DNA of 59,313 bases, the filler included, from Candidatus Lindowbacteria bacterium RIFCSPLOWO2_12_FULL_62_27 (GTDB lineage: Bacteria > Lindowbacteria > 2-12-FULL-62-27), in NCBI GenBank assembly GCA_001784175.1. It is 4 parts of 4 records of this genome, joined end to end, with 100 filler letters (N's around TTAATTAATTAA, not from the genome) between each part and the next. Parts side by side here need not be neighbours in the genome. Positions count along the whole stretch, not along the records: positions 47,395 to 59,313 come from MFPR01000039.1; 3 more parts are not named here. The stretch is one strand, 5' to 3'. Under the pieces are notes generated by a model. The model saw only the letters and a list, made by a program, of their open reading frames with translations. It did not search any database and was not told where the DNA came from. Shown here in pieces: positions 1 to 59,313 of this stretch. The translations under genes and the position numbers were made by a program. Each line of letters starts with the position of its first letter. Within the stretch, counting starts at the first letter, position 1.

Positions 1-100
1 CATCAGCATGACCTCCTGTTTTTTGGTGTTGTCCTTCGTCAGTCAACACCTTAGCGAGGTCATGCATCATTTTTCAACTAATTTTAGGACAAACTCTCCC
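1..100 (-). mobile_element. Possible end of an inserted element (AT-rich, with RBS and start codon) truncating the GNVGIGT gene
   Basis: The minus-strand repeat protein abruptly loses its repeat pattern near position 100. The following sequence is AT-richer and ends in CAGGAGGTCATGCTGATG (SD + ATG) running off the window. No transposase sequence is visible. Confidence 0.25.
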
Positions 101-3100
101 GAGGCCGTTGTTCGACATGACCCGCATCCGGCCGACGATGTGCAGGCTGTCCGTCGGAGTGGTCGTCCCGATCCCGACGTTGCCGCTCGCGCGGTAAAGC
201 GTGTCCCCCGCGGCGATGGTCCAGTCCGTGTCGGGACTGGCCGGGACGCCCGTCAGCCCCGCGCCGCTGCCCGCAAACGCGGTCGCCGTCACCGTGCCGT
301 TGACCTGCAGAGCCGTCGAGGGACTCGACGTGCCGATGCCGACGAACCCGCTCTGCTTGTTGGCCACCAGAACCGTGTCGGATATGACCACCGAGTCCGT
401 GATCTTCACCGATCCCACCACGTGCAAGCTGTCCGTCGGATTTACCGTGCCGATGCCGACGTTGCCGGTATCTTTGATGATGACAACACGACCCGCGGTT
501 GATGTAAAAAAGTCGATGTCCTTATTGAAGTCACGAATGACTGTTCCGGACGCGTTTCCATATGAACGCAATAAAAGTCCCGCGTCCCCATCCGGACTGA
601 CAATTTCCATTCTTTGATTTCCCGGCCCGCCAACAGCCAACAACATCGATGTTGGTTCCATCCCGATGCCGACTTTGCCGTTGTTGTTGACGACAAACGT
701 CCCTGACGCGTTGTTCGCTGTGACGCGCATCGTGCCGAGAACGTGCAGACTATCGGCCGGGCCGGCCGTGCCGATGCCGACCTTGCCGCCCATGCGGTAG
801 ATGTCAGTCGCCGTCATCGTCCAGTCCGTGTCAGGACTGCTCGCGATGCCTGTGAGCCCCGCGCCGCTGCCCACAAACGACGTCGCCGTCACCGTGCCGT
901 TGACTTGCAGAGCCGTCGAAGGACTTGCCGTGCCGATGCCGACGTTGCCGCTCTTTAATACAACCAACCGCGTATCTCCCACCGCAAGCGAATCCGAAAC
1001 CAGGACACTGCCTACAACATCCAGTTTCCCGCCCGGCGCCGTTGTCCCGATGCCGACGTTGCCCGCTCTTGTAACAACCAAACTATCCCCCGCCGGTCCG
1101 CCCACCGCGAACGAATCCGACACGTGCGCTCCGCCCGACACATCAAATTTTGCTCCCGGAGTTTCCGTGCCGATGCCGACGTTGCCGGCAAATGAGCTTG
1201 TTCCTGTGCCAATAATAATGGCAGATGGACGTTGCGCGGCGTCGCCAATGGCATATGAGTTATCGGCGTTCGGATATAATTTTCCACCGCTATAGCCGAA
1301 TGTCCAAGTCTGTCCGCCAGAACCGCCAGCAGAGCCACCGCCGCCAATCACAACGTTATTAGCGCCATAAGCTTGAACAGTTAATGTCCCACTTACAGGA
1401 TTCACAACATTGCCAATGAGCACGCCGCTGGACCGAATATTTCCCACAACATCCAAGGGGACGCTCGGCGTTCCCGTCCCGACCCCGACGTTGCCGCTCT
1501 TTGAATTGACCACGAAGACCGTGTCGCCAACCGTGATCGAATCCGAAACGCGCACCGTTCCGGCCACATGCAACGAGTCGCTCGGAGACGATGTGCCGAT
1601 GCCCACGTTGCCGCTCGCGCGATACACGTCGCTCGCCGTGATCGTCCAGTCCGTGTCCGCGTCCGACCCCGTGGACGTGAGCGACACCCACGCGCCGCCT
1701 TTCCGCCCCTCGAAATCCGATCCCGACCACCGAATCGCGCCGTCCGCCGCCGATGCCGCCGCGTTCGTGTCCATCTGAATTCGGCCCGCCACGTGCAGGC
1801 TGTCCCCCGGCGTCGTCGTGCCGATGCCGATGTTGCCCGATGTTGAAACAACCAAGCGACTTGTACCGACTGCTAACGTGTCAGATATTAAAACATTGCC
1901 CGAAACATCCAACTTACCCTGTGGCGTAGTTGTGCCGATGCCGACGTTGCCGGTTGAATTCATTCTTAAATGCTCTGTCCATGCACCAGTGTTATAGATA
2001 GAGCGTGACCCAATCCTATACGTTCCATCAGAATCAAAGATCAGTGCCCCGCCATACATCAGCATGCCGTCTGAACTACTGATATAGGAACCTAGCGCGG
2101 CGCCTGAAACTTCAAGGTTGCCGTTGTTTGCTATTCTGACTTGTTCAGTCCAAGCATCTGTTGCCTTATCATATTTCCCTAAACTTATGTGATTCACGCC
2201 TGATGCTGCCCCGAATATTCGAAATTCGGAGGATTGTACGCCAAATCCCACAGCTTCTGTTGCGGATTCCCACACAGCAAGTTTCAGATTTGCATCACCA
2301 AACCCCAAAGATAACCTCGCCCCCGGTGTCGTTGTGCCGATGCCGACGTTGCCGTTTGTATCGATGACGAACGTACCCGTCACGTTCGACTGCATAACCC
2401 GCATCGGCCCGATCACGTGCAGAGAATCCGTGGGACTCGCCGTTCCGATTCCCACATTCCCGATGCTCTTGTAGATGTTCCCGCTCGTTCCGCCGAGCAT
2501 CGTCCAGTCCGAGTCGCCGGCGCCGCCTGCGATGCCCGTGAGCCCAGCGCCGCTACCCACAAAGGACGTTGCCGTCACTACGCCGTTCACGTCCAGCGCC
2601 GTCGAGGGACTTGTCGTCCCGATGCCGACGCGATTATTCGCCGCGTCCACATACAGCGTCGGCGAATCAACGTTCAACGTGCCTTCGATCTGCAAGCTGT
2701 CCGACGTCGAAGTTGTGCCGATGGCGACATTCCCGGAGAGTCTGTAGATCGTGCTCGCCGTCGCGATGGTCCAATCCGTATCCGCCGCGCCGGACGCCGT
2801 GACACCCGTCAGGAGCGATCCGTTCCCGACGAACTTGTTCGCCGTCACCGTTTCGGCAACCGAGAGCGCGCCGTAGGCGGCCGCGCCGGTGTCGAGGAAT
2901 TTGGCGATGAATGCGTAGGGGGAGGTCGTCAGGCGAATTTTTGGGGTCATGGCTTCGCCGGCCACGGTTACTTTGAGCCAGTACTGGGTATCAAACGCAA
3001 TGTTGAGCGGCGAGGTGACGCCCAGCCGCGTGCTGACGATGCCGTTCGACGGCGTCAGCGTCTGGTTTTCCGGACCCCAGACAGACACGCCGGCGTCATT

Positions 3101-3280
3101 GAAGATCTCGAAGTCCACGCTCTTGGAATGACCTCCTTTTGTTGGTTTCGTTTTCGTAGATGTCGGGAATGCGCAACTTGGGTTTCCAGTAAAACGGGTG
3201 CGCGGCGCCTTCGAAAATCTGCTTTTGCTCTGTAATGGCCGCCAGCACAACTTCGAGCGATGAACGAGTTTGATGTCCAC
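74..3280 (-). CDS. GNVGIGT-repeat fibre/adhesin-like protein, probably truncated at both ends
   Basis: More than a dozen GNVGIGT(T) repeats with D(T/S)DWT and TATSFVGSGAGLTG linkers, and an N-proximal W(L)xVTVxGExMTPxxRLTTSPYA domain typical of these proteins. The first ~50 aa are not a signal peptide, and no C-terminal chaperone domain is present. Confidence 0.8.
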   Translation of the reverse strand: MDIKLVHRSKLCWRPLQSKSRFSKAPRTRFTGNPSCAFPTSTKTKPTKGGHSKSVDFEIFNDAGVSVWGPENQTLTPSNGIVSTRLGVTSPLNIAFDTQYWLKVTVAGEAMTPKIRLTTSPYAFIAKFLDTGAAAYGALSVAETVTANKFVGNGSLLTGVTASGAADTDWTIATASTIYRLSGNVAIGTTSTSDSLQIEGTLNVDSPTLYVDAANNRVGIGTTSPSTALDVNGVVTATSFVGSGAGLTGIAGGAGDSDWTMLGGTSGNIYKSIGNVGIGTASPTDSLHVIGPMRVMQSNVTGTFVIDTNGNVGIGTTTPGARLSLGFGDANLKLAVWESATEAVGFGVQSSEFRIFGAASGVNHISLGKYDKATDAWTEQVRIANNGNLEVSGAALGSYISSSDGMLMYGGALIFDSDGTYRIGSRSIYNTGAWTEHLRMNSTGNVGIGTTTPQGKLDVSGNVLISDTLAVGTSRLVVSTSGNIGIGTTTPGDSLHVAGRIQMDTNAAASAADGAIRWSGSDFEGRKGGAWVSLTSTGSDADTDWTITASDVYRASGNVGIGTSSPSDSLHVAGTVRVSDSITVGDTVFVVNSKSGNVGVGTGTPSVPLDVVGNIRSSGVLIGNVVNPVSGTLTVQAYGANNVVIGGGGSAGGSGGQTWTFGYSGGKLYPNADNSYAIGDAAQRPSAIIIGTGTSSFAGNVGIGTETPGAKFDVSGGAHVSDSFAVGGPAGDSLVVTRAGNVGIGTTAPGGKLDVVGSVLVSDSLAVGDTRLVVLKSGNVGIGTASPSTALQVNGTVTATSFVGSGAGLTGIASSPDTDWTMTATDIYRMGGKVGIGTAGPADSLHVLGTMRVTANNASGTFVVNNNGKVGIGMEPTSMLLAVGGPGNQRMEIVSPDGDAGLLLRSYGNASGTVIRDFNKDIDFFTSTAGRVVIIKDTGNVGIGTVNPTDSLHVVGSVKITDSVVISDTVLVANKQSGFVGIGTSSPSTALQVNGTVTATAFAGSGAGLTGVPASPDTDWTIAAGDTLYRASGNVGIGTTTPTDSLHIVGRMRVMSNNGLGRVCPKIS

Positions 3281-3441
3281 TCCATGCCGCCGTTTCTCCC
3301 GTCAGGGCATGGAAGCACGGCCGAGCCGGTGCGTCAATGAAGGGCGGCGGATAGGGTCTCCGTCGACATGCCCTGCGGGGCGGGCCCCGGCATCGACCTT
3401 GCCGGTGGTTCACGGGACGCCGGTTCTGATAAAGTAAGTTA

Positions 3442-3470
3442 TTGACAAAAGAATCAATTACACATAATAT
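3442..3470 (+). promoter_or_regulatory. Sigma70-type promoter, leaderless geometry
   Basis: TTGACA(3442-3447)-17 nt-TAATAT(3465-3470), then 6 nt to ATG 3477, with no SD. Confidence 0.7.
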
Positions 3471-3476
3471 ATCGTC

Positions 3477-4241
3477 ATGACGCCTCTGTCGTTCGTCCTT
3501 CGGGAGTTTTTCCATCTGCAGTTCTTGAGGCATCTGGGCCTCCGGCTGGCCGGCAGGGATTACGCGCTCAAGGGGGGGATCGCTTTGCGGTTTTTCCACC
3601 GGTCGGCCCGGATGTCGGAAGACATCGACCTCGACGTTGCGTCGAGGGTTCGGCGGGCGACGCTTCAACGGGCGGTCGATTCCATTCTCGGCGGCCGGGC
3701 GTTTCTGGCGGCCTTCGCGGCCATGGGCGTCAGCCGCATCCAATTCTCCAGGCCCAAGCAGACCGAAACCACCCAGCGGTGGAAGATCGGGCTGGCGATG
3801 AGCCGGGATGTGGCATTCAGCACGCGGGTCGAATTCAGCCGCAGGCGCGACCGGATCGAGTGCCTGACCGGCATTCCGGACGCCGGCGTCCTGAACGCGC
3901 ACAAAGTCCCGCCGTTCGCCGTCCGGTACTACTCGGCGCACGACTTGGCCATCCAGAAAATCCGGGCCCTGGCCGCTCCGGCGCGCCACGCGGTTCGGGA
4001 TCTCTTCGATCTCGACCATCTCGTGACGATGGCCGGCGTTTCATTAGCCGATGTCCGGCAGGAGGTCAAGGAGGACGCCGAAAGAGCGGCGGAGAAAGCC
4101 GGGCGGTTCAACCTCAAGGATTTCAGGGCGCAGGTGCTGCCGTATCTTCCGGAGGACCTCGCTCCGGCCTGCGAAACCGCCGGCGCGTTCGAAGACTTGA
4201 AAGGCCGCGTCGAACGGGCGCTGATCGGGATTCTGCCGTGA
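3477..4241 (+). CDS. abiEii: AbiEii/AbiGii-family nucleotidyltransferase toxin (type IV TA)
   Basis: LKGGIAL...RMSEDIDL, KxxAL and RDLFDL motifs. Confidence 0.88.
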   Translation: MTPLSFVLREFFHLQFLRHLGLRLAGRDYALKGGIALRFFHRSARMSEDIDLDVASRVRRATLQRAVDSILGGRAFLAAFAAMGVSRIQFSRPKQTETTQRWKIGLAMSRDVAFSTRVEFSRRRDRIECLTGIPDAGVLNAHKVPPFAVRYYSAHDLAIQKIRALAAPARHAVRDLFDLDHLVTMAGVSLADVRQEVKEDAERAAEKAGRFNLKDFRAQVLPYLPEDLAPACETAGAFEDLKGRVERALIGILP

Positions 4242-4846
4242 CTTCCTCGGCCGCGCTCGTGCGATTGCTTCAATATCAGCACCTCCGCGTGTTCACGACC
4301 TCCGATCTGTCGACCTTGAGCGGCCTTGCCGGACCGGCGGCCGCTCAGGCGCTTCGCCGGCTGGCCCGCGAGGAACTCGTGGTCCGGATCAAACGCGGCC
4401 TATGGATGAACCATCTGGCCCCGGATATGAATCCCTGCGAAGCCGTTCCGTATCTGCGCGCTCCCTGGCCCGCCTACGTTTCGCTCCACAGCGCGCTGGC
4501 CGACCAGGGCGTGATCGAAGACATACCGCAGGTGGTCTACGGCGTGTCCGCGGCCATTCCGAAGCGATACCAGACGCCCGCCGGCGCATTCCACATTCAT
4601 CACCTCCCGGAGCGCCTGATGTGGGGGTACGACATGAAGCGGATCGGGCAGGCGTCGTATCCGATGGCGGATCCGGAAAAGGCGTTTCTGGACACCGTCT
4701 ATCTCTCCCTGATTCCGAGATCGCCGATCGAGATGCCGCGCAAACGGGGAAGGCGTTGGAATCTCGACCGGAGGAAACTGCGCGACTACGCCGGGCGATT
4801 TGGATTCGAGCCTCTGTCGGATTACGTGCGGAGAAATGATTTCTAA
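4238..4846 (+). CDS. abiEi: AbiEi-family antitoxin / transcriptional regulator
   Basis: GTG start overlaps the toxin stop (GTGA). N-terminal wHTH-like region (VFTTSDL...ALRRL...RIKRGLW), YVSLHSAL...GVI and ADPEKAFLD motifs. Confidence 0.85.
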   Translation: MTSSAALVRLLQYQHLRVFTTSDLSTLSGLAGPAAAQALRRLAREELVVRIKRGLWMNHLAPDMNPCEAVPYLRAPWPAYVSLHSALADQGVIEDIPQVVYGVSAAIPKRYQTPAGAFHIHHLPERLMWGYDMKRIGQASYPMADPEKAFLDTVYLSLIPRSPIEMPRKRGRRWNLDRRKLRDYAGRFGFEPLSDYVRRNDF

Positions 4847-4888
4847 CACGGACCCCGCGCTACCATCCGGGCAGCATCAGGCGACAAC

Positions 4889-4917
4889 TTGACGCGGAAC
4901 GTCCGCGGGGATATGAT
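4889..4917 (+). promoter_or_regulatory. Sigma70-type promoter, leaderless geometry
   Basis: TTGACG-17 nt-TATGAT, then 6 nt to ATG 4924. Confidence 0.65.
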
Positions 4918-4923
4918 GCGCGC

Positions 4924-5367
4924 ATGAAGCGTGGAGCGGCGTTGCTGGTGATCCTGACGGCCGGCTGGTGCGGACCGGCGGCGTTTGCCGGGGAGATGCC
5001 GGGGCCGGTCGAGACGCGACTGACGCGGATCGAGGAGGCCATCCTGCGGATTGAGGAGCAGAACCGGCAGACAATGAAATTGATCGATCTGACTCGAGAG
5101 GAGATGAACAAGCGGTTCGAGCAGGTCGACAGGCGGTTCGAGCAGGTCGACAGGCGGTTCGAGCAGGTCTATTGGGTGCTTGGAGTGTATTCCACGCTTC
5201 AGATTTTCATGCTCGGCTATATCATCCTGCTCGTGAAAGGGCTGACCCGCGTGGAGGAGAAACTGCTGCACAAAGCCGAGGAGGCGGAACTGTCCCGTTT
5301 GAAACAAACTGTCGACGCCATTCGCCGGGTACTCGAGGCCGAGGGGAAGAAGATCATCATTCCTTAA
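4924..5367 (+). CDS. Coiled-coil membrane protein with signal peptide, RFEQVDR heptads and one TM helix
   Basis: N-terminal hydrophobic signal (AAFA|G), heptad repeats, TM segment VYWVLGVYSTLQIFMLGYIILLV, and its own promoter. Confidence 0.75.
   Translation: MKRGAALLVILTAGWCGPAAFAGEMPGPVETRLTRIEEAILRIEEQNRQTMKLIDLTREEMNKRFEQVDRRFEQVDRRFEQVYWVLGVYSTLQIFMLGYIILLVKGLTRVEEKLLHKAEEAELSRLKQTVDAIRRVLEAEGKKIIIP
5112..5169 (+). repeat. 21-bp tandem repeat (about 2.8 copies) encoding RFEQVDR
   Basis: gcggttcgagcaggtcgacag repeated exactly. Confidence 0.9.
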
Positions 5368-6610
5368 TCCGCCCCCCGGCAGGAAATTCACCTCCCAGAT
5401 CGAATAGCCCCACGGCGTCGCCTTTTTGAGGCAGTCGATCCGCAGGAACCGGCATCGCGCCGGCGGAAACGCGATCCGGCGGCGCTCGTTGGACATGCCG
5501 TCGCCGACGGACGCGGCGGTCCGCCACGCGCGGCCGTCCTCCGACACCCGCACGTCGTACCGTTCCGCCGCCGCGACCTCCCAGACGATCTCGATGCCGG
5601 CCAGGTCGAGCGGTTTTTTGAACTCGATGTCGATCTGCGCCGTCGGCGCCGTCTGTTCGGAGGCCCAGCGCGTGGCCGTTTCGCCGTCAACCGCGAACTT
5701 GCCGAGGAACATCCGTTCGACGGACGACACCCGGACATCCCGCACTGGGTCCTTCACCCGGAACATCTGAACATGCTCGGTCAGCGCCTGTTTCAACGCG
5801 TCCGGCAGTGCGCCGCCGGAACGCTCGATCTGATACAGGTGTCCCATCGCGGCCTGACGCACATCGTCATTGACCGGCAGGCCGAGCCCCACGATCTCGC
5901 CGCAGAGCCGCGTCAGGCCCGCCGTGTCGCCGTCTTTCGCAGACAACTCCATCAAATTGATCGTGGCCCACTTCCACTGGCCCGTGAACCGCCAGTGATC
6001 CCAGCCATCGAGGAAATACGCGCGTGCGGCGGCCGTGTCGCCCTGCGCGGCGCTGTTCTCGCCAAGTTTCAGCGCGGCCCACGCGTACGGCGCGCCGGTC
6101 TGTTTGAACCGGTCATAAATCGTTTTCAGCCGCCGGTCGCTTTCCGCGGCGTCTTTTTCGACCTGCATATAACTTTCGCCGAGTTTCAAAAGCGCCCATG
6201 CCCTCAGCCGGTCAATATTCGCCGTCCGCGCGATTTTCTCGAGGATCGGCCGCGCCGCCGTGTGATCGCCGTTCATCAGGCGAAATTCGGCCATGCGGAA
6301 ATCCATCATGCCGCGGATGTCCGGCGCGTCTTCGAATGCGTCCGACAGTAGGTCGACGCACCTGCGGCGTATGTCGGAATTGTACATGTTGTTCCAGAGA
6401 TAATAGAGCGCCATCTCCGCCGCCTGCCGCCTGCAGGATGCGGGAAGGTCCGGCCGGCGGCACAGCGCGATGACCCGCTCCATGTCCTCGATCGGCGGCA
6501 GAAACTTCGCGTCGAATTCGATCTTGAGATTCCCTGTGAACGCGCGGCGGTTCATCACCCGCGCCGGCTCGCCGCCGAGAGAGGTCAGATACAGCACCCC
6601 GTCGGATACC
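5368..6610 (-). pseudogene. TPR-like helical region + F5/8 type C (discoidin) domain; C-terminal fragment of a disrupted signalling gene
   Basis: AWALLKLGE/AWAALKLGE TPR-like helices, and the discoidin motif AVDGETATRWAS...WEVAAAERYDVRVSEDG...RFLRI...WGYSIWEV. The ORF reads on to 4843 antisense to the 4924 gene, which looks spurious. Confidence 0.6.
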
Positions 6611-7430
6611 GGTCCGCCTTGTCCTTCGCGACGCACTTCAGGATGATCAGCTCGATCTCTTTCGGCAGATTCGGATCGAACGAGGAAGGCGGCATGGGCA
6701 TCTCGTTCAATACCGCCGCCCGCAAGTCCTGTTCCTTCGTGAATCGCCCGAACGGCGTTTTTTCCGTGAAGAGTTCATAGAGCGTCATGCCGAGGCCATA
6801 GATGTCCGACCGCTCGTCCACCGCGCCGAACGCGCCCCGCGCCTGCTCCGGGCTTTGGTAGGGTATTGAACTTCGCGAAACGCGCGCGCCTCTATGTTTC
6901 CCGGAGTCCTCCGTGGACACCGCCCCGCCGTAATGGATGACGATGGGCTTGCCGTCCGCGCCAAGCATGATGGTCCCGGGGTTCAGTTCCCCGTGGATGA
7001 CTCCCTTCGAATGCATGTACTGGACGGCGTCGATCACCGTCAGGGAGAGATGAATTTTCTGTTCGAGAGTCAGCCGGCGGCTGCGCAGGTAATCCCGGAG
7101 CGGCTCGCCTTCCACGTAATCCATCACGATGAACAGACGGTTCTCGCTTTCTCCGAAATCGTGAACGGCGGCGATGTTCGGGTGATTGAGTTTCGCCACG
7201 AGCCGAACTTCCCGGAGAAACTTCCCCTTGAACGCGGCCCGGTCCACCTGCGCTCCGGCATCGATCGTCCGGATGGACACCGTGCGGTTCAGGAGCGGAT
7301 CGAATGCCTTGTGGACAGCCCCCAACGGTCCCTCCCCCAGCGTCTCGAGGATCTCGTATTTCCCCAGAAACCGCTTCGACGCCTTATCGAGCCGCTCCCG
7401 TTCCGAATCGTAGAGGTGAGGGTTGAGATA
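6585..7430 (-). pseudogene. Hanks-type Ser/Thr kinase-fold segment with degenerate catalytic motifs
   Basis: GKYEILETLGEGPLGAVHKA...LNHPNIAAVHD...YQSPEQARG...DERSDIYGLG...DRYPT. The VAIK, HRD and DFG equivalents read VSIR, HGE and HYG. Out of frame with both neighbouring segments. Confidence 0.7.
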
Positions 7431-7439
7431 GGCCAGTTG

Positions 7440-8512
7440 AACAGAGCCTCGCCCGGATCGGCCACGGAGCAGAGGCGCGAGCCGACGTTCACGTTGTGCC
7501 CGATGACCGTGTAGTTGCTCCGGATATCCGATCCCACCTCGCCGACGACGACCTGGCCGGAGCTGATGCCGATGCCGATGTTGAGTTCCGGCTTCGCGGT
7601 CTTCCGCCAGCCTTCCATGATGTTCCGGTGCGCGTAGAGCATTTCGAGGGAGGCGAGGACCGCCATGTCGGCGTGATCGGACTGGTAGACGGGCGCGCCG
7701 AAGAGGATCATGATGCCGTCCCCGATGAACTTGTCGATCGTGCCCTTGTACCTGAGCGCGATGTTGATGACGCTTTCGGCGTACTCGTTCAGCATCGCGC
7801 GGACGCCCTCGGGCGTGATCGACTCGCTGACGGGCGTGAATCCTCTGAGGTCGACGAACATGACGGTGAGCTCGTAGCGTTCCGGCAGGGTGATGTCGCG
7901 GTCGTCTTTCTGGATCCGCTCGAGGATTTCGGGCGAGACGTATTTCTCGAAGTAGCTCTGGACTTTTTTCTGGAGCACGATGTTCTCGTTCAGCTTCTCG
8001 AAGAGCTTGGAGTTCTCGATGGCAACGGCCGCAAACGACGCGAGGCTGGTGAGGATGTACTCGTCGACGGCGTCGAACGCGCGACCGCCCTTCTTGTTCA
8101 GGACCTCGATCACACCGGTCAGGTCGCCCCGGGGGTTGAGCATGGGCGCGCCGAGAATGTTGCGCGTCCGAAATCCCGTGGTCCGGTCCACCGAGTCGTT
8201 GAAGAGAGGCTCGCGATAGGCGTCTTCGGTCTTCCAGACCTTCCGGTTGCGCGCGACGAACCCGGCGATGCCCTTGTCGGCCGCAAACCGGATTTGATCG
8301 GCCGTTCCCTAGGCGATCTTCGACCAGAGCTCGTCGCGCTGGGGGTCGTAGATGAAGAGGGAGGTGCGATCGACCTCAAGGACGCGGGTCAGGTGGTCGG
8401 TGATGAACGCGAGCAGAGTGTCGAGATCGGTTTCCGACGCCATGCGCCGGCCGATGTCGGCGATCATCTCCAGGGTGGAGACGTCGATGCGGCTGTCGGG
8501 CGGGTCAGGCAT
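7440..8512 (-). pseudogene. GAF + class III adenylate/guanylate cyclase with an in-frame TAG and truncated C-terminus
   Basis: GAF (DRTSLF..DELWSKIA*G...DRTTGFRTRNIL...GVIEVLNK) and cyclase (VMFVDLRGFT, IDKFIGDGIM, GIGISSG, YTVIGHNVNVGSRLC). TAG at 8309-8311 is in frame with both halves. Confidence 0.75.
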
Positions 8513-8541
8513 CCGTCGGGTGTGCGACCGGCTCCGCGTTC

Positions 8542-8570
8542 TTGCTTTTGTCCTGTCGATTCTGCATAAT
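8542..8570 (+). promoter_or_regulatory. Sigma70-type promoter, leaderless geometry
   Basis: TTGCTT-17 nt-CATAAT, then 6 nt to ATG 8577. Confidence 0.6.
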
Positions 8571-8576
8571 CATTCC

Positions 8577-8774
8577 ATGAAATACAAAGTTGGCTTGAAA
8601 AAGACGGAGGAAGGCTATTCGGTCTGGTGTCCGGGACTGCCGGGATGCTGGTCGCAGGGCAAGACGGAGCAGGAAGCGCTGGATAATATTCGCGACGCGA
8701 TTGAATCCTATCTGGTCACGGCCGCCGAACTGGCCGGAAAGGCCGAAACAAGAACTGTGGAGATTGCACTCTAA
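8577..8774 (+). CDS. hicB: HicB-family antitoxin (short, no DNA-binding domain)
   Basis: MKYKVGLKKTEEGYSVWCPGLPGCWSQGKTEQEALDNIRDAIESYL. Confidence 0.9.
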   Translation: MKYKVGLKKTEEGYSVWCPGLPGCWSQGKTEQEALDNIRDAIESYLVTAAELAGKAETRTVEIAL

Positions 8775-8777
8775 CCC

Positions 8778-8990
8778 TTGCCGAAGTTGCCGGGCGTGTC
8801 CCACGAGAGAGCCGTCAACGCGCTTCAAAAAGCCGGATTTTGGATCGCGCGCCAGGGCAAACACATCACGATGACGGATGGCCGCCGCATTCTCACGATT
8901 CCACGGGGGAATCCGATCGATGCCTTCACAATGGGCGGCATCGTCCGCGATGCCGGCATGACTATCGAGGAATTCAAACAACTGCTCTGA
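8778..8990 (+). CDS. hicA: HicA-family mRNA interferase toxin
   Basis: MPKLPGVS...ALQKAGF...RQGKHITM...TIP...TMGGIVRDAGMTIEEF, TTG start. Confidence 0.88.
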   Translation: MPKLPGVSHERAVNALQKAGFWIARQGKHITMTDGRRILTIPRGNPIDAFTMGGIVRDAGMTIEEFKQLL

Positions 8991-9026
8991 GTCTCCATTT
9001 CAACTCCCCAGTCACATGCCCGCACC

Positions 9027-12000
9027 TCACTTAATGTACAGCTTCACCTTCACAAACCCCGCATCGACATCCGCCGCGGCCGCGTCCACCACGCCGAACG
9101 TGTCGCCGTTGTCCGGGCCGCAGCCCGTCGAGAAGGTCCACTCGACGACGCTGGCGGCCGGGTCGTTGACCGCCACGATGTTGCCCGTGTCGTCGCGGAT
9201 GGTCACGGTGGCCGTCGCGCCCGTGTGCGGCGTCACCAGCGTCGTGTCGGCTTCGGCCAGCGTGCTGTTGGCCGGAATCTTGGCGCTCAAAAACATGTTC
9301 TTTGCCGTGTCCGCGCCGTCGTTGTCGTAGCGGATCACCACCATGATCGTCGCGCCGGGGACCGTGTCGCCCGCCGCGCCGTCGTAGGTCGCCGGCGTCA
9401 GAATCGAATCGTACGCGATCAAAACGAACGCGCTCGGCTTGCCCTTGATCGTCAGCGCCCCCGCGGAATTGATGTCGGTGTCCGGGACCTGGCCGCCGAG
9501 AACATGCGCGACGCCGCCGGCGGCGACCTTGGCGTCGAGCTGTTCACCCGCGGGCGCCGAATCGGCCGCGCGGAAACTCACGAGAAAATCGCGGGTGTCG
9601 CCGGGATTGAACGCCTGATACGCGGGCGGAATCGACAGCGTGACGACCCCCGTGCCCGTCGCGCTCGCGCTGTCGAGCAGCGTGTCGATCGCGGGCTCAA
9701 AGACGCCCTTGGCGCCGTTGTCCAGCCAGAGCCTGAATCCCGTGCCGGCGAGATGGGTGTCGGCGCCGAGGAGCCGCGTCACCTGAACGGCCGTGGCCGT
9801 GTCGGTGGGGCTTGCGTTGTCGTTCGGTTTGCCATTCAGGATCGAGAACGCGAGCACGGCGGCGGTCTCGCCCTGCCGAATCTGCGTGTCTGCGACCTGC
9901 CGCGCGATCAGTTCGAGCGCGGCGCCGACCTTGAGCGTGAGCCGCTCCGTGTCCGTCGGATTGGCGGGGTCGGTGTAATCGAACTGCACCGTCTCGCCGG
10001 CCTGCGCGGACATCCGGCCGCTGCCGCTTCCGCTGTCGGCGGCGTTGCCGCTGAACCGGAACACAGCCTCGAACACCGCGTCGTCCGTGTCCTTCTCCGC
10101 GAGCGTCACCGTCTCCTGTTCGCTCGACGCGAGATTGGTGACGCGCACCGTCAGCGTTTCGGCCAGCGAGGGATTGGCATTCACGCCCGTGTCCGTCACA
10201 CGCAATGTCACCGAATCGCCCGGCTCCACGTCCAGCGCCGGCGCCGTCTCTCCGAGGATCAGCGCGTCCAGGACGCCGGCCGGCTCCGTCGGCATCGTCC
10301 ATTTCGTGTCGCTGAAAAAGGACTCGTTGGGAAATACGGCCGAGTCGAGCGACGTGGCGCGGTAGTAATACGTTTTGGCGACGGCGACGTTCGTGTCCGT
10401 CCACGTCGTGTCCGACGCGGCCGTCTGTTTGACGAGATTGGCCGGATTTGCCCAGTGGGACGTGTCGGGTGCGTCGACGAGGCGGTAAATGTTGAGGCCG
10501 CCAAATCCCACCGCGACGCCGTTGGTCTCCTCGTTCAATGTCGGGACCGCCCATGTGAGCGTGATCTTCAGCAGCACGCCCGTGTCCAGTGACAAACTCA
10601 CCACTCCCGGCGCCGTCGTATCCGCGCCCGCCGCCGTGTCGACCACGCCGAGGCGATAGGGCCGCCAGAGCACGGAATCGGCGTTGGCCGTCTGAAAGAT
10701 TCTGTTATTGATCGCCGCCTCGTTTGCCGTGCCCCACCAGTTTCGGGTGAAGGTCTGCAAGCCCGTCGACGGCGCCTGAACGTACGCGCCGCTGTCGGCG
10801 CCGCCCGACGGCTGGATATTGTTTTTCTCGACGACGGCGCCGGTCGCCGCCGACGTGAGATAGATCTGATACTGGGTGTTGAGCATCACGTCGTTTTGCG
10901 TCACGACGTTGTTGGCGGCCTGGACGTAGATGCCGTTGGTCGTGTTCGAGTTGGCGGCGTTGTGCGCGACGAGATTGCCGGTTGAGTTTAGCCCCAGACT
11001 GATGCCGTAGGCGTTTGCGGTCGTCCGGTTGCTGAACACCCGGTTGCCGGTCGATCCCGTGGTCAGAATGATGCCCCGGCTCGAGTTGGAGTTGGCCGAG
11101 TTGCCGTTCACCGTGTTGTTCACGGAACCGACCAGATTGACGCCGTTGGTGGCGTTGGAGTTGGCCGTGTTGCCGCTCACGGTGTTGCCCGTGCAGTACG
11201 ACAGCGTGATCCCGTTGGCCGAATTCAGATTTGCGATGTTGTTCGACACGGTGTTCGAGTCGGAGTCTTCCAGATAAATGCCGTCGCTCAAGCACGCCCC
11301 GGCGCTGTCGTTTTCGATCCGGGACGACGTCACCGCCGACCAGTAAATCCCGTAATCCGCCCCCGCCACGCCGAGGTTCTTGACGACCAGCGCCGTTCGC
11401 GCCGCGGCATAGACGCCGTATATCCCCGCCGCCAGTCCCGGAGGGTCGATGACCGTGCTCGCCGAGTCCTTGCCGATAAGCGTGATGTTGTCGGTGTTGA
11501 TGACCACCGTCTCAGTGTAGAGTCCCGCGTCCACCAAGACCGTGTCCCCCGGCGTCGCAAACTGCAAAGCCTTCGTGATCGTTCTGAACGGAAACGCCTG
11601 AGAGCCGTTGCCGCCCGTGTCGCTTCCCGTTGTGCCCGCGAACACGTCACCCACAATCGACCCGTCGTTCACGTACCAGTTCACCTGCGACGCCGCCATA
11701 GCCGTATCGGACGGCTGGCTGTCGCTGTAGAACGACTCATTTATATATGGAGAGGCGGTATCGTACGCCGTCACGCGGTAGTAGTACACCTGACCCAGCA
11801 CCACGCTTGTGTCCGTCCACTGCGCCGTCGGCGCCGTCACCTGCGCCACCTGCAGCCACAGCGACGTGTCCTTCACCGCGCTTCGGTAGACTCTGTATCC
11901 CCCCAAGTCCCCTTGTCCCGCCGTCCCCTCGTCGCCCAGCGTGACCGCCGCCCACTCGATCTTGATTGTCGTGTCGCTCGGCGCACCGATGATAGCCACC

Positions 12001-15000
12001 GTATCCGGCGCTTTCGGCGCGCTCGTGTCGGCGCCAGGGGTCGTGTCCACCGCGCCGAGCCGGAACGGCGTGAAGGCGATCGAGTCGGCGCCGATACCTT
12101 TGATCATTCCCCTGATGACCGTCGAGTCGGTCGTCCCGACCCCGCCTCGCATCCAGTAGTTGCGGGTGAAGTCGAACCGGCTCCCTGTCGCGTTACGGAC
12201 GCCCGAGTCGATATAGGCGGCATACGGTGAGGTGATGCCGATGTTCTTGGAGAACGTATCGCCTGTAGAGGTCGGCGTGCCGCCGTCATCGATCAAGAAT
12301 CCCCAACCGGCATTCGAGTCCGCGGTGTTCTGGCGGAAGACGTTGAAACTGGAACCACTTCCTCCGCCGTCGTCGGTCAGACCGAATCCCGCAGTCCCAT
12401 TGTTCCGACTGGTGTTCGAGGTGAGATTGTTGTAGCTCGACGCGAGGAGGTAAATCCCCACGCCCGAATTGCCCGATGCGGTGTTCGAGGCGAGCGTGTT
12501 ACTGACCGACGCATCGATGTGAAACCCGTAACTCAAATTGCCCGAGCTTCTGTTCGAGGTGAGCGTGTTGCTATTCGACGAGTAGAGGTAAATCCCCACG
12601 TTCGAATTGCCAGAACTGACGTTCGATGTCAGCGTGTTGTTGCTCGACGACGTGAGGTAAATGCCGTAGGTCGAATTGCCCGAACTGGTGTTCGATATCA
12701 GCGTGTTGTTGCTCGACGCGAATAGGGCAACCCCGGAACTCGAATTGCCCGATGTGGTGTTCGATGTGAGTGTGTTGTTGCTCGATGACGTAAGGTAAAT
12801 ACCGTTGCTCGTATTGCCCGAACCGGCGTTCGAGGTGAGCGTGTTGCCGGAACTGCCGTTCTCCAGAAAGATGCCGTATCCCCCGTTTGAACTTGCACTG
12901 TCCCCGGTCAACGTCGAACTATCGACGTTGACAAGTTTAATACCGTGATACGCCCCCGTCACGCCGATGTTCTGAATCCGAAGCCCGACTTGCGTGTCCG
13001 CATATATTCCGTAGAGGCCGGAGAGCGTCTTGGCCCCCGGCGGGTCGATGATGGTCGATGCCGAGTCCTTACCGACGAGCGTGATGCTGTCCACCGTGAT
13101 GTTCACACCAGCTGTCTCCGTCGCGCCGATACGCACGAACGAGTCATACAATCCCGCGTCGATGTAGATGGTGTCGCCCGCCGTCGCGAACCGCATTGCC
13201 ATCGGGATGCTCCGGAACGGGAACGAGATGGTGCCGAGGCCGATTGTGTCGCTGCCAACCGCGCCGGTGTACACGTCGCCTGAAATCGACGTGTCGTTCA
13301 CGTACCAGTTCACCTGCGATACGGCCTGTGCGCTGTCGAATGGCTGACTGTCGCTGTAGAATGACTCATTAAGATATGGAGAGGCGGTGTCGTATGCCGT
13401 CACTCGGTAGAAGTAGTTCACGCCCAGCGTCACGGCCGTGTCCGTCCACTGCGTCGTCACCGATGAGACGTCCGCCACCTTGAGCCATGATGACGTGTCT
13501 TTCACAAGGCTACGGTATATGCGGTATCCCGCGAGGCCGACGGCACCGCCGTTTGAATCTTCCTGCGTCGTCGATTCGCCCCACGCGATTGTGATTATCG
13601 TGTCGCTTGGCCCCAGCACCGCCACCGTGTCCGGCGCTTTCGGGGCGGTTGTGTCGGCGCCCGCGTCCGTGTCGACTTGCCCCAGCCGGAACGGTTGCCA
13701 GATCACGGAATCGCCGTTCGATGCCTGAAATATCATCTGCTTGATCCGCGCCGTATCGGTCGAGTTCCACCAGTTACGGGTGAATGTGAATTTGTTGGTC
13801 GCCGAAGTCGAACCGTTATAGACCCCGCTGTCGGGATTCGTCCCGGACGGAACGATGTTGTTCTTCTGGACAGTGTCGGATGAGGACGCCAACGCGATGG
13901 AAATTTGGTACTCCGTGTTGTTCCTCACGTCATTTTGAACCACCGTGTTGTTCGAACTCGAAGCCAGACGGATGCCGGCGAGCACATTTGAACTGACCGT
14001 GTTGTTGCTCACCGTGTTGTTTGAACTCGAATTCAGAGAGATACCGTAGTTCGTATTTGAACTGGCCGTGTTGTTGCTCACCGTGTTGCCGTTCGAACTC
14101 GCAGCCAACTCGATGCCGTACTGCGAATTCAAATTAACCGTGTTGTTGTTTACCGTATTGTTTGAACTCGAATTCAAAGCGATGCCCCACACCGCGTTCG
14201 AATCGGTCCTGTTGCCGCTTACCGTATTCGTGTCGGAACCGTTCGAAAGATATATTCCCGCATAGCCGCAAATACCGGCGCTGTCATTCGAAATCGTCGA
14301 CCGGTCCACGTTGATGAAATAGATGCCGTTGTACGCGTCCTTCACACCGAGGTTCGTGATTCGCAGGCCGACCTGCGTGTCGGCGTAGATGCCGTAGAGG
14401 CTGATGAGTGTGTTCGCGCCCGGCGGGTCGATCACCGTCGACGTCGAGTCCTTGCCGATGAGCGTGATGCTGTCCTTGTCGATGTTGACTCCGACCGTCT
14501 CCGTGCCGTTCACAGTCACAAACGAGTCATACAGCCCGGCGTCGATGAAGATCGTGTCCCCGGCCGTCGCGAGCTGCATCGCCTTCACCAGACTCCTCCA
14601 TGGATTCGCCGGACTTCCGTTCCCTGTGACATCCGACCCGACCGCCGTCGTGAAACTGTCGCCTGACGTGGACGTGTCGTTGACATACCAGTTCACCGTC
14701 GATTGCATCTGCGCGGAATCGTACGGCTGTGAATCTGAATAGAACGACTCGTTCACGAACGTCGCCGTGTCGAACGCCGTCACGCGGTAGTAGTAGTTCG
14801 TCAGGAGCGCAACGCTTGTGTCCTGATACCGGATGGTCGACGACGACACCTGCGCGACCTGCGTCCACGACGACGTGTCTTTGACGGCGCTGCGGTACAC
14901 GCGATACCCCGCCACACCCGCCGACCCGCCGTTGACCTCCTCGAGCGTGCTCACCGCGCTCCACTCGATGATGATAGAAGTGTCGCTCGGCGCACCGACC

Positions 15001-15752
15001 ACCGCCACCGTATCCGGCGCGGCCGGCGCAGTCGTGTCGGCGCCGGCGCCGGTATCGATCACCGCAAGCCGCCAGGGCGTCCACACGCTCGCCGTGTCGC
15101 TCACCTTCACCTTGATCGCCGCTGAATCGGCCGATCCGAACCAGTTGCGGGTAAGAGTCTGGGCGAGGCCGGCGGCGTTGTAGACGTCATTGACGATGTT
15201 GCCGGAAAGATAATTTTTGGTGACGACATTTCCGATCGAGGCGCCGGAGAACAAGACACCTGTGTCGTTGCCGGAAATGTCGTTCTGCGTGACCACGTTC
15301 GAGTCCGATACCCAGAACCGCAGACCCGTCTGTGTGTTCTGGTGTATCAGATTGTAACGCACGGTATTGGCGTTGGATGTGTCCGCCAACTGGATGCCGA
15401 TTTCCAGATTGAATTGCAAGACGTTGCTTTCCAACACATTATTTCCGGATGCCGACAACACGATGCCGTTGTATGTGTCTGATTTTGCCTCGTTCGATCT
15501 AACAGTGTTGCCGTGGCTCGCCGAGAGCTTGATCCCATCCCCGTTCACGTCGCACGTGTTGCTGTCAATCGTGTTCGTATCCCCGGCGGAAAGATAGATG
15601 CCAACCGTGTCGCTCCACTTCACCGTGTTGGCGGTGATGGAGTTCTTCGAGGCCACATCCAGATGGATACCGTACTGGCGGTTCCATCGCGCGGCGTTGC
15701 CGGTGACCGTGTCGCCTGTCGCCGAATTCGACAACCGGACTCCGGCCTCCCG
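9027..15752 (-). CDS. Giant secreted parallel beta-helix (NosD/PbH1-like) + FN3 protein, 5' truncated by the contig end
   Basis: Repeated module WYVNDxS..GD...TAGDTI.IDAGLY + GIxLxxSSNNTxxxN coils + (F/L)TRNWW + FN3 (GYRVYRS...YYYRVTAxD). Ends in Ig-like domains and a GDTVPGATI...YDNDG domain. Confidence 0.88.
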   Translation of the reverse strand, partial: REAGVRLSNSATGDTVTGNAARWNRQYGIHLDVASKNSITANTVKWSDTVGIYLSAGDTNTIDSNTCDVNGDGIKLSASHGNTVRSNEAKSDTYNGIVLSASGNNVLESNVLQFNLEIGIQLADTSNANTVRYNLIHQNTQTGLRFWVSDSNVVTQNDISGNDTGVLFSGASIGNVVTKNYLSGNIVNDVYNAAGLAQTLTRNWFGSADSAAIKVKVSDTASVWTPWRLAVIDTGAGADTTAPAAPDTVAVVGAPSDTSIIIEWSAVSTLEEVNGGSAGVAGYRVYRSAVKDTSSWTQVAQVSSSTIRYQDTSVALLTNYYYRVTAFDTATFVNESFYSDSQPYDSAQMQSTVNWYVNDTSTSGDSFTTAVGSDVTGNGSPANPWRSLVKAMQLATAGDTIFIDAGLYDSFVTVNGTETVGVNIDKDSITLIGKDSTSTVIDPPGANTLISLYGIYADTQVGLRITNLGVKDAYNGIYFINVDRSTISNDSAGICGYAGIYLSNGSDTNTVSGNRTDSNAVWGIALNSSSNNTVNNNTVNLNSQYGIELAASSNGNTVSNNTASSNTNYGISLNSSSNNTVSNNTVSSNVLAGIRLASSSNNTVVQNDVRNNTEYQISIALASSSDTVQKNNIVPSGTNPDSGVYNGSTSATNKFTFTRNWWNSTDTARIKQMIFQASNGDSVIWQPFRLGQVDTDAGADTTAPKAPDTVAVLGPSDTIITIAWGESTTQEDSNGGAVGLAGYRIYRSLVKDTSSWLKVADVSSVTTQWTDTAVTLGVNYFYRVTAYDTASPYLNESFYSDSQPFDSAQAVSQVNWYVNDTSISGDVYTGAVGSDTIGLGTISFPFRSIPMAMRFATAGDTIYIDAGLYDSFVRIGATETAGVNITVDSITLVGKDSASTIIDPPGAKTLSGLYGIYADTQVGLRIQNIGVTGAYHGIKLVNVDSSTLTGDSASSNGGYGIFLENGSSGNTLTSNAGSGNTSNGIYLTSSSNNTLTSNTTSGNSSSGVALFASSNNTLISNTSSGNSTYGIYLTSSSNNTLTSNVSSGNSNVGIYLYSSNSNTLTSNRSSGNLSYGFHIDASVSNTLASNTASGNSGVGIYLLASSYNNLTSNTSRNNGTAGFGLTDDGGGSGSSFNVFRQNTADSNAGWGFLIDDGGTPTSTGDTFSKNIGITSPYAAYIDSGVRNATGSRFDFTRNYWMRGGVGTTDSTVIRGMIKGIGADSIAFTPFRLGAVDTTPGADTSAPKAPDTVAIIGAPSDTTIKIEWAAVTLGDEGTAGQGDLGGYRVYRSAVKDTSLWLQVAQVTAPTAQWTDTSVVLGQVYYYRVTAYDTASPYINESFYSDSQPSDTAMAASQVNWYVNDGSIVGDVFAGTTGSDTGGNGSQAFPFRTITKALQFATPGDTVLVDAGLYTETVVINTDNITLIGKDSASTVIDPPGLAAGIYGVYAAARTALVVKNLGVAGADYGIYWSAVTSSRIENDSAGACLSDGIYLEDSDSNTVSNNIANLNSANGITLSYCTGNTVSGNTANSNATNGVNLVGSVNNTVNGNSANSNSSRGIILTTGSTGNRVFSNRTTANAYGISLGLNSTGNLVAHNAANSNTTNGIYVQAANNVVTQNDVMLNTQYQIYLTSAATGAVVEKNNIQPSGGADSGAYVQAPSTGLQTFTRNWWGTANEAAINNRIFQTANADSVLWRPYRLGVVDTAAGADTTAPGVVSLSLDTGVLLKITLTWAVPTLNEETNGVAVGFGGLNIYRLVDAPDTSHWANPANLVKQTAASDTTWTDTNVAVAKTYYYRATSLDSAVFPNESFFSDTKWTMPTEPAGVLDALILGETAPALDVEPGDSVTLRVTDTGVNANPSLAETLTVRVTNLASSEQETVTLAEKDTDDAVFEAVFRFSGNAADSGSGSGRMSAQAGETVQFDYTDPANPTDTERLTLKVGAALELIARQVADTQIRQGETAAVLAFSILNGKPNDNASPTDTATAVQVTRLLGADTHLAGTGFRLWLDNGAKGVFEPAIDTLLDSASATGTGVVTLSIPPAYQAFNPGDTRDFLVSFRAADSAPAGEQLDAKVAAGGVAHVLGGQVPDTDINSAGALTIKGKPSAFVLIAYDSILTPATYDGAAGDTVPGATIMVVIRYDNDGADTAKNMFLSAKIPANSTLAEADTTLVTPHTGATATVTIRDDTGNIVAVNDPAASVVEWTFSTGCGPDNGDTFGVVDAAAADVDAGFVKVKLYIK

Positions 15753-15753
15753 G

Positions 15754-15853
15754 NNNNNNNNNNNNNNNNNNNNNNNNNNNNNNNNNNNNNNNNNNNNTTA
15801 ATTAATTAANNNNNNNNNNNNNNNNNNNNNNNNNNNNNNNNNNNNNNNNNNNN
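15754..15853. other. Artificial contig spacer
   Basis: N-run surrounding TTAATTAATTAA (stops in all six frames), 100 nt, identical at three places. Confidence 0.97.
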
Positions 15854-15945
15854 CCGTAAGCCCTGCGCTGAATGACGCGGACCTTGTTGTTGAGACCCTC
15901 CATGAATCCGAGAGAGACTTTGTTGTCGGGATGGCAGTAACTGGT
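15854..15945 (-). mobile_element. ISL3-family transposase C-terminal fragment
   Basis: SYCHPDNKVSLGFMEGLNNKVRVIQRRAYG matches the ISL3 C-terminal EGxNNKIxxIxRxAYG motif. It lies at a contig edge and has no upstream transposase sequence. Confidence 0.75.
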
Positions 15946-15955
15946 CCTCGACTCA

Positions 15956-16813
15956 TTGTTCGGAAGTTGGTCGGGTGTTGTGAGCACCCAGTGGCTGCTT
16001 TATCAGGGCGGGGCTTATTTGGATGTCCCCAAGCGGCCAACCGCCGCTGTCCGGAAGCAACCCGTCAAGACGACGGATCCCAGCCGTGGGAATAAGGTTG
16101 CGAAGTCCCCGTCTTATCCGGGAGTTCCGTCGGGACGCGATGTTTCGGCAGGGTCCCCCACGACGCTGTCTAGGCAGCAAGTGAACAGAGGCAACCAGCT
16201 TACAGCGCGGCCCAAGGATTGCTATACGCCTTATGTACAAGCCGCGATGCGCCTTTGGATGAAGGATTATCACAATGTGGCGAGGGATATCCGGGGTCAG
16301 ATTCTCTCATACGTTGATCGAAAGGAATATGTGATGCGAGTTCGGCACGGTCTTGGCAAACTGGCATATGTGAAAGGCGATCTCAAGATGACTTTTTTGA
16401 ATGGGAGGATCGAGTTGCCTCTCGATTATGACTGGGATGACACTCGGCCGTCGAAACCGCCGACGGAAAACATGGAACGAATCGAGAGATGGATTCAGAA
16501 AACGGCCGCCGGGGAAAAAATGAAAACTGCATTGACCAGCGAGGAGAGGAGTCTTTTTCAGTACCCCCGGGTTCGATTGAACACAGAAATTCAACGTCAG
16601 ACAAACCTGTCCACGCAGATATATTATTGGCAAAATCTCCTGAAGAATTACGAACGACGTGCTGACAATGAAATTTCTGACACCGTCGCTCGCTTAACCG
16701 CCTTGGGCGCCGTATCCCATCTTCATAACAGTCTGACACGGATCGCCCATGACACCGAATTGCTGCCCCAATTGATAATCTTGGAAAAGGCGCTGAATAC
16801 TCTTACACAATAG
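15956..16813 (+). CDS. Hypothetical protein (lower GC, start uncertain)
   Basis: 285-codon ORF with no recognised motif, lying next to the IS remnant. Confidence 0.5.
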   Translation: MFGSWSGVVSTQWLLYQGGAYLDVPKRPTAAVRKQPVKTTDPSRGNKVAKSPSYPGVPSGRDVSAGSPTTLSRQQVNRGNQLTARPKDCYTPYVQAAMRLWMKDYHNVARDIRGQILSYVDRKEYVMRVRHGLGKLAYVKGDLKMTFLNGRIELPLDYDWDDTRPSKPPTENMERIERWIQKTAAGEKMKTALTSEERSLFQYPRVRLNTEIQRQTNLSTQIYYWQNLLKNYERRADNEISDTVARLTALGAVSHLHNSLTRIAHDTELLPQLIILEKALNTLTQ

Positions 16814-17002
16814 TCATAGATTTTGTCTACTTGAGGAACTCAACGAGAGGCGACGGGCTTCACTGCGCTCCCTCGTGCGGCGGCTCCGGCAGTTCCGCAG
16901 TGCAGACCAGACCGTAAGTTGTTAAGTTGTTTCCTATCCATCCGGACATCAAAGCAATAAGATCGGATTTCAAGCGGCCTTTATCTGTTTGGGGACCACG
17001 GG

Positions 17003-17054
17003 GGACCACGGTGCCAGGCGTTGAATAGTTGAATAAAAATTGAAAGCGCGATTC
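17003..17054 (+). repeat. 52-bp direct repeat, left copy
   Basis: GGACCACGGTGCCAGGCGTTGAATAGTTGAATAAAAATTGAAAGCGCGATTC; 50/52 identical to 17745-17796. Confidence 0.92.
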
Positions 17055-17199
17055 CGGTTTCAAGTTGGCCAGGACGATTTCCGGGATTTGTCCCGGCGAT
17101 TGGCATGGTTCATTCGGAACGTCGGGGGCGGTTGACGGAAGCTACCTTTTGCCGGATAATCGGACGGTATAGTATAAATTTATCGGAGGGGTAGAGGTA

Positions 17200-17469
17200 A
17201 TGCCGATCATATCCATGTTTTACGGGATCATCGTGTCGTTGTATTTTGTGGACAACAAGCAGCACAATCGGCCGCATATTCACGTTAGGTTTCAGGAAGA
17301 CGAGGCGGTGTTGTCGATTCCCGACGGCGAATTGCTGGAAGGGGGATTGCCGCCGGCCAAGATGCGGTTGGCGCTTGCGTGGATCGAAATTCACAAGGAC
17401 GAATTGATAGCGGATTGGGAGCTGGCTGTCAGCGGACAGCAGCCGTTCAAGATTGAGCCGTTGAGGTGA
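17200..17469 (+). CDS. DUF4160-family protein (putative TA toxin)
   Basis: MPIISMFYGIIV...HNRPHIHV...GELLEGGLP...AWIEIHKDELIADWE...KIEPL, with an SD upstream. Confidence 0.88.
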   Translation: MPIISMFYGIIVSLYFVDNKQHNRPHIHVRFQEDEAVLSIPDGELLEGGLPPAKMRLALAWIEIHKDELIADWELAVSGQQPFKIEPLR

Positions 17470-17473
17470 GCGT

Positions 17474-17734
17474 ATGAATCCCAGAGTGAAGGCCGTGACG
17501 GCCGCGAAACCATATCTGTTGGAAATTGAGTTCACCAACGGCGATTCGGGTGTGTACGACTGTACGCCCCTTCTGGATTTCGGCGTTTTCAAAGAACTCC
17601 GGGAAATCGCCTACTTCCGGCAGGCCAAAGTCGTGAACGGTACCGTTGCATGGCCTCGTGACCAGGATATCTGCCCCGACACCTTGTACTTGGACTCCAA
17701 AAAACATCGCTCGCCCGTCGAGTCGAGACAGTAA
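17474..17734 (+). CDS. DUF2442-family protein (putative antitoxin)
   Basis: VKAVTA...YLLEIEFTNG...GVFKEL...YFRQA...GTVAWP..QDICPDTLY. Confidence 0.88.
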   Translation: MNPRVKAVTAAKPYLLEIEFTNGDSGVYDCTPLLDFGVFKELREIAYFRQAKVVNGTVAWPRDQDICPDTLYLDSKKHRSPVESRQ

Positions 17735-17744
17735 GCCTGTTGCC

Positions 17745-17796
17745 GGACCACGGTGCTAGGCGTTGAATAATTGAATAAAAATTGAAAGCGCGATTC
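17745..17796 (+). repeat. 52-bp direct repeat, right copy
   Basis: Two mismatches against 17003-17054. Confidence 0.92.
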
Positions 17797-17806
17797 GCAG
17801 ACCTCG

Positions 17807-18022
17807 CTACCGCTCAGATGCGTTGCGCGGAATGGGCCCGCCGTTTTTCGGCGGGCCGAAGGTGAGAAAATCCCGGTACAGCGCGGCCATGGCCCGCGCC
17901 GGCCGGCGAACCCTCATGGTCGCCGGACGGGATTTCTCCCTGGTTTTTTCAGGCAGCGTTCCGCAGCGCCTGCAAAAAAGATCCGCTTTACGGAGGCCGG
18001 CTCCGCAGGGGACGCACTTCAT
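17807..18022 (-). CDS. Small zinc-ribbon protein
   Basis: MKCVPCGAGLRKADLFCRRCGT (CxxC...CxxCG) at the ATG start. Confidence 0.5.
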   Translation of the reverse strand: MKCVPCGAGLRKADLFCRRCGTLPEKTREKSRPATMRVRRPARAMAALYRDFLTFGPPKNGGPIPRNASER

Positions 18023-18106
18023 GAGGACAAGCGCGAAACACGCAAGAGGGCCATTTGTCACCGTGGACTTTTTTTATTTCCCTCTCTGTAGTTAAGTCGC
18101 CGCATC

Positions 18107-18454
18107 GTGCAGATGATCCTGCTGACGGAACCGATGACGAAAACCGATCTTTGCGGGCTGGCCCGAAAGCAGTTCGGGAACATGATGAAGGCCGTGGTCG
18201 ACGTGACGCAGGAGCGCATGGCCGTCGGGGGGGAGCTTCATGCGGACGAGGAGGCGTTGCTCCTGGAGCGGGGTTCCCTGTCCGAGGATCTCTGGGGCAT
18301 CAACCTCTATCCTGACCGCGGGCGTGCGGATTGGATCGAATTTGATGCCATGATCAACATCCGCCCTTCAAGGGGAAATCGCAGCCGCGGCGTGGAAGAC
18401 GCGGCGCTGCGAAATAAAATTATGGACATCGTAAACAAATGGATTCCGGACTAA
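18107..18454 (+). CDS. DUF5674-family protein
   Basis: KAVVDV...AVGGELHADEEALLLERGS...LWGINLYP...IEFDAMINIRP..GNRSR. Confidence 0.8.
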   Translation: MQMILLTEPMTKTDLCGLARKQFGNMMKAVVDVTQERMAVGGELHADEEALLLERGSLSEDLWGINLYPDRGRADWIEFDAMINIRPSRGNRSRGVEDAALRNKIMDIVNKWIPD

Positions 18455-18786
18455 CCAGCGGGGTTCGGCATCCCGGCCTGGCCGCCGGCCGTTGGCATAC
18501 CCTGTCTTTGGCCGAGCAGATGGGGAACATCGGCAGCGAAGTCGGCCGGGCCCGCCGGTGGCGTGACCGGGACCATGGGCAGTTCGAGTCCGCGGCGTTT
18601 CGCGCGCTGGAACTATTGGAGTTGACCATCCGTGACCCGCGGTGGCGCCGGCGTTTGAAAGAGCTGACCCGCGTGAAGGAGATTTTCTGCGATGAGGTGT
18701 GGGGGTCGCGCGTCTACCAGACCAACCTTGAAGCATTAGAGCGGTATTTTAATGTGTTCGCGCTTTACGCCAGAAGGGACAAATAG
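18439..18786 (+). CDS. Conserved helical hypothetical protein overlapping the DUF5674 gene
   Basis: RWHTLSLAEQMGNIGSEVGRA...RALELLELT...LKELTRVKE. Confidence 0.75.
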   Translation: MDSGLTSGVRHPGLAAGRWHTLSLAEQMGNIGSEVGRARRWRDRDHGQFESAAFRALELLELTIRDPRWRRRLKELTRVKEIFCDEVWGSRVYQTNLEALERYFNVFALYARRDK

Positions 18787-18810
18787 GGCAGTACGATATT
18801 TCCACGATAC

Positions 18811-19353
18811 ATGGTATCGTTCCCTGCGATGGTGAAGCGCACTGCTACGCGGGAGATACGCATCCATGAGATGACGGGCGGCGTCATCCGCCGCCTCGCG
18901 ACCGCACTCGGCCGGTTGTTGATTCCTGCGAAACAAAATCGGCTTCTCAATGTGCTTCAATACTGCGTGCTCGAACTTTGTTCGAACGCGGTCGAAGCGG
19001 CCGGGCGGCGGCCCGTGCGGGTCGGGCTGGGCGTGCGCGGCGGGCGCCTCGAGGTCGAGGTGTGCGGCGATACGCGGGCCCGCCCGGCGGATTGGCGGAA
19101 CATTCAGAAGCAGCTTGCGGAAGGGGCGCGGCCCGGCGGCATCCGGGCGGCGCTTCTTGGCAGAAAAGGCGGCGGTGTTCGGACCGGCGTCGGCATCGTC
19201 AGTGTGATGACCATTCTCCGAAAACTCGGCGGATCTCAGAATTCGCTCACCTATAGAAAAAGCAAAGACGGAATCGTGACAGCGCGGCTTTGTGTCCGGC
19301 CGCCGAAGTCCAGAAAGGAAGGAACGTCTCATGGAATACGCGGCGGAAATTGA
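18811..19353 (+). CDS. GHKL/HATPase-fold protein, RsbW-like anti-sigma kinase candidate (degenerate)
   Basis: N-box ELCSNAVE and G-rich GGGVRTGVG segment, directly upstream of STAS and PP2C genes. The G1 DxG box is atypical. The start may be 18829. Confidence 0.55.
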   Translation: MVSFPAMVKRTATREIRIHEMTGGVIRRLATALGRLLIPAKQNRLLNVLQYCVLELCSNAVEAAGRRPVRVGLGVRGGRLEVEVCGDTRARPADWRNIQKQLAEGARPGGIRAALLGRKGGGVRTGVGIVSVMTILRKLGGSQNSLTYRKSKDGIVTARLCVRPPKSRKEGTSHGIRGGN

Positions 19354-19678
19354 GAGGGCGAAGGACCGGAAGGACGTGACGGTGGTGAAAGTCCGGGGGT
19401 TCCTGGACGAGCGGACTTCCCTCGAACTCGAAAAGCGCATTCGGGAGGAGATCGAGGGCGGCCGCGCGAAGATCGTCTTTGACTGCGGCGATCTCAAGTA
19501 CATCTCCAGCCGGGGATTCGCCGTCCTCGTGAGCCTGCACGGCCGCGCGCTGTCGAAGGGCGGCGACCTGATCCTTGCGGAACTCAAGGCGTCCATTCAC
19601 GAAGTGTTCACGGTGCTGAACCTGGCGGATCTGTTTAAAATCAAGGACAGCGTTTCGCAGGCCATCGAAGCGTTTTAG
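19331..19678 (+). CDS. STAS-domain anti-sigma-factor antagonist (RsbV/SpoIIAA-like)
   Basis: VKVRGFLD...KIVFDCGDLKYISSRG...GGDLILAEL...VFTVLNL. Confidence 0.9.
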   Translation: MEYAAEIERAKDRKDVTVVKVRGFLDERTSLELEKRIREEIEGGRAKIVFDCGDLKYISSRGFAVLVSLHGRALSKGGDLILAELKASIHEVFTVLNLADLFKIKDSVSQAIEAF

Positions 19679-19691
19679 GTTCGCCGCCGCC

Positions 19692-21251
19692 ATGCGCGTG
19701 TCCATCCGGGTCAAATTCGTCCTCATCATCCTCGGCCTTCTGCTCGTCACGCTCGGCGTGAACTGGGCCCTGACCCTGCGTCGGCACGAGTCAATGGAGC
19801 GGAGAATCACGGCGCGCCAGCAGGAACTCCTTCATCGGGAACTGCAGCGCCGGGCACTCTATATTTTTTCCATGCTGACGGCCAATGCCGAGTCGCTGGC
19901 CGTCGACGATTATCTCACCCTCAACACATTCGTCCGCCAGGCGAAGGAGGCCTCGCCGGATGTGCGGTACATCCATCTGGTTCAAAACGGCAAACTCGTG
20001 GTGCCCATTCCCGAAGACGGCGTCGCTCCCGACTACGCGCCGGTGGAGGGCCTCGAGGCGCCCGACACGGGCCTCGCGTATCAGGACCATACGGCGGAGG
20101 ACGGCGAGCCGATGGTGGTGGTGGCCGGCCCGATCGTGGACCGCGCGGCCAATCTTCGGGTCGGATTCGCGTACGTCGGATTTTCGAGCCGGAAAATCGT
20201 GGAGGAGCTGGCGCGGACGCAGGTCGATTTTCGTGAAGCGGGCGCGCGCACGCGGTGGGAGATCACGGCGCTGGCCCTCGGAGTCCTCGCGCTTGGATTC
20301 GTATCGTCCCTCCTGATCGTTCCGCTGATGATCCGCCCCATCCGCAGGCTGGCGGCGAGCGTCCGGCGGGTCGGCGAGGGCGATCTGGAACACCGCGCGA
20401 CGAGGCTCTCGAACGACGAGGTCGGGGACCTGGCGGACCATTTCAACGACATGGTGGTGAACCTCAAGAAGGCGCAGGAGGACCGGATCGAGAAGGAGCG
20501 GATGAAGCAGGAGATGGAGGTGGCGATGGAGATTCAGCGGTCGCTGTTTCCGCAGTCCGTGCCCAAGACGCCGGGCTTTTCCTGCGGCGCGGTCTACGCG
20601 GCCGCGCGCGAAGTCGGTGGCGACTACTACGATTTCATCCATCTCGATTACGACGGGGAGAGCCGGCTCGGAATCGTGGTCGCCGACGTGACGGGCAAGG
20701 GCGTGGGCGGGGCGATCATGATGGCCGAGACGCGCAGTGTGATGCGGGCCCAGATTCAGAAGGCCGGCACGCCGGCCGAGGCGCTGAAACTCACGAATTC
20801 CGTGCTCCTGCCGGACATGCAGAAAGGCATCATGTTCGTCACCATGTTCTACGGCATGCTCGACTGGCGTTTGGCCCGGATGGAAATCTGCAACGCCGGC
20901 CACAATCCCACGATGGTCTACCGCGCGGCGCGGGACGGGTTTGAGAAAATCACTTTGCGAGGCAAACCGCTGGGCGTTCTTCAGAACGACGAGTTCGATA
21001 AACACATCGAGTCGGCGGCGGTCGCGCTCGATTGCGGGGACATCCTCGTCCAGTACACGGACGGCGTCGGCGAAGCCGCCAACGCGAAGGAGGAGGCGTT
21101 CGGGATGGACCGGTTTCTGTCCGTGATCCGCAAATGCCGACTGTCCGACGCGCAGGTGATCGCCGACCGGGTGTTGGATGAAATCGGCGCCTTCGCCGGC
21201 GGCTGGCCGCAGTCGGATGACATCACCGTCGTGATCGTCAAACGGGCGTGA
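19692..21251 (+). CDS. Membrane sensor: 2 TM + HAMP + SpoIIE/PP2C phosphatase (RsbU-like)
   Basis: HAMP (PIRRL...DEVGDLADHFNDM) and PP2C motifs VGGDYYD, ADVTGKG, NAGH, YTDG, DDIT. Confidence 0.93.
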   Translation: MRVSIRVKFVLIILGLLLVTLGVNWALTLRRHESMERRITARQQELLHRELQRRALYIFSMLTANAESLAVDDYLTLNTFVRQAKEASPDVRYIHLVQNGKLVVPIPEDGVAPDYAPVEGLEAPDTGLAYQDHTAEDGEPMVVVAGPIVDRAANLRVGFAYVGFSSRKIVEELARTQVDFREAGARTRWEITALALGVLALGFVSSLLIVPLMIRPIRRLAASVRRVGEGDLEHRATRLSNDEVGDLADHFNDMVVNLKKAQEDRIEKERMKQEMEVAMEIQRSLFPQSVPKTPGFSCGAVYAAAREVGGDYYDFIHLDYDGESRLGIVVADVTGKGVGGAIMMAETRSVMRAQIQKAGTPAEALKLTNSVLLPDMQKGIMFVTMFYGMLDWRLARMEICNAGHNPTMVYRAARDGFEKITLRGKPLGVLQNDEFDKHIESAAVALDCGDILVQYTDGVGEAANAKEEAFGMDRFLSVIRKCRLSDAQVIADRVLDEIGAFAGGWPQSDDITVVIVKRA

Positions 21252-22759
21252 CCGCGCCGGTGCGGCCGCCGTCCCCGGAGGATTTTGCGCGCGCGTTTGA
21301 GGGGCTGGTCGACGTCGCGGTTGTCGCCGATCCCGACGGGCGGATTCTGGCCGCGAACGAGGCGGCTGCGGCGTTTTGGGGATACCGGCGGGACGAGTTG
21401 GGCGGCCGTCGGATGGACGACCTGATCTCGGCCGACGGGGCGGCCCAGCGGGAGTTTCTCTTGGAGAAAGTGCGTTCGGAAGAAGGCGTCAAGGAAGTAT
21501 GCCTCATCTGCAGGACGAGGGATGACCGCCGGGTCCCGATGTTCTTTTCGGTGTCGGCGCTGAAAGACGGCCGGCGGCTGTCCGCGCTCGTGTACATCGG
21601 GCGGGAGATGGCGGAAACGCGGAGTCTCCTGGAGCAGACGGCGGGCGCCGCGGTCAGTTCCAGAAAAAAAGTGGAAGAGCTGCAGCTCGAAAACGTGCGG
21701 CTTCGGGCGGGCTGGCGCGTCGGATCGCAGACGCTGGTGTACGTCAGCGCCGCCATGCAGTCGATCATGGACACGGTCACCCAGATCGCGCGGTTCGATG
21801 TGCCGGTCCTGATCCACGGCGAGACGGGGACCGGCAAGGAGCTGATCGCGGGCGCGATTCACCAAAGTCCCACCAATCTCAGACGCGACCGGCCTTTTGT
21901 CGCCATCAACTGCGCGACCCTCGCAGCGCCGTTGCTTGAAAGCGAACTCTTCGGATACGCGCGCGGCGCGTTTACGGGTGCGGTGGGCGCCAAGCAGGGA
22001 ATTCTGGAGGCGGCCTCCGGCGGGACGTTGTTTCTCGACGAAGTCGTCGAAGCGCCGCCGTCGATCCAGGCCAAGCTGTTGCGGGTCCTGGACACGGGCG
22101 AGTACATGAAACTGGGCGAGACGCGCAGCCGGCGGGCGGACGTTCGATTGATCGCGGCCACCAACAAGAGCGTCCCGGACGAAATCGCCGCCGGGCGGTT
22201 TCGGGAGGATTTATACCAGCGGCTGAAGGGCGTCGAAATCCACGTCCAGCCGCTGAGGGATCGTCCGGAGGACATTCCGGTGATCGTGCGGTTTTATCTC
22301 GACGAGTTCAACCGGACGATGAACAAGCAGGTGTCGATCAGCGACGAGGCGTTCCGGGTATTGGAGGGGTGCGATTGGATCGGGAATGTCCGGGAACTGC
22401 GCAACGCGATCCAGCAACTCGTGGTGATGGCGGCGTCCGTCCGTCCGGTGGTGATCGGGCGGAAGGATCTGCCGGATGCCATCGTGCGTCCCGATCATCG
22501 GACGCGGAGTCGCGTGAAGCTGGAGTGGAGCCCCGTTCGATTCACGTCAGACGCGGGTGAGATTCTGTCCATCTTCGATGTGCGTGCGGCGGCGCTCCGG
22601 CAGGTGGAAAAGGAGTATCTGATCCATCTGCTCAAGCGGCACAACGGAAAGATCATTGCGGCGGCGCGGGCGGCGGGGGCCAGCCGGCGGTTCATGCATC
22701 AGAAGTTGAAGGAACTGAAGATCAGTCCGAGGGCGTTTAAGACAGGGAAGAAGGCGTGA
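21248..22759 (+). CDS. PAS-containing sigma54-dependent enhancer-binding protein (AAA+ with Fis-type HTH)
   Basis: GETGTGKE, ESELFG..GAFTGA, GGTLFLDE, FREDLY and GNVREL motifs, with an N-terminal PAS and a C-terminal HTH. Confidence 0.95.
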   Translation: MTAPVRPPSPEDFARAFEGLVDVAVVADPDGRILAANEAAAAFWGYRRDELGGRRMDDLISADGAAQREFLLEKVRSEEGVKEVCLICRTRDDRRVPMFFSVSALKDGRRLSALVYIGREMAETRSLLEQTAGAAVSSRKKVEELQLENVRLRAGWRVGSQTLVYVSAAMQSIMDTVTQIARFDVPVLIHGETGTGKELIAGAIHQSPTNLRRDRPFVAINCATLAAPLLESELFGYARGAFTGAVGAKQGILEAASGGTLFLDEVVEAPPSIQAKLLRVLDTGEYMKLGETRSRRADVRLIAATNKSVPDEIAAGRFREDLYQRLKGVEIHVQPLRDRPEDIPVIVRFYLDEFNRTMNKQVSISDEAFRVLEGCDWIGNVRELRNAIQQLVVMAASVRPVVIGRKDLPDAIVRPDHRTRSRVKLEWSPVRFTSDAGEILSIFDVRAAALRQVEKEYLIHLLKRHNGKIIAAARAAGASRRFMHQKLKELKISPRAFKTGKKA

Positions 22760-22790
22760 GATAAGGCTCGGTGAACAGAGAAACCATTGG

Positions 22791-22830
22791 ACACGAACGG
22801 ACACGAACGATCACGAACGGACACGAATGA
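22791..22830 (+). repeat. 10-bp tandem repeat (ACACGAACGG-like x4)
   Basis: acacgaacgg acacgaacga tcacgaacgg acacgaatga; shares the CACGAA core with the element at 57169-57301. Confidence 0.85.
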
Positions 22831-22907
22831 AACATTCAACCCGTGTGAACGATGTAATTGTCTATAATGCGCACATAATTGCACGTTTATTGTTTGTTAC
22901 ATATCAT

Positions 22908-23033
22908 TTAAATAATCAGAATATTATATAAATTAACAGCGTAATTTGTATACTTTTATTCCCCTTTTTTGGCCAACCCGGAAATGTCCTGCCGAGAGGA
23001 GTACATCTAATTATTAAATAATCAGAGTGTTAT
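22908..23033 (+). promoter_or_regulatory. Two IHF-like sites
   Basis: TTAAATAATCAGA at 22908-22920 and 23014-23026. Both extend to match WATCARNNNNTTR within an AT-rich spacer. Confidence 0.6.
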
Positions 23034-23055
23034 AATTTTTGTCTGGTTCCTAAAC

Positions 23056-23071
23056 TGGCACGCAAGTTGCA
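23056..23071 (+). promoter_or_regulatory. Sigma54 (RpoN) -24/-12 promoter
   Basis: TGGCACGcaagTTGCA is an exact match to TGGCACG-N4-TTGCW, between an EBP gene and the next gene. Confidence 0.88.
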
Positions 23072-23086
23072 ACGATATATATTATA

Positions 23087-26000
23087 GTGGATATAAATGC
23101 CGCAAGAGTAATTAATGAAATCGTGAAATGCATCTGTGAACGGCGGGTAGACCACCCTTTGTCCCCCCATGTATTAGGGGGAAAGAGGGGGGTTGACCCG
23201 GTTTTGTTGTCCCCTCAGAAAACGGTATTGTCTGTGATTTTGGCAGCGGGCTTCTTGTGCATGGCCGCGTCATCCGAGGCCAAGATGATGTCGGATACGA
23301 TAGTGGTTTATCAGGTGCAGATCGGGGGAGATACGGGTGGGGCAACTGGCGAGTTTGTTACGCTATTTAATCCTCGGCCAGAGTCCGTCAGTTTGACGCC
23401 TTACAAAATCGTAAAGGCCTCCAGTGCCGGTGGAAGCATAGCAAATTGGACCGCTTCACTTGCGGGAACCATCGGCCCGTTTGGATTCTATAGGATCGTG
23501 GCCAAAAACGCCGGCAACGTTTTGTTGTCAACAAAAGACGAGGCGACATCTGTCAACGCCGCCCTCGCCGCCAGTAATCAAATCGCGTTGGTGAACAGCA
23601 CCCAAACGGACACCCGGGATCGTTTCGGATGGGGCGCCATTACGGTTCCCATGTACACCGACACGCCACCGCACAATACATCCGACCCCGGCGACAACCA
23701 GTCCTTTATGCGGCTTGCGGATACTTTGGCCGGCGGCATGATCAAGACGAACAGCAATAGGGCCGATTTTGTGATCAACGCGCCAACAGACACGTTCAAC
23801 ACTGCCACCCGACACCGGCGCGTGGTTTTCGACTGCAAAACGCCCCCGGGCGCCGTCACGGTGGGCACGGCGTTCAATCTTTACTGCACGGCCACGCTGG
23901 TGGTCGGCGATACCTACTTTCTTCAGGATTCCAACGTGATTACTGATTATTCCGGAGACTCCGCGTGGGCGGACTTGACCGGTTGGGGAACGGACACCCT
24001 TGTGGTGAACAGTTCAAACGATGCGGCCGACACGACCGATGTGTTTTCCGCCGGCCGGCGGACCATGACGCTGCGGTTCACAGCCGGCGTGGACGGATCG
24101 GTTCAGCGGCTGGTGATCAGCGATGCGTATTGCACGGGGTTCGTTTCGATCACCCTCAACAGCCCGGCCGACACCATTCAGTTCCGCGTAGCCGCATCGC
24201 AGGGGACCCATGAAACGAGCACGGCGAGTTTCACCACTTCGGGCACCGACAGCGGGGCCGCGGCGGACACGGTGGTGGTGGCGTTTCGAAACGGGATCGA
24301 CACGCAGATCGTGACGCACAGTTCCAGCGGCGTGTGGGCCTGTACCGGCAACTACACGTTTCGCGACATGGACGGCGGCGAGACCGTGTTTGCCTACGTC
24401 TACAAAGGCGGGGTGCAGAAGGCCAACGACACGATCACGATTTTATACGACGGCACGTCGCCGAAAATATCGGCCATCGCGAACACCGGTGTGATCAGCG
24501 GGTCCAGCTACAACAACACCAGCCAGACCGTCATCTTCTACGTCGTCGACACCGGCGCCGGATTCAGTTCCAGTTCCGGATGCACGCTCCATTACCAGCA
24601 GATCGGCGGATCCACCATCAACGACACGGCCCAGGCGACGGAGAACAACGCGGCGGGCACCTGGACTGTCAGCGCGTCCATTCCGTTCAATCTGGTGACC
24701 GCCACCGACACCCAGTGGAAGTTCTGGCTGACGTGTTCGGACGACGCCGGAAACAGCTCGCTGTCGAGTTCGCTGTCTCCGCCCTATACCGCGAACAACA
24801 ACGGCACCGCGACCATCAATGTGATCGGCGCGCGCGATGTCGTCATCAGCGAGGTCATGTGGGACGGCAACGACAGCGAGTATATTGAGCTGTACAACAC
24901 GACGAATGCGGACGTCGATTTGAGCGGCTGGACCCTGTCCGATTATGTGGGAGGGGGCGCCACGGGATTTACGTACACCTTTGTGGCGGGAGACAGCATC
25001 CCGGCCTACGGCCATTTTCTCCTACTTCAGGGCAGCGGCGGGTCGGGCGCGTTGGGCGTCAACGATCTGGTGGGTGCCGGGGGCAAGCGAGAGGCGGGGA
25101 TCGACACGGCGGAGACCGACGATTTTGACGATGAAGATCTGGATGACCAAGGCGACTCCGTGGGGCTGAGGGACAACAACGGCAATCTGATCGACACGGC
25201 CGCCTTCACGTCGGGTTGGCCCAAGGGCTCGGGCGGCACGACCGACGACGTGCGGGTTTCGATGGAGCGCAAGCTGACGGGTGTCAACTTCCAAACGTCG
25301 GCGGACGGATCGACCGCCAGTGAGTGGGACTCGCATTTGATGAGGGCCGGTCATCACGGGCGGCGGCACGGAACGCCCGGGCACGCCAACAGCATCAACG
25401 TGCCGTACAGCGATGTGTCTCCGAAAAATCCCGTCATGGAAGGCGGGCGCGGCAAGTGGACGTTCACGGTGACGAACGGGCCCACCGCGTTTGCCGGCGG
25501 CCGGGTCGTCCTGCAGATGCCGGTCGGGTGGTCCAAGCCCGGAAGCACGGCGACGGACTCGGGATACACGACGGTCAGCATTGCCAACGGATCGATCAGC
25601 ACGACGACGTTCAGCGGCCAGAGCGTCGTCGTGGACCTCACCTCGTGGACGGCGTCGACCGGTCAATTGACGGTCACGTACGGCGACGCGGCGTCGTCCG
25701 GGGACCGGAGTTCCATCGCCAAAGTCCAGTCGTCGTCGAGCGGAACGCCGGCGGCCGTGCAGCTCTTTTATGATTTCGACGGTACCTCGGTCGTGCAGGC
25801 GGGCGACAGCGGCATGGGAAACTGGGGGAGCAAGTCCGGCGACACGCTGCCGGTGGTGGACCTCGGGGGCGCGAGTGTCGACACGGTCCCGTCATCGAAT
25901 CCGCGAAGTTTCATAGGGTCGGAGTACGAGCTGACATCGACGTACAGCGACTCGATCGGCCGGAAAATTTACGGGGCGCACGATTCGGTTTCGATCCGGC

Positions 26001-29000
26001 CGTTTCTGACAGGGTCAGACGTCGCCGACGATTCGCATATTCACGAGTACGCGAGTTTCACCGGATTCTACGATCCGTCGGCGAACGACTCGACGGAGGT
26101 CGGAGGCTGGACCAACAGTTCCGGAGAGTTCGCCGTCACGGTGCATGTCAGCGCCATCGCGGGGAACGACGCGCAGCTCAACCAATTCCGCCTGACGGAC
26201 GCCGACAAGGGAGCCTTGTTGCGGACGTACAATGATTCGGCCCGCCTGCCGGTGCCGGTCATCAACGAGGTGGGATGGGACGGGATATCGACCGAATTTA
26301 TTGAAATATATAATCCGACCCATCAAGTCCAGACGCTGTCCGGGTATCGGGTCATCCAGGTGTCGAATATTTCCGACAGCCCGGCAAATAACGCGGCCGA
26401 CCACATCGGGCCGGCGACGTTTAACTCGGTGTTCAGTATCAATCCCTTTTCGTATGTCATCATCACAGACGCGGCCAATATCGTTCAGGACACAGCCGGC
26501 ACAGATTCGGATTTTACGGACGCCCAAGACCATACGGACGATCCGGGCGACACACTGGTTTTGCAAAACGCGGGCGGTCAGTTTTCGGATGCAATGGGGA
26601 TTTTGGGAAACGGCAATTATTACAATGGGAACACCACGGGCGACCCGGTGGCATCGCTGTGGGCGCTGGAGCGGATCTATCCAAACCGGAGCGGTATGGA
26701 CAGCGCGTCGTGGTCGGCGTCGGATTCGGGTTTGGATTTTGGCGGCACGGCCCAGAGCGGCTCGCCGGGCCGGCCCAATGCCAAGTCTCTGTTCAAGACG
26801 GAGGTTGACCGGATGGACACCTTCGTGAAGGCTGGCGACACAGGGCGGGTGCAACTGATTCTGAAAATCGCGTCAGGCGACACCCAGCCCAACCAGCAGA
26901 TCGGATGTACGGCGACAGTGGATGCATGGGCGGTTCACGGAGATTCTTCGTTCCTCGTCACGTTCGTTTTGACCACCAACGCTTACGGGACAGCACTGAT
27001 CGAGATTCACCCCAGCGGCGGCAACACATCCGGGACCGTAACGGTGCGGATCAAGCAGCCCTACGGCGTGACCGACAGCGCCTACGTGGTGTTTGACCGG
27101 GGCGAGTCGCTCGTATACGTCTTTCAGGCGTCGGAAACAAATGTTTTTGACACTTCCTCCACCAACGCGCTTCTTGTTTACGCTTGGTTTTCCGACACGA
27201 TTTCCGGGCTCGATTCCACGATCATGCCGCAATTGCGGTGGAAAATCGGATCGGGCGGAACGTATTCGACGCTGGCCAACATGACGCAGTACTCGGGCGA
27301 CACCTATTTGTACCGGATCGACATTTCGCCGGACTCGTGGTCGAAGATTCCGCACGACACCGTATACTGGCAGGCCGTATGGAGGGACCGGGCGGGGAAC
27401 TGGGACACGTCGCCCGACAATCATTCCCGGTCGGGCGAGTACGTCGACAACACGCGCGCGTTCGACACGCTGGCGTCGCCGGGCGGGTCGGACACCGTGA
27501 ACGGGGCCAATGCGCTCATCCGGATTCGAATGGGCGACGCCGCGCGGGACTACTGCACCATCACGCTCAAGTACGACTCGGGCAGTTCAGGCCTGTGGAC
27601 CAACGTCACGCTGGTGTCGGAGTCGGACACGAAAACGAACATCCGAACGTCTCCGTCGGGCGAGACGCTGGATTTGCGCTGGAACACCAGAGCCGACATC
27701 TCCGGCACGACGGTGGCGAGCATGCGGCTGAGGATCGAAGTATTCGACGGATTCGACACCCGAACGGATACGAGCGGGTATTTTGGACTGAACAATTACT
27801 TGAAGGTGACTCCATCGAATCCGCCGGACGGACAAGAAACCAATTCCGCGTCGGTGCGGTTTGAGTGGTCCTCGACGGTCGGCGCGGAGACCTACACATG
27901 GCAGTTGTCAAAGAGCGCGGCATTCACAACCCTCACGGACAGCGCCGTCGACACGACCGTCACCAGCCTCATCAAGAGCCTGCCCAACGAGGATACTTTC
28001 TATTGGCGAGTGATCGGGCAGGACTCGATTTCGAATTTTGACACAACGGCCGCGCGGGGCCTGATCCTGGACACGTCGGTCGCGCAGGTGACACCATCGC
28101 AGCCGGCGGACGGGCACGAGACGACAGCGATCGACATCGTGGTGAGCTGGAGCGCGGTATCGGACAGTGTGGGGGTGGATTCCTACGCGGTGGAGGTGTC
28201 GAAGAACACGGGGTTCACGAACATCGCGTTTACGGACACGATTGACGGGGGGCTGACGAGCGACACGGTGACGGGGCTGTACAATGACACGTACTTTTGG
28301 CGGGTGCGCGGGATCGACGATCTTGCGAACGGGGGGACGTACTCGACGACAAGGGGGTTTGTGACGGACACGCTGATCGGTCAGACAAGTTTGTCGCAGC
28401 CTGCGGATGGTCATGAGACGACAGTGATCGACTTTTTGGTGATCTGGGGTGCTCTGTCGGACAGCGTCGGTATCGACAGTTACGCGGTGGAGGTATCGAA
28501 GAACACGGCGTTTACGAACGTCGCCTTTACGGACACGGTGGACGGCGCGACCGGCGTCGCGAGCGATACGGTGACCGGGCTGTACAACGACACATACTAT
28601 TGGCGGGTGCGTGTGATCGACGATCTGGCGAACGGGGGAACGTATTCGAGCACGCAGGGGTTTGTGACGGACACGATCGTGAACACGCCGAGCTTGTCGC
28701 AGCCGGCGGACGGGCACGAGACGACGGCGATCGACTTTCAGGTGAGCTGGAGCGCGGTAACGGACAGTGTGGGCGTGGACAGTTACGCGGTGGAGGTATC
28801 GAAGAACACGGGGTTCACGAGCATCGCCTTTACGGACACGGTTGACCAGGCGTTCACGGCGGACACGGTGACGGGGTTGTACAACGACACATATTATTGG
28901 CGTGTGCGAGGGATCGATGATCTGGCGAACGGGGGGGCGTATTCGACGACGCGAGGGTTTGTGGCGGACACGATCGTGAACGCGCCGAGCCTGTCGCAGC

Positions 29001-29328
29001 CTGCGGACGGGCACGAGACGACGGCGATCAACCTATTGGTGAGCTGGAGCCTGTCGGACAGCGTTGGGGTGGACAGTTACGCGGTGGAGGTATCGAAGAA
29101 CACGGGATTCACGAACATCGCGTTTACGGACACGTTGGACGGCGCGTTCACGAGCGACACGGTGACGGGGTTGTATAACGACACGTACTACTGGCGAGTG
29201 CGGGCGGTGGACGATCTGGCGAACGGCGGGGGGTTTTCAAGCATGCGAGGGTTTGTGACGGACACGCTGATCGGCCAGGTGAGCCTGTCGCAGCCTGCGG
29301 ACGGGCATGAAACGAGCGTGATCAACAT
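23087..29328 (+). CDS. Giant secreted protein with three lamin-tail-like domains and tandem FN3-like repeats, 3' truncated by the contig end
   Basis: Signal-like VLSVILAAGFLCMAASSEA; lamin-tail motifs (GEFVTLFNP; VVISEVMW...EYIELYN...DLSGWTL...GTPG; VINEVGW..EFIEIYNP...GSPG); ~100-aa FN3-like repeats. The start codon is uncertain. Confidence 0.85.
28090..29328 (+). repeat. ~300-bp tandem repeat (4+ copies) encoding FN3-like SQPADGHETT...YWRVR units
   Basis: Near-identical units begin near 28090, 28390, 28690, 28990 and 29285. The contig breaks inside the array. Confidence 0.88.
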
Positions 29329-29428
29329 NNNNNNNNNNNNNNNNNNNNNNNNNNNNNNNNNNNNNNNNNNNNTTAATTAATTAANNNNNNNNNNNNNNNN
29401 NNNNNNNNNNNNNNNNNNNNNNNNNNNN
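29329..29428. other. Artificial contig spacer
   Basis: Same N/TTAATTAATTAA linker. Confidence 0.97.
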
Positions 29429-29429
29429 C

Positions 29430-32400
29430 ACAAATTTCTGGAGGTACTCCATCTCCGGCAATACGTGGGAGACGAAGGCGGCCACGCCCGCCGGCGTGTC
29501 GTACGGGGGCGCGCTGGTCTATCCCGGCACGGGCGACACCCTCTATGCCCTCGGCGGCAACGGCGGCAACTTCTGGGCGTATACGCTTCCCGGTCCTTAC
29601 CCCGGCCCGAACTGGTACGTGAACGACACGTCGACAAGCGGCGACTCGTACACGTCCGCCGTCGGCAGTGACACCAACGAAGGTTCGGCATCCGCGCCGT
29701 TTCGGACGATCATCGCCGCGATGGCCGCCGCATCCGAGGGCGACACCATCTACATCGACGCCGGCATCTACGATTCATACACGTGGGTCAGCGCGACGGA
29801 GACGGCGGGGGTCAACATCGACAAGGATTCGATCACGCTCATCGGCAAGGACTCTGGCTCCACCATCATCGACCCGCCGGGCGCAAGCTCCATCTCGACG
29901 ATGTACGGCATCTACGCCGACACGCAAGTTGGTCTGACGATCAAAAACCTCGGCGTGACGGGGGCGTACGACGGGATTCATTTTTACAACGTGGATAGTT
30001 CTACGATCGAGAGCGACAGCGCAAGCTCAAACGGCAACTACGGCATTTACCTGCGCGTCAATTCCGACACCAACACCATCAAAAATAACACGGCCAGTTC
30101 GAATTCGCGCGGCATCTGGCTGGATGCGAGTTCGAACAACACGGTGACAAACAACACGGCCGGTTCGAATTCCAACGAAGGCATCGTTCTGACTTCCACT
30201 TCGAACAACAACACGGTGACGAACAACACAGCCAGTTCGAATTCCAGCGCCGGCATCTGGCATGGCTCTAGTTCGAACAACACGGTGACGAACAACACGG
30301 CCAATTCGAACACGAACGACGGCATCTATCTACAATCGAGTACGAACAACACGGTCACAAACAACACGGCCAGTTCGAATTCGAGATACGGCATCTGGCT
30401 GGATGTGACTTCGAACAACAACACGGTGACGAACAACACGGCCAGTTCGAATTCCACCTTCGGCATCTATCTGGCTGCGAGTTCGAACAACAACGCGGTG
30501 ACGGGCAATACGGCCAATTCGAATTTGCAGCACGGCATCGTTCTAGATGCGAGTTCGAACAACAGGGTGATTCAAAATGAAGTTCGGCTGAATACGCGAT
30601 ATCAGGTGTATATCGACAACGCATCGTCTTCGGACACGGTGCAGAAGAACAATATCGAGCCGTCGGGAACGAATCCTGACAGCGGGGTCTATAACGGATC
30701 GACCATCGCCGCCAACAAATTCACCGTCACCCGCAACTGGTGGAACTCGACCGACACGGCGCGGATCAAGCAGATGATCTATCAGAAGTCGAACGGCGAT
30801 TCCGTGATCTGGCAGCCGTTCCGGCTTGGGCAGGTCGACACGACCGCGTTCGCCGACACGACAGCGCCGGACGCGCCGGATACGGTGGCGGTGACGCCGA
30901 GCGACACGAGCCTGATTGTGTCATGGTCGGCGGTGACGGCGCTGGAGGAGGCCAACGGCGGGGCGGTGGGTCTGTCGGGGTACCGGGTGTACCGGAGCAA
31001 GGTCAAAGACACGTCGTCCTGGGTGAAAGTGGCGCAGACGGCGACGGGCGTGACCCGGTGGCAGGATACGGATGTCGTGATCGGCTCTCCATATTATTAT
31101 AGGGTCACCGCGTTTGACACGGCCACGTTTGAGAACGAGTCGTTCTTCTCGGACAGTCAGCCGTCCGACAGCGCGATGTTTACGACGACGGTGAACTGGT
31201 ACGTGAACGACACGTCGACGACGGGGGACTCGTTCACGACTGCCGCCGGGTCGGACACGGCGTCGGGCAAAGGCACGGTCGCCGCGCCGTTCAAGACAAT
31301 CCCGCGCGCGATGCAGTTCGCGACGGCCGGGGACACGATCTGGGTCGACGCCGGGCTGTACGATTCCTACGTCAAGGTCTCCGCATCGGAAACGGCCGGG
31401 GTGTACATCACGGTGGACAGCCTGACGCTGATTGGCAAGGACTCGGGCGCGACGGTGATCGATCCGCCGGGTGACAGCGCTGTGGCCAACCTCTATGGCA
31501 TTTACGCCGATACGCAGACGGGCCTCACGATCAAAAACCTCGGCGTGACGGGGGCCCGCGTGGGCATCTATTTCATGAACGTGGACATGTCGACGGTTTC
31601 CGGCGACAGCGCAAGTTCCTGCGCCGACCACGGGATTCTTCTTCGTAATGGTTCCGACACCAACACGGTGACGAGCAACACGGCCAGTTCGAATTCGGAC
31701 CGCGGCATCTTTCTGTTTTCGAGTTCGAACAACAACACGGTGACGAGCAACACGGCCATTTCGAATTCGACCTCTGGCATCACTCTGGAATCTAATTCGA
31801 ACAACAACACGGTGAGCAACAACACGGCCATTTCGAATAAGCAAAACGGCATCCATATGAATTCGATTTCGAACAACACGGTGAGCAACAATACGGCCAG
31901 TTCGAATTTGTCCTACGGCATCTATCTGTCTGCGAGTGCGAACAACAGCACGGTGAGCAACAACACGGCCATTTCGAATGGTTCCAGCGGCATCTATCTG
32001 TATTCGAATTCGAACAACACGGTGAGCAACAACACGGCCGATTCGAATTCGAGCTACGGCATCACTCTGGATTTGAGTTCGAACAACACGGTGGTTCAAA
32101 ATGACGTGAGGAACAACACGACGTACCAGATTTACATCGTCGGCACGTCCTCCTCCGACACCGTCCAGAAGAACAACATCGTCCCGTCCGCGACGAATCC
32201 CGACAGCGGCGTGTTCAACGGCTCGACCGTCGCGACCAACAAATTCACCTTCACCCGCAACTGGTGGAACTCGACCGACACGGCGCGGATCAAGCAGATG
32301 ATCTATCAGGCGTCGAACGGCGATTCCGTGATCTGGCAGCCGTTCCGGCTGGGGCAGGTCGACACGACCGCGGGCGCCGACACGACCGCGCCGGACGCGC

Positions 32401-35400
32401 CGGATACGGTGGCGGTGGCGCCGAGCGACACGATCCTGATCGTGTCGTGGTCGTCGGTGACGGGGCTGGAGGAAGCCAACGGCGGCGCGGTGGGGCTGGC
32501 GGGGTATCGCGTGTATCGAAGTCCCGTCATATCCGACACGTCGCTTTGGACAGAGATCGCGCAGGTGGGATCGACCGCGGACGGCTGGCAGGACACGAGC
32601 CCCTTTGTGGGCAAAGTCTACTATTACCGCGTGACCGCCTTCGACGGCGCCTCTCCATATATAAATGAGAGCTTCTACAGCGACTCCATCCCGGGCGACA
32701 GCGCGCCCTACACGTCGCAGACCGATTGGTACGTCAATGACGGTTCGACCGCCGGCGACTCGTACACGTACGCGACGGGTTCGGACATGAGCGGCAATGG
32801 CTCGAAACAGACGCCATTTGCGAGCATCCCGAAGGCGATGTCGGTCGCCACGGCGGGGGACACGATCTGGATCGACGCGGGCCTGTACGATTCGTTTGTC
32901 ACTGTGAACGGCACGGAGACCGTCGGTGTGAACATCGACAAGGACTCGATCACGCTCATCGGCGCGGACTCAAACGCGACGGTGATCGACCCGCCGGGGG
33001 CGGCGGGGACGGCCGGCCTCTACGGAATCTACGCCGACACGCAAGTCGGCCTCACCATCAAAAACCTCGGCGTGACCGGGGCGTACCAAGGGATTCATTT
33101 CTATAATGTGGATCAATCGACCGTGGCCGGCGACAGCGTGTGCTCGAACGGGAACTATGGAATTTATCTTCGTATCAACTCCGACAATAACACCCTGAAC
33201 GGAAACTCAGCCGCTTCGAATTCGAGTTTTGGCATTTATCTCTTGTCATGTTCGAACAACACGGTGACGAACAACACGGCCAGTTCGAATTCGAACTACG
33301 GCATCTATTTGAACGCCGCTTCGAACAACATGCTAACGGGCAACACCGCCAGTTCGAATTCGCCCAACGGCATCTATCTGTATTTCGCTTCGAACAACAC
33401 GCTGAGCGGCAACACGGCCAGTTCGAACGCCTACACCGGCATCTATGTGGACGGAAGTTCCAACAACACCCTGACGAACAACACGGCCGCATCGAACGGG
33501 ACCTACGGCGTCTGGCTGTACGGGGCTTCGACCGACAACCTCTTCGCCCAAAATACGCTGGATTCCAACGGCGCGTATCAAATCTACATCGACGGAAGCG
33601 GCGGGGCGGGCGCGGCCGACACGTTCCTGAAGAACAACATCCGCCCGTCGCCCGACAACCCCGACAGCGGCGTTTACAACAACACGGGCAACACGTTCGA
33701 TTTCACGCGCAACTGGTGGGGGACAACCGATTCGGTCGCAATCGGCCGCATGATGACCGACACCGGCGCTGTCAACCGCATCGTGTACTCGCCGTGGCGG
33801 CTCGGCATCGTCGACACAACCGCTGGCGCGGACACGGTGGCGCCGAACGATCCGGACACGGTTGCGGCGAGCGCGGCGGCGGGCGCGGGGACGGTTCTGG
33901 TGACGTGGAGCGCGGTGACGGCGAATGAGGACGGCGATGCGGGTGCGGCTGGGGTGGCGCAGTATCGCGTGTATCGCGCGGGCGTCGCCGACACGTCATC
34001 GTGGACACAGGTCGGCACGCCCACAGGCACGGGGTTCACGGATTCGGGGATGACGATCGGCGCGACGTATTACTACCGCGTGACCGCCCGGGACGGCGCG
34101 GCGTTTCCGAACGAGTCGTACTACTCCGACTCCGTCGTCAGCGCCACGCCCAGCGGGTGGACCAACGCCGCTGAACCCATGGGCGCCAACGCTGGGGTGT
34201 ATATTATTAGTTCCATCCAGTGGGGCGATTACGACAACGACGGCGACCTAGACCTTGCCGTGTCGGGACAGGATGGCGGCACAAACAATCGACTCATCAT
34301 CTATCGGAACGACGGCGGCGGAAGTTTCACGAACGTGGCCGAGCCGATGGGCGCCAACGCGGGGGTGCGGCAGGGTTCCATCCAGTGGGGCGATTACGAC
34401 AACGACGGCCGTCTAGACCTTGCCGTGTCGGGAAGTGACGGCACAAACTATCGACTCATCATCTATCGGAACGACGGCGGCGGAAGTTTCACGAACGTGG
34501 CCGAGCCGATGGGCGCCAACGCGGGGGTGCGGCAGGGTTCCATCCAGTGGGGCGATTACGACAACGACGGCCGTCTAGACCTTGCCGTGTCGGGAGTTGA
34601 CGGCGGCGCAAACAAGCGCCTCATCATCTATCGGAACGACGGCGGCGGAAGTTTCACGAACGTGGCCGAGCCGATGGGCGCCAACGCCGGGGTGTATTAC
34701 AGTTCCATCCAGTGGGGCGATTACGACAACGACGGCCGTCTAGACCTTGCCGTGTCGGGACAGGATGGCGGCGCAAACTATCGATTCATCATCTATCGGA
34801 ACGGCGGCGGCGGAAGTTTCACGAACGTGTCGGAGCCGATGGGCGCCAACGCGGGGGTGCGGCAGGGTTCCATTCAGTGGGGTGATTACGACAACGACGC
34901 CGACCTCGACCTTGCCGTGTCGGGACTTGACGGCGGCGCAAACAGGCGACTCATCATTTATCGGAACGACGGCGGCGGAAGTTTCACGAACGTGGCCGAG
35001 CCGATGGGCGCCAACGCCGGGGTCCAGGACGGTTCCATTCAGTGGGGCGATTACGACAACGACGGCCGTCTAGACCTTGCCGTGTCGGGAGCAATTGATG
35101 GCGGTACAAACAAGCGACTCATCATATACCGGAACGACGGCGGCGGAAGTTTCACGAACGCGGCCGAGCCGATGGGCGCCAACGCGGGGGTGTACGCGGG
35201 TTCCATCCAGTGGAGCGATTACGACAACGACGGCGACTTGGACCTTGCCGTGTCGGGAAATGACGGCACAAACAAGCGACTCATCATCTATCGAAGCGAT
35301 GCCATCGCCCCGCCCAACGTCCGGCCTAACACGCCGGCGATAAACGCGCCCAAAGGCGCATCGGTCGCGCAGGGCGACACCGTGACGTTCCGCTGGACAA

Positions 35401-38400
35401 AAGTGACAGGCGACACGACGCCCGATACGGGCATGACGTACAACCTGCGCGTGGGGACGGCGAGCGACAAGGCCGACATCTTCGCCGCCGACACGAACAG
35501 CGCCGACTCGGTCGGCAACGCGATTTTGGGCAACGTCCAGAACGACACGTCGGCGGAGTTGGTGCGGTCGTTGACGGTCGGCCAGACATACTACTGGTCG
35601 GTGCAGGCGGTCGATCAGGGGATGATGCGGTCGGCGTGGGCCACGGAGGAGACGTTCACAATCACTCTTGTGCCCAACACAAGCGGCGTGTGGTACGTGA
35701 ACGACACGTCGATTGTCGGAGACTCGTGGACAACCGCCATCGGCTACGACACGGCGGCGGGCAACGGCACGGCGTCGAATCCCTACCGCACGATCACCTA
35801 TGCGCTCTCGCAGGCCCTGTCCGGCGACACGATCTACATCGACGCCGGGCTCTACGCCGAGACCGTCGTCATCGACACGGACAACATCGCGCTGATCGGC
35901 AAGGATTCGACCGCGACGGTGATCGATCCGCCGGGATCGGACACGGGGATTTACGCGTCCGGAAAGTCGTATCTGCTGATCCGGTCAATCGGCGTCACAG
36001 GCGCCTATGATGGAATCGTGTTTAACAACGTCGATTATTCGCGGCTCGATGCCGACAGCGCAGGCGGCAACTCCAACTACGGAGTTGTCCTGCGCAACGG
36101 ATCTGACACAAACACGATTGTAAACGGTATCTTCAATTCCAACGCGAGCCGGGGGGTCGTTCTCTGGGCGAGTTACAACGACACCGTGCAGACGTGTGTC
36201 GCCGCGTCAAACAGCGGCGTCGGCATCGGGGTCTTCTCGAGCGGCGGCGGCCATACGTTCACGGGCAACACGACGAATTCCAACACCACCGCGGGCATTC
36301 AGATCGGAGCGGGTATCGGCGGAAATCTTGTCAAGAACAACACGATAACGACCAGTCCCAACATGGGTATCTACATATTGAACGCGCCGAACAATACGAT
36401 CATCGGAAACATCGTGAAAGGCGCGCAGCCCGGCATTGAGGTCAGCGCCTCGCGCAACACCATCCGGAACAATTTCATCTCGCAGAATTCGAACGGCGCC
36501 GGCGTGTACATCAACGGCATCGCCGACACCAACATCGTGGAGCAAAACGACATCGCCGGAAACGAAACCGGCGTCATGGTCATTTTGCAGGCCCGGAACA
36601 ATGTGATTCAGAAGAACAACATCACGGGCAACACATGGGAACTGATCAACCGCGGAGGACTGGCCCAGACGACCGGGCGCAACTGGTTCGGCTCGGCGGA
36701 CTCGGCGACGATTGCGGCGAAGATATCCGATACCGCGAGCGCGTGGCAGCCGTGGCGTTTGTCCCGGGTCGACACGAGCGCAGGCGCGGATACGACCGCG
36801 CCGGACGCGCCGGACACGGTGGCGGTGACGCCGTCCGACACGTCGCTCATCGTCACATGGCAGGGGGTGTCGGCGCTGGAGGAGCCAAACGGCGGCGCGG
36901 TCGGCCTCTCGGGATACCGCATCTATCGAAGTCCCGTCATATCCGACACATCGCTTTGGACACAGATCGCGCAGGTGGGGTCGACTGCGGACGGCTGGCA
37001 GGACACGAGCCCCTTTGTGGGCAAAGTCTACTATTACCGCGTGACCGCCTTCGACGCCGCCTCTCCATATATAAATGAGAGCTTCTACAGCGACTCCATC
37101 CCGGGCGACAGCGCGCCCTACACGTCGCAGACCGACTGGTACGTCAATGACGGCTCGACCGCCGGCGATTCGTACACGTACGCGACGGGTTCGGACATCA
37201 GCGGCAACGGCTCGAAACAGACGCCGTTTGCGAGCATCCCGAAGGCGATGACCGCCGCGACGGCGGGGGATACGATATGGATCGACGCGGGGTTGTACGA
37301 TTCCTACGTCGTGATCTCCGCGACCGAAACCGCCGGCGTGAACATCGATAAGGATTCGATCACGCTCATCGGCAAGGATTCGGCGTCGACAATCATCGAC
37401 CCGCCGGGGGCGAATTCGACGAGCGGGTTGTACGGCATCTACGCGGACACACAAGTCGGACTTCTGATTAAAAACCTCGGCCTGACGGGGGCGTACGACG
37501 GGATTCATTTCGTCAACGTCGATCAGGTCACGCTCTCCGGCGACAGTTTCAGTTACAATGGCAGGCACGGCGTCATTCTCCTCAACGGCGCTGACACGAA
37601 CAGCGTCACCGGCAATGCCATCGACTCGAACGGCAGTGACGGTCTTGAGCTGTCAGCCGGCGCAGGATGCACAATCAGCGGAAACCAGGTTAATTTCAAC
37701 GGCGCGGCGGGAATTCTTCTGTCCGCCAACGCTTCGAACAACACTGTCAGCAATAACGCCGCGCGCCAGAACGCCACGCACGGCATCCACCTCAATCCCG
37801 CGGATTCCAACACCATCAGCGGCAACACGCTGGAATCGAACCCCACCGGCATCTACCTGCAGACCAGCCACAACAACATGATCTCGAACAATATCGCCGA
37901 CTCGAACACCAACGGCATTTATCTCCATCAAGGCTCCAACCTCAACACCGTCAGCGGCAACTCGGCCAACGCGAACGCCGCCGTCGCCGGCATCATGGTG
38001 GACGGCGGCACGAACGACACCATCATCAACAATACGGCCAATTCGAACTCCCAGGACGGCATCTTCATCAACGCCAGCACGGCCATCACCATCACCGGCA
38101 ACACCGTCCAGTCGAACCTCATCAACGGCATCGACGCGGCCGGAGGGAACACGGGTCTTTTGATCGCCGACAACATTGCCCGGTCGAACACCCAACACGG
38201 GATTTATCTTTCGGCCAGCGCCGACCTGACGGCCCGCAACAACTTCGTGCGGTTCAACGCGCAGGCCGGCATCCTGCTGGAGTTCGCCGAATCGATCGTG
38301 ATTTCCCAGAACGACGTCTCCGGCAACGACACCGGCATCTGGATCACGGGCGACGCGTCGAACAACTTGATCCTGAAAAATAATATTTCGGGCAACACAG

Positions 38401-41400
38401 TCAGCAACCTCTACAATCAGAGCGGTGTCGCCCAGACCCTCGCCCGCAACTGGTGGGGCACGTCGGATGAAGTGACGATTGCGGAGAAGATCGCGGATCC
38501 GTCGGGGAGTGTGTGGCGGCCGTACAGGTTGGAACTTGTAGACACAGCGGCCGGCGCCGACACGGTCGCCCCTGAATCACCGTCAAGCGTAACGCTGGAC
38601 ACGAGCACGCCGGGCCAGATCACGCTCACGTGGGTCAATCCGACGATCAACGAGGATTCGGACCTCGGGACGGTGGGATTCGCCGGCCTCAACATCTTCC
38701 GGTTGGTCAACCAGCCCGATTCGTCCAACTGGTCCGACGGTATCTACGTCGTCCGGCAGACGACGGCGTTGGAGACGACGTGGATAGACACGGACGTGAC
38801 GGGCGGGAACACCTATTATTACCGGCTCACATCGAAGGACACGGCGCCGTTTGTGAACGAGTCGTTCGCCATGGATACATACTGGGCGACGGCGGCCGTC
38901 GCATACAGCGGGCCATCGTGGTATGTAAACGATACGTCGACATCCGGCGACTCGTACACGAGCGCGATCGGGGATGACACGACGGGCGCCGGGTCGGCGG
39001 GCGCGCCGTATGCGACCATCACGAAAGCCCTTCTGATGGCCAAGTCCGGCGACACGATTTATGTCGACCCCGGCGCGTACACCGCGCCGGTCGTGATCGA
39101 CACCGACAACCTCACGCTCGTCGGCGCGGACAATTCGCTTGCGGTCATCGACGTGGGCGCGAGCGGTGACGGCATTTCCGCCACGGGACGCACGGGGCTT
39201 TCGATCCAGAACATCGGCGTCGTCAACGCCTTGAACGGCGTCCTGTTCAACCAGGTCACGAACTCGACCATATCCACCGCCTACATCTTCGGATGCTCGA
39301 CGAACGGCATCCGCCTTACAAACGGGTCGGACACCAACACCCTCATCGGCAATACCGCGTTCTCGTGCCCGAACGGGATCGATCTGGAGGCGAGCGCCTT
39401 CAACACGCTGACGTACAACAGCGTCTCCACGAACTCGGCCATCAACATTCATCTCCTCGGCGCTTCGAACAACACCCTGAGCAACAACTACGCCGACGGC
39501 GGTTCGGGCGACGGCATCTATCTGGACAGCGGATCGAACAACAACACGCTGGAGACCAACAGCGCCGGCGGCAATACCGGCAGCGGGATTGTGATCGCCG
39601 GCAGTTCTTACAACAACATCTACGGCAACATCGCCGACACGAACGGCGCGCAGGGCGTTTATCTTCAGGCGAATTCGACCGGCAACACTATCAATTCCAA
39701 CTCGGTCGCCGGCAACGCCACAGGCATCTACGCGGCGCCGAATGCGGATTCAAACATCATCGCCGCCAACGCGGCCCTTTCGAACACGTCCTTCGGCATT
39801 TACCTGAGCGGCTGCACCGGCAACACGGTAAGCGGCAATACGGCCGATTACAACACCTCCTATGGGATATGGCTGTCCGCGTGCGCGAACACTGCGTTGA
39901 ACGGCAACGAGGCCGCCTCCAATTCGGACTACGGCATTCTCCTTGGAGGGGGATCGATGAACAACGCGGTGTCCGGAAACGTTTCCATGCTGAACGCCAC
40001 CGTCGGCATCTATCTTGCGGGAAGTTCGAACAACACGATCGTGGATAATGCCATCCGCGCCAACACCACCAACGGCGTCGAGTTCAGCGCGAGTTCCGAC
40101 AACAACATCCTGATGAACAACGGAATCACAGCCAACGGGATGGACGGCGTCGAAATCGGAAACAGCTCGAACAACATCATGGTTCAAAATCTGATCGCGT
40201 CGAACACTCAGTACCAGATATTCTGGTACGGGACATCTTCGGCCAACTTGATTTCGAAGAACAACATCTCCTACGCGCCCGGCAATCCGCCCCTCAGCGC
40301 CTATATCGCCCCGACCGCCGCGCCGGCAGTGATCGACCTGACGCGCAACTGGTGGGGCAGTACGGACACGGCGGAGATTCTGGCGATGACGGTGTACCAG
40401 GGAACCAACGGAGACACGCTCGTGTTCACCCCGTTTCGCATCGGAGTCGTGGACACGACCGCGGGCGCGGACACGGTCGCGCCCGAATCGCCGGAGACGG
40501 TGGCGGCGGACGCGCCGGTGAGCGCGGGATACGTGCGGATCACGTGGAGCGCGGTGACGGCGAACGAGGACGGCGACGCGGGCGCGGCCGATGTGAGTTC
40601 CTACCGCATCTACCGGTCGCTCACGGGCGACACGAGCGATTGGGTCGAAGCAATCGGCACGGCCGCCGGGGACAACTTCATCGACACGTCCGTCGCGCTT
40701 GGGACGACTTACTATTACCGCGTTACCGCCGTCGACACCGCGACGACGCCGAACGAGTCGTTTTATTCCGATTCCATCGTCAGCGCGACGCCGCCGATGT
40801 ACGACGGCCCGGCCTGGTTCGTGAATGACACGTCGGCGGCGGGCGACTCGTATACGAGCGCGTCCGGGAGCGACGGAACGGGCGACGGGTCGGCGGGCGC
40901 GCCGTTTCGCACCATCGCGAAAGCGCTTGATATGGCCGCATCCGGCGAGACCATCTACATCGACGCCGGTTACTACACGGAGACGGCGGTCATCGACACG
41001 GACGATATCACGATATCCGGCGTTGACTCCGGCGCGACCGTCATCAGTGCCGGCTCTACCGGCGATCCCGTCATTCACGCGCAGAATTGCGCGAATGTCA
41101 GGATTGAAAAACTCGGCGTTCGGAACGGCTATTCCGGGTTGCGGCTCGACAATGTGAATGGGGCGTATATCGAGGGCGTGGAGGCCAAGGACAATCAGTG
41201 GTTCGGCGTCGCCATAAGCGGCGGAACGAACCACACGCTGGTCTACATCTCCGCGACCGGCACGGAAACCGCCGGCGTCTACATCGACAATACGTCGGGC
41301 GACTCCATACAGAATTGTTACAGCAGTTCGAACGGCACAAACGGCTTTGAACTTTGGAATTCCGTCGGAAGCATGTGGAGCGGCAACACCGCGTCGAACA

Positions 41401-44400
41401 ACTCGGGCGCGGGATTTCAAGTCCGGTCGTGCGCGAGCAATAGCTTCTCAGGCAACACGGCCGATTCGAATGCGTCGAACGGCATGGAACTGGCATCGAG
41501 CACGGCCAATTTGGTGAAAGGCAATCGCATCGCCGGCAATCAGCAGGACGGCGTCTTGTTGGATTCTTCCTCGCTCAACGTATTTTCGCAGAACGATATC
41601 TCCTCAAACGCCGGGTATCAGGTGTACGTCACCGACGGCTCGGAATCGAATTGGTTTGCCAGAAACAACATCTTGCCTGGAGGCACATTCCCCGACAGCG
41701 CCGTGCTGAACACCAGCGGCAACGCGCAGGATTTTCAACGGAACTGGTGGGGCACGACGGATGAGTTCATCATCGAGTTGAGGCTAATCGACACATCCGG
41801 CTCGAATCTCGTCCAATTCTCGCCGTACGGCCTCGGCGTTGTGGATACATCGCTCGCCGGCGACTCGCTCGCGCCCTCGTCGCCGACCGGCGCGTCGGCG
41901 AACGGGGGGACGCCCGGACAGGTAACGGTGACGTGGTCGGATCCGGTTGTCGATGAGTACGGCGGCGGTTTGTCGGACTTGGCCGGGATCAAGATATACC
42001 GTTTGGTGGATTCGTTCGACACGCCGAACTGGGCGAATTTGCCGGTGAAATATGTCGCGGCGGCGGTTGGTTCGTGGGTCGACACGGACGTGATTGCGGG
42101 ACACACCTATCGTTACCGTCTCACGGCCTATGACGGCGCGGCGTTCATCAACGAGTCGTTCTTCAGCGACAGCGTGGGCGCGAGCGCGCTGAACCACGCG
42201 CCGTACATCGCGCCGGCCATAGCGAACCAGATGGACTCCGAGGACACGTCGCCGTGGAGTATCGCCCTGTCGTCATACGCCGGCGACACGGACGGCGACC
42301 CGCTGACGTGGAGCGTGACGGGCGGCGGGACGGTCGTGTCGGCGAGCGTGACCGGCGGGGAAACGCTGGACATCACGCCCACCGCGAACGCGTATGGCGT
42401 CGATAACCTGACGGTTTATTTGACGGACGGACAGGACACGGCATCGCAGGTCGTGTCCGTCACTCTGACATCGGTGAACGACGCGCCCGTTGCCGACGCC
42501 GGGTCGGACACTGCGATCGCGGCCGGCGCCACCGCCTATCTGACGGGTTCGGGATCGAGCGATGTCGAGGGGGCCGTCACTTATCTCTGGACACAGCTTG
42601 CCGGGCCGGCGATGACGCTGTCTCCGGATTCAGTGACGGCCGACGTATCGTTTGTTTCGGACACAGCCTATCTCGGCGATTATATTTTTCAACTGACGGT
42701 GGGCGACGGGATCGACACATCGGCCGACACGGTCGTGATCTCGGCCGGAAACGTGGCGCCGGTTGCCGATGCCGGGTCGGAGACGGTGTCTGTGACGCAC
42801 CCGGACACGGTGAATCTCAACGGCGGCGCCTCGTATGATTCGAACGGCGACACGCTTTACTATCTCTGGACGATCGTCTCGGGTCCGACGTCGCCGGCCA
42901 TCAGCGGCGCGGATTCGGTGGCCGCAAGTTTTGTCGCCGATTCTGTCGGCGTTTACGTCGTCACGCTGGAGGTATTCGACGGCACGGACACCACGACGGA
43001 CACGCTGGATGTGACGGCGTTGAACACCGCGCCGACGGCCAACGCCGGACCGGACACGTCGGTTACGGCCGGCGCCACCGCGCAGATTTTTGGGAGCGCG
43101 TCGAGCGACCCGAACGGCGACATGATCTCGTATTCATGGACGCAGACCGGCGGGCCGTCGGTGGAGTTGTCGGATTCGTTCGCCGCCAATCCGACATTTG
43201 TGCCGGTGATTGCCGCCACATATTATTTTGATCTGGCCGCGAGCGACGGATTTGACAGTGCGACGGATCAGGTGATGGTGACGGTGACTGCGGGCGCGCC
43301 GGCGGTGATGGAGAAGTCTGTCGACACGCACATTCTGGCGGACACGTATGAACAGGCTGTGCTGGCCGTCCATGTGCTGGACGCGAACGGCAACTGCGTC
43401 CCGAGTGAGGCGGTAACATTTGAAGTCACGTATCCGTCGACCGGCAACGACGCCGGGATTTCCCCTGCAGCGGCCTACACAGACGGCTCCGGCATCGCGC
43501 AGACGACGGTGTATTTGTCGTCGGCGACGGCGAGCAGTTTCTACCGCGTCCGGGCGAGCGTGTCGGGATTGACCCAGGACTTCTACGTTTACAACAACAA
43601 ACTTCATTTCGCGGCCCAAGTCTCGGCCGGCAACAATCGGGGATGGAAGATGTGGTCATACAACGGCGTGCCGGCAGCGACGACGGTGGCAGACGCCATC
43701 ACGCCTTATCTGTCCGACGCCGACATCTACGAGTGGCAGGCGGGGACGAATGAAAACACGAGCTTGGCCGGCGCGAGCGGCACGCATTATTACGCGCCGT
43801 CGGTGATCGAACGCGGGCGTGCGTACTGGATCAAGAGCAACGCGGGCGGGACGCTGCGCATCACGCCGGGGTTGACCAGCCCGTCAGAGACGGTGGCTGT
43901 GAGCCTGATCGCAGGCTGGAACCAAGTCGGGACCGGCCAGTTCTTCTTCACCGACTGGGATAAGTCCGTGCGGTTTTTCCGGCCGACCGATTCGGAACAC
44001 CTTGATACGCTGACGCCCCAGCAGGCGGAAGATTCCGGACTCATCCAGAATGCGGCCTACTGGTGGTCGGAGGACGACAGCACGTACTACTGGGGCCCGG
44101 ACACGGCGATGTATCCGCAGGTCCAGATGAAGCCGATGGCGGGATTCTGGCTGCTCGTGAATTCCGCCGTCGAGATGCTGATCATGCCCATCCCGGCCGA
44201 GCCGCAGGACTCGGTGGAGATATTGAATCAGGCGCCTGCATATCGGGCAGACAAGGGGACGAGCTACGCTCGGAGACAAGGGGACAAGGGGCGAACCCTG
44301 TCGGCGTATTACAAACAAAATCACAAAACGGGCGGCGAAAACGACTGGGCGATCCAGCTCATGGCGAGTGGCGGAGGTTCGAGGGACGTCCAGAATTATG

Positions 44401-45104
44401 TGGGCGTGAAAGCGACCGCGGGGGCAGCCAAGGCGGCGAGCCGTTTCGAGCCGCCGGCGACGGCGGGCGGGTACGTCGCACTAGCAGTCCGACGGTCGGA
44501 CGAACGGACGAACGGACGAACGGAATGGATGGCGGCGCTGTTCTCGGAACCCGTGACCGCGACCGACGCGCGAGACGCGGGCCGCGCGTGGGACGTGATG
44601 GTGGCGTCGGACATCGGCCAGGCCGTCACGCTCGCGTGGGACAACGTCGAGAATCTGCCAAGCGGCTATGAGGCGTATTTGATCGGCGCCCCCAACGGCC
44701 CCGTGAATTTACGCACGGTTTCTTCTGTATCGTTCCCCTTGTCTCAACGTCCCCTTGTCTCCTTGTCGCTCGTGTTGGGCGCGCCCGAATTCCTCGCGCC
44801 GTACTTGGCGGCGCCGCTCTCGAAGGAGAACACGTTCGTGTACCCGAACCCGGGGCCGGACGGGACAACGGGGAACATGACGTTCGCGTACAACCTGGGC
44901 GCGGCGGGCGACGTCAAGATCAAGATATTCGACGCGAGCGGGCGGCTCGTGCGCGAGCTGACCGGCACTGGCGCGGCGGGCGCGAACACCGTCGTGTGGG
45001 ACACGACCAACCGTCACGGCCAGAAGGTCGGCTCGGGCGTGTACATCTACAAGATCGAAAGCGGCGGCGACAAGCTCGTCGATAAATTGGCAATCGTTCG
45101 ATGA
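29430..45104 (+). CDS. Giant (>5200 aa) surface protein: Kelch-like start, ~7 beta-helix/FN3 modules, 7 FG-GAP repeats, PKD-like and Ig domains, FlgD-Ig/T9SS-like C-terminus; 5' truncated
   Basis: The frame is open from the contig edge (TNFWRYSISGNTW...). Motifs include WGDYDNDG, APVADAGSD/PTANAGPD and a C-terminal YPNP...KIKIFDASGRLVREL...WD...GSGVYIYKI. Confidence 0.9.
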   Translation, partial: TNFWRYSISGNTWETKAATPAGVSYGGALVYPGTGDTLYALGGNGGNFWAYTLPGPYPGPNWYVNDTSTSGDSYTSAVGSDTNEGSASAPFRTIIAAMAAASEGDTIYIDAGIYDSYTWVSATETAGVNIDKDSITLIGKDSGSTIIDPPGASSISTMYGIYADTQVGLTIKNLGVTGAYDGIHFYNVDSSTIESDSASSNGNYGIYLRVNSDTNTIKNNTASSNSRGIWLDASSNNTVTNNTAGSNSNEGIVLTSTSNNNTVTNNTASSNSSAGIWHGSSSNNTVTNNTANSNTNDGIYLQSSTNNTVTNNTASSNSRYGIWLDVTSNNNTVTNNTASSNSTFGIYLAASSNNNAVTGNTANSNLQHGIVLDASSNNRVIQNEVRLNTRYQVYIDNASSSDTVQKNNIEPSGTNPDSGVYNGSTIAANKFTVTRNWWNSTDTARIKQMIYQKSNGDSVIWQPFRLGQVDTTAFADTTAPDAPDTVAVTPSDTSLIVSWSAVTALEEANGGAVGLSGYRVYRSKVKDTSSWVKVAQTATGVTRWQDTDVVIGSPYYYRVTAFDTATFENESFFSDSQPSDSAMFTTTVNWYVNDTSTTGDSFTTAAGSDTASGKGTVAAPFKTIPRAMQFATAGDTIWVDAGLYDSYVKVSASETAGVYITVDSLTLIGKDSGATVIDPPGDSAVANLYGIYADTQTGLTIKNLGVTGARVGIYFMNVDMSTVSGDSASSCADHGILLRNGSDTNTVTSNTASSNSDRGIFLFSSSNNNTVTSNTAISNSTSGITLESNSNNNTVSNNTAISNKQNGIHMNSISNNTVSNNTASSNLSYGIYLSASANNSTVSNNTAISNGSSGIYLYSNSNNTVSNNTADSNSSYGITLDLSSNNTVVQNDVRNNTTYQIYIVGTSSSDTVQKNNIVPSATNPDSGVFNGSTVATNKFTFTRNWWNSTDTARIKQMIYQASNGDSVIWQPFRLGQVDTTAGADTTAPDAPDTVAVAPSDTILIVSWSSVTGLEEANGGAVGLAGYRVYRSPVISDTSLWTEIAQVGSTADGWQDTSPFVGKVYYYRVTAFDGASPYINESFYSDSIPGDSAPYTSQTDWYVNDGSTAGDSYTYATGSDMSGNGSKQTPFASIPKAMSVATAGDTIWIDAGLYDSFVTVNGTETVGVNIDKDSITLIGADSNATVIDPPGAAGTAGLYGIYADTQVGLTIKNLGVTGAYQGIHFYNVDQSTVAGDSVCSNGNYGIYLRINSDNNTLNGNSAASNSSFGIYLLSCSNNTVTNNTASSNSNYGIYLNAASNNMLTGNTASSNSPNGIYLYFASNNTLSGNTASSNAYTGIYVDGSSNNTLTNNTAASNGTYGVWLYGASTDNLFAQNTLDSNGAYQIYIDGSGGAGAADTFLKNNIRPSPDNPDSGVYNNTGNTFDFTRNWWGTTDSVAIGRMMTDTGAVNRIVYSPWRLGIVDTTAGADTVAPNDPDTVAASAAAGAGTVLVTWSAVTANEDGDAGAAGVAQYRVYRAGVADTSSWTQVGTPTGTGFTDSGMTIGATYYYRVTARDGAAFPNESYYSDSVVSATPSGWTNAAEPMGANAGVYIISSIQWGDYDNDGDLDLAVSGQDGGTNNRLIIYRNDGGGSFTNVAEPMGANAGVRQGSIQWGDYDNDGRLDLAVSGSDGTNYRLIIYRNDGGGSFTNVAEPMGANAGVRQGSIQWGDYDNDGRLDLAVSGVDGGANKRLIIYRNDGGGSFTNVAEPMGANAGVYYSSIQWGDYDNDGRLDLAVSGQDGGANYRFIIYRNGGGGSFTNVSEPMGANAGVRQGSIQWGDYDNDADLDLAVSGLDGGANRRLIIYRNDGGGSFTNVAEPMGANAGVQDGSIQWGDYDNDGRLDLAVSGAIDGGTNKRLIIYRNDGGGSFTNAAEPMGANAGVYAGSIQWSDYDNDGDLDLAVSGNDGTNKRLIIYRSDAIAPPNVRPNTPAINAPKGASVAQGDTVTFRWTKVTGDTTPDTGMTYNLRVGTASDKADIFAADTNSADSVGNAILGNVQNDTSAELVRSLTVGQTYYWSVQAVDQGMMRSAWATEETFTITLVPNTSGVWYVNDTSIVGDSWTTAIGYDTAAGNGTASNPYRTITYALSQALSGDTIYIDAGLYAETVVIDTDNIALIGKDSTATVIDPPGSDTGIYASGKSYLLIRSIGVTGAYDGIVFNNVDYSRLDADSAGGNSNYGVVLRNGSDTNTIVNGIFNSNASRGVVLWASYNDTVQTCVAASNSGVGIGVFSSGGGHTFTGNTTNSNTTAGIQIGAGIGGNLVKNNTITTSPNMGIYILNAPNNTIIGNIVKGAQPGIEVSASRNTIRNNFISQNSNGAGVYINGIADTNIVEQNDIAGNETGVMVILQARNNVIQKNNITGNTWELINRGGLAQTTGRNWFGSADSATIAAKISDTASAWQPWRLSRVDTSAGADTTAPDAPDTVAVTPSDTSLIVTWQGVSALEEPNGGAVGLSGYRIYRSPVISDTSLWTQIAQVGSTADGWQDTSPFVGKVYYYRVTAFDAASPYINESFYSDSIPGDSAPYTSQTDWYVNDGSTAGDSYTYATGSDISGNGSKQTPFASIPKAMTAATAGDTIWIDAGLYDSYVVISATETAGVNIDKDSITLIGKDSASTIIDPPGANSTSGLYGIYADTQVGLLIKNLGLTGAYDGIHFVNVDQVTLSGDSFSYNGRHGVILLNGADTNSVTGNAIDSNGSDGLELSAGAGCTISGNQVNFNGAAGILLSANASNNTVSNNAARQNATHGIHLNPADSNTISGNTLESNPTGIYLQTSHNNMISNNIADSNTNGIYLHQGSNLNTVSGNSANANAAVAGIMVDGGTNDTIINNTANSNSQDGIFINASTAITITGNTVQSNLINGIDAAGGNTGLLIADNIARSNTQHGIYLSASADLTARNNFVRFNAQAGILLEFAESIVISQNDVSGNDTGIWITGDASNNLILKNNISGNTVSNLYNQSGVAQTLARNWWGTSDEVTIAEKIADPSGSVWRPYRLELVDTAAGADTVAPESPSSVTLDTSTPGQITLTWVNPTINEDSDLGTVGFAGLNIFRLVNQPDSSNWSDGIYVVRQTTALETTWIDTDVTGGNTYYYRLTSKDTAPFVNESFAMDTYWATAAVAYSGPSWYVNDTSTSGDSYTSAIGDDTTGAGSAGAPYATITKALLMAKSGDTIYVDPGAYTAPVVIDTDNLTLVGADNSLAVIDVGASGDGISATGRTGLSIQNIGVVNALNGVLFNQVTNSTISTAYIFGCSTNGIRLTNGSDTNTLIGNTAFSCPNGIDLEASAFNTLTYNSVSTNSAINIHLLGASNNTLSNNYADGGSGDGIYLDSGSNNNTLETNSAGGNTGSGIVIAGSSYNNIYGNIADTNGAQGVYLQANSTGNTINSNSVAGNATGIYAAPNADSNIIAANAALSNTSFGIYLSGCTGNTVSGNTADYNTSYGIWLSACANTALNGNEAASNSDYGILLGGGSMNNAVSGNVSMLNATVGIYLAGSSNNTIVDNAIRANTTNGVEFSASSDNNILMNNGITANGMDGVEIGNSSNNIMVQNLIASNTQYQIFWYGTSSANLISKNNISYAPGNPPLSAYIAPTAAPAVIDLTRNWWGSTDTAEILAMTVYQGTNGDTLVFTPFRIGVVDTTAGADTVAPESPETVAADAPVSAGYVRITWSAVTANEDGDAGAADVSSYRIYRSLTGDTSDWVEAIGTAAGDNFIDTSVALGTTYYYRVTAVDTATTPNESFYSDSIVSATPPMYDGPAWFVNDTSAAGDSYTSASGSDGTGDGSAGAPFRTIAKALDMAASGETIYIDAGYYTETAVIDTDDITISGVDSGATVISAGSTGDPVIHAQNCANVRIEKLGVRNGYSGLRLDNVNGAYIEGVEAKDNQWFGVAISGGTNHTLVYISATGTETAGVYIDNTSGDSIQNCYSSSNGTNGFELWNSVGSMWSGNTASNNSGAGFQVRSCASNSFSGNTADSNASNGMELASSTANLVKGNRIAGNQQDGVLLDSSSLNVFSQNDISSNAGYQVYVTDGSESNWFARNNILPGGTFPDSAVLNTSGNAQDFQRNWWGTTDEFIIELRLIDTSGSNLVQFSPYGLGVVDTSLAGDSLAPSSPTGASANGGTPGQVTVTWSDPVVDEYGGGLSDLAGIKIYRLVDSFDTPNWANLPVKYVAAAVGSWVDTDVIAGHTYRYRLTAYDGAAFINESFFSDSVGASALNHAPYIAPAIANQMDSEDTSPWSIALSSYAGDTDGDPLTWSVTGGGTVVSASVTGGETLDITPTANAYGVDNLTVYLTDGQDTASQVVSVTLTSVNDAPVADAGSDTAIAAGATAYLTGSGSSDVEGAVTYLWTQLAGPAMTLSPDSVTADVSFVSDTAYLGDYIFQLTVGDGIDTSADTVVISAGNVAPVADAGSETVSVTHPDTVNLNGGASYDSNGDTLYYLWTIVSGPTSPAISGADSVAASFVADSVGVYVVTLEVFDGTDTTTDTLDVTALNTAPTANAGPDTSVTAGATAQIFGSASSDPNGDMISYSWTQTGGPSVELSDSFAANPTFVPVIAATYYFDLAASDGFDSATDQVMVTVTAGAPAVMEKSVDTHILADTYEQAVLAVHVLDANGNCVPSEAVTFEVTYPSTGNDAGISPAAAYTDGSGIAQTTVYLSSATASSFYRVRASVSGLTQDFYVYNNKLHFAAQVSAGNNRGWKMWSYNGVPAATTVADAITPYLSDADIYEWQAGTNENTSLAGASGTHYYAPSVIERGRAYWIKSNAGGTLRITPGLTSPSETVAVSLIAGWNQVGTGQFFFTDWDKSVRFFRPTDSEHLDTLTPQQAEDSGLIQNAAYWWSEDDSTYYWGPDTAMYPQVQMKPMAGFWLLVNSAVEMLIMPIPAEPQDSVEILNQAPAYRADKGTSYARRQGDKGRTLSAYYKQNHKTGGENDWAIQLMASGGGSRDVQNYVGVKATAGAAKAASRFEPPATAGGYVALAVRRSDERTNGRTEWMAALFSEPVTATDARDAGRAWDVMVASDIGQAVTLAWDNVENLPSGYEAYLIGAPNGPVNLRTVSSVSFPLSQRPLVSLSLVLGAPEFLAPYLAAPLSKENTFVYPNPGPDGTTGNMTFAYNLGAAGDVKIKIFDASGRLVRELTGTGAAGANTVVWDTTNRHGQKVGSGVYIYKIESGGDKLVDKLAIVR
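32380..37300 (+). repeat. Intragenic ~500-bp near-identical duplication (~32380-32890 and ~36790-37300)
   Basis: Both encode YRSPVISDTSLWTxIAQVGSTADGWQDTSPFVGKVYYYRVTAFD...PYTSQTDWYVNDGSTAGDSYTYATGSD with few nucleotide changes. Confidence 0.85.
34158..35293 (+). repeat. Seven ~165-bp FG-GAP/VCBS tandem repeats (predicted 7-bladed propeller)
   Basis: TNxxEPMGANAGV-var-SIQWGDYDNDGxLDLAVSG-var-RLIIYRNDGGGSF x7, nearly identical at the DNA level. Confidence 0.92.
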
Positions 45105-45296
45105 GAACTTGATGGAGACGGCGCGCAAGATCCGCCTGGGTCACGCCCATGTCTTTGCGCAACCCGCGAAGCCGCCTGCCGAGTTGTTTTCAATTGCCGC
45201 GATACAGCCATACCGCCGTTGCCTTTCATGATGCGTTCGACCCTATCTTTTTTCGAACGATTCTGACAGCCAAGGGCCGTATCCGGCGGGAAACAT

Positions 45297-46460
45297 TCAA
45301 TTCAGATCATCCAGATTCTGCCAGCCCAGGGCATGGCCGTGTTTTCTGGACTCGGTCCGGTTTCCCCCGTGGACGAGGAAATGGGCCGAGGCGGGCGTTT
45401 TTGAAATGCGCGCGAAGAAATCCAGTCCTTTGAAGAAATCCCCGGTGACGGTTGAGCCGGATTTGATTTCAACGGCGTGCAAGTCATGCCCGTCTTCCAG
45501 AACCATGTCCACTTCATGGCCGGTATTGTCCCGCCAGAAATACGCGTTGGGGAGCCGGCCGGCGTTGAATCGGCGTTTCAGGTATTCCGATATCACAAAA
45601 GACTCGAATATGCCTCCGCGCAGATAATGCCCGGCCAACTGGCGGCTGGAACGAATGTCCAGCAGCGCAGAGAGGAGGCCCGTGTCGTAAAAGTAGAGTT
45701 TTGGCTGTTTGACGACGCGCTTGTTGAAGTTGCGGTGGTGCGGCTGCAGCAGAAAAACGATGAAACTGGCCTCCAGCACCGACATCCAGGAACGGACGGT
45801 CTTGTAATTGACGCCGATATCACTGCCGACGCTCGACAGATTCAAAAGCTGTCCGACGCGGCCGGCGCAACATTTGAGAAACCGCTGAAATGCGCTCTGA
45901 TCCCCGATATTCTTGATGCTTCTCACATCCCGTTCGACGTACGTCTGAATGTAGGAGGGAAAATAATCCTCCGGCTTGATGTTCCGGCCGTGCAGGGCGG
46001 GGTATCCTCCCCTGAACAACGCCTCGTCCAGGGAGTTGGAGTCAAGTTTGGCGCGTTTGAGTTCGGACAGGGTCAACGGAAGGAGATGACAAACGGCCAC
46101 GCGGCCGGCCAGGGACTGGCTGATTTTCTCAAGGAGCAGAAAGTTCTGGGATCCCGTGAGAACGTATCTTCCCATTTTTCCCGAATCGTCGACTATGCTC
46201 TGCAGATAGGAGAAGAGGGCGGGAACTCTCTCTGCCTCGTCGATGATCAGGCCCGTTTGGGAATGGGCATGGAGGAACCTCAGCGGGTCCTCCTCCGCGG
46301 CCATCCGTTCGTCCGGCCTTTCCAGGTTGGCGTAGGCATGCCGGGGGAACAGCTTTTTGACGAGCGTCGTCTTCCCCGACTGCCTCGGCCCGGTCAGAGA
46401 AACAACCGGAAACTTTTTCGACAGGGCAAGGACGTGAGCCCCCGCCGTCCGTTGGATCAT
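45297..46460 (-). CDS. AAA_14 + DUF4143 ATP-binding protein
   Basis: GPRQSGKTT, IIDE, LTGSQN, GGYP, YIQTYVERD, PKLYFYDTG and FWRDxxGHEVDxV..AVEIK motifs, with SD GGAGG. Confidence 0.92.
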   Translation of the reverse strand: MIQRTAGAHVLALSKKFPVVSLTGPRQSGKTTLVKKLFPRHAYANLERPDERMAAEEDPLRFLHAHSQTGLIIDEAERVPALFSYLQSIVDDSGKMGRYVLTGSQNFLLLEKISQSLAGRVAVCHLLPLTLSELKRAKLDSNSLDEALFRGGYPALHGRNIKPEDYFPSYIQTYVERDVRSIKNIGDQSAFQRFLKCCAGRVGQLLNLSSVGSDIGVNYKTVRSWMSVLEASFIVFLLQPHHRNFNKRVVKQPKLYFYDTGLLSALLDIRSSRQLAGHYLRGGIFESFVISEYLKRRFNAGRLPNAYFWRDNTGHEVDMVLEDGHDLHAVEIKSGSTVTGDFFKGLDFFARISKTPASAHFLVHGGNRTESRKHGHALGWQNLDDLN

Positions 46461-46483
46461 GCCCGACCTCCCTTCGCGCCAAT

Positions 46484-46512
46484 ATCGTATCCTTACAAAA
46501 CAGGAATTTCAA
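46484..46512 (-). promoter_or_regulatory. Sigma70-type promoter for the ATPase (leadered)
   Basis: TTGAAA-17 nt-TACGAT on the minus strand, followed by an SD. Confidence 0.6.
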
Positions 46513-46547
46513 TACTAATTTGTAAAATCCAGAACCCCTGAGCTCTG

Positions 46548-46605
46548 CTACAAACCCGAAGGCAGCGGCAACAAGCTCGTGGATAAACTGGCGGTTGTCA
46601 GATAG
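46548..46605 (+). repeat. Orphan copy of the last 58 nt of the 29430-45104 gene
   Basis: Encodes YKPEGSGNKLVDKLAVVR* versus YKIESGGDKLVDKLAIVR* at 45047-45104; 43/58 nt identical. Confidence 0.8.
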
Positions 46606-46730
46606 GGCATGACTCTATGAGCGCCGCACGCGGCCCCGGCGGGCGGGAAAACCGATGTGAATCTGAAAACGATCTCTCAATAAGTTGTAAAATCAGTCCC
46701 GGGCGTCAACGGATTCCGACAAAGCCCCCG

Positions 46731-46809
46731 AATTCGCCTTAAAAGGCGAATTTATCTCTGAAAATACATCTTCTTCTTCGATTGACTTTCTCCGGCCTCA
46801 GGCCACAAT
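46731..46809 (+). promoter_or_regulatory. Palindromic operator-like site plus possible promoter
   Basis: AATTCGCCTT-aa-AAGGCGAATT (46731-46752); TTGACT-16 nt-CACAAT (46782-46809). Confidence 0.45.
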
Positions 46810-46880
46810 TGTCCGGTGTGGGGAGAGCGCTCGCGCGGCGCCCATCCCCTGACGGCGGGGTTGGTGGAGGGAATTCAAAG

Positions 46881-47294
46881 ATGTCGATGGTGGTCAAGAG
46901 GATCTTGCGATTGGCCGGGGTTGCCGCGTTGTTGCATTACTGCGTTCTCACTTTCCCGGCTCCGGCTTGGGCCGCGGGGGACACGTGGATCACACGGTCG
47001 AGTATCCCCAGCGGCGCGTATAACGGCGCAGGTCTTGTGTACCCCGGTTCGGGCGACACCCTATACACGTTCGCCGGTAACAGCACGAATCTATTCTACG
47101 GGTATTCCATCACCGGGAATTCGTGGACCGCCATGCCAAACGCTCCGGCCGGCGTCGACGAGGGCGGCGCGATGGTGTATCCCGGATCGGGCGACACGCT
47201 CTACGCCATGATCAACAATGCGACGAACCGCATGTTCACGTATTCCATATCAAGTGGAACGTGGGACACGAAGGCGGCCACGCCGTTCGCGGGG
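46881..47294 (+). CDS. Secreted Kelch-like repeat protein, N-terminal part only
   Basis: SD GGAGG, signal peptide (..PAPAWA|A), and repeats GxxVYPGSGDTLY...YSIxxxxW matching the start of the 29430 gene. Confidence 0.8.
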
Positions 47295-47394
47295 NNNNNN
47301 NNNNNNNNNNNNNNNNNNNNNNNNNNNNNNNNNNNNNNTTAATTAATTAANNNNNNNNNNNNNNNNNNNNNNNNNNNNNNNNNNNNNNNNNNNN
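47295..47394. other. Artificial contig spacer
   Basis: Same N/TTAATTAATTAA linker. Confidence 0.97.
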
Positions 47395-47395
47395 C

Positions 47396-47716
47396 GAGCC
47401 GACGACGACGGAGACGCTGAAGTTCACGGGACTGCGCGAGGACAAGAAGGCCTACATCCCACCGTCCGAGCCGACAACGACGGAGACGCTCAAGTTCACG
47501 GGCCTGCGCGAGGAAAAGAAAGCCTACGACCCACCGAGCGGTCCGACGACGACGGAGCCGCTCAAATTCACGGGACTGCGCGAGGATGAAAAACCATATA
47601 TCCCGCCGGCCGAGCCGGTGACGCCGAAAGTACAACCCCTGTCTCTGACCCTGACTCCGGAAGAGGGCAAGGGCGGCGTCCTGTCCACTTCCGCGACCGT
47701 GACTTCCGATGAATAA
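47396..47716 (+). CDS. C-terminal end of a gene with 24-aa (72-bp) tandem repeats [24 protein letters not shown]
   Basis: Open frame from the contig edge to TAA 47714-47716, three repeat copies, overlapping the next ATG. Confidence 0.7.
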
Positions 47717-50700
47717 CGCCCGTCCGTTGCCTTTGAAACGATTGACGGTAATCGGTCGGTCAAGGGCAGAACCCATTACCACGAATGGGTTCGAATGTCA
47801 CAAATATCCACCATACGGTAAAGGTTTTATTCGTTTAATTCGTGTTAATGGTTTTCCGGCGTTTACCGATGGGTTCCGATTGACGCTGTCTGTTGTCTCT
47901 TGCCTGTTGCCTCTAATATTTTTTCAAACCCTCTCGGCCCACGCGATGCAGATTTTTGTCAAGACCGCAGCAGGCAAGACGATCACGCTCGACGTCGAGC
48001 CGAGCGACGGCATCGAGAACGTCAAGGCGAAAATTCAGGATAAGGAGGGAACACCTCCGACGGAACAGAGCCTGAAATTCGCCGGCAAACAACTCGACGA
48101 CGGTCGGACGCTCTCCGACTACAACATCCAAAAAGAATCGACGTTGCATCTCGTCGTGAAGAAACAATCGTCCGCGGAGGCCAAAATTTCGTTCTGGGCA
48201 TACTCGGGCGCCACCGTGCGCGCGACCGTGGCCGGCGGCGTTGCCCCGTACAAGTACTCGATCCAAACCAACAACTCCGGCGCGTCAGTTTCATCGGACG
48301 GTCTCTACACCGCCGGTTCGACGGCCGGCGTCACCGACATCATCCGCGTCACTGACGACAACGGAACATATCTCGAAGGCAAGGTCGAGGTGCGCGCCAT
48401 CCCTAAACCCTACATCCCGCCCAGCGAGCCGACGACGACCGACCCGCTCAAATTCACGGGACTGCGGACGGAAATCGCGAAGCTCTCAATCGAGCCGCCC
48501 TACATCACTCCGGATGCGCCGACGGCCGGCGACCTCTTGACGTGCAATCTCAATGGGTTCACGGGCAATCCTGTCGAATTCAAATATGAATGGTTGATCA
48601 CCGGCCAGGGAATGGTTGACAAACGGCTTTCGGAAATGAAAATGCCCGACAGTCAAAAAAATGTGTTTCAGACGCAAGTGGGCTGGCCGTCGGTAGAATT
48701 TAAATGCGAGGTCACCGCGATCGGCAGTGACGATGCGAAAGTCACCGCCGTCTCACCACCCGTCACTCCGAAGGCCTCTACCGAACTCGCGATCAACCCC
48801 AAACAGACAAAAGTAAAGACCGGGGGCATGTCCAACTTCAACGCGCTGAACGGCACGGGCAAATTGACGTTTTCAATATCGGAGAATAACTCGGGCGCGT
48901 CGTTACAAGAGATGGTGGGGAATGCTTCAGCAACCTCCTACAAAGCCGGCGCCACCGCGAATGTCACCGATCGCGTGCGCGTCACCGACGAGGCCGGCAA
49001 ATTCGCCGAGGCCACGGTGGATGTCTACATCGGGGTTACCATCTCCCCGGCGGTGGGAGAAGCCAAGCCAGGCGGCGAGTTTCAGTTCACGAGTTCTGGC
49101 GGCGTCGGCAAGAAGACGTTTTCCATTTTATCGGATCCGGCCACCGGGCAGTATGGAACAACAAACACCAAGTCCGGCGCGTCGATCGACCCCGTGACCG
49201 GTCTCTTCAAATCCGGCGCGAGCGCTTCGTTCGAAAATGTCAAGGTTCAGGACGAGGCATACGATCAGGCGTATGCGAGCGCGCAGGTCAAGGAACCGGC
49301 GGTCCCGCCTGCAATGACCGGGAAGCCCGTCATCACGCCGGGTAAACCGTTCGTCGGCGAAAAGCTGACCTGCAGCGATGGAGACTGGACCGGAAATCCT
49401 TACTCCTACGCGTATGACTGGAAAAAACCATCAGGCCTGATCCAGCATGGAGGGAATACCTACATAACCGTCGACGTGGACTTCGGGCAGGAGATCACTT
49501 GCGAGGTCACGGCAACCAACCAATACGGAAACGTATCGGCGCTTTCCGACCCTGTCGTTCCCGGGGTCAAGGAGGGTCTGCCGGCCCTTGAGGGCGATCC
49601 GGTCGTCACGCCGGAGAAGCCGTTCGTGGGGAATACCCTCACCTGCGACCAAGGTAAATGGAAAGGCGACCCTACCGATTACTATTATCAGTGGTTCAAG
49701 GATAATTGGAAAGATCCGCAACAGACGAGTCAGACATACACAACGACGTCCGGCGATAAGAATAAAAGTTTCTACTGCGAGGTGGTCGCGGAGAATGGCG
49801 TCGGGAAGTCGCTTGCCGCCAAGTCCAACACGGTCAAGGTGACCGCCGGCCCGCCGGCCAACTATAAGTCGCCGACCGTCGACCCGGGACTTCGCAAGGA
49901 CGACGGGAAGTTCACATGTATGAATGGAAGCTGGACCGAATACCCCACGTCCTACACCTACCGCTGGCTGATCGACGGCGTGGAGGTCGAGGCCGCGACG
50001 GAGCAGAACTACGCGCCGACGCCGTCGGACGCGAACAAGCCTATCACCTGCGAGGTAACGGCGGTCAACAACACCGGCACGTCCGAGCCCGCGCTATCGT
50101 CCAATCACGGCATCTTCCAGCTCTCTACGCCGAAGGGCCAACCGAAGATCACCCCTGCGAACGGCACATTCGGCGATGTCTTTACCTGCGACAAGTCTTC
50201 GTGGACTTTCAAGCCCGACACATTCCTTTACCAGTGGCGCAGGAACGGCGCGGACATTCCCGCCGCCACCTCGACGACCTACCAGGCGGGGGATGAAGAC
50301 ATGAAACAGAGCCTCACCTGCGTGGTCACGGCGTATCGGCCGGGCCTTTCCGAACCGGGAGTGGGAACCTCGGATCCGGTGACTCCGAATTGGTTCCAAC
50401 CGAACCAACTCGGCGCGCCGACGATCAGCCCGACGTCGTTGATGGTCGGTGAGATGCTCACCTGCGATCCGGGACAATGGAGCGGCAAGCCGGCGATCAC
50501 GTATCAGTGGTACAGACAAGGATGGGAACAGATCGCGAACGCGACGGAAACGACTTATGTCACGGCAGAGAAGGATGCATGGCAGGAAATCCACTGTCAG
50601 GTAGCCGCGACCAATCCCTCAGGTGTCGCAACGGGGACGTCGAATAAGGTCAAACCGAGCGCTCCGGCGCCCATGAATACCGATTCTCCAACACTGACTC

Positions 50701-53700
50701 CTATCGAGCCGAAAGTCGGCGAGAAGCTCACCTGCGATAAAGGCGCGTGGACCAACGCAGCCTCCTTCACATACAAGTGGTACATCAACAACGTGGAGTC
50801 GTCGTGGCGGGCAAAGAACGAGTATCTCCAGACGTCAAGTTCCAGCGGCGACGCGGGCAAGGAGTTTTACTGCGTCGTGACGGGAAAATCGGCCGATCCA
50901 AACGGGCCGACGGCTTCCGCCCGTTCGAACACTGTCATTCCGAAAGAGCCTCCGCCGGTCGCGTCGACAAGTCCGTCGATTTATCCGAAGGAACCCTTCA
51001 TTGGAGATGCTCTGACCTGCAACCCGGGAAGCTGGAGTCCATCTCCGGATAAAGCCGTTTACCAGTGGCGGCGGGACGGCGAGGACATCGAGGGCGCGAC
51101 GGGCAAAGCCGAACTCGGCATGTACGCGACTCCACCGAAGTATACGACTGTTCTGGCGGACGGCTTGAAAAAGATCACCTGCGTCATCTTCGCGTATAAT
51201 AAGTCCGGCGATTTCGCGACTGGCGTTTCGAACGAGGTTGTTCCCAAATTCAAGGCGCCGGTGAACACGATTCGCCCCGTGTCTTCTGCCAGTAAGACCA
51301 CGAACAACGGGATTCCGAAGGGCGCGACCCTGACGTGCGATACCGGCGTGTGGAAGAATTATCCCACGGATTACTCCTACCAGTGGATGAGAGGGAGCAC
51401 GAAAGACCAGACGAAAGGGACGAAGATTCCGGACGCGACATCCAAGGATTACGCGGTAGCGCCGGCAGACGGCGGCATGTACGTCTGGTGCGTGGTCACG
51501 GCCACGAACTCAGCCGGATCGGCCGAGGCCCCTTCTTCGACTGTTTTCCTCATCATTAAGTTCCCCCCGGCCGGCGGCGTACCCACCCTTTCGCCGGGCA
51601 AGGCGCTTGTTGGGGAAAAACTCACCTGCGACGCGGGTACATGGACGCCAACGCCCTATTCTTATACACATACATGGTATCGGGACGGCAAGGAATTCTG
51701 GGCGCCAAGCGGCAGCGGCGCTCCACTCGACCCCAAGGCGCAGTATCAGACCGTCGCCACGGACGTGGGCAAGATATTCACCTGTGAAGTGACCGCAAAG
51801 GAAAAGAACGGCGTCGCCTCGGACCCGGCCACGTCAAACGAGGCCACGGTGATCTGGCCGACGATCGATACATCCGCAATAACCGTGAAAGTCACGCCGG
51901 CCGCTCTCGTAGAGGATGCGCATCCGGTCGAACCCCAGCGTCTCGATTGCGCTCCGCAAGACTTTAAGATCGACCTGGATAATTTCACATACAAATATTC
52001 CTGGTTCCGGGGTGGAGACAAGGTTTCGGACAAAACCGGTAAAGAATATGTGACAAGCATCGATGACGCGGGCAAGGATATGACCTGCGCCATGTCGGTG
52101 TCGAACAAGGGCGACGAGTTATTGGGATCGTTCCCGTCCGTCAATTCCGTGACCGTGACGCTTCGAAAGCCGGTAATCACGTCGCTCGAAATCCCCATTG
52201 ACAAGGAAAGCATGACCGGCAAGCTGACCTGTTCAGGGAAGTGGAAGGGGCAAGCGGACGAGGTCAAATACTGGTGGGAGGTCGACGGCGTCGCGATTCC
52301 GGGCGCGAATTCGAACGTCTACCAGATGGCGGCGGCGGACAACAAGAAAGGACTCACCTGCGCGCTCAAAGTCTCCAACAAGGCCGGCGATGACAGCAAG
52401 AAAAGCACGCTCACGATCCCCGAAGTGACGGCAACCCTGCGGCCGACCAGCCCGGCCTTTAAGGGAAAGACGGAGGAACTGGCGAATTACACCTTCCCAC
52501 CGGGCAGCGTGTTCGACTGCAAAGCCGGCGGTTGGACTGAGGGTACCAAGTACGCATACAAGTGGCTGATAGACGGGGTCGAAATTCCGGGCGCGAAGGA
52601 CGCCTCATACACGGCGCCCATGGATCCGGCGAGTCAGAAAATCAGCTGCAAAATCACCGGCGACGATTTCTTCGGCGAACGCTCGGCGCTGAGCAATCCT
52701 GTGGCCGTCCTGGATACCACGTTCAGACAAACTGAATTTACGCCCGAAAAACCGAAGTATGACGGAACCATTAAGCAAGAAGTATTCGTGGGAGGCCTAG
52801 AACATAATGCGGCCACGCAGAATGTGCGGCTCAAGTGCAATCCCTCCAAGGAGTGGGACGCAATCAGCGCCGACAATTGGACGCTTACATGGTATAAGGA
52901 CAACGCCGTTCATCAGCGTAATACCAAGAAAGGACAAGCGGGAAACGATCCGGCGATCACTTACAATGCTTTGTCGCCGAGTAATGGGTGGTATTTGGGG
53001 CTGGCCGAGGCCGACGTTGGCCATACGTTCACATGTGAATTCACCGCCACGGAAGGTGGCACTGCAAAGACCGGCCGCTCCGCGCCATTCATGGCCACGG
53101 CGGGGGCGAAAGCTTTTTATATTGACCAGGGAGAACTGTTCGCACCGGAACCGCGGAAAGATCCGAATCTCACGTTCGCTGACCAACAGGTCATGGGGGG
53201 CAGGAACGAGGCGACCTGCAACGTCGGCACGGGCTGGAGTCCGCCCGCGCCGTTCTCGTATCGAATCACGTGGTACAGAAACGGCGACCCCATCAAGGAG
53301 GAGAATATCGACCTGCCGAAGAACAGTGTGAAGTACACGCCGGAATATTCTTTTCCGGACATGCAGCGTATTTCGTGCGAGGTTGTGGCCGCCCGCTATG
53401 CGATGAAGATGAAGGTGTCAGTGACGTCGGGCAGTCTAATCTACGATGTCGGCGAATCCCCAAAAGATCCGACCGTCTGGGTCTTGACCAATCCCAATGG
53501 GAATACAGAAACGGTGAAAAAGAGCGACCTGCCGTCCGGCTATGAGTTGTACATCGATTATGACGCATCTGCCCTCGTCGAACGACGCCCCTCGTCGAAT
53601 CATCTGATCGTGATGTACAATGGCGTGCTCCAACCCGTGGATGCCGCAGATACTTGGGGCGTGGCAACCGGCGCCGCCCCGACGTCCACAGGCGATGTCA

Positions 53701-54038
53701 CGCTTTACACCGCCGGCAAGATATCGGGATCGATGACGTTCACCCGGCGCGTAGACAATGCAAACGTTATCAAAGCCGGCGGATCGGACTTTCCCAATAA
53801 CACAACAAGCATGACGTCCAGCGCCACGGCTTATGAAATTATATCGACTACCAAAGGCCTTACTCTTCTTCTGACGCCGACGACCACCAAGTCCTCCGTA
53901 AAATTTGCCGTACAAGCGACCTATGCCAACGCGTTTGCCATGAAGTCATACACGATTAACATAGAACTTCGCAAAGAGGGATCCTACATTTCGCTGGACA
54001 AATTCAAGCTGACCATCGATCCCGGGAAGGGAGGATAA
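47709..54038 (+). CDS. Secreted giant protein: signal peptide, ubiquitin domain, ~15 Cys-paired Ig-like repeats
   Basis: Hydrophobic stretch ending LSAHA, then MQIFVKT..., then repeats P...VGExLTCxxGxW...YxW...TY...DxGxxIxCxVTAxN. The true start codon is uncertain. Confidence 0.88.
47946..48173 (+). other. Eukaryote-type ubiquitin domain within the 47709 CDS
   Basis: [70 protein letters not shown]; 60/70 identical to human ubiquitin; the tail is VKKQSS instead of LRLRGG. Confidence 0.97.
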
Positions 54039-54043
54039 TCGTC

Positions 54044-56347
54044 ATGACGGATTTCCCGCGGATTCTGCGCCGGGCGATGTTGCCTCTCCTCTGTCTCTTG
54101 CTTTTGAATACCGCCGCGCGGGCCGACGATGTCGTCGAGGTCGCAAAACCGTCGGCCGCCCGGGAGTCCTACGCGCCGGGCGAGGACGTGACGATCCAAT
54201 CCGAGGTGAAGAACACGAAGGCGTTTCCGATCCTCGTCGTCGCGCGGCTCCGCGTCATCGGGCCGGACGGGACGGAAATCTACAATGAGGAGAAAGACCT
54301 GGGCGAAATCGCCGGCAAGGCCGCCGCGATGGCGTCGTTCACCCTCAAGCTCCCCGCGGATGCCGGGGCCGGCGATTATTCCGCGACATTCGAACTGCGA
54401 AACCCATATTTCGCCACAGCCTCCTACTTCCAGAACAAGGGCAAACCCTTCGTCGTCTTCGAGGTCAAACTGTCGGAAGGCGCGAGGGCCGATCCCATCA
54501 GCGAGGCCAAAAAAATCCTTTCCCGCATGGTCGACGCGATGAACTGGCGCGACATCGACGCCCTCATGGACCCCGTCGCCCGCGGCGCGCGGGTGTCGAT
54601 GAACGGCAAGGCGTCGGGCGCCGGAGATTTCCGGATGGCGCTGTCGTCTGTCCTCCCGTTTCTGTCCGACCTTGTCTGGGACGCGCAGGTGACGCACGGC
54701 ACGATCGATCCGAAAACCGGCGCGGTCCGCCTCCGCGTCCGGTCGACCTATTCGGCCAAACTCGCCGAACCCGTCGGCGTCACGTCGGCTTCGCTGGCCA
54801 AGCCGAAGGACCTGGAATCCGAGCAGAAACGCATCACGGAGGCGTTCAACACGTCGGCGGAGGAGATATATGAGTTCAACCGCGCCGCGGGCGGCCAGTT
54901 GCAGGTCACCGAAATCGTCTCGGCCCTGCCGCTCGACGCCAAACTGCTCGATCGCATCGCCCTCATGGGCGCGGAGTGGGAGGCCAAGGTCGCGGTGTTC
55001 GGGCTGTTTTATTACATGGAGCAAAACGATCTCGGCAAATTCAGCGCGATGATCGACGATGGATTCGTCAACAATGACGACAACGGATTCAAACACAACA
55101 AGGCCGATTTTATCGAGTCCATCAAAGCCGACCTCGACCATCTCACCGCCATCGACCACAACGTCCGCGTCGAGGACATCCAGTTCAGCGCCGGGCATTC
55201 CGCCGCCCGCGTCCCCGTCACATGGGACCGCCGCGCCCGCATCGCCAACACGAGGTCGGAGTGGACCGTCAAGGATCAGAAGACGACCATGACGCTGAAA
55301 TACGACGCCGGCTTCAAACTCGCGCAGATCGAGGGCAAGCCTTTGTTCGGCAACTCGAGCCGGATGACGAGAAAGACGCTGATCGGCGCGGGCGAACTCG
55401 ACGGAACGACGATCACGCTGGCGATCGCGATCAGCGACGCGAGAGAGACGGCCGTCGCGTCGTCGTCCGACTTTCCGGGAAGTGAGTTGACCAACGTCTT
55501 GGCGCCGTCCTCCGGATCGTCGCAAACATTTACCTATACCGGCGCCGTGCAGACCTTCACAGCGACCGCGAACGCCGTGTTTACCATCAAAGCCTGGGGC
55601 GCCGGCGGTGGCGGCGGCGGATGGGACGCCGGCAATGGAGGCGCTGGCGGAGGCGGCGCCTATTCGACGGCAACGGTCACTTTGGCGAAGGGCGATATTA
55701 TTCAGATCTATGTGGCCCAAGGCGGTGACTCGGGGGCCAGTGAAGTCGGCAACATTGGTCTCGGCCCCGTCCTCGGCAACGGGCCGGGCGGATTTGGATA
55801 TGGGACGGGCGGCCGGGGCGGAAACGTCGCCAAATTTGCATCCGGCGGCGGAGGAGGCGGTGGTGGATCGTCCGCGGTTACGAATCAAAGCGGAGCGACG
55901 ATCTATCTGGTTGCGGCCGGCGGCGGCGGCGGCGGTGGCGGGAATTCGGTGGGTGTTTTAAATGGTGGAGCGGGCGGCGCTGGCGGTGTGAGTGGAACGG
56001 CATCCGCCGGCGCAGGTGGAGCGACCGGCGGTTCCGGATCAAAAAATGGAACCAACGGTGACGACAAGGGCGTGGGATTAGACGGCGGCGGCGGTGGCGG
56101 CGGCGGTGGCGGATATACCGCCGGCGGCACGGGCGGCAGCGTGACTGCGGTCGATGATGACGGCGGCGGGGGCGGTGGGGCCGGAGGAAACAGCACCGGC
56201 ACAGTCACGACCGGCAACGGCACAGTGCCCGGCAATTCGGCCGACGCGGATTTGACCGCCCTCGCGGCAGGCGGCACCGGTTCTACCGCAAATGTACCCG
56301 GCAACGCAACCCGCGGCGGCCACGGCCTGGTCAAAATATCATGGTGA
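54044..56347 (+). CDS. Secreted protein with an Ig-like domain, NTF2/SnoaL-like domains and a C-terminal glycine-rich domain
   Basis: SD GGAGG, signal peptide (AARA|D), and a glycine-rich domain FTYTGAVQTF...KAWGAGGGGG...VAQGG...GGGGGGSS...LVAAGGGGGG...GGHGLVKISW. Confidence 0.85.
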   Translation: MTDFPRILRRAMLPLLCLLLLNTAARADDVVEVAKPSAARESYAPGEDVTIQSEVKNTKAFPILVVARLRVIGPDGTEIYNEEKDLGEIAGKAAAMASFTLKLPADAGAGDYSATFELRNPYFATASYFQNKGKPFVVFEVKLSEGARADPISEAKKILSRMVDAMNWRDIDALMDPVARGARVSMNGKASGAGDFRMALSSVLPFLSDLVWDAQVTHGTIDPKTGAVRLRVRSTYSAKLAEPVGVTSASLAKPKDLESEQKRITEAFNTSAEEIYEFNRAAGGQLQVTEIVSALPLDAKLLDRIALMGAEWEAKVAVFGLFYYMEQNDLGKFSAMIDDGFVNNDDNGFKHNKADFIESIKADLDHLTAIDHNVRVEDIQFSAGHSAARVPVTWDRRARIANTRSEWTVKDQKTTMTLKYDAGFKLAQIEGKPLFGNSSRMTRKTLIGAGELDGTTITLAIAISDARETAVASSSDFPGSELTNVLAPSSGSSQTFTYTGAVQTFTATANAVFTIKAWGAGGGGGGWDAGNGGAGGGGAYSTATVTLAKGDIIQIYVAQGGDSGASEVGNIGLGPVLGNGPGGFGYGTGGRGGNVAKFASGGGGGGGGSSAVTNQSGATIYLVAAGGGGGGGGNSVGVLNGGAGGAGGVSGTASAGAGGATGGSGSKNGTNGDDKGVGLDGGGGGGGGGGYTAGGTGGSVTAVDDDGGGGGGAGGNSTGTVTTGNGTVPGNSADADLTALAAGGTGSTANVPGNATRGGHGLVKISW

Positions 56348-56364
56348 ATTTTTAATGGCGGCGG

Positions 56365-56688
56365 TTATGGATACTTTATGGTTGTCGCCCGTCCACGTTT
56401 TGCAATGGGCAGTTCGGCAAGAATCATGGGTACAAGACGCTTCAAGTCGGAAAGTTTATTCGTGGGTGCGGCGAGAATCAGGACAGCGATGTTTAACGCG
56501 GCAAGATTCTGCTGATGAGGGAGGTTTTGATCGACCGTGATGAATACGTCGAATTCTTTTTCGCAGAGAGACAACAATCTGCCGTTCCGGACGCCTTTCC
56601 ATCTCATGTCCTCGACAGTTTTGACGTCATGCCCGGCGATTTCCCCGGCTAACCGGCGGTCAATGCATTCGTCAAGCAGTATCTTCAA
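56365..56688 (-). CDS. DUF5615 PIN-like toxin
   Basis: TTG start; KILLDECI...GHDVKTV...W.GVRNGRLL...FDVFITVDQNL.HQQN. Confidence 0.85.
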   Translation of the reverse strand: MKILLDECIDRRLAGEIAGHDVKTVEDMRWKGVRNGRLLSLCEKEFDVFITVDQNLPHQQNLAALNIAVLILAAPTNKLSDLKRLVPMILAELPIAKRGRATTIKYP

Positions 56689-56689
56689 T

Positions 56690-56899
56690 TCAGAATGGGC
56701 CGGCCAGTACTTTCGACTTGGCTTCCTCGAGGAATGCGATGACCTGATCACGGCTGACCGTCGGGAACCCGTCGAGGAACTCATCGATGGACGATCCATC
56801 TTCCAGGTATTCTATCAGAGTCTGGGCGGGCACTCGGGTCCCCGCAAATACGGGTGTCCCACTCATAATTTGCGGGTCAACAATAATCACGCTGTTCAT
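56690..56899 (-). CDS. DUF433 antitoxin
   Basis: DPQIMSGTPVFAGTRVP...YLEDG..IDEFLDGFPTV. Confidence 0.9.
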   Translation of the reverse strand: MNSVIIVDPQIMSGTPVFAGTRVPAQTLIEYLEDGSSIDEFLDGFPTVSRDQVIAFLEEAKSKVLAGPF

Positions 56900-56905
56900 G
56901 AGTTT

Positions 56906-56934
56906 ATTATGCGCAATACCGCATCTAATTGCAA
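56906..56934 (-). promoter_or_regulatory. Sigma70-type promoter, leaderless geometry
   Basis: TTGCAA-17 nt-CATAAT, then 6 nt to ATG 56899. Confidence 0.65.
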
Positions 56935-57168
56935 GAATCGGAGGGTCAAAATATCATGGTAACCACCTGCTGCAACCTCCGCGTTTCTCTGCGTCAACTC
57001 TGCGCCTCCGCGGTGCGGAAGATGGGGAAGATGGTGCCAGCCCTTAAGTTATTCAAGTTATTTGGAAACTTCAATAACTTAGGGGCTGGCGCCGTCACAG
57101 GCAGCGCCGTCACAGGCACATCTTGTGGACGGTTTTTCTGCTGTTTTGAGTCAGTGCGTAACTCGTGT

Positions 57169-57301
57169 AAACAATTTCACACGAATGAACACGAATGTTC
57201 GAGCACGAATGAGCACGAATTTTTTTATGGTTTAACCCTCGAAAATCCCTTATTCGTGAGCATTTGTGTTCCATATTCGTGTTCATTCGTGTCAAATGTT
57301 T
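57169..57301. repeat. Small inverted-repeat (MITE/REP-like) element built from CACGAAT units
   Basis: ACACGAATGAACACGAAT (57179-57196) and its perfect reverse complement at 57275-57292, with further imperfect pairing. Confidence 0.8.
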
Positions 57302-57410
57302 CCACTGTTTACCGACAGATTCCCGAAGGTTCCGCATCATGACACGCCGGGAAAGGGAAAGGGGTCATTCCCAAACATTCACACCACGGGAATCAACGCT
57401 TCTGGATGAT

Positions 57411-57767
57411 TCAGCCTGTGCGATGGACGCGGACGGACGCCGGCCGGATCAAAAAAATACGGCCGGAGGTTTCTTTGTTGCCGTATCGATTGAGAAAGGC
57501 AGTCAGAATGGGATGAAGGACTTCAATCGTCTGCGGTCTAATGCGGAGGATGACAACACCGGGATGGGACTTCCCGGCGCGAAGAGCGCGCAGTCCGAAT
57601 CCTCGGTCGAATGTGATCAGCACACGATTGCGGCGGCACGCCACGGCAAAGACCAGATCGTCGTCCGCGCCGGGCTGGATGTCGCGAATCTCCTCGACGT
57701 CCGAGCCGAGGGATATCAGGAACGTCCCGGTTTCCGGGGAAAGATTCTGGTCAAGAAGAATGCGCAA
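57411..57767 (-). CDS. DUF5615 PIN-like toxin
   Basis: MRILLDQNLS...ADDDLVF...RVLITFDRGFG...HPGVVILR. Confidence 0.87.
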   Translation of the reverse strand: MRILLDQNLSPETGTFLISLGSDVEEIRDIQPGADDDLVFAVACRRNRVLITFDRGFGLRALRAGKSHPGVVILRIRPQTIEVLHPILTAFLNRYGNKETSGRIFLIRPASVRVHRTG

Positions 57768-57986
57768 TCAGGTGAGAGGGACTTCTTCGGTCATTCGAAC
57801 GGCCGACGCCGCATACCGGATGGCGGCTTTGACGTCGGCCCGCGTCAAATCCGGATAATGCCTGAGAATCCGCGGAATGTCATATCCGCCCTCGATGAGG
57901 GACAAAATGTTGGCCACCATGATGCGGGTCCCATGGATGTGCGGCTCTCCGTGACAGATCTTCGGATCACTCTCGATGCGTTTCAT
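57768..57986 (-). CDS. DUF433 antitoxin
   Basis: MKRIESDPKICHGEPHIHGTRIMV..IL..IEGG...YPDLTRADVKAAIRYAA; start chosen from the promoter geometry. Confidence 0.9.
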   Translation of the reverse strand: MKRIESDPKICHGEPHIHGTRIMVANILSLIEGGYDIPRILRHYPDLTRADVKAAIRYAASAVRMTEEVPLT

Positions 57987-57992
57987 GCCCAT

Positions 57993-58021
57993 ATCGTATG
58001 GCATGCCCGCGGATTAGTCAA
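57993..58021 (-). promoter_or_regulatory. Sigma70-type promoter, leaderless geometry
   Basis: TTGACT-17 nt-TACGAT, then 6 nt to ATG 57986. Confidence 0.65.
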
Positions 58022-58028
58022 GAATCGA

Positions 58029-59313
58029 ATGGTTTCGAATCGGAAACCTTCCATCTCCTCCGTGCTCTCCGTGTTCTCCGTGGTTACGCTTCTGATGTTT
58101 CTCCTGCCTCGTACCGCCCTTGCTCTGTCGATTATGTATCCAGGAGAAGGAATCAAGACCGTCGTGTCGAAGACCGGCGAAGAGATCAAGAAAGTCCTCG
58201 CCGCCGACAACGACGCGAGCCGCGCGGCGAAGGGCGTGGTGAACACGATCGACCCGAACGCGTGGGCGGCGCATTTCGACCAGTTCGACATGGACCTCAC
58301 GCTCTCGGCCTATCACAACACCATCGACGGCAACCGGACGCGCTCGTTCCTGAAACCGGGGACGCAGACGCAGGAGCAGGTGAACGTCGGCGGCAAAAAA
58401 CGCTACGCGAGTTTCGGCGGCGGCGAGTTCGAGTTCAAATCTTCGCTCCGATCGACGGACGACCGGCAGGTCGACGCGGTGAAACGCACACGCCTGCAGG
58501 GATTGTATGGCACGTTCTCACGGCCTGACGATTACACGTTGAGGCTCGGCAACGTCAGCGGGAGTTTCACGTCGTACAGCCTGTCGGCGAGCGCGAACGT
58601 CGGCGCGCACCTGACGAAAGAGCTTGGCGGCAAAAACATGTTCAAAGAGATGCAATTGTATTTCGGCCGGCCGACGCGGCACATCGAGGGCAGCTCATTC
58701 ACGCGGTACGTCGGAGGGATGCGCCTGTCGGACCTCGAAGTGGATGGCTGGGACGAGTTGGACAAGTTCGGATTGTCGTACGTGATGACGAAGGACATCG
58801 TGGACAGCATCAAGGACACGAGTGCGCGCCCGGCGAACGCGGTGGAGAACCAGGTGGTGTCGACGGACGCGAGTTTCAAATTCGGCGACGACGCCCAGGT
58901 AGCGGCCGAGTGGGCGTATTCGAAGACCGACCCGAACACGCAGTCGAATCCCGCGGACCGCCTCAAGGGGTCGGCATACAAGGTGAACGGGTCGTATCGG
59001 GCGAAATCGCGCCTGGGATTCGACGCGACGAGCGTGACGTCGTCGTTCGAGGAAGTCGACCCGGACTTCCGGTCGACCAGCGGCGGCGGATCGCCCGACG
59101 CGCGTCGGGTGACGCTGGGGCTGAACAGCGGGATGAAACTCCACGGCAACCTGCCGGACCTCACGATGTCGTACAGCGGCAATTCGAGCCGGAACAATCT
59201 GGAGAATCAGATCGCGCGGCGGACGACCTCGACGGTGCACAATTTCAATTTCAGTTTCAAGCCGTACCAGAAAACGAAGGACGTTTCCGGTGAATTGTGG
59301 AACACCGCTCGGA
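58029..59313 (+). CDS. Secreted, probably outer-membrane beta-barrel protein, running off the window (absent from the ORF track)
   Basis: Own translation: MVSNRKPSISSVLSVFSVVTLLMFLLPRTALA|LSIMYPGEG...DYTLRLGNVSGSFTSYSL...AAEWAYS...AYKVNGSY...FEEVDPDFRS. Alternating beta-strand pattern, no stop seen. Confidence 0.75.
   Translation, partial: MVSNRKPSISSVLSVFSVVTLLMFLLPRTALALSIMYPGEGIKTVVSKTGEEIKKVLAADNDASRAAKGVVNTIDPNAWAAHFDQFDMDLTLSAYHNTIDGNRTRSFLKPGTQTQEQVNVGGKKRYASFGGGEFEFKSSLRSTDDRQVDAVKRTRLQGLYGTFSRPDDYTLRLGNVSGSFTSYSLSASANVGAHLTKELGGKNMFKEMQLYFGRPTRHIEGSSFTRYVGGMRLSDLEVDGWDELDKFGLSYVMTKDIVDSIKDTSARPANAVENQVVSTDASFKFGDDAQVAAEWAYSKTDPNTQSNPADRLKGSAYKVNGSYRAKSRLGFDATSVTSSFEEVDPDFRSTSGGGSPDARRVTLGLNSGMKLHGNLPDLTMSYSGNSSRNNLENQIARRTTSTVHNFNFSFKPYQKTKDVSGELWNTAR

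Follow-up and report, generated by a model that had tools for sequence, protein, structure and literature searches.

The gene described here is a real bacterial gene. Its product starts with a ubiquitin domain, which is followed by 18 domains of beta-sandwich type and, at the C-terminus, by an orphan domain. It lies on the last contig of a 59,313-nucleotide stretch of DNA (the window), in which four contigs are joined by N44-TTAATTAATTAA-N44 linkers and true genomic context is confined to this 11.9-kb contig. The open reading frame (47709-54038, + strand) runs for 2,109 codons without interruption. On balance, we favour the reading that the protein is exported as a ubiquitin-capped fibre, that the exposed ubiquitin is its working part, and that the binding face of this ubiquitin has been retargeted.

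In the scheme we propose, a Sec-type signal peptide would likely be cleaved between AHA and M, and the mature ubiquitin, beginning with its own Met1, would cap the free N-terminus of a long fibre outside the cell. Ig domains are roughly 4 nm long, so the fibre could reach a length on the order of 70 nm. Most likely, it would act as a module for contacting or recognising other cells, be they eukaryotic grazers, hosts, or other microbes. Ubiquitin may thus serve as a scaffold with a retargeted binding face, more a natural counterpart of engineered binders than a mimic. The gene would belong to a prokaryotic set that combines a signal peptide, a ubiquitin starting at Met1 and lacking Gly-Gly, and a surface-attachment or stalk module. 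Because ubiquitin is the sole autotransporter passenger in some members of this set, we favour the exposed ubiquitin itself as the working part. The features of the contig are:

47395-47715, +, 3' part of the upstream gene, truncated at the contig boundary (stop TAA 47713-47715)
47716-47879, +, probable non-coding leader, codons 3-57 of the longest ORF (low GC, 55-nt repeat)
47880-47945, +, signal-peptide-like stretch, 22 codons from TTG (hydrophobic core, AxA rule)
47946-48173, +, ubiquitin domain, residues 1-76 from Met1 (PF00240, PDB matches, GC3 0.72)
48186-48425, +, Big-like beta-sandwich domain 1 (internal repeat search)
48426-48488, +, linker common to the tail of the upstream gene (motif search)
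48489-48791, +, Ig-type repeat 1, LTC..G.W....Y.W motif (repeat profile, E 1.8e-13)
48813-49328, +, Big-like domains 2 and 3 (E 2e-09 and 0.0039 to domain 1)
49317-53456, +, fourteen tandem Ig-type repeats (2-15), about 90-100 residues each
53457-54038, +, C-terminal domain of 193 residues, not assigned to any family, ending at stop TAA 54036-54038
54030-54034, +, Shine-Dalgarno GGAGG of the downstream gene (read from the sequence)
54044-56347, +, downstream gene, 767 aa

The ubiquitin domain

Among solved structures in the PDB, human ubiquitin chains match the 76 residues encoded from 47946 (E about 4e-35). Pfam PF00240 matches residues 82-152 of the ORF (E 2.3e-24, 85.4 bits), far above the cut-off of 25.4 in the HMMER check that the initial annotation had proposed. 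That annotation had described a domain 60/70 identical to human ubiquitin, lacking the GG tail and continuing in frame into Ig-like repeats that span some 2,000 residues, and each point was borne out. The exact count was reproduced over residues 1-70 of an animal-type copy (60/76 overall, 79%), the domain ends in VVKKQSS where animal ubiquitin has VLRLRGG, and the repeats were found in the same open frame. Met1 and all seven lysines are kept. Residues 71-76 (VKKQSS) run on into the stalk and do not provide the Gly-Gly used for activation and conjugation; the domain is eukaryote-derived and, because GG is absent, cannot be conjugated. The 79% identity to solved ubiquitin points to a beta-grasp fold; single-sequence AlphaFold2 gave a mean pLDDT of 43 for the N-terminal 235 residues.

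Relative to animal ubiquitin, the substitutions are L8A, T9A, E16D, T22G, I36T, D39T, Q40E, R42S and I44K within residues 1-44, and E51D, L71V, R72K, L73K, R74Q, G75S and G76S within residues 51-76. The ten that fall within residues 1-70 all lie outside fourteen positions that we take to form the hydrophobic core and that are unchanged in this copy. Seven of them (positions 8, 9, 36, 39, 40, 42 and 44) presumably lie in or adjoin the two faces read by eukaryotic partners. It is this pattern, a spared core with seven changes at or near partner-read faces, that suggests a retargeted face. The residues L8/I44/V70, which we take to be the hydrophobic recognition patch of canonical ubiquitin, are A8, K44 and V70 here. 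Because L8 and I44 are altered to A and K, mimicry of canonical ubiquitin recognition is disfavoured for this copy.

The PDB matches to the domain include engineered ubiquitin binders, Affilin (8pf0_A, 8peq_J). This match was counted in favour of retargeting, as was the replacement of both L8 and I44, residues that are mostly kept in the class described below. Counted against the main reading is that relaxed constraint, and not retargeting, could account for the changes in the patches: few copies have diverged as far as this one, and it forms the longest tip on the tree.

The stalk and the C-terminus

The 1,954 residues after ubiquitin comprise 15 Ig-type domains, three Big-like domains and the orphan C-terminal domain. 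Pfam recognizes Ig_2 (E 1e-26) and Ig_3 (E 3e-08) in the whole protein, and an Ig-type repeat profile built from this protein gave 12 matches with E values of 1e-29 to 1e-37 and three weaker ones. Big-like domain 1 has the motif GG.APY.YS...NSGAS...G.YTAG..G.TD.I.VTD, and relatives of the module were found in giant Myxococcota/Oligoflexia-type proteins. With tandem Ig-like domains behind a predicted signal peptide, the protein would count as a bacterial Ig-like surface protein. A search with the stalk yielded 73 relatives (P0126-P0198) with 24-49% identity to residues 77-560. These are secreted giants with Kelch, RCC1 or Big_1 heads, and PF00240 was detected in 0/73.

When the C-terminal 193 residues were compared with 1.84 billion representatives using HMMER, two weak relatives were found besides the domain itself. 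The best ESM Atlas score for this domain was 0.82, within the stated noise range, and AlphaFold2 without an alignment gave a mean pLDDT of 43 for the C-terminal 312 residues. Neither Pfam nor NCBIfam, loose thresholds included, detected a C-terminal anchor or sorting tag, and no transmembrane tail was found in the protein. The earlier picture of ubiquitin as the distal domain of a surface stalk was therefore too firm: the Ig-type repeats are there, but no cell anchor was found and the position at the tip is presumed. The lack of an anchor, sorting tag and transmembrane tail was counted against the main reading, in which attachment and orientation are presumed.

A class of putatively secreted prokaryotic ubiquitins

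Canonical-type ubiquitin had been called very rare in bacteria, a statement that did not survive a scan of prokaryote species genomes. We detected at least 373 ubiquitin-coding stretches among at least 599 pattern matches, and a signal peptide ends exactly at the ubiquitin Met1 in 51 of the best 80 loci. The class was defined from these best 80 of at least 373 loci; adding this copy gives 52 signal-peptide loci, and GG is absent in 46 of them. The ubiquitin-coding loci include large isolate contigs (Dyella, Saccharibacillus, Cohnella, and the complete genome of Pseudomonas danubii), and the class spans Pseudomonadota, Bacillota, Verrucomicrobiota, Planctomycetota, Bacteroidota, Actinomycetota, Myxococcota and methanogens. 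It is widespread and apparently undescribed: the literature that we searched on bacterial ubiquitin covers BfUbb and BoUbb only and contains nothing on the class.

The 41 class tails that were scanned include 11 with an autotransporter beta-domain, five with SLH, three with IPTL-CTERM, two with a T9SS tail and two with an OMP barrel. In L003 the tail is hardly more than the autotransporter barrel, and in L051 ubiquitin is the sole recognised domain ahead of the barrel. L024 has an SLH tail, L038 (Methanothrix) has SdrD_B/DUF11 repeats, and the stalks of L038 and L061 are at least 1,400 residues long. The copy under study has the longest tail among the 81 loci examined. It shares with the class the absence of GG and a predicted signal peptide leading to Met1; a recognisable C-terminal anchor (autotransporter barrel, SLH, CTERM or T9SS) was not found in it. 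Identity to animal ubiquitin across the class is 60-69 of 70, and just two of the 51 other signal-peptide copies score 60/70 or lower, which places this copy among the most diverged. Of those 51, 44 retain L8 and 46 retain I44, and the A8/K44 combination occurs in this copy only among the 52.

A phylogeny, which the initial annotation had advised, was built from 81 ubiquitin domains; 50 of its 70 inner branches lack resolution, this copy is the longest tip, and no donor can be named from the tree. L061, a weak tree neighbour, was considered as a stalk relative and rejected because its stalk is unrelated. Comparison of four-fold sites with the 51 other signal-peptide copies gave 392 identities in 1,171, where 0.30 is expected from composition. 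This result excludes recent shared DNA with other copies; it cannot date residence in bacteria because eukaryotic donors differ at these sites too. Among the 89 nearest ORFs of the 51 loci, no Pfam family was present in more than four. Neighbour sequence clusters in the class are lineage-limited, and the neighbours in this window fall in none of them. This want of a neighbour common to the class was counted against the main reading.

The class bears on a further explanation, in which ubiquitin is an inert, stable, fast-folding N-terminal cap that acts as an exoprotease shield or folding aid and has no binding partner. Ubiquitin fusions are a standard means of stabilising recombinant proteins, and such a role would suit a copy that has lost the canonical recognition patches and kept the fourteen presumed core positions. 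We nevertheless consider it unlikely. An autotransporter barrel is the partner in 11 of the 41 tails, and L003 contains nothing else of size, so that ubiquitin there is cargo rather than helper. Conservation across the class, both overall and at L8 and I44, exceeds the needs of fold stability, and the stalk relatives manage without a ubiquitin cap. Extending the preferred reading of a displayed, working ubiquitin to the whole class is more tentative: bacteria of many phyla and some archaea may deliberately display genuine eukaryotic ubiquitin that cannot be conjugated, using whatever anchors their envelopes provide, the present copy being one with a rebuilt face that acts as a binder on a fibre of about 70 nm.

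Predicted signal peptide and start codon

Codons 1-57 of the ORF (47709-47879) have a GC3 of 0.40 vs 0.72 in the gene and are probably not coding. The GC content of the leader is 0.41-0.49, and a short 55-nt repeat within it (47780-47834) was seen at about twice the depth and with different flanks in four runs. No Shine-Dalgarno sequence precedes any candidate start, and a scan of 47395-48200 for sigma-70-like promoters returned 0 sites. None of the seven sequencing runs listed for the sequence is from RNA. TTG 47880 is the sole canonical start close to the signal peptide and gives M-T-L-S, without a charged n-region. Two observations made here were counted against the main reading: a charged n-region with a canonical start and a Shine-Dalgarno sequence are both lacking, and three of the four cluster records that cover the N-terminus start at Met1 (47946), hence without a signal peptide; the fourth starts at ATG 47709.

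The stretch has an h-region of 13 residues and the c-region QTLSAHA, with AxA at −3/−1, and cleavage is predicted directly before the ubiquitin Met1, in agreement with the signal peptide proposed initially. A crude rule (small residues at −1 and −3 plus a hydrophobic core) passes before Met1, and among 835 other ATGs in the window with 24 open codons upstream it passes before only four, or one when the strict AxA form is used. The same rule passes at 51 of the 80 best prokaryote ubiquitin loci vs 0 of 80 viral loci.

Translation might instead begin at Met1 (ATG 47946), in which case the protein would be cytoplasmic or exit by another route and the AxA site would be the relic of a decayed leader. 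The three records that begin there fit this proposal, as do the status of this ATG as the sole strong start codon nearby, the poor TTG alternative and the divergence of this copy, which is in keeping with decay. We judge it improbable given how rarely a hydrophobic-plus-AxA stretch arises by chance and that the leader is a hallmark of the class. In addition, fifteen Ig-type repeats and secreted neighbours favour an extracellular protein, and the 6-kb frame is unbroken.

Neighbouring genes and a possible antibacterial role

The tail of the upstream gene contains three tandem copies of a 24-residue unit beginning EPTTTE(T/P). Apart from three occurrences in this gene and a single one in the ubiquitin gene (48429), the window lacks the motif PTTT[ED]xLKFTGLR. 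Downstream, GGAGG sits in the last codons of the ubiquitin gene (GKGG and stop), 9 nt before ATG 54044, and the two genes may be co-transcribed with coupled translation. The downstream protein has a signal peptide (…LLLLNTAARA, then DD) and a NEW3-like domain, and its C-terminal half is rich in glycine. This glycine-rich part gave weak PHROGs matches (phrog_7388, E 3e-08; minor tail protein, E 1e-04). The PHROGs search of the neighbour genes gave no sign of the contig being phage. The description of the locus as a tightly spaced bacterial gene cluster had to be abandoned, the window being four concatenated contigs; the Kelch-like fragment taken for a neighbour is on the preceding contig.

Work on ubiquitin homologues of bacteria has so far dealt only with BfUbb from Bacteroides fragilis and BoUbb from B. 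ovatus, two secreted proteins without GG that kill related strains (PMC5705921, PMC11467351, PMC3352274). BfUbb is a free protein whose import needs a SusCD-type transporter, with antibacterial action on a periplasmic PPIase after such import (PMC11467351), and its terminal cysteine has been proposed for a disulphide (PMC3352274). By analogy, the present protein could poison a periplasmic target of competitors, with the stalk used for contact-dependent delivery. This seems highly improbable: BfUbb is free and imported and ends in cysteine, whereas the domain here is tied to 1,954 residues and ends in KKQSS, with no cysteine, and an immunity-like small gene is not evident on the contig.

Authenticity of the gene

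The junction between signal peptide and ubiquitin lies within one 330-nt assembled piece (47805-48134) in four of four runs from four studies, and the junction between ubiquitin and stalk is crossed by pieces beginning at 48114 in three of the four runs (different studies). No differing letters are listed for the junction-crossing pieces. In the protein collection the same protein, which forms its own cluster, was called on five contigs. The gene has no introns and its 6-kb frame is intact. GC3 is 0.72 in both the ubiquitin part and the remaining gene vs 0.74-0.78 in the neighbours, as expected from the initial description of an intron-less gene composed like its neighbours. Tetranucleotide correlations of this contig with the other three are 0.82-0.92, and the background values from 46 loci (maximum 0.80, median 0.53) are all lower. 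In composition it thus agrees with the three remaining contigs, which belong to a Lindowbacteria-like groundwater genome; the linker motif common to the upstream and ubiquitin genes was also counted as a sign that the gene is native to this genome. The closest named relative of a protein on contig 2 is from Candidatus Lindowbacteria (55% identity). The identical GC3 and the repeated identical assembly are in keeping with a domesticated horizontal acquisition of ubiquitin.

None of the window's other large ORFs was hit when the protein was compared with them by BLASTP at E 1e-3, and a search of the whole protein against prokaryote species genomes returned five pattern matches, none related. The N-terminal 330 residues matched mostly eukaryotic polyubiquitins in the protein collection, and the informative match was the protein's own cluster only.

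The genome is a draft bin with contigs breaking in repeats, these samples contain further ubiquitin genes (run X1 has loose ends and a record of tandem ubiquitin) and contaminant polyubiquitin is found on 350-1,100 nt contigs in some prokaryote assemblies. Even so, it is hardly credible that the fusion of ubiquitin with a bacterial repeat protein arose from chimeric assembly or from contamination of eukaryotic or viral origin, because both junctions are bridged across studies and the codon composition of the ubiquitin part is that of the gene, to which the five contigs, the tetranucleotide usage, the lack of introns, the Shine-Dalgarno-coupled gene downstream and the absence of the leader from all 80 viral ubiquitin loci can be added.

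Significance

In the searchable literature, bacterial ubiquitin is a Bacteroides curiosity, and the genome scan points to its recurrence across many phyla. If the display reading is true, these proteins would form a so far undescribed point of contact with eukaryotes, for instance grazers or hosts. With cultured isolates in the class, among them Dyella spp., Saccharibacillus sacchari DSM 19268, Cohnella sp. OV330, Pseudomonas danubii, Ruminococcus albus 8 and Rhodopirellula maiorica, the role of ubiquitin outside cells that have no ubiquitin system is now directly testable. The present copy, with the longest stalk among the 81 loci examined and a probably remodelled binding face, is an extreme case that can discriminate a mimic of eukaryotic ubiquitin from ubiquitin used as a binding scaffold.

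Comparison with known systems

Like BfUbb and BoUbb (PMC3352274, PMC11467351), the protein contains a eukaryote-derived ubiquitin in a bacterium with a signal sequence directly ahead (28 residues in BfUbb, predicted here) and has no C-terminal GG, and ubiquitin-conjugation machinery is not encoded alongside. BfUbb has about 76 residues, is free and is 63% identical to human ubiquitin, whereas this domain is 79% identical (60/76) and fused to 1,954 residues. BfUbb is moreover an imported antibacterial toxin encoded on a low-GC island with a cysteine at its end; the present domain is compositionally native, is tied to repeats and ends without cysteine.

Class members such as L003, L051, L024 and L038 resemble this protein in an N-terminal ubiquitin without GG and, by prediction, a signal peptide leading to Met1. 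They have recognisable anchors or other tail families, whereas this protein has no recognisable anchor and a stalk unrelated to theirs. The giant Ig-repeat fibres P0126-P0198 share with it a signal peptide (predicted here), a head module and a long Big-like/Ig-like run; many of them end in a MYXO-CTERM-type tail and all 73 lack ubiquitin as a head, and this protein is the reverse on both counts.

The 60/70 identity, seven lysines and Met1 are shared with eukaryotic ubiquitin, as found in polyubiquitin and ribosomal fusions. Unlike it, the domain has no GG, is not cleavable from its partner by known rules and is predicted to be exported. Also altered are the L8/I44 and I36 faces and R42/R72, which presumably serve partner and E1 binding in eukaryotic ubiquitin. 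In engineered ubiquitin binders, the randomised residues lie on the beta-sheet face. Similar to Affilin and other ubiquitin variants, this domain appears to have kept the fold and changed surface residues of the beta-sheet face, which in those molecules was done for a new binding site; they are laboratory products, whereas this one is natural.

A ubiquitin domain fused in frame to a giant repeat protein

The longest open reading frame over the feature (47709-54038, + strand, 2,109 codons) matched Pfam family PF00240 at residues 82-152 (E 2.3e-24; 85.4 bits against a cut-off of 25.4), and the rest of the frame matched Ig_2 (E 1e-26) and Ig_3 (E 3e-08). The 76 residues from 47946 matched solved human ubiquitin chains (E ~4e-35). 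Identity to an animal-type ubiquitin copy was 60/70 over residues 1-70, the figure that the initial annotation had given for human ubiquitin, and 60/76 overall. The observation of a near-eukaryotic ubiquitin fused in frame to a giant repeat protein was thereby confirmed. An internal repeat search placed the following domain boundaries, numbered from ubiquitin Met1 (codon at 47946):

Residues 1-76, + strand: ubiquitin
Residues 81-160, 290-368 and 380-461, + strand: three Big-like domains
Residues 161-181, + strand: short linker
Residues 182-282, then 458-1837, + strand: fifteen Ig-type repeats
After the Ig-type repeats, + strand: C-terminal domain of 193 residues belonging to no family

Searches of Pfam, NCBIfam, the atlas and representative sequences found no cell anchor in this protein.

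A chimeric assembly or contamination is a scarcely credible source of the fusion. The initial annotation had proposed read mapping over both domain junctions. We ran this check on assembled pieces, the stretch being present in seven DNA runs from four studies, of which four runs were compared, one per study. The leader/ubiquitin junction was spanned by a 330-nt piece (47805-48134) in 4/4 runs and the ubiquitin/stalk junction by pieces beginning at 48114 in 3/4 (7,019 nt twice, 1,138 nt once), at most three of the four runs being independent because one may be the window's own source. No differing letters were listed for the junction-spanning pieces of these runs, and the fusion protein was called on five contigs. 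The composition is native: GC3 is 0.72 in both the ubiquitin and the rest of the gene and 0.74-0.78 in the neighbours, in keeping with the likeness noted initially. Tetranucleotide correlation of the ubiquitin contig with the other three was 0.82-0.92, whereas the 46 background loci reached at most 0.80 (median 0.53). Those three contigs are plainly bacterial, with sigma-54 activator, SpoIIE phosphatase, kinase and cyclase genes; among its named relatives, the activator is closest to one from Candidatus Lindowbacteria (55% identity). In one compared run, X1, another record from that groundwater sample (compared over 47945-48139) joins a ubiquitin end, LVLRLRGG, plus Ser-Gly to a new MQIF start; it is another organism's tandem ubiquitin gene, which has short exact words in common with the window gene.

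Leader and start codon

Our crude leader rule asked for a small residue at −1, a small or aliphatic one at −3, and a hydropathy maximum over 10 residues of 1.8 or more. The stretch of 22 codons ahead of Met1 (47880-47945) satisfies it, as do 4 of the 835 window ATGs with 24 open codons upstream, a control that falls to 1/835 under a stricter rule demanding AxA and a stronger core. Upstream of the gene, a 55-nt stretch (47780-47834), present once in the window, had about twofold depth and foreign flanks in 4/4 compared runs; one or more other community loci share this short repeat. Codons 1-57 of the long frame contain the 55-nt stretch and are low in GC (0.41-0.49) and GC3 (0.40); we read them as non-coding. 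Near the leader, TTG at 47880 is the sole canonical start, and a leader beginning there lacks a charged n-region. Shine-Dalgarno motifs are absent ahead of 47709, 47880 and 47946, whereas that of the next gene is perfect. The four cluster records that bear the N-terminus start at 47946 (three) or 47709 (one). The leader probably works as a signal peptide, and export of the fusion protein is likely.

True neighbours of the gene

Three linkers, N44-TTAATTAATTAA-N44 (15754-15853, 29329-29428 and 47295-47394), join the four contigs artificially, so adjacency across them is meaningless. The last contig (47395-59313) carries the ubiquitin gene and is the same sequence as a metagenome contig of 11,919 bp (locus L001). 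A giant repeat-protein frame is cut at every linker: 9027-15734 (− strand), 23087-29380, and a Kelch-like gene from 46782. This last gene is not a proven neighbour, because a linker separates it from the ubiquitin gene, and the tightly spaced cluster described initially is not supported. The genes flanking the fusion on its own contig are:

47395-47715, + strand: upstream gene, 3' end only, three tandem units with PTTTExLKFTGLR
54044-56347, + strand: downstream gene, predicted secreted protein of 767 residues

Within the window, PTTTExLKFTGLR has a single further copy, in the linker of the ubiquitin gene. The downstream gene's ribosome-binding site, GGAGG, lies within the last ubiquitin-gene codons, 9 nt before its ATG. 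Its product combines a NEW3-like domain and weak SnoaL-like matches with a long C-terminal half that is rich in glycine and bears a weak likeness to phage tail-associated families (phrog_7388, E 3e-08; minor tail protein, E 1e-04). In a frame further downstream, an internal start resembles a signal peptide and the C-terminal part is rich in strands.

A secreted Kelch-like fragment (46782-47294) forms the end of the previous contig, and a repeat tail (47395-47715) forms the start of the ubiquitin contig. These might be one broken gene, a propeller-headed paralogue of the ubiquitin gene; Kelch-headed giants occur among the stalk's protein relatives (P0132, P0149, P0159, P0160). A 5,202-residue frame (29496-45104) begins directly after a linker and may continue the 2,097-residue LTD/fn3 frame ending at the previous contig's edge.

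A large prokaryotic class of putatively exported ubiquitins

A scan for the ubiquitin domain in one genome per prokaryote species gave at least 599 pattern matches; 373 among the matches listed encode a ubiquitin relative, which contradicts the view that ubiquitin is very rare in bacteria. Among the best 80 loci kept for analysis, 51 satisfied the leader rule, their signal-peptide-like stretch stopping exactly before Met1 (52/81 with the window's contig), and 46 of these 52 lack GG. Loci L004, L013, L033, L035 and L064 appear to be near-misses of the rule. By comparison, 0/80 best viral loci satisfied it and 58/80 kept GG. Large isolate contigs carry best-80 loci in Dyella species, Saccharibacillus, Cohnella, Ruminococcus albus 8, Pseudovibrio, Paracidovorax, Neptunomonas, Rhodopirellula maiorica and Methanothrix, and Pseudomonas danubii carries one in a complete genome. 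Eleven further loci, plant- or animal-type polyubiquitin or fragments on contigs of 350-2,400 nt, were taken as contamination.

Pfam was run on 41 tails that extend 100 residues or more beyond ubiquitin (37 rule-positive loci and four near-misses):

Autotransporter beta-domain: 11/41 tails
SLH: 5/41 tails
fn3: 4/41 tails
IPTL-CTERM: 3/41 tails
T9SS tail: 2/41 tails
OMP barrel: 2/41 tails
Adhesin-type repeats: scattered among the 41 tails

The tail of L003 is essentially an autotransporter barrel alone, and in L051 ubiquitin is the sole recognised domain before the barrel. Such tails point to ubiquitin as putative displayed cargo in many members. No neighbouring gene was conserved across the class (89 nearest frames of 51 loci).

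The gene upstream in L003 (925-3420) is an autotransporter too, with an extended signal peptide (ESPR) and PATR repeats, and the L003 ubiquitin belongs to an autotransporter gene pair. Seven Dyella and Collimonas loci (L008, L009, L014, L058, L063, L069, L078) encode free, predicted-secreted ubiquitins of 73-76 residues, some keeping an intact RLRGG end behind the signal peptide. A related frame of 368-458 residues without a Pfam family lies closely upstream on the same strand (−7 to +62 nt) in L008, L009, L014, L058 and L078, possibly a lineage-specific partner. In L002 and L006, from Methanobacteriota MAGs, roughly 120 residues that include no signal peptide precede ubiquitin and RLRSS or RLRGN follows it; these two appear to be a different, non-exported fusion type.

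The window copy is an extreme member

The window copy has the longest tail after ubiquitin among 81 loci (1,954 residues) and the longest terminal branch in a tree of 81 ubiquitin domains that is otherwise unresolved. Its 60/70 identity to animal ubiquitin is near the bottom of the class, which ranged from 60 to 69 of 70 (median 65), with just 2/51 other members at or below 60/70. The substitutions are L8A, T9A, E16D, T22G, I36T, D39T, Q40E, R42S, I44K and E51D; the whole tail also differs, VLRLRGG having become VVKKQSS, while 7/7 lysines are retained. Ubiquitin-binding domains read the L8/I44/V70 and I36/L71/L73 faces, and R42/R72 contact E1. L8, I36, R42 and I44, kept in 44, 49, 40 and 46 of the 51 other members, are all replaced here, the sole A8/K44 case in the class set. 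In contrast, the hydrophobic core, which we take to comprise positions 3, 5, 13, 15, 17, 23, 26, 30, 43, 50, 56, 61, 67 and 69, is unchanged at 14/14 positions. Altered recognition faces around an intact core argue against simple mimicry of canonical ubiquitin and fit either a relaxed or a retargeted binding face.

The stalk is unrelated to the other class tails. It is related to 73 giant secreted proteins (24-49% identity) with Kelch, RCC1 or Big_1 heads and, in many, MYXO-CTERM tails; PF00240 was found in 0/73. The simplest history would be that a ubiquitin unit took the head position of an older fibre gene. After Sec export and cleavage between AHA and Met1, the repeat domains would form an extended fibre, with ubiquitin at its free N-terminus serving as a contact module. 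The initial interpretation, a ubiquitin domesticated at the tip of a surface stalk, is supported in part: the ubiquitin-stalk fusion and native composition speak for it, no anchor for a surface stalk was found, and the gene cluster and rarity are not borne out.

Comparison with known bacterial ubiquitins

Full-text searches of openly accessible articles found nothing on signal peptide-ubiquitin-anchor proteins, and the Bacteroides work stood alone. BfUbb is 63% identical to human ubiquitin, with a 28-residue signal sequence, a terminal cysteine and no GG (PMC3352274). Two further papers assign it a role in intraspecies antagonism (PMC5705921) and describe BoUbb with its importer ButCD (PMC11467351). 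The window protein is a variant of the BfUbb kind and stands at the extreme of a large class that is apparently undescribed.
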